A DNA stretch of 64,000 nucleotides from Anthoceros angustus. Lineage: Eukaryota; Plantae; Anthocerotophyta. Below are positions 1 to 64,000 of the stretch, one piece after another. The stretch covers positions 930,001-994,000 of the forward strand of contig VJWM01000044.1 in assembly GCA_010909165.1 (NCBI GenBank), given 5' to 3'. Each line of letters begins with the position of its first letter. Positions within the stretch are counted from its first letter, which is position 1. Below the pieces are notes generated by a model. The model had not been told where the DNA came from, ran no database searches, and saw only the letters and a program-made list of their open reading frames with translations. Both the position numbers and the translations under genes were made by a program.

Positions 1-1150
1 TATCGGCTCGAATGTACAAGCATACCGTTGAGTATGTTAAGTCTTGTGTAGAGCCGCCAGGATAAGGTGGAGTAGACAAATCCGAGGTTTGTTGCAACCC
101 TGCCTATTCAAGTGGGCCTTGGAAAAGTATATCAATGGATTTCATTATGCCATTGCCACCAAGAATGGACACACTATCATGACGGTGGTTGATAGATTCA
201 AGCAAGCACACTTCATCCCTACAAAGAAGCGGTGAAAGCTCAAGTTGCTCGATTGTTCAAGAAGCATGTATATATGTTACATGGACGCCTATGCATTGTG
301 AGTGAGAGATCCCAGTTCTGCGAGTTTTGGCAATTTTATGAAGAGCTTAGGAGTGCAATTATGTATGAGCACAACAGACCACCCCGATACGTATGGATCA
401 ATCAGAGAGGGTGAACAGAATCCAAGAAGAATACTTACGACACTATGTACAGATGGACCAGTGAGACTCGAGCAATCATCTTGAGGATGCATAATTTTGT
501 TATAATAACACTGTACATAGCTCCACAGGCTACACACCTTTTCGTGATGTAGAAGCAATGGACGTAGTTTCCATGTTGAATGCTGGCGTGTTTGAGACAG
601 CAGAAGAGAACCATGTGAATTCATTGAGCAGTTAAGGGTCAGGCATGAAGTTGCTAAGAAAATATTGGCCAAGGCTAAGGACAGGCAAAAGAAGTTTGCT
701 GACAGGCACAAGTTCAAGTAGGTGACAAGGTGTGGGTGAAATTGAAGAATGTTCCACTACCACAAGGGCTGACCTCAAAGTTAAGGCCTAAGTATGGAGG
801 ACCTTTCGTAGTTTTGAAGTGCATCGGAGATGTGGCTTACAAACTATAGCTACCTAAATGGATCTTCTCTCATAATGTGTTTCATGTCTCTTTGCTGAAA
901 TCATTTGTGATTTTGAAAGAGAATGAAGATATGAATAAGAAGGATTATGTCATCCTGGTTCAACACAATCAAGGTTTGCTGGAAATTGTTGAATTCCTGG
1001 CAGAGAGAGAAGTTCATCGTCTGGTAATGTACCGGTATCCGTAAGGCTTTGTGGTTATGCAGATCCTATCTGGGTTTGACTTGAAGATGTGCAACAAGGA
1101 TCATGGATGATCTCGCATTACACTGGAGGTCATTGAGGACAATGACATCT
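1..1150 (+). mobile_element. Ty3/gypsy element A: degenerate integrase with GPF/Y-type C-terminus
   Basis: Frameshifted translations give GLLQP, TIMTVVDRF-KQAHFIPTK, LFKKHVYMLHG, CYNNTVHSSTGYTPF, KLRPKYGGPF and HNVFHVSLLK; purine tract at 1155-1168 just before the LTR. Confidence 0.9.
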
Positions 1151-1180
1151 TCCTAGTGGGGGAGAGAGTACGAGTACTAG

Positions 1181-1848
1181 TGAAATAAGGTAGAAAGGTG
1201 AAAAATTAAAAGAGGTAAAAAGCTAAGTATTAGCTGCCCTATTAAGAAGATGCATGTGTTGCATGCTTCATGCAATCTCCTGTTAGAGAGGAAGTTGCTA
1301 CAACCACAAATGAAGAGCTGCCTAGAGAGGACTCTTAGTGATCGGTGGTCTGTAAGAATCCCTAGATTTAACAGCTGCCTAGTTCAGGTCAGGCTGCGGG
1401 ATATATAAGGGCTAGAGCAAGGGCTCTGAGGAACAAGTTAGACTCACTCTTTGAGAGAGCAGGCAAGTGTGCATTGCAAGCCTTGTGTTGAGAGAGCTGT
1501 GGAGAGCTAGCTAGTGAGCTTGTTGTGGAGTCAAGGTCAGTAGCCAGTTGGGCATAGATAGTCAGATAGGTCAGTAGCCCGTTGGGCATAGATAGTCAAA
1601 TTCCATCGTTGTATTCTTTCAATAAGAGCACCTCGAGGAGGTGGCTGCAGTCGTCATGGATGGCGGGCTACTTGGAGCCTAGTGTAGTGTTGCTTGGAGC
1701 CTAGTCTTTGTGTTGCTTAAGCCTAGTCTTGTGTTGTGAGGTTGAGAGTGCTGAGAATCGAGCAAGTCTCTTGTGGAGTGAATTGGCGAGGTTCTAGACC
1801 CGGAAGCCAACACTTGTCGCTTCCTTCTTGTGCAGCGAGGGTGTTACT
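1181..1848 (+). mobile_element. LTR of gypsy element A (copy 1)
   Basis: Starts TGAAATAAGG after the PPT, TATATAAG near 1401, ends GGGTGTTACT; followed by TGGTATCG at 1853-1860 (tRNA-iMet PBS-like); recurs at 2094, 12851 and 14796. Confidence 0.75.
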
Positions 1849-2093
1849 TGAGTGGTATCGGGCGTAGTCCATTCCTCCGAGTGACTAGAGTGCACAAGAT
1901 GGTCAATGAGAAGCGTAAGGAGAGGCTGAAGAAGCGGCGTCTCCGCCGATCATCCGCCTCAATCGCAAGATTCATCATCGTCGGAACAAGAGGAAGTGAG
2001 CGCCGCTGAGAAAGCAGGATCGGAAAGTCGAGGAGGAAGAAGCGGATGGTGGAAGTACTTTATCAAGTTCTTCCATGGGGAGAAGTACGGCGG

Positions 2094-2754
2094 TGAAATA
2101 AGGTAGAAAGGTGAAAAAGTTGAAAAGGTAAAAGCTAAGTTAGTAGTGCCTATTAAGAAGATGCATGTGTTGCATGCTTCATGCAATCTCTTGTTAGAGG
2201 AATTGCTACAACCACAAATGAAGAGCTGCCTAGAGAGGACTCTTAGTGATTAGTGGTGAGAATCCCTAGATTTAAATTGCCTAGTTAAGGTCGGTGCGGG
2301 ATATATAAGGGCTAGAGCAAGGGCTTTGAGGAACAAGTTACAAGACTCACTCTTTGAGAGAGCGAGGCAAGTGTCTGCAAGCCTTGTGTTGAGGCATGGA
2401 GAGCTAGCTAGTGAGCTTGTTGTGTGGAATCAAGGCGTGGCAGTTGGGCATAGATAGTCGAGCAAGTCTCTTGTGGAGTTGGGCATAGATAGTCAAATTC
2501 CATCGTTGTATTCTTTCAATAAAGAGCAGCACCTCAAGGAGGTGGCCTGCGAGTCGTCAGTGGACGGCGGGCTACTTGGAGCCTAGTGCTGTGTTGCTTG
2601 GAGCCTAGTGCTGTGTTGCTTGGAGCCTAGTGCTGTGTTGTGAGGTTGAGAGTGCTGAGAATCGAGCAAGTCTCTTGTGGAGTGAATTGGCGAGGTTCTA
2701 GACCACCGGAAGCCAACACTTGTCGCTTCCCTTCTTGCAGCAGAGGGTGTTACT
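2094..2754 (+). mobile_element. LTR of gypsy element A (copy 2), abutting RPS10 upstream sequence
   Basis: Near-identical to 1181-1848; contains 3 x 22-bp CTTGGAGCCTAGTGCTGTGTTG at 2575-2640. Confidence 0.8.
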
Positions 2755-2835
2755 CTATGCCCCAAGGGACACATGTTTTCCATCTTTTAGGCGGAGTTCT
2801 AGCTTGGTGGACCGAGCCGCTCGTCAGTGGCCTTC

Positions 2836-3345
2836 TCCTTCTGCATCTGTAGTTGCTTACTTGGGCTCCCGTGTGATGCCTGTGGCAGGGCCCTCCGCGA
2901 TTTGGTGATGGCGAGAGGGAAGGCTACCGCAGGGGCCCCTCCAACCGTGGGTCCAACTCAATCTCGAGATCTAGTTAATAAATTTAATTTAATATTAAAA
3001 TTATTTTGTATTTCAAATCGTGTATGTGTGGAACGCGAGTTTGGTGCTGCAGGTCATCAAGTTGATGCAGTTCCCACTGTTTTCATACCTGGCATTCTCG
3101 AAAGAGCAGGCCACTTTTTACCTGACAACACAAAGCCGGATGGTAGAACATTTGGATGAGCAAATGAGAAGTTTCAAACATGTGCTGAAAGCTGTATCCA
3201 GGCCTTTCGCACACCTGCGGCTGCCCTAATCATTGGTGCTGCAGGTCATCAAGTTGATGCAGAGCTTCAAATCTAAGGAGTACGTGAAGGAGTCTTTTGC
3301 GTGGAGGCATTACTACTGGTACCTGACGAACGATGGAATTGCAAG
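2836..3345 (+). pseudogene. RPS10: Out-of-order RPS10 shards (intron 4/exon 5, intron 2, intron 3/exon 4, 3' flank)
   Basis: Exact matches to parts of 5659-6900 in scrambled order; [32 protein letters not shown] at about 3246-3340. Confidence 0.85.
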
Positions 3346-3610
3346 AGGCAATTCAAGAGGAAATTTCATGGAAGAAATCGAGGAGCACATAGAGGCGCGG
3401 GCTCGAGAGAAACAGTATTATGGGTTCTCTAAGGAGTATGCTACTCATGTGGAGCCGGGACATTATGCAAATGAATGCCCGAATCTTTGACAGACTCTCA
3501 GCGTGAGAGATCCACCCGTAGACTCGGGATTATGGAAGTGGCGGATCCGAGGATCCCAAGTGATGGGATCGGCCACATGTTGCGAAGGCGCATGTGGTGA
3601 GTCTCAGTCT
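3346..3610 (+). mobile_element. Retrotransposon gag C-terminal fragment with CCHC zinc knuckle
   Basis: tgctactcatgtggagccgggacattatgcaaatgaatgcccg reads CYSCG-(fs)-PGHYANECP. Confidence 0.7.
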
Positions 3611-3631
3611 TGAGGACAACACTATTCGGAG

Positions 3632-4486
3632 GCGGGTGGAGGTGTACAAGTACCTCTTCAAAGGTTCAGCTTGGTGCACAGTTTTGCGGAGTAGAGAGAG
3701 TCGTGTATGTGTGGAACGCGAGTTTGGTGCTGATTTGCTATGGTGACCGTGTGCAGAGGGTGTTCTGTATGCCAAGAAGGACTTTAATGCTCCCAAGCAT
3801 CCGGAGATCGAAGTCCCGAATCTGCAGGTATTTTTGCAGTTCGATGTGCTGAAAGCTGTATCCAGGCCTTTCGCACACCTGCGGCTGCCCTAATCATTGG
3901 TGCTGCAGGTCATCAAGTTGATGCAGAGCTTCAAATCTAAGGAGTACGTGAAGGAGTCTTTTGCGTGGAGGCATTACTACTGGTACCTGACGAACGATGG
4001 AATTGAGTATCTTCGGACTTACCTGAACTTGCCATCGGAGATCGTCCCTGCTACCTTGAAAAAGTCTGCTCGTCCGCCAAGCAGGCCCATGGGACCTCCT
4101 GGCGGTGGTGATAGGCCAAGGTCAGTTGCCCTCAAGCCTTCCTCCTTGTTTTGTTGACCTAATCTCCTTCTGCATCTGTAGTTGCTTACTTGGGCTCCCG
4201 TGTGATGCCTGTGGCAGGGCCCTCCGCGATTTGGTGATGGCGAGAGGAAGGCTACCGCAGGGCCCTCCTCGAGGACCTGGAGGTTTTGACAAGGGTGGAG
4301 CTCCAGGGGAATACCGTCCGGAATTCCGCAGGGTATGTAATGGATCCGGAGGTCCTCAGCAGTTTTCGTGACTGCTGCTCCTTGTCACTCGATGACAGCG
4401 TTTGTTTTGTTGTGTCAGGGTGGAAGAGGAGGGGCTTTGGCCGAGGCGGCGGTGGTTTTGGTGGTTCAGCACCTTCGTTGGAGTAG
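3632..4486 (+). pseudogene. RPS10: RPS10 copy lacking exon 1, with frameshifts in exon 5
   Basis: Exons 2 (partial) to 6 with the same introns as 5659-6637; single-base losses in G runs of exon 5. Confidence 0.85.
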
Positions 4487-4959
4487 ATTCCTTCAGTGTG
4501 CAATTTTGATTAGGTGTTGACGAGCCGTAGATGTTTCACGATCTCATTATTGTCCTGGACACGCAAAGTGTTCAGATGATCAAGGGCTATCGGATAGAAA
4601 TTTGGATGGATTGTGTTATTCCAATGTAACGAGCAATGGAGATCAAAAACAAAATTCGGGCATTGATGCAGTTCCCACTGTTTTCATACCTGGCATTCTC
4701 GAAAGAGCAGGCCACTTTTTACCTGACAACACAAAGCCGGATGGTAGAACATAAATCCTCATGAAGTGGGCAGTGCAATTGACTGAATTTTGCTTCATGT
4801 CCGCACACGAACCAGCTTACAGATGTGCAGTACCGTCGGAAGGCATCAGATGAACTCCTCCCAGCTCTGCCTCTTCACCATCTAATTTAGCGCATTGCAA
4901 TAGGCAGTATGCCTATGCTTATTCTGATGCTGACAGCCCAAATTTCAGTGCCATAATTT

Positions 4960-5325
4960 CATTTCTCCTAGCAAGGCAAGCAAGCTTGGTTTGACATGGG
5001 CTAGTACATCCGAGCCATGTAGAGTGAAACAAGCTAAAGGAATCTTTGCAACACATAGGTGAATTGCAAGAAGTGCGAGATAGGGAATTGGAATGGAGCA
5101 ATGAGCTTCACGGTTGTAGATATGGATGATCATGAAATCATCTTGGGCTTAGAATGGATGAAGGCCAACAAGGTATGTGTGAGCGTGGACTCACGCACCA
5201 TACAAATCTTAGGAGATGAAGAGCACAAAGTGAGTTGTGCGGTTCTCAAGCGAGGCTTGATGATATCATCTCTAAGAAAGAGCTCAAAGCGTTGTGTAAA
5301 GGATGGAGGAACTCTTTTTACTTGT
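4960..5325 (+). mobile_element. Gypsy A protease C-terminal/linker fragment
   Basis: CEIGNWNGAMSFTVVDMDDHEIILGLEWMKANKV matches the D-x-ILG-x-x-W flap of retropepsins; duplicated at 7600-7890. Confidence 0.75.
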
Positions 5326-5658
5326 CGCTTCCCTTACATGCAGCGAGGGTGTTACTCTATGCCCCAAGGGACACATGTTTTCCATCTTTTAGGCGGAGTT
5401 CTAGCTTGGTGGACCGAGCCGCTCGTCGGGGTGGCCTTCTCGCTAACTTATACGCTGCCTATATATTTCCTTAGACGGTATTATTTTCTTAGGCTTGTAT
5501 ATTACCTTAGACGCTATTAATTTCTTAGGGCACCCATATGAGCACCTGTGCTCTCCAGGTTCTTTCTTTTCGGAGGCTTGGCTGCGGTCGCCTCTGTCAC
5601 CATCGTTTGGACGCTTGAGTGTTGGCTCGATTCCATCTGCTGCCGGGAATCTGTGAAG

Positions 5659-6637
5659 ATGGTGAGCACGCCCGCCTAAATTTTGCGTCTTGCTTTTTTT
5701 TTTCTTGTGTTGGATCACTTGTGGACTGACGGTGGAGCACAATATGTTCTCGGCTGCAGTTGATTCCGAAGAAGAACCGGGTGGAGGTGTACAAGTACCT
5801 CTTCAAAGGTTCAGCTTGGTGCACAGTTTTGCGGAGTAGAGAGAGTCGTGTATGTGTGGAACGCGAGTTTGGTGCTGATTTGCTATGGTGACCGTGTGCA
5901 GAGGGTGTTCTGTATGCCAAGAAGGACTTTAATGCTCCCAAGCATCCGGAGATCGAAGTCCCGAATCTGCAGGTATTTTTGCAGTTCGATGTGCTGAAAG
6001 CTGTATCCAGGCCTTTCGCACACCTGCGGCTGCCCTAATCATTGGTGCTGCAGGTCATCAAGTTGATGCAGAGCTTCAAATCTAAGGAGTACGTGAAGGA
6101 GTCTTTTGCGTGGAGGCATTACTACTGGTACCTGACGAACGATGGAATTGAGTATCTTCGGACTTACCTGAACTTGCCATCGGAGATCGTCCCTGCTACC
6201 TTGAAAAAGTCTGCTCGTCCGCCAAGCAGGCCCATGGGACCTCCTGGCGGTGGTGATAGGCCAAGGTCGGTTGCCCTCAAGCCTTCCTCCTTGTTTTGTT
6301 GACCTAATCTCCTTCTGCATCTGTAGTTGCTTACTTGGGCTCCCGTGTGATGCCTGTGGCAGGGGCCCTCCGCGATTTGGTGATGGCGAGAGGGAAGGCT
6401 ACCGCAGGGGCCCTCCTCGAGGACCTGGAGGTTTTGACAAGGGTGGAGCTCCAGGGGAATACCGTCCGGAATTCCGCGGGGTATGTAATGGATCCGGAGG
6501 TCCTCAGCAGTTTTCGCGTGACTGCTGCTCCTTGTCACTCGATGACAGCGTTTGTTTTGTTGTGTCAGGGTGGAAGAGGAGGGGGCTTTGGCCGAGGCGG
6601 CGGTGGTTTTGGTGGTTCAGCACCTTCGTTGGAGTAG
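5659..6637 (+). CDS. RPS10: 40S ribosomal protein S10 (eS10), intact 6-exon copy, 173 aa
   Basis: join(5659..5661,5760..5808,5902..5972,6054..6265,6363..6480,6569..6637) is 522 nt with all GT-AG introns; [83 protein letters not shown]...GGSAPSLE*. Confidence 0.97.
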
Positions 6638-7589
6638 ATTCCCTTCAGTGTGCAATTTTGATTAGGTGTTGACGAGCCGTAGATGTTTCACGATCTCATT
6701 ATTGTCCTGGACACGCAAAGTGTTCAGATGATCAAGGGCTATCGGATAGAAATTTGGATGGATTGTGTTATTCCAATGTAACGAGCAATGGAGATCAAAA
6801 ACAAAATTCGGGCATTGATGCAGTTCCCACTGTTTTTCATACCTGGCATTCTCGAAAGAGCAGGCCACTTTTTACCTGACACAAAGCCGGATGGTAGAAC
6901 ATAAATCCTCATGAAGTGGGCAGTGCAATTGACCGGAATTTTGCTTCATGTCCGCACACGAACCAGCTTACAGATGTGCAGTACCGTCGGAAGGCATCAG
7001 ATGAACTCCTCCCAGCTCTGCCTCTTCACCATCTAATTTAGCGCATTGCAATAGGCAGTATGCCTATGCTTATTCTGATGCTGACAGCCCAAATTTCAGT
7101 GCCATAATTTCCATAGGCCAAGGTTCTTTTACCGGTAGCACCCCCCGTAACCTTCCTGGCACTGCGCTACCTATGTATTGGAACTGTACTGGAACTGAGA
7201 GATATATCATCGTGCAGTAGCGTTAGCGAAGTGCTTCGCTAAGGTCATAATTCCTACAATTCGTAAGGTCATAATTCCTAAATCCGTCTAGGACGCTTAG
7301 CTTAGGGCCGGTGCACACCGAGGGCCCCCCGGCCGGTTCATACCCAGGCCCCGTGTCCGCCCGGGGGTCTCACAATAAAACCCCGGCCAAGGGCTGGGTC
7401 ATGGCCACACTGGCCATTCGCTCATGCGTGAGTTCACACCGGGCCCCTCCAACCGTGGGTCCAACTCAATCTCGAGATCTAGTTAATAAATTTAATTTAA
7501 TATTAAAATTATTTTGTATTTCAAATCGTGTATGCACGTACACACCTGCCATGTCTCCAAGCTGTGACCGGATGCCCTTGGATGGATCT

Positions 7590-8265
7590 GATAAGGTAAA
7601 GGAATCTTTGCAACACATAGGTGAATTGCAAGAAGTGCGAGATAGGGAATTGGAATGGAGCAATGAGCTTCACGGTTGTAGATATGGATGATCATGAAAT
7701 CATCTTGGGCTTAGAATGGATGAAGGCCAACAAGGTATGTGTGAGCGTGGACTCACGCACCATACAAATCTTAGGAGATGAAGAGCACAAAGTGAGTTGT
7801 GCGGTTCTCAAGCGAGGCTTGATGATATCATCTCTAAGAAAGAGCTCAAAGCGTTGTGTAAAGGATGGAGGAACTCTTTTTACTTGTCGCAAGGACTAGA
7901 AGATGGTCTTGAGATGGAGTCTCGGAGCGCCAAAGATTCAAGGAAGTGCAGTCTTTTAATGAGTTCAAGGACTTGATGCATGAGTTGCCTCCTCTCCTAG
8001 AAGAATTGTAGATCATGAGATTGATCTCAAGCCGGAAGTACACGCCTTCAAGAGCGCCATATAGATTATCGCGGGATGAGCTACAAGAGTGAAGAGACGG
8101 ATGTAACACATAGCCAAGGACTATGTAAGAATCTCAAAATCCCCATTTGGTGCGTGTTGTTCACGCAAGAAGAATGGAGGATTGAGGTTATGCTTGGATC
8201 TTTTGTTCTTAGCTATAACAAAGTGTGACTTTGTTAAGGAAGATAGACTTCCTAAGATTCATTGT
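7590..8265 (+). mobile_element. Gypsy A protease linker plus start of reverse transcriptase (degenerate)
   Basis: Frameshifted EFKDLM-ELPP, DHEIDLKP, SRAPYRLSRDELQE and SKSPFGA motifs typical of Ty3/gypsy RT N-terminus. Confidence 0.8.
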
Positions 8266-8949
8266 CTGCGGATGGTATCGGGATGGATCCATCGTGCCGG
8301 TATTCTACACTACACTTGTAGAACATTTGGATGAGCAAATGAGAAGTTTCAAACATGTGCTACGAGATGAGCATATGATTTCAAACATGTGCTACGAGCC
8401 AGCGTCATGAGCGACAAAAAAATATTTCAAATACTTCCTATGTCTGAGGAAAAGCCAAAACCTAGTATGAAAGACTTGAGGGTGGCGGTGAGCTTGGCCT
8501 GGATTGTGTTGTGCCTTCCTTGTCAAGTTTCATTAGACCTCGAGGTCTAGTGAAAAAGTGCAAGACGGAGCACTCAACCGGCTCTGTGTGAAAGGACCTA
8601 GGGGTATGAAGTGTGGGAAAGTGGGTGCCACATGGGCAGTCCCAAATACCCTCAAATGGCGATAGCAATAGTAGAAGAAGGAAGAACAACGGCAACAATA
8701 ATAGCAAGTATAGTGTTTGTGGCGCGACTTTGTTGGCGGCAGTCGTAGCGCGCACAATCCGTGTCGTTGTAGTAAGGAGGTCCGTTCCCAAGAGAATGAT
8801 AGGCTCTGTTGGCCCACGTTTCAAGCGTTTCTCACCTCACGTGGTAGTCTTAGACTCGTGTTCTGAAACAATTAATCATCAGTAACCCTACCCGTCGATC
8901 TAGTTACAATACCGTAATTAATAGTATTTAGTAATTACTGACGGGTGTG

Positions 8950-9205
8950 CCTCTTGAAGAGAAGGCTTGGAAGTGGGATGATGAATGTCATAGGGCATTG
9001 AGTTTACAGTTGAAACTCGGCACTACGATCGCAATCTATGATCCAAGAAGGATATAGAAGTATATCTTGATGCATGATATTGCAATTGGTGGAGTGCTAA
9101 TGCAAGAAAGATAGGCGATGGCTTCGAGTCAAAGGCTTGAACATGAAGGAAGTACCCCACTTATGAGAAGGAGATGGCTGTTGTCATCAATTGTCTCAAA
9201 ATTTG
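8950..9205 (+). mobile_element. Gypsy A RNase H fragment
   Basis: Frameshifted WKWDDECHRA, LDA-DIAIGGVLMQE and YPTYEKEMAVVINCLKIW. Confidence 0.8.
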
Positions 9206-10906
9206 GATGGATTGTGTTATTCCAATGTAACGAGCAATGGAGATCAAAAACAAAATTCGGGCATTGATGCAGTTCCCACTGTTTTCATACCTGGCATTCT
9301 CGAAAGAGCAGGCCACTTTTTACCTGACAACACAAAGCCGGATGGTAGAACATAAATCCTCATGAAGTGGGCAGTGCAATTGACCGGAATTTTGCTTCAT
9401 GTCCGCACACGAACCAGCTTACAGATGTGCAGTACCGTCGGAAGGCATCAGATGAACTCCTCCCAGCTCTGCCTCTTCACCATCTAATTTAGCGCATTGC
9501 AATAGGCAGTATGCCTATGCTTATTCTGATGCTGACAGCCCAAATTTCAGTGCCATAATTTCCATGGGAGCCAAGGGACACTCACCTTGATTAAGGAAGC
9601 TTATCTGAGATCCATTAGTACATTGGATCAATGAAGTGGGCAGTGCAATTGACTGAATTTTGCTTCATGTCCGCACACGAACCAGCTTACAGATGTGCAG
9701 TACCGTCGGAAGGCATCAGATGAACTCCTCCCAGCTCTGCCTCTTCACCATCTAATTTAGCGCATTGCAATAGGCAGTATGCCTATGCTTATTCTGATGC
9801 TGACAGCCCAAATTTCAGTGCCATAATTTCCATGGGAGCCAAGGTTCTTTTACCAGTAGCACCCCCGTAACCTTCCTGGCACTGCGCTACCTATGTATTG
9901 GAACTGTACTGGAACTGAGAGATATATCATCGTGCAGTAGCGTTAGCGAAGTGCTTCGCTAAGGTCATAATTCCTACAATTCGTAAGGTCATAATTCCTA
10001 AATCCGTCTAGGACGCTTAGCTTAGGGCCGGTGCACCGAGGGCCCCCGGCCGGTTCATACCCAGGCCCCGTGTCCGCCCGGGGGTCTCACAATAAAACCC
10101 CGGCCAAGGGCTGGGTCATGGCCACACTGGCCATTCGCTCATGCGTGAGTTCACACCGGGCCCCTCCAACCGTGGGTCCAACTCAATCTCGAGATCTAGT
10201 TAATAAATTTAATTTAATATTAAAATTATTTTGTATTTCAAATCGTGTATGCACGTACACACCTGCCATGTCTCCAAGCTGTGACCGGATGCCCTTGGAT
10301 GGATCCATCGTGCCGGTATTCTACACTACACTTGTAGAACATTTGGATGAGCAAATGAGAAGTTTCAAACATGTGCTACGAGATGAGCATATGAGCAGTT
10401 TCAAACATGTGCTACGAGCCCGCGTCATGAGCACTGACAAAAAAATATTTCAAATACTTCCCTATGTCGCTACGAGGAAAAGCCAAAACCTAGTATGAAA
10501 GACTTGAGGGTGGCAGTGAGCTTGACTGGCCTGGATTGTGTTGTGCCTTCCTTGTCAAGTTTCATTAGACCTCGAGGTCTAGTGAAAAAAGTGCAGCAGC
10601 ACGGAGCACTCAACCGGCTCCTGTGTGAAAGGACCCTAGGGGTATGAAGTGTGGGAAAGTGGGTGCCCACATAGACTGGCAGAGTCCCAAATACCCCTCA
10701 AATGGCGATAGCAATAGTAGAAGAAGGAAGAACAACGGCAACAATAATAGCAAGTATAGCTGTGGCGCGACTTTCGCTGACGGTCAGCCGGGCGCGCACA
10801 ATCCCGTGTCGTTGTAGTAAGGAGGTCCGTTCCCAAGAGAATGATAGGCTCTGTTGGCCACGTTTCAAGCGTTTCTCACCTCACGTAGTACCCGTCTTAG
10901 ACTCCG

Positions 10907-11148
10907 TGTTACGAAACAATTAATCATCAGTAACCCTACCGTAGTCTAGTTACATGAACCGTAATTAATAGTATTTAGTAATTACTGACGGGTGTGCCTC
11001 TTGAAGAGACACCCACGGACACTATTTAAGACACACTTTGTACACATTTTAGAGCCAATTCAACACGAAATATCTTTGTGAACATAGCATCTCGATCATG
11101 CTAGACTAGATGTAAGAGATGCACAATCCTCTTGCTAGGATTTTAACA
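10907..11148 (+). mobile_element. 5' LTR of copia-type element C (242 bp) with tRNA-iMet PBS
   Basis: TGTTA...TAACA inverted termini; PBS TGGTATCGAG at 11149; preceded by CTCCG at 10902-10906. Confidence 0.85.
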
Positions 11149-11339
11149 TGGTATCGAGTTACCACCAAACCACGACTGCGGCCCTAGAAAAGGTGAAGTA
11201 CTATACAAAACCAAGAGAAAGCCCCGGAGAGAAACCACAAAGAAAGGAAAAAAGAAAGAAAGAAGACAACAAGGAGAACTCTCAGGAGAAATTAAACCCG
11301 ATGAGAGGGACTATTTCTTCAAGGATCTTTTATGCACTC

Positions 11340-11785
11340 GTGGAGAGACAAATCCGAGGTTTGTTGCAACCACCTATTCAAGTGGGCCTTGGAAAAGTAT
11401 ATCAATGGATTTCATTATGCCATTGCCGGCCAATAATGGACACACTATCATGGCGGTGGTTGATAGATTGACAAGCAAGCACACTTCATCCCTACAAAGC
11501 GGTGAAAGCTTGAAGTTGCTCGATTGTTCAAGAAGCATGTATATATGTTACATGGACTATGCATTGTGAGTGAGAGATCCCAGTTCTGCGAGTTTTGTAG
11601 ACTTATGAAGAGCTTAGTGCAATTATGTATGAGCACGGTACCACCATACGGATCAATCAGAGAGGGTGAAAGATCCAAGAAGAATACTTACGACACTGTA
11701 TACGGATGGACCGGTGAGACTGAGTAATCATCTTGAGGATGCATAATTTTGTTATAATAACATACATAGCTCCACAGGCTACACA
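11340..11785 (+). mobile_element. Second copy of gypsy A integrase core
   Basis: Matches about 70-540 with small indels. Confidence 0.85.
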
Positions 11786-12409
11786 CCTGCCATGTCTCCA
11801 AGCTGTGACCGGATGCCTTGGATGGATCCATCGTGCCGGTATTCTACACTACACTTGTAGAACATTTGGATGAGCAAATGAGAAGTTTCAAACATGTGCT
11901 ACGAGATGAGCATATGAGCAGTTTCAAACATGTGCTACGAGCCCGCGTCATGAGCACTGACAAAAAAATATTTCAAATACTTCCCTATGTCGCTACGCGG
12001 AAAAGCCAAAACCTAGTATGAAAGACTTGAGGGTGGCAGTGAGCTTGACTGGCCTGGATTGTGTTGTGCCTTCCTTGTCAAGTTTCATTAGACCTCGAGG
12101 TCTAGTGAAAAAGTGCAAGACGGCAGACACTCAACCGGCTCTGTGTGAAAGGACCCTAGGGGTATGAAGTGTGGGAAAGTGGGTGCCCACATAGAGTGGC
12201 AGTCCCAAATACCTCAAATGGCGATAGCAATAGTAGAAGAAGGAAGAACAACGGCAACAATAATAGCAAGCTGCGGGCGCGACTTTCGTGACACGGGCGC
12301 GCACAATCCGTGTCGTTGTAGTAAGGAGGTCGTTCCCAAGAGAATGATAGGCTCTGTTGGCCCACGTTTCAAGCGTTTCTCACCTCACGTAGTGCAAGTC
12401 TTAGACTCG

Positions 12410-12651
12410 TGTTACGAAACAATTAATCATCAGTAACCCTACCGTAGTCTAGTTACATGAACCGTAATTAATAGTATTTAGTAATTACTGACGGGTGTGC
12501 CTCTTGAAGAGACACCCACGGACACTATTTAAGACACACTTTGTACACATTTTAGAGCCAATTCAACACGAAATATCTTTGTGAACATAGCATCTCGATC
12601 ATGCTAGACTAGATGTAAGAGATGCACAATCCTCTTGCTAGGATTTTAACA
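12410..12651 (+). mobile_element. Element C LTR copy with PBS
   Basis: Essentially identical to 10907-11148; TGGTATCGAG at 12652. Confidence 0.85.
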
Positions 12652-12779
12652 TGGTATCGAGTTACCACCAAACCACGACTGCGGCCCTAGAAAAGGTGAA
12701 GTACTATACAAAACCAAGAGAAAGCCCCGGAGAGAAACCACAAAGAAAGGAAAAAAGAAAGAAAGAAGACAACAAGGAT

Positions 12780-13485
12780 CATGGATGATCTCGCGTTACG
12801 GAGGTCATTGAGGACAATGACATCTTCCCTGTGGGGAGAGAATGACCTGGTGAAATAAGGTAGAAAGGTGAAAAAGTTGAAAAAAGGTAAAAGCTAAGTT
12901 AGTAGGCGCCTAAGAAGATGCATGTGTTGCATGCTTCATGCAATCTCTTGTTAGAGAGGAATTGCTACAACCACAAATGAAGAGCTGCCTAGAGAGGACT
13001 CTTAGTGATTAGTGGTGTAAGAATCCCTAGATTTAACTGCCTAGTTAAATTAAAATTGCGGATATATAAGGGCTAGAGCAAGGGCTTTGAGGAACAAGTT
13101 AGACTCACTCTTTGAGAGAGCGAGGCAATCTTGAGATGCTTGTTTCAAAGGGGTCATGCTACTTTCAGGACCACAAGTGACCTCAAAGTTAAGGCCTAAG
13201 TATGGAGGACCTTTCGTAGTTTAAGCGCATTGGAAATGTGGCTTACAAACTATAGCTACTGAATGGATCTTCTCTCATAATGTGTTTCATGTCTCTTTCT
13301 TTGAAACCATTTGTGATTTCGAAGAGAATGAAGATATGAATAAGAAGGATTATGTCATCACGGTTCAACACAATCATGGCTGGAAATTGTTGAATTCTGG
13401 AGAGAAGCCTGTCGTGTAATGTAGTATCTGGTAAGGCTTTTGGTTATCGAGATCCTATGGTTTCACTTGAAGATGTGCAACAAGG
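12780..13485 (+). mobile_element. Gypsy A PPT, partial LTR and second integrase C-terminus copy
   Basis: 12851-13127 matches the LTR 5' half; about 13170-13485 matches about 765-1095. Confidence 0.8.
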
Positions 13486-13489
13486 AGAA

Positions 13490-14790
13490 CTCTCAGGAGA
13501 AATTAAGAGCCATGAGAGAGGGACTATTGTTTTCTTCAAGGATCTTTTATCGGCACTCGTGGAGAGAGATTCCTTTGTTCACCTACCACACCAACAACCT
13601 CGACAAGGATTCAAGCGAGTCTTATGACCACAACTTCAAGGCGTGGTGAATCAACATACAACACTTCAACTCACTTTATCGCGCTTCCATGGCTAGCAGC
13701 ACTTCCTCCCCTATGGGAGTACCGTTCTTCACCGACCAAATCAAAGAGAAGGATCGGCCGACCAACACTATCCGGTGTAGCGCGTGCGAATGAAATCCAT
13801 TTGATAGGTCGGCGTCTGGAAGGTCGTGGGCGGCACCTACTAAGCCGACCTCCACTTCCATCCCTCCACCCCAGCTGCGGATATAGGAAATGGGAGTACC
13901 TCAGGATAGTGGCACTCTGATCGGCGGACTCGACTCAAGCACGGTACGTGGAGTTCCTCACGGAGGCTTACGCCATATGGGACCAGCTATCAAACACGTA
14001 CAAGCGTTAACAATGTTCTAACCTTATGCGATTGTGCGGCGAATTCAACGCCCTCAAGATGAAGGTCGAGATCGGTGGCGGCTCACACATCTAAGTTCGG
14101 CGATTCGAGGCGGTGGCCTCTCTCGGCTCAACGATGGGGGCGCCGCCACTCAACTCCTAATGAGTTTCCGGTTCTTGACATTTCGTCACGAGATCGATGG
14201 CGACCAGCAGCTTTGCCTCAACCTCCTCTCGGCGGTGGAGGACATTATTGGTGCTCAGTCGGCGGGGAGCAGGCGCCTGGTTCTGCGAGGGTCCAAGCCC
14301 GATCAGGGCGCTTTCCACCCACTTCAAGCTCGAGGATTCGAAGGGCAAGGCAAACTTCACTAAAGTGACTTGAGATAGGCGGACAACATTGCGATCAAAG
14401 GGCGTAACAGCGGAGAAAAACCGTAAAGATACTTATGGTTTGCCTCAACAAGTTGCATCGGGATGCGGGTGGTATATCACGGACTGATGGAGCCACCACG
14501 TATGCAACGCTCATGCTCTATTCACCAAGCTGGACACTTGCCCTCTGGAGGAAGGAGCGTTACTTGGTGATGAACAGAGCAGAACCAACCTGCCAATCAT
14601 GGGACAAAGCACTTGCGAACTTCCTCTGAAGGATGGTTCGGCACTTACCTTGGAGCCTGTGCTCCTCGTCCCACAAATGGGCAAAAACCTGGTTTCCATG
14701 ACTCAGCTGCTGAAGCAAGGCGATCTTGAGATGCTTGTTTCAAGGGGGTCATGCTACTTTTTCAGGACCACAAGTCGACTTGTGCCTATG
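13490..14790 (+). mobile_element. Element C internal region: copia gag (UBN2-type) and protease region, degenerate
   Basis: Copies read NYPV-VRMKSILIGRRLEG (clearest in the 21870-22620 copy), DGATTY and GQSTCELPLKDGSALTLEPVLLVPQMGKNLVSMTQL, typical copia gag and protease-adjacent motifs. Confidence 0.8.
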
Positions 14791-14795
14791 CGTAC

Positions 14796-15022
14796 CTCAA
14801 GGAGGTGGCCTGCAGTCGTCAGTGGACGGCGGGCTACTTGGAGCCTAGTGCTGTGTTGCTTGGAGCCTAGTGCTGTGTTGCTTGGAGCCTAGTGCTGTGT
14901 TGTGAGGTTGAGAGTGCTGAGAATCGAGCAAGTCTCTTGTGGAGTGAATTGGCGAGGTTCTAGACCACTGGGAAGCCAACACTTGTCGCTTCCTTACTGG
15001 CTGTGCAGCGAGGGGTGTTACT
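14796..15022 (+). mobile_element. 3' part of gypsy A LTR abutting RPS10 upstream region
   Basis: Matches about 2535-2754 including the 3 x 22-bp repeat. Confidence 0.8.
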
Positions 15023-15324
15023 CTATGCCCCAAGGGACACATGTTTTCCATCTTTTAGGCGGAGTTCTAGCTTGGTGGACCGAGCCGCTCGTCGGGGTGG
15101 CCTTCTCGCTAACTTATACGCTGCCTATATATTTCCTTAGACGGTATTATTTTCTTAGGCTTGTATATTACCTTAGACGCTATTAATTTCTTAGGGCACC
15201 CATATGAGCACCTGTGCTCTCCAGGTTCTTTCTTTTCGGAGGCTTGGCTGCGGTCGCCTCTGTCACCATCGTTTGGACGCTTGAGTGTTGGCTCGATTCC
15301 ATCTGCTGCCGGGAATCTGTGAAG

Positions 15325-15912
15325 ATGGTGAGCACGCCCGCCTAAATTTTGCGTCTTGCTTTTTTTTTTTCTTGTGTTGGATCACTTGTGGACTGACGGT
15401 GGAGCACAATATGTTCTCGGCTGCAGTTGATTCCGAAGAAGAACCGGGTGGAGGTGTACAAGTACCTCTTCAAAGGTTCAGCTTGGTGCACGGTTTTGCG
15501 GAGTAGAGAGAGTCGTGTATGTGTGTGGAACGCGAGTTTGGTGCTGATTTGCTATGGTGACCGTGTGCAGAGGGTGTTCTGTATGCCAAGAAGGACTTTA
15601 ATGCTCCCAAGCATCCGGAGATCGAAGTCCCGAATCTGCAGGTATTTTTGCAGTTCGATGTGCTGAAAGCTGTATCCAGGCCTTTCGCACACCTGCGGCT
15701 GCCCTAATCATTGGTGCTGCAGGTCATCAAGTTGATGCAGAGCTTCAAATCTAAGGAGTACGTGAAGGAGTCTTTTGCGTGGAGGCATTACTACTGGTAC
15801 CTGACGAACGATGGAATTGAGTATCTTCGGACTTACCTGAACTTGCCATCGGAGATCGTCCCTGCTACCTTGAAAAGTCTGCTCGTCCGCCAAGCAGGCC
15901 CATGGGACCTCC
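15325..15912 (+). pseudogene. RPS10: RPS10 5' copy (exons 1-4), truncated in exon 4
   Basis: ATG|GT at 15325 and exons 2-4 as in the intact copy; breaks at GGACCTCCTC into element B-associated sequence. Confidence 0.85.
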
Positions 15913-15914
15913 TC

Positions 15915-18900
15915 GGCGGTCTTGCCGGGCCTCTCCGTCCAGGCTCTACACGCCCCTCGGAGTTCCTCGCTCACCGTTAAGTCCGTCCAGGCAGGGTCCT
16001 TGCTCGGGAGCAAGGGTCTCGCCCACTTCCACACACACCACCGTTGGGGTCCGTCACGGGACCTTGATCGATCTCTCGGGTGTCGGCTGCTTTCGATGGT
16101 GGGACTCACGTTAACAAGAAAACACGCAAAGGGCTGCAAGAAGCAGCATCAACACCAAGAAAGATACTTTAGAAGCTCGGCCCTCTTATATACTCACGCG
16201 AAGGTCACCGTCTTTATTACACCCCTATTACAGTGATGGCATTTCGGTGTGCCTAATCGGCCGCCTACCATCTTACGCCCCTCCCCTATCTCCGTCGTCG
16301 GTGGGCACGAGATATATGCCCTTAGTTCGCCTCGGCGCCCATTACTCGCCCTGGCTATGCAGGCGCCCCAATCGGATGATCCGCGAGACCCTTCCCTTCG
16401 AGACCACAACCAGTTGCTCTGGTCTTTCGGTGGTAACCACCACATCTTCCTCCGTGGCCCTTGAGTGGGTCCCCTCCCAATAAGACCACCATTGATTGTT
16501 CCTGCGTGAGTCGGAGGGTCCCCTCACCTCCCCAGTCGGACCTCGGGAGTCGGTCTCGGCTCAGTCCGAACTTGGGGTTCGGACTTATTTCAGTCCGTCT
16601 TCAGTCGGTCTCATCTCTGGGGTTCGGACCTCGAGGTCCGAACTTATTACCAGGGTCCGGTCCTCAAGTCCGGGACCCCCAACCTCCGGACCACCCTCTT
16701 GTTGGGGTCCGTCCACCGGCTCCTTCCATGGCTCGGATCCGTTGGTTTCCTCCTTCCTCACCTCCTTCGGGACCCTCGTCCCTACCCTCCCTGATTGGTT
16801 GCGGCTGTCTTACCTCTAGGTCGGTTGTGTTGGCGCGTCTCTCTTGGGCTCTTCTCCGCGTCCCAAACAAGGCCACCAAGGCCCCGTCTTCATCCCCATG
16901 CCCTTCTTGGAGCCTTGGGAGGTTCATCCGATTCACGGTGGGCGGAAGCTTCAATGCCTTGAGGAGCTCGGCGTGGTAGTAGGCGAAATCCGAGTCGATT
17001 CATGGATTGCCTCTTCCACATCGCCGGGCACCGTACTCCCGCCATAGGTGCTGGAGGCGGCGTCTTTGTCCGGCTTGCAGTCCGTCTCCCACAGGTTTGT
17101 CGGTGGGCCGGCGAGTCTCGCGAGGCCACAGGAGGCCTCTATTACCTCCTGCAATCGCTGATGCTCTGCTCCGGCTCCGTCGTTTCGCTCATTGCCACTT
17201 ACGCCATGGCACACGTTCCCCTCACTCTCCATAGCTGGACGATTTCTTATGCATCCAGGCTCCTCCTCCGTTCATTCGCACTGGAGCTCCGCCATCTCTC
17301 TTTCCAAGCGGTCAGCGGTTCGATTCCGCGCTTCATCGAGTTCTTCTCCATCTCGGTGGCGTCCTGCTCCTTGTTTTGTTGACCTAATCTCCTTCTGCAT
17401 CTGTAGTTGCTTACTTGGGCTCCCGTGTGATGCCTGTGGCAGGGCCCTCCGCGATTTGGTGATGGCGAGAGGAAGGCTACTGCAGGGCCCTCCTCGAGGA
17501 CCTGGAGGTTTTGACAAGGGTGGAGCTCCAGGGGAATACCGTCCGGAATTCCGCGGGTATGTAATGGATCCGGAGGTCCTCAGCAGTTTTCGTGACTGCT
17601 GCTCCTTGTCACTCGATGACAGCGTTTGTTTTGTTGTGTCAGGGTGGAAGAGGAGGGGCTTTGGCCGAGGCGGCGGTGGTTTTGGTGGTTCAGCACCTTC
17701 GTTGGAGTAGATTCCTTCAGTGTGCAATTTTGATTAGGTGTTGACGAGCCGTAGATGTTTCACGATCTCATTATTGTCCTGGACACGCAAAGTGTTCAGA
17801 TGATCAAGGGCTATCGGATAGAAATTTGGATGGATTGTGTTATTCCAATGTAACGAGCAATGGAGATCAAAAACAAAATTCGGGCATTGATGCAGTTCCC
17901 ACTGTTTTTCATACCTGGCATTCTCGAAAGAGCAGGCCACTTTTTACCTGACAACACAAAGCCGGATGGTAGAACATAAATCCTCATGAAGTGGGCAGTG
18001 CAATTGACCGGAATTTTGCTTCATGTCCGCACACGAACCAGCTTACAGATGTGCAGTACCGTCGGAAGGCATCAGATGAACTCCTCCCAGCTCTGCCTCT
18101 TCACCATCTAATTTAGCGCATTGCAATAGGCAGTATGCCTATGCTTATTCTGATGCTGACAGCCCAAATTTCAGTGCCATAATTTCCATGGGAGCCAAGG
18201 TTCTTTTACCGGTAGCACCCCCCGTAACCTTCCTGGCACTGCGCTACCTATGTATTGGAACTGTACTGGAACTGAGAGATATATCATCGTGCAGTAGCGT
18301 TAGCGAAGTGCTTCGCTAAGGTCATAATTCCTACAATTCGTAAGGTCATAATTCCTAAATCCGTCTAGGACGCTTAGCTTAGGGCCGGTGCACACCGAGG
18401 GCCCCCGGCCAGTTCATACCCAGGCCCCGTCTTCATCCCCATGCCCTTCTTGGAGCCTTGGGAGGTTCATCCGATTCACGGTGGGCGGAAGCTTCAATGC
18501 CTTGAGGAGCTCGGCGTGGTAGTAGGCGAAATCCGAGTCGATTCATGGATTGCCTCTTCCACATCGCCGGGCACCGTACTCCCGCCATAGGTGCTGGAGG
18601 CGGCGTCTTTGTCCGGCTTGCAGTCCGTCTCCCACAGGTTTGTCGGTGGGCCGGCGAGTCTCGCGAGGCCACAGGAGGCCTCTATTACCTCCTGCAATCG
18701 CTGATGCTCTGCTCCGGCTCCGTCGTTTCGCTCATTGCCACTTACGCCATGGCACACGTTCCCCTCAGCTCTCCATAGCTGGACGATTTCTTATGCATCC
18801 AGGCTCCTCCTCCGTTCATTCGCACTGGAGCTCCGCCATCTCTTTCCAGCGGTCAGCGGTTCGATTCCGCGCTTCATCGAGTTCTTCTCCATCTCGGTGG

Positions 18901-19905
18901 CGTCCTGCTCCTTGTTCCATGTACCTCCTCGGTCCGCGGTAAAGGCGCTCTATCTCGCTCGTGATCCGCGATCACGCCCGTGAAACCCGCAGCTCGATTG
19001 TCTCTTGGGCTGCGGCTCAAGGTTTCCTGATCTTCCATCTCCGCTGCTCTTCCACTTTGCAAGCGAGTCAGGAGATCCTCCATCTCCTTATTCTGGCCTC
19101 CTTCTCTCTACCCGGCTGACCTTTGCTCGCCTCCTCTTGTTCCGCCTTGAGGCTAGTGGCGGTCCTGCCGTCTCCCTCCAGGTCGATCCCTCAGTAGTGA
19201 TCACGGTCGGTTTTAGCACTTCCGCCTCGCCCGCCTTCACCCTGGGCCTCCGTGGCTTGGTATTGTTCCGCCCTAGCCGCCTCGACGTCCCTCCGCTTGC
19301 CCTCGGCCTCCTCGCTTCCATGCTACCTCCCCTCCTGCAGAGGTCCTTTGCCGTGCTTGGGCCTCTGTCGTGCTTGATTGTTCACTGGCGGGGACCTTAG
19401 TGCAGTCTGCCAAATGGACCAGACCTCCCGTTCTGCCTCCCGGCGCTTTCCCTCCTCAATTCGCGCGAGGGATTCGCTTTCTTCTTGCCTCACAGGCCGC
19501 CTCCATCTGCTCCGGAGGAGCACCATCGCCTCCTTGTTGCCTCCACCTCACAGGTCTTTCTCGCCATCCCACGAGACCCCAGGCATACCGTCCATGGTAG
19601 CCAAAACCCGCCATGTCTCTTCCACGGGCACCGGTGAGGCACCCAAAATCCGTCGTGATCTTGGGGCATCTCCCGATCCGCCAAGGACCGCCAGCCTGCC
19701 AGTGCAGGCGAGTCCGGGTGGGCTCTTGGACCTAATCAGGACCCTTAGGTCACAGTCTTTAGTCACGGCCTCACCTTCCTTGGCCCTCTTGGCGCGCCCT
19801 CTTCTTTCTCGGGGCTCGAGGGGGTGAGGAGTTGGAGCTAAGCGTTTCCTCTCCGGTAACCTTCAACGACTCCCAGGAGGTTGGTACTCCCCATCAAGTC
19901 TCTCG
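15915..19905 (-). mobile_element. GC-rich segment associated with element B (low-complexity minus-strand ORF plus LTR-like part), interrupted by RPS10 3' half at 17370-18425
   Basis: Repeated at 24393-27440; minus-strand TATA-like TATATAAGAGGGC near 16180; continuous with the protease/MTase segment at its right end. Confidence 0.5.
17370..17710 (+). pseudogene. RPS10: RPS10 3' copy (intron 4, exons 5-6)
   Basis: [24 protein letters not shown] and [13 protein letters not shown] plus a 3' flank identical to that after 6637. Confidence 0.85.
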
Positions 19906-19914
19906 GCCCACTGA

Positions 19915-20590
19915 CACAATCCTCTTGCTAGGATTTTAACATGGTATCGAGTTACCACCAAACCACGACTGCGGCCCTAGAAAGGTGAAGCCACGTACCT
20001 TACAAAACCAAGAGAAGAAAGCCCCAGCGGGGAGAGAAACCACAAAGAAAGGAAAAAAAAAAAAGAAAAGAAAAGAAGACACAACAAGGGAGAACTCTCA
20101 CAGGAGAAATTAAGAGCCAGTAAGAGAGGGACTATTGTTTTCTTCAAGGATCTTTTGTCGGCACTCGTGGAGGAGAGATTCCTTTGTTCACCTACCACAC
20201 CAACAACCTACGACAAGGATTCAAGCGAGTCTTATGACCACAACTTCAAGGCGTGGTGAATCAACATACAACACTTCAACTTTTCGCGTTCCTACCGCTT
20301 CCCAGCGCCTCCCCTATGGGAGTAGTACCGTTCTTCACCGACCAAATCAAAGAGAAGGATCGATTCGGCCAACACTATCCGGTGTACGTGCGAATGAAAT
20401 CCATTTGATAGGTCGGCGTCTGGAAGGTCGTGGCGGCACCTACCCCAAGCCGACCTCACTTCCATCCTCCACCCCAGCTGCGGATATAGGAAATGGGAGT
20501 ACCTCAGCGGGATAGGCCGGGCACTCGTCGGACTCGACTCAAGCACGGGTGCCCGGCGTGGAGTTCCTCACGGAGGCTTACGCCATATGG
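19915..20590 (+). mobile_element. Element C LTR end, PBS, leader and gag copy
   Basis: GGATTTTAACA TGGTATCGAG with PBS at 19942; gag matches about 13530-13980. Confidence 0.8.
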
Positions 20591-20690
20591 GTCGTTGTAG
20601 TAAGGAGGTCCGTTCCCAAGAGAATGATAGGCTCTGTTGGCCCACGTTTCAAGCGTTTCTCACCTCACGTGGTACCCGTCTTAGACTCCG

Positions 20691-20919
20691 TGTTACGAAA
20701 CAATTAATCTGTCCGTAACCCTACCGTCGTCTAGTTACCGTAGACCGTAATTAATAGTATTTAGTAATTACGAACGGGTGTGCCTCTTCGGAAGAGACAC
20801 CCACAGACACTATTTAAGACACACTTTGTACACATTTTAGAGAGCCAATTCAACACGAAATATCTTTGTGAACATAGCATCTCGATCATGCTAGACTAGA
20901 TGTAAGAGATGCACAATCC
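20691..20919 (+). mobile_element. Element C LTR copy, 3'-truncated
   Basis: CTCCG|TGTTACGAAAC start; switches to element B at ACAATCCT. Confidence 0.8.
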
Positions 20920-20920
20920 T

Positions 20921-21866
20921 TGCTTTTGGATCCGGGTCACAATGCACGTATCTTCGCACTTTGATGCCACACTTTATGCCGCTTCAAGCGGTCTTGATGC
21001 CTCCAAAGAGTTCCACGAGCACTATGCCGTCTTCCAGGTCGCCATGTGATGACACAGGTGTTTAGGTCACAAGCAGGCTCAACCCTAGGCAGAACTTACA
21101 GTTCTCGGCTCATAGGACCTTGGTCCTCTTGCACCATCCTCCAGCTTTTGCACGGCTCATTCTGCGATCACCAGCTCCGTCCGGTGACTTGAAGAACCTC
21201 CTCAGGGTGGTTGCAACCCTAGCTTGTTTCCTCCTCCTCGTCAAAATCCTCCATCGTCATTGCGGTTGTTAGACACAAGAGGTTCAAGCACGTATGGCGT
21301 GTCCTTCACTCTGCCAAAACCTTTGGGTAGGTAGGTGAGGTTCTCATGATCCTTGCCATGCATGCGAGAGGGATGCGGGCAATCCGTTCATCGGTTTTGC
21401 TCCAGCTTCTCGGCTGATCGATAGTATCTCCGTCCACAAATCCACCATGACTCGAGGTTTGTACAAAGCGTCCGCTCCAAGACATCAAAGTGTCGCATCG
21501 GTGACCAGCGGTGTACCTCGACAAAGGTGAAGTCTGCTGTTCTTGGTTTGAATGAAACCTTCAGCTTGTACCTTGTCACCCCCAACACATGCTCGTGGTC
21601 CCAGTGCGATGCGGATCTTCCACTTGGTTTCCTTCAACCTTTCTTGGTGGAGACCCAACGCTTCCTTCACTCTTCTTCCAACGATCACCGGGCTGCTCGG
21701 TGTCAATCAACACCCTCCTTGGTGCGAATCCATTGATTTCAATGTGCCTCTCCCGATTGTTGACCAAAGCCACTCCCACTCGTGCTTCGCTTCCACCGAG
21801 ATGCTTGGCTCGGTCAATGACATCATTGCCACTGTTGTGGCACATTGGACACTTGCCCGTCTTCAA
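20921..21866 (-). mobile_element. Element B pol fragment, copy 1: aspartic protease followed by C5-cytosine methyltransferase N-terminal motifs
   Basis: Minus strand reads RRVLIDT-QPVIVG, LGADALYK, then EDGIVLVELFGGIKT-(fs)-KCGIKVRRYVHCDPDPKA. Confidence 0.7.
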
Positions 21867-21869
21867 GGA

Positions 21870-22620
21870 TCTTTGTCGGCACTCGTGGAGGAGAGATTCC
21901 TTTGTTCACCTACCACACCAACAACCTCGACAAGGATTCAAGCGAGTCTTATGACCACAACTTCAAGGCGTGGTGAATCAACATACAACACTTCAACTTT
22001 TCGCGTTCCTACCGCTTCCCAGCGCCTCCCTATGGGAGTAGTACCGTTCTTCACCGACCAAATCAAAGAGAAGGATCGATTCGGCCAACACTATCCGGTG
22101 TACGTGCGAATGAAATCCATTTGATAGGTCGGCGTCTGGAAGGTCGTGGCGGCACCTACCCCAAGCCGACCTCACTTCCATCCTCCACCCCAGCTGCGGA
22201 TATAGGAAATGGGAGTACCTCAGCGGGATAGGCCGGGCACTCGTCGGACTCGACTCAAGCACGGGTGCCCGGCGTGGAGTTCCTCACGGAGGCTTACGCC
22301 ATATGGGACCAGCTATCAAACACGTACAGCGTTAACAATGTTCTAACCTTATGCGATTGTGCGGCGAATTCAACGCCCTCAAGATGAAGAGTCGGATCTG
22401 GTGGCGGCTCACACATCTAAGTTCGGCGATTGCGAGGCGGTGGCCTCTCTCGGCTCAACGATGGCCCGGTAGCGCCACTCAACTCTAATGAGTTTCCGGT
22501 TCTTGACATTTCGTCCGGACTGATCTTGATGGCGACCAGCGCCACCGCTCAACCTCCTCTCGGCGGTGGAGGACATTATTGGTGCTCATCGGCGGGGAGC
22601 AGGCCGCTGGTCTGCGGGAG
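21870..22620 (+). mobile_element. Element C gag copy
   Basis: Matches about 13545-14310; FFTDQIKEKDRFGQHYPVYVRMKSI. Confidence 0.8.
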
Positions 22621-22699
22621 GGTCCAAGCCCGATCAGGCAGGCGCTTTCCTCCTCGACCCGGCGAGGGGTTCATTCTTCGCCTCCTGGGCCAGCCTGCG

Positions 22700-23985
22700 T
22701 CTCACGGAGGAGCACCATGCGCCTCATTGTTGCCTCCCTGGAGTCTTTTCTTGCCATCCAGAGACCCCAGGGCCATCGTCAGTAGCCCATAGCCAGCTGT
22801 ATGTGTCTCTTCCACGGCCGGCCCTGGTGAGGCACCCAAAAGTCCGTCGTCGATGCGGGCATCTAGTGTCCAGCAGGACCGCCATCACCAAGCAGGCGGT
22901 CACTGAGTCTTGGACCTAATCAGGACCCTTAGGTCCACAGTCTTTGAGTCACGGAGCCTCACCTTGGCCCTCTTGGCCGCGCCTCTTCTCCTCGGGGGCT
23001 CGAGGGGGTGAGGAGTTGGAGCTAAGCGTTTCTCCCTAGGTAACCCTTCACCGACTCGTGAGGTTAGGGGTACTCTCATCAAGTCTCTTACGCTTCCCCA
23101 ACTGCTTTTGGATCCGGGTCACATGCACGATATCTTACTTTGATGCCATTCTGCTTGTTTACACTTGGCCGTCGATGTTTCCAAAGAGTCTACAGCACTG
23201 TGCCGCCTTCAGGTCGTATTGAGTGATGACACAAGGTGTTTAGGTCACAAAGCAAAGGCTCAACCTAGGCAAGAACTTTCAGCCCGAGGCTCACAGGATG
23301 ATTATCTTGCAATCCTCCACAGCCTTTTTGCACGGCATTTCATTCGTGCGATCCACATTTCAGTTGACTTGAAGAACCTCCTCAGGGTGGTTGCAACCCT
23401 AGCTTGTCTTCCTCATCATCAAAATCCCTTGTAGTTAGTTGCGGTTGTTAGACACACGCCAAGAGGTTCAAAGCATTATTTCTTGACCATGATGCCAAAA
23501 AACGGCGCGGGTAGACGTCCTGTGTGCAATGAGGTTCTCATGATTTTGCCATGCAACTGGAAGGGATGGCAAGCGATCAGTTCTGTTTTGCTCCACTTCT
23601 CGACCTGATCCGATAGTAGACATCACCAAATCCATGACTTGTGTTTGTACAAAGCGTCTGCTCGGAAGACATCAAAAGTATCTGCGTCGATTGCCAAAGC
23701 AGTGTACTGACAAAGGCGGTGAACCTGTACATTGCGTTTGAATGAACCTTGACCAACCTTGTCACCCCAACACATCTCCGTGGTCCGGTATGATGCGGAT
23801 CTTCCACTTGGTTTCCTTCCATTTTCTTGGTGGAGACCCAACGCTTCCTTCTTCTTCTTCAACGATCTGCCGTATGTGCTCGGTGTCAAGGTAACCTTTA
23901 TGCTGATGCGAATCCATTGATTTCAATGTGCCTCTCTTGATTGTTGACCAAAGCCGCTCCCCACTGCAGGTTGCTTCCACGGAGA
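22700..23985 (-). mobile_element. Element B pol fragment, copy 2 (noisier)
   Basis: Homologous to 20921-21800 and 28280-29290; MTase motif I degraded to LFGNIDG. Confidence 0.65.
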
Positions 23986-24145
23986 TGCTTGTTTCAAGGG
24001 GTCATGCTACTTTCAGGACCACAAGTCGACTTGTGATTCGTCTTCTCAGGCCGCTGGCCGTTCATTACCCTTGAGGGGGCGCGCACCATAGAGGCGTCGC
24101 GCTCCATGGGAGATAGCCTCCACTCATTGAGTTCGTCGGCTAGAG

Positions 24146-24387
24146 TGTTACGAAACAATTAATCGTAACCCTACCGTCATCTAGTTACCGTAGACCGTAA
24201 TTAATAGTATTTAGTAATTACGAACGGGTGTGCCTCTTCGGAAGAGACACCCGCAGACACTATTTAAGACACACTTTGTACACATTTTAGAGAGCCAATT
24301 CAACACGAAATATCTTTGTGAACATAGCATCTCGATCATGCTAGACTAGATGTAAGAGATGCAAATCCTACTGCTAGGATTTTAACA
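24146..24387 (+). mobile_element. 3' LTR of element C with target-site duplication
   Basis: TGTTA...TAACA followed by CTCCG at 24388-24392, matching the 5-mer before the 5' LTR copies; no PBS follows. Confidence 0.85.
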
Positions 24388-24392
24388 CTCCG

Positions 24393-27300
24393 CACACACA
24401 TTCATCGTTTTACGACTAACTACCCGTAGCATTCAGGGCAGGCGTGGCGACGTTTGAGACCGTTCGCGTCCGTGTCATTCAAGTTTGTCACTCGTCCCTC
24501 TAGTCCGTCCTCTCATCATTCACACTTCACTCACTATCCTTAGGGAAAATTGCGGGTGGGCTGGCAGTCCGGACCTCCTCGCCGCTCTGCCGGGCCTCTC
24601 GTCCAAGGCTCTACACGCCTCCCGGGGTTCCTCAGCTCACACGTTCGATCGTCCAGGCAGGGTCCTTGCTCGGGACGTGAGCAAGGGTCCTCTGCACACA
24701 CCACCACACGTTAGGGTCCGTCACGGGACCTTGATCGATCTCTCGGTCGGCCCTTTCGATGAATTAGGACTCACGTTAACAAGAAGGCACGCAAAGGGCT
24801 GCAAGAACGCAGCATCAACACCAGAGAAAGATACTTTACTTAGAGGCGACCGGCCCTCTTATACTAGAGGTCACGTCTTTATTACACCCCTATTACGGTG
24901 ATGGCCGGCTCGATTGTGCTAATCGGGCCTACCATCTTACGCCCCTCCCCTATCTCCGGCAGTGGGCACTGAGATATATGCCCTTGGTTCTAGCCTCGGC
25001 GCCGATGACCCACTCCTTGCAGTGCAGGCGCCCCAATCGGATGATCCAGCGGGACCCCTTCCTTCCCGAGACCACCAGTTGGGCTCTCGTGGCGGTCTTA
25101 CGGTAGTGGTAACCACCACATCTTCCTCCGTGGCCCAGCAGTGGGTCCCCTCCCAATAAGGGCACTGATTGTTCCCCTTAGTGAGTCGGAGGGTCCCCTC
25201 ACCTTCCCGAGTCTGGGACCTCGAGTCCCGGTCTCGGCTCAGTCCGAACTTGGGGTTCGGACTTATTTCAGTCCGGTCTTCCGTCTCATCTCTGGGGTTC
25301 GGACCTCGAGGTCGAATACAGTCCGTCCTGGTGGACCCCCAACCTCCGGACCACCTCATTGGGAATTAGTCCTCGCCAATGGCTCCTTCCATGGCTCGGA
25401 TCAGGTTGGTTCCTCCTTCCTCACCTCCTTCGGGACCTCGTCCCTACCCTCGATTGGTTGCGGGTACATCTTACCTCTGGAGTCGGTTGTGTTGGCTGGC
25501 GTCGCACCTCTTGGGCTCTTCTCCAGCTCTTTGTCGTCCCCAAACAAGGCCACCAAGGCCCCGTCGTCCCCATGCCCTTCGCCGTGGAGCCCCTTGGGAG
25601 GTTCATCCGATTGCGGTGGGCGCAGGAAGCTTCCATGCCTTGAGGAGCTCGGCGTGGTAGTGGGCGAAATCAGGAGTCGATTCATTTGGATTGCCTCTTC
25701 TGCGCCGGAGCACCGGTACTCCCTTATGGGTGCTCGGAGAGGCGGCGTCTTTGTCAGGCTTGCGATCAGTCGCCACCAGTTTGTCGTCAGGAGTCTCATG
25801 CGAGCGCGAGCGAACCTCTATTACCTCCCGCACTGCGATGCTCGCCTGCTCCGGCTCCGTCGTTTCCGCTCAGCCCTTACTGCCATGGCACAATTCCTCA
25901 CTCCCTTAAGCTGGACCGGTAGCTTCTTATGCGCATCAGGGGCTCACTCCTCCGTTCATTGGCTGGAGCTCCGATCTCTCTTTCAAAGCGGTCCAGTTCC
26001 TTCGATTCAGCGCTTCATCCGGAGTTCTTCTCCATCTCGCGACGTCTGCTCCTTGTTGCCTTATCGCCTCCTCGGTGTGCCAAAGCTAAAGGCGCTCTAT
26101 CGCGCTCTGATCCGCGATCACGCCCGTGAAACCGGCTTGATTCGATTATCTCTTGACGGCTCAAGGTTTTATGCGGTCTTCCATCTCTGGCTGCTCTTCC
26201 GCACTTTTGGCCAGTCAAGATCCTCCATCTCCTTGTAGCGGCCTCCTTCTCCTCTACACGGTGACCCCTAGCACACTCGCCTCTCGAGCTTCCGGGCTGC
26301 ATTGCGGTCCCGCTTCCCTCCAGATTCACGATCCTCCATTGTGATCCACGGTCAGTTTTTAGCCCCAGCCATGCGTATGTCTGAGCCTCCGTGGCTTATA
26401 AGTTCCCAGCCTGGCCGCCTCGGCCCGTCCACTGCCCAATCGCTTGCCCTGGCCTCCTCCGCTGCCTTCTGCCCGCTACCCTCCTCCTCCGCAGGTCCTC
26501 CAATAAACGGTGGGGCGCAGGAAGCTCCATGCCTTGAGGAGCTCAGGCGTGGTAGTGCGAATCAGGAGTCGATTCATTGGATTGCCTCACATCGCCAGCT
26601 TACCCTTCCCGCCATGGGTGCTCGGAGAGGAAGAAGCGTCTTTGTCCGGCTTGCGATAGTCTGCCAGTTTATCAGGGTGAGTCTCGCGAGGCCAGCTGAC
26701 CTCTATTACCTCCACGCAATGGCCGATGCTACGCCTCCAGCTCCGTCGTTCTCAGCAAACTTACTGCCATGGCACACTTCCTCGCCTCCCAATGGACCAA
26801 GTAGCTTCTTATCGCATCCGGGCTCGCCTCCGTTCATTGCTGGAGCTCCGCCATCTCTCTTTCCAAGCAGTCCTTCGATTAAGCGCTTCATCAGTTCTTC
26901 TCAGTCTACGTCTCGCCTGTTCCATCGCCTTACCTCCTCGATGGCAAAGCTAAAGACGCTTATCTGCGCTCGTCGCGGTCACGCCCGTGAAACCCGCCCG
27001 CTTCACGATTACTCTTTGAGCTGCAGCCTCAAGGTTTCTGCGGTCTTTTCTCTACTTGCATCTTCCAGCCACTTTTGGCCTCAGTCGAGATCCTGCATCT
27101 GTGCGGCCTCCTTCTCCTCTACCCAGTGACCCCTAGCACAGCCGCCTCCTCTTGTTCCCTTAGTAAGGCGGTCCACTGCCGTTCCCCTCCACCGTTGCGA
27201 TCTCGGTGATCCCGGTCGGTTTTAGCCGCGCTTCCGCCTCGCCCGCCTTCACCCTGGGCCTCGTGGCTTGGTGTTCGCCTAGCCGCCTCCGCCACGTCCG

Positions 27301-27440
27301 CGCCGCATCCGCTTGCCCTCCGGCCTCCTCGCTTGCCTTACCCCTCCTCCTGCGGAGGTCCTTTGCCCGTGCTTGGGCCTCTCCGTCTTGATTGTTCACA
27401 CACTGAGGGACCTTGAGCAAAGTCTGCCAAATGGACCGGA
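24393..27440 (-). mobile_element. Second and third copies of the element B-associated GC-rich segment
   Basis: Homologous to 15915-17370 and 18425-19440 with many 1-3 nt indels; about 26495-27260 repeats about 25610-26330. Confidence 0.55.
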
Positions 27441-27444
27441 CCTC

Positions 27445-28275
27445 CTCCTCCCGGGGAGGGTGAATTTGGGGTTGTGGTTGGCATTCTCTGTTGCCCGCCC
27501 GTTCGTTTCGGTGAAGGCCTACTCCTCGTCGTATGCAGCGGTGGCCTGCACCTCCACACAGTTACCGATTTTGCCCTTCCTTCCTCAAGTGCTGCTGGTT
27601 TTCCTTCCGTCTGCGACTCGCGATTCCACTGTTCACAGGTTTGCAGAACATATGACCACATGCCATTCCATGGCCCTTGGCTGTAAGCACAAACACTGGC
27701 GAGTGCGATTGCAATTTTGAGCTTACCTTCTCGGCCTTCTCTTTGTTTTGTTTTCCGCCCACTTCCACGCCTCCGATTCGTGCTTGTCACGTTCCTTGGC
27801 TGCCGACCCTCGGCCGTGTAACTCTTCCTTCCCCATGCCTTGCGGGCATTCCCCTTCCTTTCCTCTTAGGCCTCCTCCATCCTCCATAGGTTGCGTCACC
27901 TTTTGGAGCCCATGCGGTCCATGCTCGGCATCGGCTCGGCGGTATGTGTCGGGTACAAAGTTCGGCAGGCGCGTTCACATCTCCATCCTCTTCCACCCCA
28001 CCTCGTGCTCTTCCTCATCGTCACCATGTCGTGGCCGTCGTCATCCATTGGAGGCTGGATCCCGTGGCGGATGTCTCATTTACATCTCGCCTCCATTCCC
28101 ACCGGAGCAACGTTTTTGGCACCATTACACATGCCGTCACCGGTCCCCCCTGCGCCTCCATTGTCCATCCCCCATCTGCGCCACTACTACCTTGATGTCC
28201 GTGCATCGCCATTCCACGGATGTGTACGGCCCCATGTACAACTCACTTACGGCGCCCCTCTCCCTACCATGTTCT
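27445..28275. repeat. Direct duplicate of the CACTA-like element interior
   Basis: Aligns by eye to about 33520-34345; a second piece at 29292-29480 matches about 34525-34700. Confidence 0.85.
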
Positions 28276-28279
28276 TCGT

Positions 28280-29290
28280 TGCCCCGTTTTCCCGAGGCAC
28301 CCAAATCCGTCGTCGGTCGGGCATCTCGATCCGCCAAGGACCATACCAGCGATGCGGGCGAGTCGGGGTGGGCTCTTTGGACCTAATCGGGACCCTTGGG
28401 GTCACAAGTCTTTGAGTCCCGGGCCTCACCTTCCTTAGCCCTCTTGGCGCGCCCCTCTTTCTCCACAGGGCTCGGAGGGTGAGGAGTTACAGGCTAGCGT
28501 TCCCTCTCCCGTGACCCTTCAACGGCTCCCACAGCCGAGGTTAAGTACTCCCCCATCAAGTCTCTTACAGCCACAGCCTTGCTTTTGGATCCGGGTCACA
28601 ATGCACGTATCTTCTTTGATGCCACACTTTTATGCTTCAAGCGTGCGATGCCTCCAAAGAGTTCCACGAGCACTATGCCGTCTTCCAGGGTCGCCATGTG
28701 ATGACACAGGTGTTTAGGTCTAAGCAGGCTCAACCCTAGGCAAGAACTTCTGATTCTCGGCTCATAGGACCTTGGTCCTCTTGCACCATCCTCCACAGCT
28801 TGCGGCTCATTCTTTGCGATCCCACTCGTCAGGTGACTTGAAGAACCTCCTCAGGGTGGTTGCAACCCTAGCTTGTCTTCCTCATCATCAAAATCCCTTG
28901 TAGTTAGTTGCGGTTGTTAGACACACGCCAAGAGGTTCAAAGCATTATTTCTTGACCATGATGCCAAAAAACGGCGCGGGTAGACGTCCTGTGTGCAATG
29001 AGGTTCTCATGATTTTGCCATGCAACTGGAAGGGATGGCAAGCGATCAGTTCTGTTTTGCTCCACTTCTCGACCTGATCCGATAGTAGACATCACCAAAA
29101 TCCATGACTTGTGTTTGTACAAAGCGTCTGCTCGGAAGACATCAAAAGTATCTGCGTCGATTGCCAAAGCAGTGTACTGACAAAGGCGGTGAACCTGTAC
29201 ATTGCGTTTGAATGAACCTTGACCAACCTTGTCACCCCAACACATCTCCGTGGTCCGGTATGATGCGGATCTTCCACTTGGTTTTCCTTC
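28280..29290 (-). mobile_element. Element B pol fragment, copy 3: protease C-terminus, MTase fragment and downstream ORF
   Basis: ORF 28596-28796 contains ATLEDGIVLVELFGGIA; a shifted frame gives RYVHCDPDPKAR. Confidence 0.7.
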
Positions 29291-29479
29291 TCTCGGTCGC
29301 ACCCTGTTTTGTTACTGTCATTTGGTGCTCCATGGCCTACCACACCTTGATGTCCTGTCCTCCCATGGTTGATCGTTCACCTCGTGGCGTCCCTCTCCAT
29401 GTCGGGTTCCACGCCTTCTTGTCCCCGCCATTCGTCCTTCCTTCCGCACATTTGTGCGCGTTTTCTCCACATACGCCCA

Positions 29480-30820
29480 CTCGGACTTTGATGTTGCTCC
29501 TATAGTTGCTCCTGCCATGATAACTCAAACGACTTTGGCATCTTGGCATAGGTTCGGGAAGAGGATCGGCTTATTCTTATGTCTTCCGTTGGTGTCAAGA
29601 CATCCTCTTCTTCCTCTCGAGCTATCTTCTCGTAGTATCGAGGTTTCTTCCTGCCCGATCCTGGCCATGTGTAGAGGCTTGCTTGCCATCTTCTTCGTCC
29701 TCGATGATGACTGCCTCTTGATCTTGGCCCGCGCTGACCAACTGCGGCGTAGCCGCGTGGCCCATCGCGATGCTTCGCTTTTGTCCACCAGGGACTTGAT
29801 TGCCTCCTGCGCTTTGCTCTTCACGTTGATTTTGTGGATGAGGGTTAGCCGGATGCATTGGTAGGATTCTTCATGCCGATGTACATGCTTCTTGACATCC
29901 GGCCCAGCTGGCGTGGCTCTGCCCAGCTCACTCCCAATCATCTCATGAGGGGAATAGTCATCTTGACTTCCTCACGCAGGGGCTCGTCGCCCAGGGGTGT
30001 GGGTGTGTCTCGTGAGCTCCTCCACTCGACCTCCGTGGAGTAAAATATGACCCACCACTTGTCTTGTGTCCTTCACAGCAATGAGAGAAAGTGTCGGCCA
30101 GACTATGTGGCATCTTACCATCTCGACACTGCCTTGAGGGTGTAGGTTGCTCTTCGTAGCCATGCATGCGCGCATCTGTGATCGGTATGCATGATGCTAT
30201 TGCTCTGGGGATCAGTCCGCCTGATCTTGGGTACAACCCCAGTCGATTCTTGATAAACCCATCTTGATCTCACCGTGCTTGAAGCGCCATTCGGCTGGGA
30301 TCTTACCGTATTCAGATCTTCCACTTCCATTGGAAAATCAACATCTCGATGGATGTGTCGCCGATGGCGCGCAAATCGTTGCCGGTTCCTCTACAACTCG
30401 GCCACTCATTGGTCGCCGTGGAGCTGCTCAATGACCTCAGGCCTTTTCGCGATAACGATGCTTCGTCACGTACTTGATGGGCGACGCTTCGTGTCCAGGC
30501 CTTCAATTCCATCTCCGCACCGTACTTCTCGATGAAGTCCTCCGGTGGCAAGGTGCCGCTCGTCCTGTGAACAACTCCATTCGATCCTTGTCTCCTCCCA
30601 TCTTGGCGACTCCAAGAGACAAGTCCTCCTGTCGCTTGAGTTGTCCGGCACTAACGTGTCTTGTGTGTTGCCACTCACAGATCCTTCAAAGATTGTTGAT
30701 TGTGTCTGGGTTCCTCCGTCCTTCGGTGGTACCAAAATCGAGGTGTTCGCACTTCTCCTCTTGGTCGGGACTTGAATTGCTGATGGACTTGAGTTGGCTA
30801 GTGGGATCGGTGTATGGGCA
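29480..30820 (-). mobile_element. Element B gag-like region, degenerate
   Basis: Broken ORFs (e.g. PEDFIEKYGAEMELKAWTRSVAHQVRDEA) lying between the LTR and the protease; assigned mainly by position. Confidence 0.45.
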
Positions 30821-30849
30821 TGGGGCGGTTAGCTGGCTAGATCGAACCT

Positions 30850-32203
30850 TGAGTTAACACACCCGCTATCTTAGATCGCGATTATTGAAACTTTCGTAGC
30901 ATCTGTCATACAAAATTGTAAATCTACATGGCCTGCGAAATAAGTGGATTGGATAGCAGGCAAGAACTCAGGAAATAAGCATAGTCAAAGCGATGATGAC
31001 TGGATGGGGTCAAATTAGGAGTTTTGGATGAGAAAGTGAAATCAAATGGTGATGGCCATGCGTATCTATCCGCTCTCCTTATCCTTGGAATCAGGGCCCA
31101 AGAGTAAAATACTCTTGTTTCTCCTTGGTTGGTTGGCCTTAAAAGGCTGCAGCCATGTGGAGGCTCATTATCTCCTTGGTAGGGCTTCTTCGCCTCCTCC
31201 TCCTTGGCCTTGGACTTGGGCTTCTTCGCCTCCTTGGCCTTGACGCTTCTTCGCCTCCTGGCCTTGGCTTCTTCTCCTCCTCTCTCCTGGCCTTGGACTT
31301 GGGCGCCTCTCCTTGGCCTTGACTTGGGCTTCTTCGCCTCTCCTTGGCCTTGGGCTTGGGCCTCCTCTCGCCTCTTGGGCTCCCTCCTGGCCTTGACTTG
31401 GGCTGCCTCTCCTTGGCCTTGGGCTTGAGCCTCCTCCTCGCTTGGGCTTGGTCCTCTAGGCCTCAAGCCTTGGGCACACTTCAGAGTCCCCTACTTGCTT
31501 AAAGAGCGGCCTCGCCTAGCACGCCTAGCATCCTAGCATCGCCCAGTAGCCTAGCATCACAGCATCGCCCAGCACCTAGCATCCTAGCATCACACTAAGC
31601 CTAGCACGCCTATCTAGTGTACACACCGAGATCATAGCAACAACAGGGAGTAGCTCGCACGCCGTGGCACAAACACACTCTCCCACGAGAACAACACGCA
31701 AATTCCTCACACATCGCTCTGAGTCATAGCTTTCCTCACTCCTGCATTGCGTGCTAGGACAGGCTGCCGATCACGAGCTTGTCCTCAATGGAAGGGTCTA
31801 TATATAGATCTGTGCATATTATAAGATATCCTATTGGTATCAAGATATGCCGGAAATATCCTAAGAATACATCTTATAATATGCAGGAATATGCCAAAGC
31901 ATATTCAGAGCTTATCCACTTAAATGTATTATCCTAAGAATACACTATAATATGCAAGGAATATGCCAAAGCATATTCATGAGCTTATCAACTATGTACT
32001 CATGTTTAATTAACACTAATCAATAATGGCTTAATTAACATAAGCACATTAGATTAATTAACCTTGTCATCTTAATTAACATAAGATGCCGATTAATTAA
32101 CACCACTTAAAGATAATAATTAGTTAATTAATGCTAATCAAACACTAAACCCAAGTGCGGAGATTAGTATCGCGCGGCAGCGGGTTCAGAACCGAAATAT
32201 ACA
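30850..32203 (-). mobile_element. Putative 5' LTR of element B
   Basis: Minus strand TGTATATTTC...GTTAACTCA; TATATATAG near 31798; internal GCCTTGG(A/C)CTTGG repeats at 31180-31450 and CCTAGCA repeats at 31515-31610. No second copy seen in the window. Confidence 0.45.
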
Positions 32204-32539
32204 AAAGGCGAACACAAGCGGCCGGTGCAGAGTGTCTGTGGAAGCGACCAATCGCTACACGCAAACAGGCATGTTTGTCATCATGCCACTAATCTCTTAG
32301 TTGGCAAGGGAGGAAGGGCACGTGGCGAGCAGGAGGAGTAGTATGTCCCGGCGTCGGAGGCATGCCATGTGCATCCATGGTATTGCGGCATGTATGTGGC
32401 CGTCCGGAAGCGAGAGGATTGGTGGCAAGGCCCATGCTTCGACAGCAGGAATGGCAGGCCGCCCAGGCCCATGCAAATTGGTGGTCAATATCCTATCAAC
32501 TCCAGCGGGTATTATCGCACAAACCACATAAACCGACCT

Positions 32540-32712
32540 CAAACTCAACATAGGATGTTGTTGAAAAAGGTTACGCTTTTATGTTACACTTTTGAGCCCT
32601 GGACCCGCGGCTAAGACCTGTAACATGAGCCCGCAAATGGCCCCCATATGTTACATAATAGGGCCAAATTGTAACATAAAAACGTAACAACACCCCCATG
32701 TTTCTAGTAGTG
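32540..32712. mobile_element. Right end of a canonical CACTA element
   Basis: TTTCTAGTAGTG at 32701-32712 (reverse complement CACTACTAGAAA) with TGTTAC/GTAACA subterminal repeats; matching left end not found. Confidence 0.65.
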
Positions 32713-34799
32713 GCGTCACCTTGGCGGCAGCGAAAGGACATCTTCCCCTACTAGAAATGGCCCCCTATGTTACACTTTTTGTTAAGATTTGAACCCCCCC
32801 ATGTTGCAATTATGTTGAAATCTTGGGGTCTTGTTACACTTATTTGGCCCTTGTATGATCGGGCTTGGTAACCAACCTCCATCTTGTTACAATCGCGTTC
32901 TGATCTTGTTGCAATTTTGTTGTAGTGAGAGGCGGTATTTGGCCCTTTCAAAATTTCAACATATTTGCAACAACCAAAGTGTTACACCCTCTTATGTTCT
33001 GATTTTGCGAGGCTTGGTACGAACCTCCTTCCCATGTGGGTTTGCCATTATTGCTTTCATTCCTTTGTTTTCCCTGCCTTTATTGTTGTCGTGTACGGAC
33101 TATAAGTATATAATATGCCTTGGCTTCCAGTGCGTATTGCCCGATGTCATTACTCAAATTTATATCGATGCCTTTTCAAAATTACGTACAAGTGGTATCG
33201 TATTTGTCCACTCCGTTTTGCACGGTGCGGCACGCAAATTTCTGTGGCGTTCGTTTCCACCTTTATTGCCTTTTCACGTCACTCGTATTGCCCTTGTGGG
33301 CGTCCCGTATAGGGTACTTGTTTTGGAAACCCTTACGGTCCACAAGAACAACAAGACGTAGTTTCACCACCCTCGGATAACATGCGGTTCTTTGCATCCA
33401 CATCCAAAATTGGCCCTCCTCAGCTGGATGAATCTACGGCATCCGCATCCGCATCCGCGGTGTCCGTGCTCACTCGTCGAGGAATGAACCGCAATCTCCA
33501 TCCGCGACCTACCGTGCTCCCTCCTCGCGGGAGGGGTGAATTGGGGTTGTGGTTGGCATTCTGCCCGTTCTCGTTTCGGTGAAGGCCTACTCCTCGTCGT
33601 ATGCGTGTGAAGCACCTCCCACACGATTTACCGATTTTGCCCTTCCTTCCTCAAGCGCTGGTTTTTCCTTCCGTCTTTGCACTCGCGATTCCACTGTTTC
33701 ACAAGTTTGCAGAACATATGACCACATGCCATTCCCATGGCCCTTGGCACAAACGTGGCGAGTGCGGTTGCAATTTGCGAGCTTACCTTCCTTCTCTTTG
33801 TTTTGTTTCCGCCCACTTCCGCCTCGATTGCGTGCTTGTCACGTTCCCAGGCTCTGCCTCGGCCGTGTAACTCTTCCTTCCCCATCGCCTTGCGGGCATT
33901 CCCTTCCTTTCCTCTTAGGCCTCCTCCATCCTCCATAGGTTGCGTCACCTTTTGGAGCCCATGCGGTCCATGCTCTCGGCATCGGCTCGGCGGTATGTGT
34001 CGGGTACAAAGTTCGGCAGGCGGCGTTCACATCTCCATCCTCTTCCGCCACCTCCACATCTCCTCTCATCACCATGTCGTGACGCTCGATCTCCATTGGA
34101 GGCTGCTGGATCCCGTGATGATGTCTCATTTACATCTCGCGCCTCCATTCCCTGCCGCGAACGTTTTTGGCACCATTGCGCACATGTCGTCACCCCACGG
34201 TCCCCTCGCCGCCTCCATTGTCCATCCCGCCCATCTGCGCCACTACCGGCCTTGATGTCCCCGCATCACGCCATTCCACGGATGTGGCCCCATGTACAAC
34301 TCACTTACGGTGGCGCCCCTCTCCCTACCATGTTCTTCGTTGCCCCGTTTTGAGGCACCCACCACCATGCCCCCACGATCATGACCATCGCTATGTTACG
34401 CCACAACCACGGCCGTTCGTGGTGTCGTGGGACCACCACCTCATCGCCTCGCCATAGTCGGCGATGTCGATCATGCTGCCCACAGGCACGCTGTCATGAG
34501 TTTGCCCCACCGTAAGCGCTTCTCTCGTCGCACCCTGTTTTGTTACTGTCATTTGGTGCTCCATGGCCTACCACCGCCTTGATGTCCTGTCCTCCCATGG
34601 TTGATCGTTCACCTCGTGACGTCCCTCTCCATGTCGGGTTCCACGCCTTCTTGTCCCCGCCATTCGTCCTTCCTTCCCGCACATTTGTGCGCGTTTTTCT
34701 CCACCACATGCTTGTGGCTCCCCTGCTGGCTCGAATGGCTTCGCCTCACATCTAGCGCCCCTTTGTCCGGAAGGATTGACCCATTCCACTATCCTCCTC

Positions 34800-37700
34800 C
34801 TTGGAAGGCCACGAGATCGGGATCCTTCTCCAACTCTATATCATTGACGCAGATCCTTTCCCGCGTTATCACGGCAATCTCGCATCTCGTGGGTTCGTCC
34901 ATACTTTGCCTCCCTCGTCACGAACTCCCGAGAATCGCCCCGCCGCGGGCCGACCCTTCCATGTTTGTTCCTCTAGCATGCCATACTGCCTCGTCATCTG
35001 CGGGATACGTGCCATACCGCTTGTGAAACCGCAACACCCACTGTCGACCTCCCTTTCCCCACGGGTTTGGACCCATACCGCCATTTCGGCTAGTCTCTCC
35101 TTCGCTGCTATTTCATGCTTGGATGGCGAAAACGGCCGCCTTTTCACCGTGTCGTGCCCATGCTAAGGCATCTTCCCACTCTTCATCGTCCACCATGGAA
35201 GGTTTCCTATTCGAGGTAGTTCCCCTTTTCCCTCTCTTCCAGCGCAACGGCCTTCGCAGCATCCACACATCTGGCATTCCGCGTCCGCGTCATTTGAGAG
35301 AAATGTCTACTTATGCACGACTTCAGCACTAATCGGGAAGGCTTCCGCCACACACTTGATTAACCGGGCCTTCTACGCTTTTGGGCGTCCCTCCACCTTG
35401 TCGTGCAGTCGTTCACAACCTTTGTCCCGACTAGCTCCGGCGCTTGTGTCTCCTTCGCTTAGCCCACCGAACAACGGTGCCCTGCGGCGCCTTTCACAAC
35501 TCATCAATTCCTCAGCCATTTCACTCCATGCTTGTGCAGCAAAGCATTCACCAAGGCCTCGTTATCAACACCATTTACGAGGGCATTCACATCTATTGTG
35601 CCTGTCCTTCCCCGGTTGATATGACACCTCCACCGCAACAAATTCCGCCCGCCATTCCCTTTCTAGGGCCTCTGCACCCGTCGGTCCTTCTGCTGTCCTC
35701 CCTCCCTCCCTCCGACCGTCAGGTTTTGTGTACCTTTTCATTCCCGCATTTCGTCCTCCTCTCTTACATCCAACTCCCTCCATGATCGGGCGTGACGGGT
35801 TGTTCTCCTCTTCCACTTGATAGTTCCCATTCCCCCTACTTGCCATCCATCGTCTTCGTGCACATCCAAGCATTCACACAATGCACATGGAAATAGCGTT
35901 CATCCGGATCTGGTCTATATGTCGACACCGTACAATGTGTTGCGTGAGCGTCACGATATCATCCGTGTGCCACAACACACTAACTGGTCCAAAGATTTCG
36001 CTTTCTTGGTCCATGTCCTGCGAGCTCGGCTGCATTATGTCGTCGTCCGTCGGGATGGAAGGTGCCAAGTTTCGGCGTCATCGAACTGAACCTACACATG
36101 CCGCCATCGCGTGCTTCCCTCCTTCACGCTTTGTTGCCTCCTTTGCGCGATGGCAGCCTCCTCCCACCGTGCTCGCCGATTGAGCGCGGAAGGTGGATGG
36201 GAGATGAGGAGGATAGGCAAGACGACCTACCCTCCTCATCCCCTCCACCTTCCTACGGTCTCCTGTCGAGCGCGCCGTCGTAGACGCCTCCCGATTGTGG
36301 TAGGTTCGTCGGCATACAGTCGACATCCTTGGCCACCTCATCCGTCTCACGCCATTTACATGCATGCGTTCAGCCTTCCTTCCCTGCAATTTTTGGCTCC
36401 CTCGTAGGCAACCTTTTCCTTCCTTCGTCCCTCATGGCGGTATCGTGCACTCCGTCCCAGGCTGGCCGGCCTTAGATTTGAAACATATGAGCCATCCTTG
36501 GCGTCCTTGAGAGCAATTGCGAAACATGGCCCAGCGAGCGGGCGCTTCACTGCACTCATATCCCTTGTTCATTGACTTGCCTACCGCCAGTGCAGCGTCA
36601 CCAATGTGCATTCGGGGCATTTAGTGTTGTTGTCTTTGAGTGCCAACGTTATTCGTTTCATATCTGATGGAGGATTAATGTGCACAGCAAGCCGCCATAT
36701 TATGGAGGTCGGCAAACGTCACTTGCGGCGTCATCATCTCTACCCCAATTCGATCATTCCCTATACTCAATGCCAAAAGCAGACGGCATTTGCACAACAT
36801 CTCCGACTGCACGGCGGCCTTTGCAAGATTCACGGTCTCGGTGTGCCTCTTCTTCCCGGAGTCCCCTCGGCCGCTGAGGGTTCTGCGCCCAGCGAGCCCC
36901 GCATCGCATTCAACCACGTCGATTTCCTCTTTCCCGCCTCACGAGGGGCGATGGCCTCGGACGTCTTGCCCCTCGCGGCTCCCTTGGCCTTCGTCTTCCC
37001 TTTGGACCTCCCTTCGTCCTTTCTTCTGCGGCCGGATATGAACTCCTTCCTTTCCTAGCAGGTCCATGTCTTGCATCGCGACACATTCCATGACTCGGTT
37101 CCTTTTAGGCGGTGACCTTACGTTTTGGGCAATAGGTGGAATTAGTAGCCTTTGTTTAATTCATGTCCATCCTCACGGCGCTAAGACCACTGAGTGAAGG
37201 CAATCGCCCCATGTAAGGAAATGTCGGGCTGCGGTTGCTGTGGTATGCCTTGCGCGGTATGGAGGGCACCACTCCATACCCTCCATTCCAACGGACCTCA
37301 CAGCGCCTGCTTTATTTCCAGCCACCTTTGAAGTGTCTGATTCGATTCGGGAAAAGGACATTCCCGGCAAGGCGTTCCATTACCACACGCACCTCGACCT
37401 CAGGGGTACACCTCCCTCCCTCCACCGGCATGTACCTATGAAGAGGCAGTGCCCGAGGCGAGGACCGTGCATACGGGTCGATGGCGAGGGGAGAACCCCG
37501 TCGTCGTCGCCGGGGCAATGGGCGAGAGCAACCCTCCATCGTCCCATGGCCATCGTCGGTGACATGCCGGTCCAATCCTTCATAGCCATACTCGGTGCCT
37601 ATCTATGAGCCCACAACCTCCGCACACACCGCAATGTTGGAAGGAGATAGTTGAGCACGGAAGGAAAAGGCGGCGCATGCGGGAACCAAAAACTATTGAG

Positions 37701-38000
37701 CGCAATGAGTGAAAGGGTGAATCGTAGCGACACCTTGGGCCGGGTCATGGCCTTGATTTCCACACACAACTAACCCTACGGCGAGATCGGCGGTGGTGGT
37801 CGACCACGAACTCCAAGGCGTTGGGAGGCTTCCACTTGGCCATTGGAGCAGGGGTTCCAAAAAGGCGAGATACACACAGGTTGGCACCAGGCCCCACGGG
37901 TCCTCAGGCCATCGGCGGTTCGTGGTGTCCAAAGTGCAAGCCGGCGGCCGTATGCCCCATTCGGATGTAGGAATGCGGAAGTCATAGATCACTGGCGTCA
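34800..38000 (-). pseudogene. Heavily degenerate En/Spm-type transposase (TnpD/TnpA-like) remnants
   Basis: Weak motif resemblance only: VYLAFLEPLLQW near 37850, RIRHFKGGWK near 37330 and TSGMARIPQMTRQYG near 35010; many stops. Confidence 0.4.
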
Positions 38001-38044
38001 CATCTGGACACTAGGGGCGAGGGCTCGGGCATCCGTGCCACCTT

Positions 38045-38107
38045 GAGGCGGGGCGGGGGGGGGGGCGGGGAGAGGTGGAGGCAGGGGTGGGGAGGGGTGG
38101 AGGGGAG
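38045..38107 (+). other. G-rich tract with G-quadruplex potential
   Basis: Seven or more runs of at least 3 G within about 60 bp, including a run of about 12 G. Confidence 0.7.
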
Positions 38108-38639
38108 TGATGTGGGTTCACAGGTAGGCCTCAAGCTGCAGGAGACTTAAGCAAGAGCTGGAGCTTTTCGATGCGTCGTGAGTTAAGTTAAAGCAAATCT
38201 CGGGAGAAGAGCCGATTTCTACACGCAACTGTGGCCTCCGGAACATCGGTTTACGGTTGGGAGAATCTGCGATATCGACCGTCCGTTCTGTGCGACAAGC
38301 TTGCAGAGGCAGGCATTGACGGCCACAGCGCTGACAAGCCCGTCTGCCATGGCGACCTTTGGCGGTGGTGTCGCCCCGGCAGTGACGTGAGTAGCGGGGT
38401 TTTCAGGAGGTAAGCATAATTAACAACAGTGCCAACTGCGTACATCGAACAAATCGGTATAAACCTTGACAATGGTGCAGCAGATGGGCCGGCCTAGGAT
38501 CATAAGACCACCCCAAGTGCAGTTTTGTAATGACCGGTATGATGACACATATTCATTTCACACCACGCTATCCACGATGCACATGCTTGCACCGAGGTGC
38601 CTCACAAGGGTGCCGCGAAACGCGTCTCTCGTGGTCACC

Positions 38640-40090
38640 GGGATTGTCTTTGGTCCATGATGAGTCAATGCATGTCATGGTCCTTGGATTGGGAAATGCC
38701 CATGTCCTGGTCATTTGTCCTTGCCATGACATGTACATGCATGACATGGTCCACGGACATCGCATGACTTGGGCCATGACATGTATATGCATGTCATGAC
38801 CATGGCATGCATTTACATGTCATGGCGAACATATATAGTCACGAATATCTCGCTCACATAGCGACGGCCAAGCACATTATTTGGCATTTCGAGGGCCAAG
38901 GACAAATGCGACCTCCTGTCATTGCACAAGGATTTATTTGTCCTTGGGCCTCGACATCGTGCATGTCATGGTCTTGTCATGTCCTTGGCCCATGCGTGCG
39001 CATGTCATGGGCCAAGGACATGATATGACCATGACATGCATATGCATGTGATGGTCCAAGGAAACATTTTTCCTTTGACCATGAAATGTATATGCATGTA
39101 AATGTCATGCGCGACATTTATATAATAGCCATGGGCCAAGGACATTTATATAATTGCCATGGGCCAAGGACAAATTTGTCCTTGGGCCATGACATGTATA
39201 TTACAAAGGCGTTTCATGGGGCAGGACAACTTTGTCCTTGGCCCATGGCATGGCATGGTCAAGACCAGACATGAACGCCATTTCGTGGGCCAAGGACACA
39301 TTTGTCCTTGGCCCGCAACTTATACATGGCATGGTGTGGCCACATAATTTTCATGCGTGGGCCAAGGACAAATTGTCCACGGCCCGGACATGTAAATTCA
39401 TGTCATGGGCGAAGGACAAATTTGTCCTTGGCCCGGAAAGCGTGCCACATATTGGTGTCTATATATGTATAGCATGAGTGTGGTGTAGACTTCATTTGGG
39501 AGGACATGCTATTATGAGGACTTAAAACACAAGGAGCGCATGATGAGGTGGCCAAACATGCATGGGGATGGGCCTAGTTGTCATGGGCCAAGGACAACTT
39601 TGAGCTTGGCCCATGACATGTAAATGCATGGCATGGTCTTAACCATGACATGCATACATGCCATGGGCCAAGGACAAAGTTGTGCTTGGCACATGACATG
39701 CATATGGATGTCATGGGCCAAGGAAAACTTTGAGCTTGTGACATGCATATGCATGTCGTCGCAGGACATGCATATGCATATATATGACATGACATTTATA
39801 TACATGCCATGGGCCAAGGACAAATTTGTCCTTGGCCCATGATATGCATGTCATGGGCCAAGGACAACTTTGTCCTTGGCCCATGGCATGTATATAAATG
39901 TCATGCGCATGACAATGACATGTATATACATGACATGGTCCAATGAAAATGTTTCCTTGGACCATGTCATATATATGTCATGTCATGTCATGTCCGTGGG
40001 CCATGACATGTATATGCATGTTATGGGCGACATGACATGACCATGGGCCATGACATGGACGCCCGAGGCCCAAGGACAAATAGTTCCTTG
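38640..40090. repeat. CATG-rich palindromic satellite inside the CACTA-like element
   Basis: Recurrent GGGCCAAGGACAAATTTGTCCTTGGCCC and half-sites; perfect 34-bp palindrome at 39808-39841. Confidence 0.9.
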
Positions 40091-43000
40091 GGCAATGACA
40101 AGCGGTGGCATATGTCCTCGCCCTCGAAATGATGAAATGTTCTTGGCCGTCGAAATGTGTCGAGAATTTGGTGACTATATATGTCTACGAGTGATAAGTG
40201 TGGTCATCATTGATTAGGTCCCACTTGTTATAATGAGGAGTTGAGACATAAGGGAAGGCGATGAGGTGGCAAACTTTGAATGGCGACGCCGTGCGCATGG
40301 CGGCATGCATCACGATGCCGGAGACATGGCCTATTACTTCCGTCAGCGTGTTACTTCCACTTGCATCTTTTCAATCGTCACCTTGCGGTTGCAATCTGTT
40401 TGTCTCGGTTCGCTCTGCTCGCTTTCGACTTTGCGCGTTACAAAGATGGTGTGGGACGTGGACTTGAGGATTTGGTGCGTCCGCCCGCACCGACTTCAAC
40501 CTGCCGTGACACACCGCCGGTGAAGATGGCGTTCGCCGATCAAAGGAGGCGTCCGCCGTCTGCGGCGATGGCAATGGCTATGGCGGCGGCCGGTGGTGGT
40601 GGCAAGCACTGCGGTGAGGGACCCTGTGGCGGCACGTGGTCATGGAAGTGTCACGGCTCGGCGGTGGGAAGCGGCGAGGTGGAAACGGTGGGTGGACCCA
40701 TAGAGGCGGCTCCATCGAGGCGGCGGAGGGCGTGGCGGAGGTGGCGGTGCACAGACACAGGGAGCGCCACCATGAAGATGGGCAAGTGTCCCTTCCAAGG
40801 TTGCGGAGGCGGTGATGGCGATGCCGGCAAGTTGCCCCTGCCGAGGGTGGGGATGGGAAGGAAGATGCTTCCACCATCAACCGCCGGGAGGAGCGCACCG
40901 CTCCTATGGGCGCTTGCTGCTCGGAGATTTTGGTCCTCCGGTGGCGGAGGTGGCCCTTCCGTGGAGCGGTGGGCTGGTCCTCGGGATGAGCGAACGGTCC
41001 CCCGCCCTTGTGGCATGGATGCCCTAGCAAGTGCGCCCTGGGCCGCCCATCCCGCTCCCGAGAAGCGGGGACCACTTGCCTATCGGCGCAAGCGAGGTGC
41101 ACGCGAGCCAAGGGAGGAAGGGCATGCTCCGACCTCCACTGAAGAACTGGATGTGGGAGATGAGGACAGGTTGAGGGGCAAGCCGGCCCGAGAGGCGGCC
41201 GACTCGAGGCGGATGGCGAGGACGAGGACAATTGCGAGGATGAGGTAGGTGGGTGACATGGAAGAACGGGTGACAGGGACGACGTCCCCACCACCGCAAC
41301 TCCGGCAGAGATAGGAGAACTCACCAGTGCTGGCGGTAAGCAACTCGGCACGTCATTCTTTGTATTATGCAGCTCCACAGGCGGGAGGAGTGTTTATATC
41401 GGCCGCTGTGCGATGGAGGTTGGGTCGAGGATCGGTGCGGTGGAGGATGAAGAAGGGCTGAGGAGGGCCTTCCATCGCGTGTCTTGGAGCTAGTGTGTGC
41501 GAAGATGGCGTTGATGGTGCCGTGGACAAGCCATGACGAGTCCGAGGGAGAGGTGGTGAGTATGGTAGAGATTGAGTTTCGGTATCGGCCGGGATGAGAT
41601 TGTGGCGAGGTTGCGGTGCATCACGGACAAGGAACCACAACGTAGGAAGAAGGTGAGGCAAGCGCATTGATATGGAGGGAGAAGGGTAAGGATGCGAAAT
41701 GGCTCCATCCGCCGAATGTCACGAAGGCATGGAGGAAGGCCGTGGGCGGGGGTGGTGACGTTGCACAAGAATGGGGGTGTGGCCAACACTCGAGAAAGCC
41801 GCAACGTCGCAAGGTCAAAGCATGATCAAGGGACCAATCCCTTTGGTCCACTAGGGCGAAAGATTTTGAAAGGAAGTTCGTGCAACGGTGGGGAGGGAGC
41901 GGTAGAGGAGCTGCGGTGGCGGCGAGGAATGGCTTGGAGAACATGCCGAGTATTGGAGAGGTAAGGGAAAAGGCATGGCGGTGGCGGTGAGAGGGCAAGT
42001 GGGCGAGGCAACGCTTGTCGTGATGTGATCACACAGGTGGCATGTGCGATGCTTGGAGGCAGGAATGCAAGAGGGAAGCAATGGACGAGGCGGCGGACGG
42101 TACACATGCAAAGGCGTTGAAGAGGGTGGGGGACAACGAGGAGAGGGAGGGAAGAGTTGCTGGTGGGCAGGCGGAAGAAGGGGGACAAGTGGAAGTGGTG
42201 GCACCGACACGGAGGATCACACGGAGCGTGTCGAAAAGTGTAAGTGCAAATGTGTAACATGTCATGCAAATGGCGATGCAATGGGCGAAATCGACTGCTG
42301 CTTTTTGCAGCCATGGTGGTCGAAAAGAAGGAAGCTGTGGAAGGATGTGTGGAAACGCAGCCGTGAGGCGTGAGCAAGGGAAGAGAAAGCGGGCACCAAG
42401 CATGACACCAACAAGCAAAGGAAGAAAGCAGCGGGTTCTACACGGAAGAAGAAGAAGAATCCTCCAAGGACAACCAATGAGTGTAGGGGTGTCGCAAGAA
42501 GCCTAAGTAGCATAGGATTTAGTTTTATGTAGGAAGAAAGTGAGGGCTTCGATGAGTTAGCCGCCATCTAGATGAATGTGTGGTTCAGTGGTGATGTGAA
42601 GGCGAAAGGGAGAAGCTTGTGGCTGCCACAGATCGATGACTCAAGAATGCATAATTGTGACATTCTTGTTTTGTGACACAATGAATTTGGTAGGTGTGGG
42701 TTGAATCGATTGCTAGGTTTCTTTGCATGTGTGAAAAGACGACCAGCAGACGGGTTGGGGAAACGACGACGCCATTGCTCATGGGTACGGACAAAAGCAT
42801 GGGATTAGTCCTCATGTACCACCCTTTCCCAATTTGGACATCAAGGTATGTATGTATAAAGGAACCTAGTTGTCCATGCACTCGCGTTGGTGGAGTGGAG
42901 GAGGCGATGGTGACGAACAAGCGGTCGCGTGTTCGAGCGATTAAGTCAAACGATTTTGCGCAAGAACAAGAGGTAATGACAAGACTCAAAATAGAAGACA

Positions 43001-43190
43001 GACAAGAATGTGAATGATATTGAGCAAAGAGCGATATCCGTCTTGGAAATAAAAATCTTGTTAATCCGGTGTTCATGTACAAATACCTACCTACAAGTAG
43101 GTACATGCGTATGAAGGTAAATCCGTATCTACAAGTAGGTACCATGTATGAAGGTAATGTGTATTCTATCTCTACCAAGATATCGTGCAA

Positions 43191-43274
43191 AAGCCATAAA
43201 CAAATAGTATACAAGCCAATAATAGCTATGGTAAGCCATAAACAATTAGTATACAAGCCAATAATAGCTATGGT
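43191..43274 (+). repeat. 2 x 42-bp tandem duplication
   Basis: AAGCCATAAACAA(A/T)TAGTATACAAGCCAATAATAGCTATGGT twice, one mismatch. Confidence 0.9.
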
Positions 43275-44456
43275 AGGGAAAAAGGTTGATATAGGAATTA
43301 TATCGTGTGTAGAGGAAGGAGACAATTAATGAGAGACAATTAATGAGCATGTTAGTGTGATATCCGGTTTGGGCGCCATTAACAATAGTTGTGAAGAGAG
43401 AGTGCAATGAAGAGCAATAGGAGAAACATTAACTAATTGTACTTCCAATGGGGTGTAATAAAGAGGGGACCGATAGAGAAGAGAGAGAGGGTCCTTATTA
43501 CGTCATGTTGCATTTGCATGAGGGAATTCATAAACAATGCGTATGAGAGAGGGGATGTAGTTAAGAGGGTGAAGTGGTAGGAGAGAGAGCAAGGTTCGTG
43601 TTAAGATTGTAGGCCCAATGCGGGAAGAAATGACAAACTTAATACCAAGCCTCCAAATAATGTTGCAAGTTACAAGTGTAACATAAAATTGCAACAACGA
43701 CTGTAACATAGGGGGCCATTTCTAGTAGGGTTCCCGCGCATCAATTACGCCCGACGCCTCGACGCTGAGAGAAAACCATCTTCGCGGTCAACTACTAGAG
43801 TCCTACATCGTGTACTGCAACTTCATGCCTGCCGCCTTCTTGGCGCATGTCCTTGGGTCGTGGTTACTTGCCTATAACGGCCTGGCAACTCTCAAGGTCC
43901 CGTCCCTCCGTATGTCCGGCTCTCCTCCAGCCTGCCCACGTGGCCCGCTTACCTATTACGCTCCATCCTTTTCCGCAGTTACCTTTTCCATCGGACTTAC
44001 CTTGATCCGCTTCAAAGTTTAGTCCGGAGTAGCCTACTCCGGAGTTCCCGACGTTGTCCAACCCGGACCTATCCTTCAGTCCCCCTAGTCCGTCATAATC
44101 TAGGCCATCCATCTTTATTTCCATTTCTCCGCCTTATTTCCCACACCACACACTAAGAAAACAAAAAAAAACATGCCTATTACCTTCATAAGGGGGAGTC
44201 TACAGTTCTTTCCTTGTCCACACCTTGAAATGCTCTATAAGTACAAGATTTGCTTGTGGCTATACATGAGATCCTAGCATGCTACCATCCTCTCACCAAC
44301 GTCATGTCACACTGGTTTGATCTCGCTCTACACTTGGTCAACTAGGAAGTTTAGGGTTTGATCTCGCTCTACACTAATAGTGAGCATACTAGGTAGTGAG
44401 TATTTGATGGGTGCTAAATTTTAACGTTCAGAATTCACACCTTATACAATATGCAA

Positions 44457-44535
44457 TTAATATATTATATTATATTATATTATATTATATTATATTATAT
44501 TATATTATATTATATTATATTATATTATATTATAT
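44457..44535. repeat. (ATTAT)n microsatellite
   Basis: About 15 near-perfect pentamer units. Confidence 0.95.
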
Positions 44536-45883
44536 AGTATAACATAATACTATGGAATACGTATAGGAGTGCTTGGTTAGGGGCAAGGGGTAGATCTACA
44601 TTAGAGTGCCTGGGTAAGACCAAGGGGTAGAAGTTATGCTGGTTGCCAAAATTAATAAGTAATTTATACCTCTATATATATATCCTGTACTTTATCATTG
44701 ATATAAGTGCATAATGGAAGATGCACATTTATTAACATTGTAGGACTGGTTGAAGCCAAAACAAAGTTAGTGTCAAGCCATGAATAGGGATAGTCAAGTA
44801 AAAACATTGATAAATCAATGGTGAAGTTATGAGGTAGGAGGGATATATGTGAGGGTTGGTGGTTCATGTTTCAGTGGTGTGGGCAACATAAACAAATCGT
44901 TGCCAAGAGAGGGTGTAATGAAGAGGACAAGGTGAAACATAAACAAATAATTCTCCAAAGGGGGTGTAATAAAGAGGGAAGGATGATAGGGGAGAGAGAG
45001 GCGGCTCCTTGTTACATTCATGTTGCAATTGCATGTGGGAAGTCATAGACAATGCTTGTGAGAGAGGAGGTGTAATTATTATGAGGGTGAGGTGGTCGGA
45101 GAGAGAGCCAGGTTCATATGAAGGAAGCTAAGGAAGCAACGTGCCTAAGTATAATTTTGCTTACGAGCTCATCACATGACACACATCAACGCAGGGCAAC
45201 TCACTTTCCTCTCTAGCATGGACCCTCAAGGTTCTTGATCTCCAGGAAGGGCTTCCCTCACACATTGCATAGAAGGGACAAGCTGTAGGATCCATTTTCC
45301 TTCTTCCTTTCTTCATGCAAGCCGTCTTTCTTTAGGCAAGCTGTCTTCCTTGTATAATATCCATTTAGGCAAGTCGTATTTCTTCAAGCAAGTTGTCTTC
45401 CTTGTAAAACAGTGAATTGGATACTATGTACATCTCATGGTCACTAGTCGTACATATAGTGAAGGGGTCAACAAAAGTCATGGGAACTCTACCAACTCTC
45501 ATGGGTGAAGATAGCCGTTGCAAAAACCGTTAGTCATCAAGGGTTCAAAAATGACATTTTTTGTGCATTAAAAACGAACGAGGGGCTCACAATATGCTTG
45601 CGCAGTTCTTATTCTTACAGCTGCTTATGGGCTCAGTCTCCTTTGTGTTATAACAGCGCGGAGCCATGGCCAGGAAAAAGAATGTGCTTCCAAATCTATT
45701 GCTAATAAGAGGATGGTGCAAGAAGAAATCGATCAGCAACTGGCCAGGAAAGATATGAGGAAAGTGTAGGCCTTCGACAGTTGTTGAGGAAGAGCTAGTT
45801 GGAGAGTGAGGACAACACAGACAAAAAAGGCAGAGTGGCAGGTGGGGACACATGTTGACATGAGTTAGACATGGAATAGCGAG

Positions 45884-46250
45884 CAACGAGTTTGGTGGGA
45901 AGCACACAACAACTTTGACAAGAAAATCACAACCCATCAGTTATGCCTTCTTGATGTTGGCTAAACGCCACCCTAAATAGAGATTCACACAAATTTTTTG
46001 ACCCATTTATAGAGAAAATAGACCGGAATACTCCCGGTTAGTCGGTCTTGGTTCATAATATATCAGCCAACAACGAGTTTGGTGGGAAGCACACAACAAC
46101 TTTGACAAGAAAATCACAACCCATCAGTTATGCCTTCTTGATGTTGGCTACACGGCACCCTAAACAAAGATTCATACAAAATTTTTGACCCATTTTTAGA
46201 GAAAATGGACTGGAGTACTCCCGGTCATTGAGTCTGGGTTCATAACATAT
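45884..46250 (+). repeat. 2 x ~187-bp tandem duplication
   Basis: CAACGAGTTTGGTGGGAAGC... at 45884 and 46071; first ~80 bp identical, remainder diverged by substitutions. Confidence 0.9.
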
Positions 46251-46609
46251 CGCGCTCTTTCACTAAATAAGTTTAGGGTTAATACTCTTATCGTGCACCC
46301 ATTTAAGCCTAAGGTAGCTTTAAAGTGACCTTGCTATGTATCCATGTATGTAGGTAAGACAACCTCAAGACTTTGTTGAAAAAAAAGAGATGGAAAATCC
46401 CATCTACCCCGAGACAAAATGGGAACAACCCATGGGAGGGCACCAGGCCAGGGGGACTAGTCCCGGGACCGCCCATCTTGGACCTGCAGGTAAGTGCATG
46501 TCCAAATTGTCCTCTGGACATTTTTCAATAAACTTGAACTTGACAAGATGTGCAACTCAAAACTGTACCCTGTCTATATGGTACACCATAAGATAGGGGT
46601 AATGTCGAA

Positions 46610-48564
46610 ATGTTTTCGCTGCAGCGGGTAGCTGCGGGAGCTAGGGTTCTACCCTCAGGGGATGGCTGCTGCACCTCCTCGTCTGCACAGATTTCCAGCA
46701 AACTTGGAATACAGGCGGCGCGGTTCCAAGGGCGACAGACGAGGAACCGCAAGTCCTTCATTGGTAGGCTGTTCGTGTCAAAGGCTGTTGATGTTGTCAT
46801 TTCTGCCCCCGGGTGGAATGTGACCCGGCTGTTTCCTCGTGCTCAGTCCTGACTGCTGCAAACCCTGTGCCGGAGCGGGAGCCGGAGTGCAAGAGCAATG
46901 CGAACGAGGAGGATTCTCGTCCGGGATCGGACGAAGTGGAGGAGATGGCAGTGGAAGGTTCCCCTGGCACCGATCATGAAGTCAGGGCAAGGGGTTCAGG
47001 CACGGACACGCAGCAGGCTAAGCACAGGGTTTATGCTCCCGCACGGAGAGCGGCCAGGAGGATCCTCACCGGCCGGCTACGAGGCGAGGACATCCTGGAG
47101 GCCGCCAATGCAGCAGGACTGCAGGTAGGGGCGAGGGCTATGAATGTGCTGATGCACGAGCTCGGCAATCTGAACGATTTCAACGGGGCCGTGGAGTCGT
47201 TCAAGGCGTTCAGGGCGGCGGGTGTGGATCCTAACTACATCGTGTGCACCACGCTCATCTTCATCCTCGGCAAGGGCCGCCGATTCCCCGAGGCGCAGCA
47301 GCTGTTCCGGTGGACGCTCCGGCGGGTGCCGGGGCCCCCGACCCCGGACTTCTTCCACACCTTCATGATCGCCTGCGCCAAGTGCAGGAACCCGGGCGCT
47401 GCCGCGCAGGCGTTCGCGGAGCTGGAGCAGCGGGGGATGGTGCCCGGGAGGACAGCGTACATGGGAGTGGTGTCGGCGTACCTCTCGGGCGGGGAGCGGG
47501 AGCAGGCGGAGGCGTGGCTGGCGAGGATGCGGGATGGCGGCATTGAGCCGGTGTGCAGCGACTACGAGGCCATGCTTGCGGCGTGCGCGCGGGCCAGGAG
47601 AGCGCAGGACGCGTCCGCCATCTTCCGCGAGATGCAGGAGCGGGGAGTGGAGGCCAGCGATGTGAGCCACCACGCCCTGCTCTCAGCCTACGACAGGTGC
47701 GATCAGTGGCGGGACGCGCTGCGCGTCCTGGTGTCCATGCGGGAGCCGGGCAGGTGGCCTGGAGCACGGCGCTCAGCGCGTGCGCCCAGGCCAGGCAGGC
47801 GGGCGTGGCGGAGGACGTGCTGGCGGAGATGCAGGCACGAGGGTGCGCGCCTCAGCGTGGTGGCGTGGAGCTGTTTGGTGGAGGCGTATCGAAGGGCGGG
47901 CGACTGGAGGGCGCGGAGTCGGCCGTGGAGGCGATGATGGCGGCCGGGTTGCTCCCAACGAGGTGACCTGGTGCTCGCTGATGGAGTGTTACGCCGCGGC
48001 GGGGAGGTGGGCCGGGCCGGGCGGGCGCTGGAGCGGGTGACCCGGCCTGGGGTGGTGGTCTGGACCGCGGCCATCGCCTCTGTGCGGGAGCCGGAGAAGG
48101 CGCGGGCTTTCTTCAAGGAGATGCGGGACGCGCGGTGCCAGCCGAATGTGGCCACCTTCTCGGCGCTGATGAAGGTGTGTGGCGACGCCGGGGAGTGGCA
48201 GCAGGCGGAGGCCGCGTTCCAGGAGATGGTGCGCTCGGGTGTGCCCCCGAACGCCATCGCCTGTGCCACGCTCATGCGGGCCTACGCCAAGGCCAAGCAG
48301 CTCGGTCGCGCCGGGGCGCTTCTCAGGCGGATGACGAGGCTGTATGGCGTGGAGCCTGACAAGTTCGTGTATACTGCGCTTCTGCGGGCGTGCTCTTTGT
48401 GCGGGGATTGGGAGCGGGCGGAGGCTGTGTTCGCGCACATGCAGGCGGTGGGGGTCCAGCTTGACGGAGTCGTGTTCCAGGAGATGATGCGAACTTACGA
48501 GGCCCATGGTCAGGTTGACAAGTCCGTTCGCCTTATGGAAGCAATGGCCAGCGGCCTCAGCTAA
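46610..48564 (+). CDS. P-class pentatricopeptide repeat protein, intronless, several apparent frameshifts; possible plastid transit peptide
   Basis: 35-aa motifs (PNYIVCTTLIFILGKGRRFPEAQQLFR, PNVATFSALMKVCGDAGEWQQAEAAFQEM, PDKFVYTALLRACSLCG); frame changes near 46812 and 47750-48010. Confidence 0.85.
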
Positions 48565-48792
48565 GTGAGCGCTTCGGCCATGTCAAGCGCGTAAGGGTGA
48601 CTTCAATTAAGAACTTTACGTGGCCGGTTCAAGAACTAGCAATGAATCGGCCCCAGAGTCCCAAAGCGTTGCAACTTCCCATGCCAAGTCGAAATCTAAG
48701 CCACCACACGATCACGACATAGTTCTGCAACAAAGTAATAACGTAAGAATACTGGACGATGGCCAGAACAAGGCCGCCATGTAAATCGCGAC

Positions 48793-49965
48793 TCATCCCG
48801 TTCGGAGAATGATGTGTACGCCGCTGTCTGTATCGATGATCTCGCTCAGCTCTCCGACCTGAAGGGAAAATGCTGCATCTTCAAAGGACTTCTGCATCTT
48901 GCCGCGGGGGAACCATCCTGCACACAAGACAGGGAAGTCGACAAACTTAGCGACGCATGAAACTGAAATAGACTCGCAACGACAGTCAGTGTTCAGGATG
49001 CTGTCATGCCGTTGTGGTTGCAAGTTTTTGGCTTTTGCGGTATACGATACCGGACAGTGGCCTGACTTCTACGACTGTTTCTTGGTAGGGTTGTGCTGCT
49101 CCTATCTAACGGAGGGGAAGGAACAAACAAGCTTAGAGAGTGTGCACAGTGCAAGGTGCAGAGTGCAGCTAAAGCTCAGGCTGACCAGATGCGAGCCCTC
49201 GTATGATGCAATATGAAATGCAGAGAATGACTCCCTCCAAAGGACTCCAGAAGTTTCTAGCTTCCTCAGACAGTAAAACATCTCCTTCGGACAAAGGCAT
49301 ACAAGGAAGCATCTCCTGCTTTTACTGTCTCAACAGAACTAGGAATATCCCCTGGCCCTCACAAGCCTACAAACGACACCACAGTACAAAGTGTAGTACA
49401 CCAAGATCTACGGATCTGCAGAGCACCAGATGCATTAGTTCACATGGCACATTGTGTAAAGCTTCCAGCACCGCAGATGACCCATAGTTTGCGTGCCCTT
49501 CCACGCCAGGTACGGTTTTCCGACCATGAGCATGAAACCGGCGATGACCTAGAGCGCTGCAAAACTTAAAGCTGCGGGGCAGAGCACATCAGACATTGGA
49601 AGGCAGAGAATTTAACATGAGACATGGGAAAGTCTATGTTACAAGTCCAGACCTACAGGGCAACGCATAGACGAGAGAGGTTAGACCACAAGAACACCAT
49701 TGCGGCAATGGAACTTTGAAACAACCATCTCACCAAGATCCCCGCCCCGCTTAGCTGAGCTGCAGTCCGAGTGCTGAAGAGCCAGATCCGCCAGCTGCTT
49801 TCCTCCATAGACTACGTCGTCCCGAAGCTTCTGGAGCTTTGCAACCGCTGCATCATACGTCGTGTTCTTGATGACCTTGCCGTCCGGATCGCGCCAGGAT
49901 GCTGGCCTTCGGGAATTCTGGTGTTTCACCAACAAATGCGCTGCACGGACTTGCTCAGAACTCAT
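48793..49965 (-). CDS. PIN1: Parvulin-type peptidyl-prolyl cis-trans isomerase (plant PIN1-like, no WW domain), 118 aa
   Basis: complement(join(48793..48917,49734..49965)), GT-AG intron; [48 protein letters not shown] and [12 protein letters not shown]. Confidence 0.95.
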
Positions 49966-50734
49966 CTTGGTATCCTGTGTGTGATGCCACCCAAGCCGCG
50001 GCTCCTCGCTACCAGCAATTGACGCTGGATGACACAACACAGAAGAATTGCACCTTGGCAACTTTAGGTGAGAGCAGCAACTAGGGTTTAGGGCAATTTC
50101 CTACCATTCAACCAAGGTGCCATCCCTATCTCACCTCACCGACATCACATAAGTATCTCGGTAGGTACATACCAGATATCTCGATACAATCGGCAACTTG
50201 TAGACATGCTCCTTTCTAATGCTAAAAAGGAACCCACCTTCGAACCTACACTTCAGGTCTATTCGCAGGCTCTTAAAAAATAGAGATTGTTTGTATCTCA
50301 AATAAGTAATACCTGTAATATCTAAATTTTAATATATATAAGAAATAAAAAAAATTACTGATTAGAGAGAGATTTCAAACGACATTTGTGTAGGGGTCCC
50401 GGATGAAGTTTAGGCGAGCACCTACACAAGCATGCATCCTATCTCCTAGATTGAAGATAGGGGCTATGAGGTCCTCGGCAAACATGCCCCTTGGAGCCTT
50501 TGAAGTAGCACCTCGGTTGTTGTGCCACTCTGAGTATAAAGAGAGAATATAATATGACTGTACAGGAGCCTTGTACTAAGATGAATATAATATAATTGTA
50601 CAAGAGCCTTGCTCCTTGGCACCCTGCCTTGTCTCTAGACCATGCTTCAGGTTGTGATTAGAGTGTCAATGGAGTGCTGGCTTGCCAAGTTTCTGACCAC
50701 GCTTCAGGTCATGATTGGAGTGTCAGTGGAGTGC

Positions 50735-51760
50735 ACTGTATTGCTGACCGCTGGTGTTTCACTTATCACTTGTCATGATCCTTATTTGTGTGTGTGTGTG
50801 TGTGATGTTTTGATGTCTCGAGAGTTTCACTCATCACTTGTCATGATCCTTATGTGTGTGTGTGTGTGTGATGTTTTGATGTCTTGAGAGTTTTGATGTT
50901 TCTCGAGACATCGGTTTCTCATTTCACTGTATTGCTGACTGTTGGTGTTTCACATATCACTTGTGTCATATCACTTGTGTCAGTGGAGTGCTAGCTTGCC
51001 ATGTTTCCTGACCATGCTTTAGGTCATGATTGGAGTATCAGTGGAGTGGTGCAGTTTCTCATTTCACTGTATTGCTGACCGCTGGTGTTTCACTTATCAC
51101 TTGCCACGATCCTTATGTGTGTGTGTATGATGTTTTGATGTCTCTCGAGACATCGGTTTCTCATTGTGTGTGTGTGATGTTTTGATGTCTCTCGAGACAT
51201 CGATTTCTCATTTCACTGTGTTGCTGACTGTTGATGTTTCACTTATCACTTGCCACGATCCTTATGTGTATGTGTGTATGATGTTTTGATGTCTCGAGAC
51301 ACCTGCTTCTCATGTGTGTGATGTTTTGATGTCTCTCGATACATCGATTTCTCATTTCACTGTGTTGCTGACTGTTGATGTTTCACTTATCACTTGCCAC
51401 GATCCTTATGTGTGTGTGTGTATGATGTTTTGATGTCTCTCGAGACATCGGTTTCTCATTGTGTGTGTGTGATGTTTTGGTGTCTCTCGAGACATCGATT
51501 TCTCATTTCACTGTGTTGGTGATCGTTGATGTTTCACTTATCACTTGCCACGATCCTTTTGTGTGCGTGTGATGTTTTGATGTCTCTCGAGTCATCTGCT
51601 TGCTCATATCAAAACAATATGATTGTACATGAGCCTTGTTCGTATTACTAGAGTACTGCAGTTCCTCATTTCACTGTATTGCTGACTATTGGTGTTTCGC
51701 TTACCACTTGCCACGATCCCGATGTGTGTAAGTGATGTTTTGATATCTCTTGATTCATTT
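50735..51760. repeat. Minisatellite of ~145-bp units with embedded (GT)n
   Basis: CTCATTTCACTG anchor near 50918, 51058, 51208, 51351, 51502 and 51665. Confidence 0.9.
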
Positions 51761-52403
51761 GCCTCAACGGCTAAACTAGCAACTTGTGAAGTAAATTGGT
51801 ATTTCCTTATGGTCAATCGAACTATGCTGTTTGCAGTCCGCCATGAATACGGGTAGACTAATCATTAACCAAATGCAAAACGGTAGATAGGCAAAGCCTC
51901 GAGAGTACTCACTTTTGTACCAGGGTCTGTAGAAGGAGCAGTTAGGCAAAGCCTGGAGAGTACTCACTTTTGTACTAGGGCATAGTCTATAGAAGCCCTA
52001 TTTACCAGTATTAATATAGTTTATCAATTTAAACTCTTTATGAAAATGAGTACCTACATGTTGAGGACCTCACTTGTACCAGTTATGGTTTACTTTGCGG
52101 CATGTTTTGTGAGCCATAGTCGAGTGGGACAAGGGATTGCTTGATTGTCTGGTGATGCTAGAGCTTTAACACCTTTCAGCCTTGCCATAACGAAATGCTA
52201 CGCCTACACCTTTCACACCTTGAATCTTTTTATTGAATTCCGGAATTGCCGGCCTTACTAGCATTGTGTCCATGTACAGTAACAGGAAACTGTCAGTTCA
52301 TGTCTTACGTCGACGTGGCAGGGTTTCATTAGGACGCAGTCTGATATCAGGATGCACCTCGACTCTTAAGCTTGTATGCATGTCGGTTATGTACAGGTAA
52401 CTG

Positions 52404-54448
52404 CTAATTAGAGTGCAAAGGTCTTCTCCACTGCGACCCTGACTTGAGGTCGTCGGCGACGCAATCTGCAGAGCTGATGTATCTTTTCAGAGCGGAAGAC
52501 ACGTACTCTTTGTGGCTCATACACATCTCTACGATTTGAAATCTTTCGTTGCAGTCCCTCTTGAGCTCCTCGTTCATTGCCTTGATCTTCTCGTTGTAGT
52601 CTGCTACCCTTCTCTGGATTTGGTTCGGAGGAGTGTGTGAGACTTCAAAGCCTTAAATCATGTGTAAAAAGATCAAGAAGCAAAGATTTCTCAGGCGAAC
52701 AAACCTGCACTTGATCTTGCAGTGATTTCAGGCGTTGTTCCGCAGCTGCCAATTTCTGAAGTAAGTCTCCTTGCTCCTCAGCCGTTGCAGACAGATCAGC
52801 TTCCAGCTTTTCCTTGATAGCGTTGCACTTTGCTTCAAGCTGTTCCAGGGAAATGCATCTGAGTGAATGACAGTTCTCAAGACATACTCCGGGCGGTACC
52901 AGGAAGAGCATTCGGGCAGACCTTGTGGTGCTGAGACTCTTGGGCTGTTATCTTGTCGAGCAGCTCTTGCTTGGCCTTGTTGCCCTCGTATAGCTGCTTC
53001 TGGATTGCCAACCGTTCCTCTTGGTCTGCTAACATGTTTTTCTCGCTCAGTGATTTGAGCTCTTTGATCTTTGGTTTCACAGTCCCCTTTAGGTCTTCAA
53101 GGATGATTTCGGTAACTTTGTCCGCTCTGGGGTTGACATTCAGCTCAAACTCGCCATCCCCTTCGCCGACTGTGAACTGTAGACTGAATGTAAAGAATCA
53201 CACCAATCAGAGGCGAGGAACTACAGACAGGAGATGTGTGTTGGACGACGTTAGACAGCTAGCATACCTTCGGGCCAACTCGTTGAAGGTAGTGACTGCA
53301 GCTTCGACATCCTTCAGCTTCCTTGACAACTGCACTTCGCAGTCCCACTCTGTTTTTTTCACCTCCTCGATCTCCGCCTGTACTGCTTGCAAGTTCAACC
53401 CCAAAAGCTGTGAATCCTTGGCCATGAGCTCATAGTCCACTGATTTAACCTGCTGTGCATCCACTCTCTCCTTCAGACTGGCATTCTCCCGCTCAACAGC
53501 TGTCCTTTCGGCTTGTTTTGCACCTAGGTCAGCCTTCTTCTCCTCCACTTTCTTGGCACAAGCTACAGTGTGATCCTGAAAACTGTTGACAACCGCAATG
53601 AGCTTCTCAATGTCCGCTGCCAAATCAGTCTTTTCTGCTTTCAGCACATCCTGGGGATCGACTTGCAATTCCTTGAGCTTCTCCTCCTGCTCTAGAAGCT
53701 CTGCCTCAGCCTTCTCCTGCTCCTGCGCCAAAGCCTCACACTCCTGCACGAAGTGGTCTTGGAAAGCAGCCTCCAGGGCCTCGCATTGCTCATCCATCCC
53801 TTGCAGAAAATATGCATAGCTCTGTGCCGCTGACTCAAACAGCGCCCTTCCCCCTCTGTCACACCCGAGTACCTCCCCCCCTGCATCAAATTCTTGCCCC
53901 TGCAAATCCTCCTCGTTAGCCCGCTCTTCATACACAAGCAGGTTCACCAGCCAGGTAAGAGCAGCTAACAGCCCGGGCCAAGTCTGCGGACTCCCGGCAG
54001 CGTACAAAGCGCTCTTGTTGATCACAAACGGATACCCCAGCCTCTTGAACATAGCATGCACATCCTCCTCCAGCTTCGTCATCTTCACATTCACATCCAC
54101 CTGTTTGAACAAAAACAGAATGATCCCGGTAATTTCCTTCTGCGTCGGCGACGCCAGCAGCTTCTGCGACACCACTGCAGTGTAGCCATGCGTGGTGAGG
54201 TATGACATGAGAGTCTTGACGCACTCCATCTGGAAATTCTTGTCCCCGACTGGCCGCGGATCGGCGCGAGCCTGCGTGCCCGCTCTGCCGTGCATGGACG
54301 CCCGGTGCGACAAGCTGGACCTGCCATTAGGCCTCGGCGCATGCGGAAGAGACACTCGAGGCTGCTTCGGGCCACCTGCCCGCGGAGGCGGCCTGCCTCT
54401 ACTGTTCAGCTGGGAGGGGCTCAAGCTGGCTAGCGTGTTCCGCCTCAT
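52404..54448 (-). CDS. NDC80: Kinetochore protein NDC80/HEC1, 4 exons, about 595 aa
   Basis: complement(join(52404..52613,52705..52839,52922..53183,53268..54448)) stays in frame; CH domain DPRPVGDKNFQ...LGYPFVINKSALYAAGSPQTWPGLLAALTWLV followed by coiled coil. Last exon least certain. Confidence 0.92.
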
Positions 54449-54985
54449 CCTTTCCCCTTCAAGCCAACGACCGTCCTCCAGTCCTCACCACCTAAAATCC
54501 TACTTGAAACGCAACATTCTGCAACCAGGCGCATCAAACGAGCCACCCTGCTCCATCCATCTACAGATCAAATTGCTCTTGTGCGCATTCAAGCCATCGG
54601 ATTCGGAGGCAACGCCAGACACAAGACCAAAAAGCGCGGGAAAAGCGTTCTCTTTGCTCTAACAGGCCATCTTGCGACTCCTTCACGCGCCTCTCCTCAC
54701 TCGCACAAACATTCCTCTTGCATTCCGCAGGCATCGCCTCCAGCGGAGCGTAGAAGCCTGCGAGGGATCAATCGACACAACATTCTCAGCAATGTAGGCC
54801 ATCGCAGACGCAGTGAGACTCTGGAACAACGTTCAAAACTTCACACACATTTCGCGCAGAAACGTCTCTTTTGAAATACGTGTTTAAAAATGCGGCACCG
54901 GTCCTCGATAGGTACGCATATCTAGGTGCCTAAAGCATTTTTCTAATAGAATTTCACCAGAAGGTCCATTGAACCAAGTGGGTAC

Positions 54986-57810
54986 CTACGTGTTCTCATT
55001 AACTTCAATGTGAAGTTGTTGCTCATCCCCTTCTACATCTTTTCTTGGGAGGCTTCTCAAAGTGGCATAAATGTGGTCCTTCAGCGGATGCTGTGTGTCT
55101 CGAGCACCAAATCTGTGCACATCATGTTGATGCTCGATCCAGGTGCATCCTGTCTCCCCCTTTGCTTTAGCAGCGGCCATCTTTCTTCGAGTGTCAGCAT
55201 CCTCGTCCGGCCTGCCAGCAGCTGAATAGATGTTGGACATCAGATCATATGCTGCTGCATTTCCTGGTTCCAGCTCCACGATTCGCTGAAAGGATCGGCG
55301 GGCTACCTCCAAGTTGCCATGACTTTGGCAGGCTGCAAGGACAGACCTCCACATTGCAGCGTGAGGTTGCAAAGGCATTTGCAGGATGAGGTCCTCTGCC
55401 TCGAGCACATGTCCGGACCGGGCAAGGAGGTCTACTATGCAGGAGATGTGGTGCAGCCCAGGATTGATGCCGAAGTCATCAGACATTGAGTGGAACAGCT
55501 TACGTGCAGTATCCAATAGACCAGCATGGCTGCACGCGGATAGGACGGAGAGGAAGGTGACATCAGTGGGCTTGAGACCTTCCTCCTGCATTTCCTTGAA
55601 GGCTAGAAGAGCTTCCTGAGCATGACCATGTCGAGCGTATCCCCCTATGAGAGCATTCCATGACACAGCATTTCGTTCTGGCAAGTGGTCGAACACCTGC
55701 TTTGCTTGATCTAGGTGCCCGCATTTTGCATACATGTCAACCAGGGTGCTACTGACAGCTGTGTCGGCACAAGTCTCCTCTGAAAGTTGAGCATGAACCG
55801 CTGTTCCTTCGCCCAGAGCTGACATGCCACCACATGCTCTGAGGATGCTCACAAAAGTAAGCTTATTCGGTTTGATCCCCTCCTGCTGCATTTCTTGAAA
55901 CAGAGCAAGAGCCTCCTGATCATACCCATGCTCGACGCATCCTTCAATCAATGCATTCCAGGCCGATACCTTTCTTTCTGTCAAGCGGTCAAAGACTTCT
56001 CGTGCTTCATCTAGGCTCCCACATCTCATGTACATGTCCACCAGAACGGTGAAAAGGCTTGCATCCAACTCCAACCGCGTGCTGTGGAGGGCAGCATGAA
56101 CCTGCTTACCGCGGTCCAGAGCTGCTAGCCTGCCGCAAGCCTTGAGGATAATCATAAAGGTAGCTTTACTGGGATTTATGCCCTCAAGTTGCATTTGCTC
56201 GTATAGCTGAAGAGCTTCCTCGGCATGCCCTTGCTGCACGTATCCCCCGATCATGGCATTCCAGGACATCAAATCTCTGTCAAGCAACTTATCAAAGACA
56301 TCCTTTGCCTGACTCATGCTTCCCAACATACTGTACATGTCAATTAGACTATTTCCAATAGCAAGATCTGATTCCCAACCCCTATCAATAAGCTGCATAT
56401 GGCAGTGCTTGGCAGTGTCTAGAGCACCAATGCTGCCACAAGCTTTGAGGATGCTCAAGAACGTCACTCTATCCGGGTTCACTCCGTCCTCTTGCATTTG
56501 CCGCAGAAGTTGCAAAGCTTCCTCACCATGCCCTTGCTGAGCGTATCCACCTATCATGGCATTCCATGAGACTACTGTTTTATCTTTTAACGCATTGAAA
56601 GTGCTGCGGGCCTTGTCCAGGCTCCAACACTTTGCATACATGTCAACAAGAGTGTTGCCCAATTCTACATCGGAGTCAAGCTCAAGCTCCACAAGCTTCT
56701 CGTGCACTTGCTTGCCTTGATCAAGTGCAGCTGCGTTGCCACAGGCTTTCAGGATAATAAGCATTGTTACCTTATCTGGCCCAACTCCACCTCGTTGCAT
56801 CTCATGAAATAGTAGGAGGGCCTCCTGTTCTTGGCCATATTGTATATATCCTGACAATAGGGCATTCCACGACACACTGTTTTTCTCAGGCAGATTCTCA
56901 AACACTTCCTGGGCATCCTTGAGGCTGCCACATTTGGCATACATGTCCACGATTGTGCTCCCCAATACTACATCCAAATAGAGCCCACTCTTTATCAGCA
57001 GCGCATGTGTCTCCTTTCCCTTCACGAAAGAAGCCGTACAGGCACATGCTTTCAGAGTGCTTACGAATGTGACCCTATCTGGTTGCACGACTGCTTTGCG
57101 CATGCATTCGAAAAGTTCAAGAGCCTCATAACCTCGCCCATTGTTCGCATATCCTGTGATCATAGTATTCCAAGACACAGCATCAGCTTGTGGTAAGTTC
57201 TGAAATATCTTCCAAGCCTCATCCAGACTTTTGCACTTGATATACATGTCAAGCAGGGTATTGGCAACATATAGATTTGCTTCATATCCAGTCTCCAGAA
57301 TGTGCGCATGGATAAGTCTGCCTTCTTTCAGAGCCGCTGCACTGGCACATGCCTTTAGAGCAGCCACATAAATGAAGTCATTGGCCTTGAAACCTGACTG
57401 TTGCATCCTTTGATATAACTTGATAGCCTGCTCGCAGTCACCATGACTAGCATGGGCAGATATGATTGCCTCCCAGGTGTGCGTAGTCGGTTTCACAATT
57501 TTGCAGAAAACTTGGTCTGCTTCAAACAGTTTCCCACATGAAGCGAATAGGCGGATCAGACTGTTTCCTAGATATGCATTTGAGTCCAAACCTTCCTCCA
57601 CCATAAAAGAGTGCACTTTTCTTCCCACTGGCAGATGTTTCTCTCTGATGCACTGTTGCAATAGCGAATGTAACAAGTGTGTTGTGATGCGGCTTCCTCT
57701 TTCACGAGAACCCTTTACAGCCCGAAGTGCTCGTTCAAGCCGTCCTTCTTGGCTCGATTCGCTTAACTTCCTGTCCTTTTTGCCCTTGATCCTGCAACTC
57801 CAAAAACTTC
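54986..57810 (-). CDS. PLS-class PPR protein with E1/E2/E+ extension and no DYW domain; start codon unresolved
   Basis: Repeated L-V-D-M-Y-A-K-C-G / V-S-W-N-A-[ML]-I-G-G-Y triplets, HHISCIVDLLARSG, WRSVLAACQSHG and PG-box-like GCTWIE; frame stays open to about 57808 with no in-frame ATG before the first PPR motif. Confidence 0.93.
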
Positions 57811-58641
57811 AATCGTGTTACAAACATGTGGCACACACGCAAATCAGTGCAATGACACACCAATTTACCAAACGACTGAGAGTGCTGCCTCACAGCAGCA
57901 TTACCTGCCACCACTGCCCTTTGGGCTGTCACAGTTCCCATGAGAGACTGAGCAGAGCTGTGCCGTTAGTTGCACAGCCAGGAACTTTGGTATGGAGGTT
58001 GTGGCTCCTGCTTCAAACCCAAGGCAACCTGAAGTAAACAAACAAACAATGGTCATTCTGAGCCATTCCTGAAACATGTCGAGCAATCCACTTCAATCAC
58101 GTCTATCCTCGTAACTTCTTCAAGCTGTAGCAACTTACTCAATCTGTCACACCACGGAATTGAAGGATGAAGCACCTTGGTCCTTGACGTGTCTCTCGCT
58201 CCCATGGATGCCAAAATTCTAAACATAGTCTTTAGCAGCTCATGCCATCTGCGTCCCACACCCCTGACACTCCTCTGCTGTTTTTGCGTGCTGCAACTCG
58301 GAGCGGTGATGTACCTTTAGCATGACGTGCGGAGCCTTGAAATATGCAGGACTTGAGCATCCTCTTCTCCACTGGCACAGGCCTGCGCAATCCCCCACGG
58401 CCCTGCAAGCTAAGGAGGCCAAGTGGCAACCGAGTTTCCAAGCCCCACGTGCAGCAGAAACGGGGCGGATGAAGGGGTTGGTAAGCCGAGGTGGTTGCGA
58501 CCCATCGCCATCGCCCAGCTCCAGCTCCTCAGCTCCTGAAGAGGTCAGGCCCGTTACGCCATCACCAATGTGTGTTGAGCAAGCAAGCTGTTCACGTGTA
58601 GCCGGCGAGAGCCAGAACCAGAAGGCAGTTTCGCTCAAACG

Positions 58642-60162
58642 ATGTCGGGCTCCCAGGCACCCGAGGAAGCTGAGGGCATGACCCCGCCCGAGGACTCTGA
58701 TCTTGCAGCTCAACAAGCGGCATGGACGAGGTCTGTCTCTGCTGGCCAGTTTCTGTGCTGGGTTCTTTTCAGATTTCTTTGGGCTGAAAACCCACCACGC
58801 CCACAGGGAGCAAGAATGCTTGAAACGGAGGCTGATACTGCACGATGACTATCCTTGGAAGCTTGGCCCCTCTTCTCAGCCTGGAGGTGCAAATGACTCA
58901 GAAGCTGCTTCAGACGGGCAGCAATTGCTGCAGCTTGTTGCAGGAGTAGATCTGAGCTTCGATAAGCAAAATGCAGATCGTGCATGTGCATCCCTTGTGG
59001 TCATGCATATGGATAACATGACAGTGCTGTATGAGGACTTCCAGATAGTGCAATTGACAATGCCTTATATTCCTGGCTTTCTTGCTTTCCGTGAGGTCAG
59101 TTAGCTCCATCCTCTTGCGCTATTAAAGTGTTTCCACAAGCTGCGGCTTGGTTGTGTGCCACCCCGGACAAGGTCTCACCAAAAACGTCACCTGCTGTTT
59201 GGCTGCAGTGTCCTGTGCTTCTGATGCTTCTCCAGAAGTTACAACACCTAAAGCCCGATCTGTACCCTCAGGTACTGGCAGAAGGACGACAAAAGTGGCC
59301 AGTGAAAGTGCTGCACTTCGCTTTTGCAAATGAGACTCTAACTTCCTTGTGATGAACTTGTCAGCTCCTAATGGTTGACGGCAATGGGATCCTACATCCA
59401 CGAGGTAAACTCTCTTACATTTGCCTACACCGCTTCAGTTCTGCCAACTTTCTCATGTGCGCAGGACTGAGCCATTCGACTTCCAGGATTCGGGCTAGCA
59501 TGCCAGCTCGGAGTTCTGGCTGACATCCCAAGCATTGGAATAGGCAAAAACGTGAGACAGACCAACACCTCTTCGCCTCAAATGTCTGTCTCTGCCTCAA
59601 TGTCCGTCTGTGCCTCACTCTTTTGCTATGTGATCGTCCAGCTGTACCACCTGGACGGCCTTGCTGATGCTGTGAGAGGCTTGCAGTCTGATGCATCTCT
59701 ACATGGGGGAGACTCTGTACCCCTAGTGGGCAACAGTGGCCAAGTATGGGGAGCGGTAATGTTCTTCTCCCTTTCTTCTTCCTCCCTCCATCAACATTTT
59801 GGCCCCCGTCCCCTAGCCAAAAGTCTTGCTGTGGGCGGTGATGTTGAAGGCTTTGAGGAGCTACGATGGATGCACCAAGCCTATCTTCGTTTCAGTTGGA
59901 CACAGAGTCTCTCTTGAAACTGCTGTTGCAGTTGTGCGTCGACTCTGCATCTACAGAGTACCGGAGCCTGTTCGGCAGGTTAGTACATCCCTTCCTTGCA
60001 CTCAGTTTCTCCAACAAAATTGCCAAGCTCCATTTTCTTCTGTGGCTAGGATGCCATACTCACGTGGACTTCATTTTGCAATCCTCACTATGCGTCTCTC
60101 TGCTTCTGCTTCAGGCCGATCTGAAGTCTCGAGAATTTCTTCGTTCACACCCTGCGGAATGA
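58642..60162 (+). CDS. ENDOV: Endonuclease V (deoxyinosine/inosine-RNA endonuclease), about 7 exons
   Basis: VAGVDLSF, MPYIPGFLAFRE, LMVDGNGILHPRG, DIPSIGIGKN and KPIFVSVGHRVSLETA in consecutive exons. Confidence 0.95.
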
Positions 60163-60557
60163 CTGTATATTATTTTTTATTAGGTCGCCATTTTAATAAG
60201 GCAAATAATAAATTCTAAACTTCTGGCTCATCAAGGTTCTCATCAGGCACCCCGACTACCGAGGCTTTTTTGATGCGAGTCGTGAAGAGAAAGAAGCGAC
60301 CGGAATCAGCCAGGCCAGGAGAAGACTACAACATTTTTGCGTCTTTGCGAGGAAATTCAGCCTTGCAGCCGCATTGGCTTGCTCTGTGGTCGACAGGAGC
60401 TCAGGTTTCGTGAAATTGCGATGCTGGGCTTGGACTAGGACCGTGGGGAATCCTCGGACTCGTGGGATGCGTCACAAGAAGCGGGGGGCATTTATGAGGG
60501 GTTACTGTGGTTGGAACTGGGAGGGGAATTCGGAGCAGTGATCGCGACAGGACGAGG

Positions 60558-62339
60558 ATGGCGTCGGCAGCATGGGCACACATTGCCCTATTTTTTGTCC
60601 AGCTCTTATACGCTGGTTACCATGTCTCCGCGCAGTATGCACTAGATGGAGGAGTTGATGCGATGGCGTTCTGCGCTCTGCGCGATCTGATTGCTGCGGT
60701 CGTCCTTATCGTGGCAGTATTTTTCTTGATAGACAGGTGCGTCAAGCTTTGTATTATAAGAGTGTTGACAGGTTTTGGATGGATGCATCTTGTGGATCCA
60801 ATCTTGCTGATGCTTGAATTGGTCGTGTGTCTTGCTGTGAAGGAAGTTTTGGGTTCCTCGAGGTGAGGTGGTGGCCTTTTCGGCTCTTCTTGGTCTGCTT
60901 GGGTAAGTTTGGTGTTGGAAAGGGATGGAGAAAGAATTTTTCATTGTGCATTTTTAAACAGTGGGACGGGTTTTACAGGATATTTTTGAACCAAGTGTTC
61001 TTTCTGAATGGCCTTAAACGGGCTGGTGCATCACGTGCAGCGACTTGGCAGCTTAGCGTTCCGTTTATGACATTCGTTATATCTTTATTATCCGGGTCAG
61101 TCTCACTTGGTTGTACTTTTGTCCGAGTTCAAGTTGGAAATTCTCTACAACTGTGCCAAAACGAGTCATTGTGGGACTCCAGTCTTGCTTTGCAGGTTTC
61201 CTGGCTCCCCCCTCTGTCCCTCCTATGATTTGGAGTTCTATCCATGATGATGCAGGTCAGAGACAATTCATTGGAGGAGATGCAGCGGCCTGAAAAAAAT
61301 TCTTGGCATGGCTCTGTGCGCCGTGGGAACTTTTGTCACGATTTTTTATGAAGGACCTAAAGTATTTGAGATGTTTTGTTCTGACGGGCATATGCTGGGG
61401 GCAGTCAGTGGGAAGCCTTCACCGGAGCCAGGTGGCTGGCTCGGTGCCGCTTTGCTTGAGCTGGGAATTGAGGCGAGCCCTGGCGATGTTTATCTTGGTC
61501 TGAACTGCATGTGTGTATCGGTGTACCATGCATTGCAGGTGAGCTGTGAACATTGAGTCGGTTGAGTGTGTTGTTGTTCAGACCTTCTGCACAACCTTGC
61601 AGCCATTGATGCCAAGTGTTAATGCTTCCTCACACAGAAATATGTTATGAATAAATACCCTGCAACGGCAAAGCCTTCATTGACAGCATGGACTTACGTG
61701 TTTGGAGCTCTATTTGTTGTGACCCTCACTGTGCTTGGTGGCGTTGGACTTTCAGACTTTCTCCTCTCAAAATGGGAGTGGATGACCGTGGCTTATGCAG
61801 TAAGTCCGTCATAATCCATTCTGCACTGCTGGTTTCTGTAGAAAGAGAAGCATTCCAGATTCCGGATACTTATCATTTTGTCCTTACACCTTGTAGGGAG
61901 TGTTTGCCTCAGCTTTTAACTACTGTATGATGTCATATACCAACGACAAATTGGGCCCTACTATGATGTCCTTTTACATGCCGTTTCAGCCAATCTTTGC
62001 GTCAATTCTATCCTGCACCTTTCTCCGGAGCTCAATATACTTGGGAAGGTATCAGCTTTTGGCACCATATAGTGTCTTATATTTTCTGGCCTTCACTTCT
62101 CTTTGCATGTGGTAATCTGTGGGTTCTTTTGCTTGGTCAGCATTACTGGCGGAATCCTGCTAGTGGCAGCACTGTGGGCTTTAAGTTCGGGTCAACACGA
62201 CACACAAACTGAGTTACTACAGGCATCCATTCGACGAGAACCATCATATATCACCGATCCCTTGATCCAGGTGGTATATCAGAAAAAAGTTCCGCGTTCA
62301 TCTGCCCCTCATGCGTGGTCCTTGTCCCGAGAGGACTAA
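60558..62339 (+). CDS. WAT1-related/UMAMIT (EamA, nodulin MtN21) transporter, multi-exon
   Basis: AHIALFFVQLLYAGYHV, NQVFFLNGLK, KKILGMALCAVG, LGPTMMSFYMPFQPIFASILS and IYLG-ITGGILLVAAL. Confidence 0.9.
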
Positions 62340-62734
62340 TGTGTTCAAAAGGTTACATCATGAATTGCCATGTCCCTCTATCCTGGAATCAGGGGATGGG
62401 TCAACTCTGCTGTCTCGTACACGGCAGGAGTTGTCAAAGTTGGGGTATCTAGTTTTGCACATTAGCTGAGCAACCCGTATTCCTGTCCAACAAGCTTTCA
62501 GTTGTTGCGGCCTGAAAAGTCTGCCACATCAGCATGGACTACAGTATGTGACAATGTTAAAGTGAGAGGGAACTCAGTAGGAGATATGTTGCAATGGTGA
62601 TGAGGGTCTCTTATGCCTCGTAGTGATGTATCTCAACGTGGGATCGTAAAGAATCTGACGAGTATACTGGCTTTTGTGCCAGCCTGAATCTTGATTGTGT
62701 TGTTGGTTTGTCTGGCTGGTTGATGACTGCAGGA

Positions 62735-63770
62735 CGATATATCACTCCTTGCATCAGGGATGGGCTCCTCCAGAGCTGGCAGCCAACCAACCTGAACCTG
62801 AGTGATCAGGGCTCCACCTTAGCAGATACATCTCAAGAAGGGGCTAGACGCTTTGTCTCGGTAAGGCTGCTGGATGAACCCGACTGGAAGGGTCCAGACA
62901 GGGGCAAGCTCCCCCAGAGCTGATAGCCCGTACAGCCCTGAACTTGAAAGGCAGAATGACCATGGTTCCTCCTCCCCAGTTGCTCATCAAGAGGACGAGG
63001 CTAGGGGCTTTATGTTGAAAGACAAAAGTGGAAGGACACTACCATACCAGGGGGAGGCATTACTCTGTTCGATGAAGGAGATGAGACAGGTGGGCTATGG
63101 TGGCCCGCGACGGTTTTGCCCAAATTCCTTGTGTATGTGGCTGGTGGTCTCATCTCAGTGTCTGGCCTCATGGAAGAACGTAGTTTTGTTCCTCTCTTTC
63201 GCTTGTAGTGTCATGTAAGACACGCACGCCTTCCATGGACACGTCCCGTCCTGACTGCGTTTTGTTCGATGTCAGTGGAGACGCTTTCCGTGTGAATGAA
63301 CAAGGTCTCGGTTCTCGGTCTAGCCCCGTTTTGAGAGCTTTTTGTTGGGCCCAGCTGTGTATTTTGTTTCCAGACTTGGTTCGTGTTTTGGTGAGGCTCG
63401 TGTTTTGCAGCTGCAGAGTCCACCCAAGTCTACCACGTCGTCTGGTTGCCGAGTCGCACGCTGAGGCTTTTTGGGAGAAGCGTGCGTGTCACATAGTTGG
63501 AGCTTGAAGGTCTATCGTGCACATTGCGGCTTCCTTGGTCGGGATCACGAGCGCACGCTAAGAAGCGTCAGATGGAACCGCGCTTCCACAGAGGTGTGTA
63601 ATCAAACCTGTTCTTGCTTACCGCAATTGCTGTGGTGCTGCTATCCTGGTAGTCTGCAAGGAGGCCGCCATCAGAGTTCCCAATTTGACTGTCGAGTCGG
63701 CGGTGCTGGTCGGTGGAATCCTATGCCGTCTCAAGGCCGTCTTCAGCAGGCAATTCGTCTGCAGAGGTAG
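62735..63770 (+). other. Possible spliced coding region, unassigned
   Basis: GC-elevated blocks bounded by plausible AG/GT sites and T-rich spacers; no recognisable domain and no consistent frame. Confidence 0.25.
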
Positions 63771-64000
63771 GATGCTTAGAGTGCTGCTTACAGAGTAGGA
63801 TTGGATTGTTTAGAGTGCTGCTCATGGAGTAGGATGAGCAAATCCATTGTGATGCTGTGCTGACATGTTGCTCAATTCCTGACCTAGGAAGGAAATGGGG
63901 AATTGGTTCTCAGACCTAATCAAGCTCTACAGAGGCTGAGGGACCTGCTGGTCATCTCCAGCAGACAAATGAGACATAATCTGGGTTGGGGTAAACTCGT

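Follow-up and report, generated by a model that had tools for sequence, protein, structure and literature searches.

Can a retrotransposon of a land plant carry a cytosine methyltransferase of its own, and is such an enzyme still encoded at the locus considered here? The window, i.e., the whole stretch of 64,000 nucleotides that was analysed, contains on its minus strand a degraded reading frame in which the protease of a retrotransposon is followed by a sequence resembling the SAM-binding motifs of DNMT3 enzymes. The analysis described below indicates that the window very probably holds three copies of a segment that comprises the protease, the linker and the first ~70 codons of the DNMT3-type domain of a Ty3/gypsy polyprotein, and that these copies are likely inactive relics of a single deletion that was later duplicated. 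The coordinates of the features are given in Table 1.

The protease and the start of the methyltransferase

The copy in which the motifs were noticed, hereafter copy A, runs on the minus strand from 21776 to 20912, from the protease to motifs I-II of the methyltransferase, and is colinear over this length with a gag-protease-DNMT-RT polyprotein of the liverwort Calypogeia. The methyltransferase motif lies on the minus strand after the protease, where a sequence-only reading had put it: it occupies 21043-20912 in a single frame with one TGA, and the protease words LIDT (21710-21699) and LGAD (21481-21470) are found upstream, the latter at ~440 bases. Compared with its relatives, the motif is one codon shorter and contains two compensating frameshifts.

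Local alignment of 21773-20912 with the Calypogeia protein P0028 yielded a score of 217, with 95 of 282 residues identical (34%) and 11 frameshifts, and alignment with P0027 a score of 218 (91/280 identical); the few residues aligned past 20912 belong to an insert discussed below. When the match to P0028 was split by domain, the protease scored 142 and the DNMT start 102. Neither score was reached in any of 60 shuffles, and 112 background tiles, aligned in the same frameshift-aware chance test with P0028, peaked at 45 for the protease and 43 for the DNMT start. The proposal that a DNMT-like piece follows the protease in an LTR-retrotransposon pol is thus borne out. The DNMT-start score is partly circular, since the first relatives were selected with the motif itself, and the match of the family profile to the DNMT start (E 3e-9) is partly circular as well. 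The protease match does not depend on the motif search, since the protease was never used as a query for these relatives. A profile built from the proteases of three relatives matched copy A with E values of 7.6e-7 (21703-21428) and 0.019 (21779-21696), and BLASTP of the copy A protease against P0041, a second Calypogeia protein, gave an E value of 2e-9, as compared with 0.26 for the other gypsy protease of the window. The linker on its own scored 28 in frameshift-aware alignment with P0028, which is chance level. The distance from the protease Asp to motif I is 230 codons in copy A and 224-225 residues in four relatives. At the level of sequence, these data support the assignment of the copy A piece as the start of a DNMT3-type C5 methyltransferase in a Ty3/gypsy pol, straight after the protease. 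The label gypsy derives from the relatives, since the RT and integrase of the lineage are absent from bases 1-46,000 of the window.

The motif piece on its own is too short and too damaged for general libraries. A match to PF00145, which the sequence-only reading had proposed as a check, was not obtained, as the window piece did not reach the gathering score in Pfam; the same family was found in two of three locus pieces and in six of seven proteins of the relatives described below. Among 28 proteins, taken from the motif piece and from 15.5-38.5 kb in all three frames of the minus strand, Pfam recognized no retroelement or DNMT family. A 44-residue motif piece matched nothing among PDB sequences at E<=10, including the entries of animal DNMT3 and plant DRM, and a search of 5.8 billion proteins yielded one candidate, with none scored. 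A 257-aa read-through found no match among 1.84 billion representatives. Phage sequences gave two rows at chance level (E 7), and a viral contig, L001, one of 26 candidates, was rejected as a chance match.

Table 1. Positions of the retrotransposon features in the window.
Feature	Position	Strand	Basis
Copy A, frameshifted retropepsin-type protease of the gypsy lineage that carries DNMT3	21428..21776	-	Profile and BLASTP matches
Copy A, linker between protease and methyltransferase	21054..21427	-	In order within the alignment that spans both domains
Copy A, start of a DNMT3-type C5 methyltransferase with its SAM-binding motifs I-II	20912..21053	-	Score 102 with P0028
Copy A, final ~17 codons of the methyltransferase remnant, beyond the insert	19862..19914	-	DNA common to copies B and C
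Insert of 1 kb from another LTR element (LTR end, primer-site-like word, leader, LTR interior), 9-base direct repeat at its bounds	19915..20911	+	Internal matches
Copy B, protease, linker and noisy methyltransferase remnant	23050..23991	-	76% DNA identity to copy A, 944 columns
Copy C, protease (3' part only), linker and methyltransferase remnant, the latter uninterrupted (motifs 28705-28577)	28520..29290	-	79% DNA identity to copy A
Downstream module, joined to the methyltransferase remnant at one point common to the three copies	15905..19861; also 22641-23049, 24571-28519	-	DNA identity

Relatives of the element

With a 48-residue motif query, at least 14 metagenome loci were confirmed among the 595 pattern matches listed. 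Judged by their translations, these loci comprise two sequence types and at least ~8 distinct insertions, and they lie in AT-rich DNA. One of them, L004, encodes, in this order, DNMT, RT, RNase H, integrase and a PHD finger, and is preceded by a protease-like stretch without a Pfam call. When the DNMT domain of L004 was compared with PDB sequences, DNMT3A/B/C ranked first (best E 3.8e-7), followed by 4onj (0.002), a plant DNA methyltransferase that we take to be DRM, and by bacterial enzymes (>=0.1); the motif IV cysteine of L004 aligns with that of DNMT3A. A structure model of a further relative, P0025, was most similar to DNMT3B (Z 12.2, rmsd 2.5, 143 aligned) and DNMT3A (Z 12.0), with the next family at Z 9.8, a result that weighs weakly as the model is of low confidence (mean pLDDT 40). 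The domain of the relatives is Dnmt3-like and not rearranged, with DNMT3 ranking first both by sequence and by fold. The PHD finger of L004 (L004:11601-12200, E 1.6e-7), located after the integrase, adds a histone-reading domain to this DNMT-carrying, plant-like element.

The DNMT domain of L004, used as a query, retrieved six proteins from 923 candidates, including P0028 of Calypogeia fissa (CAM6082409.1) and P0030 of Chromochloris. The cluster of P0028 contains P0041 (CAM6101866.1), one open frame of 1549 aa encoding gag, protease, a whole DNMT and the start of RT, with GWECQ at motif IV and IEN at motif VI. The relatives have Glu-Cys instead of Pro-Cys at motif IV, and the order of their elements is gag, protease, DNMT, RT, RNase H, integrase. 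Between P0041 and four non-algal relatives, the DNMT is 64-78% identical and the protease 75-77%, as compared with 40-53% for the spacers. The DNMT is conserved to about the same degree as the protease, and its higher identity than that of the spacers suggests selection on the enzyme. Long terminal repeats were not seen in five related loci, the flanks of which may be too short.

The Chromochloris zofingiensis protein P0030 contains a Glu-Cys-type DNMT3 module that is 32-44% identical to that of P0041. In this chlorophyte the position of the module differs: it is found after RNase H and before a G-patch and, as judged by eye, the start of an integrase. This arrangement is not named in the accessible parts of the retrotransposon-DNMT literature examined.

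A broader reading, which we put forward tentatively, is that the genome from which the window derives could possess a high-copy, still-coding Gypsy-Dnmt3 family of its own. The lineage could then be old and widespread in green plants, in view of the open frame in the liverwort, the two sub-lineages in plant-like metagenome DNA and the Glu-Cys-type module at another place in Chromochloris. If so, land-plant retrotransposons would carry, and swap, a de novo methyltransferase of their own.

Three copies with a common end

Three copies had been claimed in the sequence-only reading. Copies A and C were recovered both as protein and as DNA, whereas copy B was recovered as DNA but not as protein: its DNMT piece scored 29 with P0028, a score reached by 36 of 60 shuffles and hence at chance level. 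The protease of copy B scored 45 (reached by one of 60 shuffles), and its motif region (23240-23103) aligns as DNA, with a mean column identity of 78% over copies A, B and C. In copy C, VELFGG starts at 28667 and CDPDP at 28600, in different frames, and the DNMT start scored 75 with P0028, which was not reached in 60 shuffles.

Two features had escaped the sequence-only reading, i.e., that copy A is cut at 20912 by the 1-kb insert, and that in none of the three copies does the methyltransferase extend to motif IV. As judged by eye, the copies end at one common point, ~70 codons into the domain; in P0041, motif IV is located 86 residues past motif I. The end of copy A near 19862 was likewise placed by eye from the reading frames, and the piece between the insert and this end has, on its own, no significant match as protein. 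The catalytic motifs IV, VI, VIII and X are missing from copies A, B and C; the relatives possess them. Ten domain queries were run against bases 1-46,000 of the window, and only the protease of copy A and the DNMT starts of copies A and C rose above background; gag, motifs IV-X, RT, RNase H, integrase and PHD all remained within it (score <=61). The Gypsy order of RT, RNase H and integrase that is present in L004 is therefore not seen in these bases. Two other stretches had drawn attention. A candidate for the C-terminal part of the DNMT at 17342-17823 on the plus strand (score 83-92) was rejected as a gappy alignment to a repeat that is also found at 4599 and 6751, and a likeness to gag noticed by eye at 30312-30650 was not supported in the domain-query scoring.

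Since everything from motif IV onward is missing from bases 1-46,000 and the domain is broken off, no copy here can encode a working enzyme, and a functional methyltransferase in the window is not supported. The position of the DNMT inside Pol beside gypsy enzymes is seen in the colinear match of copy A and, as a full order, in the relatives; the window copies are fragments derived from a Gypsy-Dnmt3 family, not complete members of it. As none of the three reaches the catalytic motif, they are probably inactive relics that go back to a single deletion. This deletion likely fused the start of the DNMT to the downstream module, after which the fused unit would have been copied at least twice, and copy A would later have received the 1-kb insert.

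In an intact element, gag, protease, methyltransferase and the downstream enzymes would be made as one polyprotein, from which the protease likely frees the methyltransferase, to be carried in the particle. By analogy with published elements (PMC5890265), the freed enzyme would likely methylate cytosines, either of the newly made cDNA or of the site of insertion, and fresh copies methylated in this way would arrive marked like host DNA. Such self-methylation by the intact element we infer only from this analogy.

The insert and the downstream module

The insert in copy A matches the window at 10808-11130, 12312-12633, 11122-11345 and 21860-22307, and its 9-mer stands at 11122, 12625, 19915 and 20912. 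It represents a permuted piece of another LTR element, and the 9-base word is native to LTR and target alike, which suggests microhomology-driven joining or chimeric assembly rather than the action of an integrase. A contig of sequencing run X1 joins 20912 to 19903 and so bridges the insert site, with 21 letters on its shorter side.

The downstream module of copy A is interrupted between ~17375 and 18418. It ends in a repeat with a TATA-like word, and this repeat is common to the ends of units A and C. The module, which is also found at 33520-34361 on the minus strand, has a basic, charged reading frame and an internal duplication of ~945 bases, and there are long open frames on its plus strand (25045-26238 and 26272-27129). 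It contains no Pfam family of note and has no match in the 14 related loci listed, and a 104-aa frame of the module has no match in the Atlas.

Alternative explanations

The truncated unit, composed of protease, DNMT start, downstream module and terminal repeat, might be a mobile, non-autonomous element that was copied by a helper, with the DNMT piece as a passenger. We consider this unlikely, albeit worth serious thought; it is compatible with the explanation of the copies as relics, from which it differs only in how the copies arose. It would account for the identical junction in the three copies, for the common repeat with its TATA-like word at the end of the module after A and C, and for the X1 contig that spans the insert site into shared sequence. 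However, no paired LTRs, primer site or target duplication could be identified for the unit in copies A, B and C, and all three copies are found within 14 kb, amid a patchwork of segments that are nearly identical, which fits local duplication. Furthermore, X1, a run that accounts for 32% of the sampled words and may stem from the source sample or from a relative, covers the protease and the DNMT start (20.8-22 kb) at a depth of 581-896 but most bins of the module at 0-12, where depth is not to be equated with copy number. Run X2 has a small share, and the classification of X3 as RNA is only a guess.

It is improbable that the breaks are mostly assembly errors and that the three loci are, in reality, young or intact copies with a whole methyltransferase. 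Between copies A and C, 61 indel events, 24 transitions and 26 transversions were counted, versus 7, 194 and 44, respectively, between the plant-like controls L002 and L004 with the same aligner, and a PPR gene in the window changes frame several times at 47600-48120. This pattern looks like unpolished long-read sequence, so that the age of the copies cannot be read from the frameshifts. The indel excess varies with the aligner, since a three-way count on MAFFT alignments shows fewer indels than substitutions. Indels and substitutions are about equally frequent between the copies, so that the differences may reflect decay or sequencing error alike. A contig of X3 (458 bases, depth 5.6) has the length that an unbroken frame across motif I would have, followed by 105 bases unlike the window. 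Together with the depth of X1, it provides weak hints of fuller copies elsewhere. The common break of the three copies could itself be an assembly product, but base-calling error does not explain why one downstream module is joined at one place in all three, and nothing from motif IV onward is present in bases 1-46,000. The deletion that was later duplicated remains the preferred explanation.

True DNMT3 genes exist in bryophytes, according to the accessible text of PMC6453930, and the motif piece might thus derive from one of the host's own DNMT3 or DRM genes and have ended up beside a gypsy protease unrelated to it. This is very improbable, as the protease belongs to the lineage that carries a DNMT in the relatives, at equal spacing, and such a lineage-specific protease at the spacing of the family is not what a stand-alone host gene would show. 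Moreover, the fragment found no animal DNMT3 or plant DRM in the PDB search described above, yet scored 102 with the retrotransposon form, and its motif I comes first, unlike the rearranged order of DRM. Finally, an ordinary protease-RT linker that resembles a SAM-binding motif by chance, with which the silence of the general libraries would agree, can be dismissed, as two separate segments match one liverwort polyprotein with order and spacing kept, far above the 112 tiles and 60 shuffles.

The surrounding window

The sequence-only reading had taken the window for land-plant DNA on account of PPR and UMAMIT genes. This origin is upheld by a tree of NDC80 and by a PPR protein in which Pfam recognizes the E motif, whereas the two UMAMIT-like pieces found no Pfam match at E<=0.01. 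In the NDC80 tree (24 rows), the window groups with the land plants (99/97) but belongs to none of the starred clades of mosses, Riccia and ferns plus seed plants. Its fork with mosses and Riccia has a support of 84/89, short of the starred level; the branch is long, and the tree includes no named hornwort. The host is likely a bryophyte, with a liverwort of another group as the best guess and a hornwort or a lycophyte as less favoured candidates.

NDC80 is part of a compact cluster at 49681-62000, which further contains a parvulin-type isomerase, a 940-aa PPR protein with E motif, endonuclease V and a membrane-protein gene that is UMAMIT-like by eye only. The PPR gene with frame changes is of the P class and is located at 46792-48564 on the plus strand; it changes frame several times in ~500 bases while its repeats are clearly kept, and it is a pseudogene or contains uncorrected errors. 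Bases 1-36000 are a patchwork of segments of 100-1500 bases from several elements, many of them 98-100% identical and reshuffled. This patchwork adjoins the indel-rich copies and may be an assembly artefact. Other pieces of retroelements on the plus strand are a gypsy protease (5059-5520), a copia-type Pol beta-barrel (11139-11569) and, as judged by eye, an integrase-like stretch (14488-14892). Many short inverted and direct repeats are found at 38715-40184, and a tandem array at 50663-51762.

Relation to known systems and significance

The paper on DNMT-carrying retrotransposons to which the sequence-only reading referred does exist (de Mendoza et al., 2018; PMC5890265). According to its accessible text, KnitGypsy-Dnmt3 of Klebsormidium nitens, a streptophyte, has an intronless, non-rearranged Dnmt3-like domain in the Pol of an LTR Gypsy element, as found here. 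In contrast to KnitGypsy-Dnmt3, the host of the window is a land plant, the copies are devoid of the catalytic half and everything beyond, and, by comparison with the published description, the DIRS-like repeat layout was not found. The KnitGypsy-Dnmt3 domain displayed no activity in yeast, a result that its authors called inconclusive (PMC5890265). In the same text, the enzymes of SymbioDIRS-Dnmt3 of Symbiodinium are the only ones shown to methylate CG de novo, in yeast. Those elements share a Dnmt3-type domain in the Pol of a retrotransposon but are DIRS elements with a tyrosine recombinase, and they are regarded there as an independent capture.

A close likeness is seen with P0028 and P0041 of C. 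fissa, in which the protease type, the spacing and the context of motif I are as in the window; P0041 is an open frame with a whole DNMT, whereas the window copies retain a broken third of it. The host DNMT3 and DRM enzymes of land plants, as described in the accessible text of PMC6453930, have a similar C5 methyltransferase fold, but their genes lack a fusion to a protease. The EpiLTRs, as far as their preprint is accessible (bioRxiv 10.64898/2026.05.21.726589), also contain a DNMT within an LTR element, but this DNMT is sister to DNMT4 and, in Cymbomonas, has an adenine methyltransferase as its neighbour at the 3' end of pol. The accessible text of that preprint and of PMC12344493 mentions the Gypsy-Dnmt3 type only as 'streptophytes', and no report of a land-plant Gypsy-Dnmt3 was found in the open-access literature. 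The element type is already known from Klebsormidium, as accessible in PMC5890265, and the window adds a land-plant member as a relic.

A transposon that carries the silencing enzyme of its host is in print, as far as the open-access literature shows, only from algae and protists. The window contributes to this picture a host lineage and a third sequence type, in the form of a catalytically empty remnant, and the useful material is the open-frame relative in the liverwort. With an occurrence in bryophytes, which offer tractable genetics and known DNMT3, CMT and DRM pathways, what the element gains from its enzyme becomes testable.
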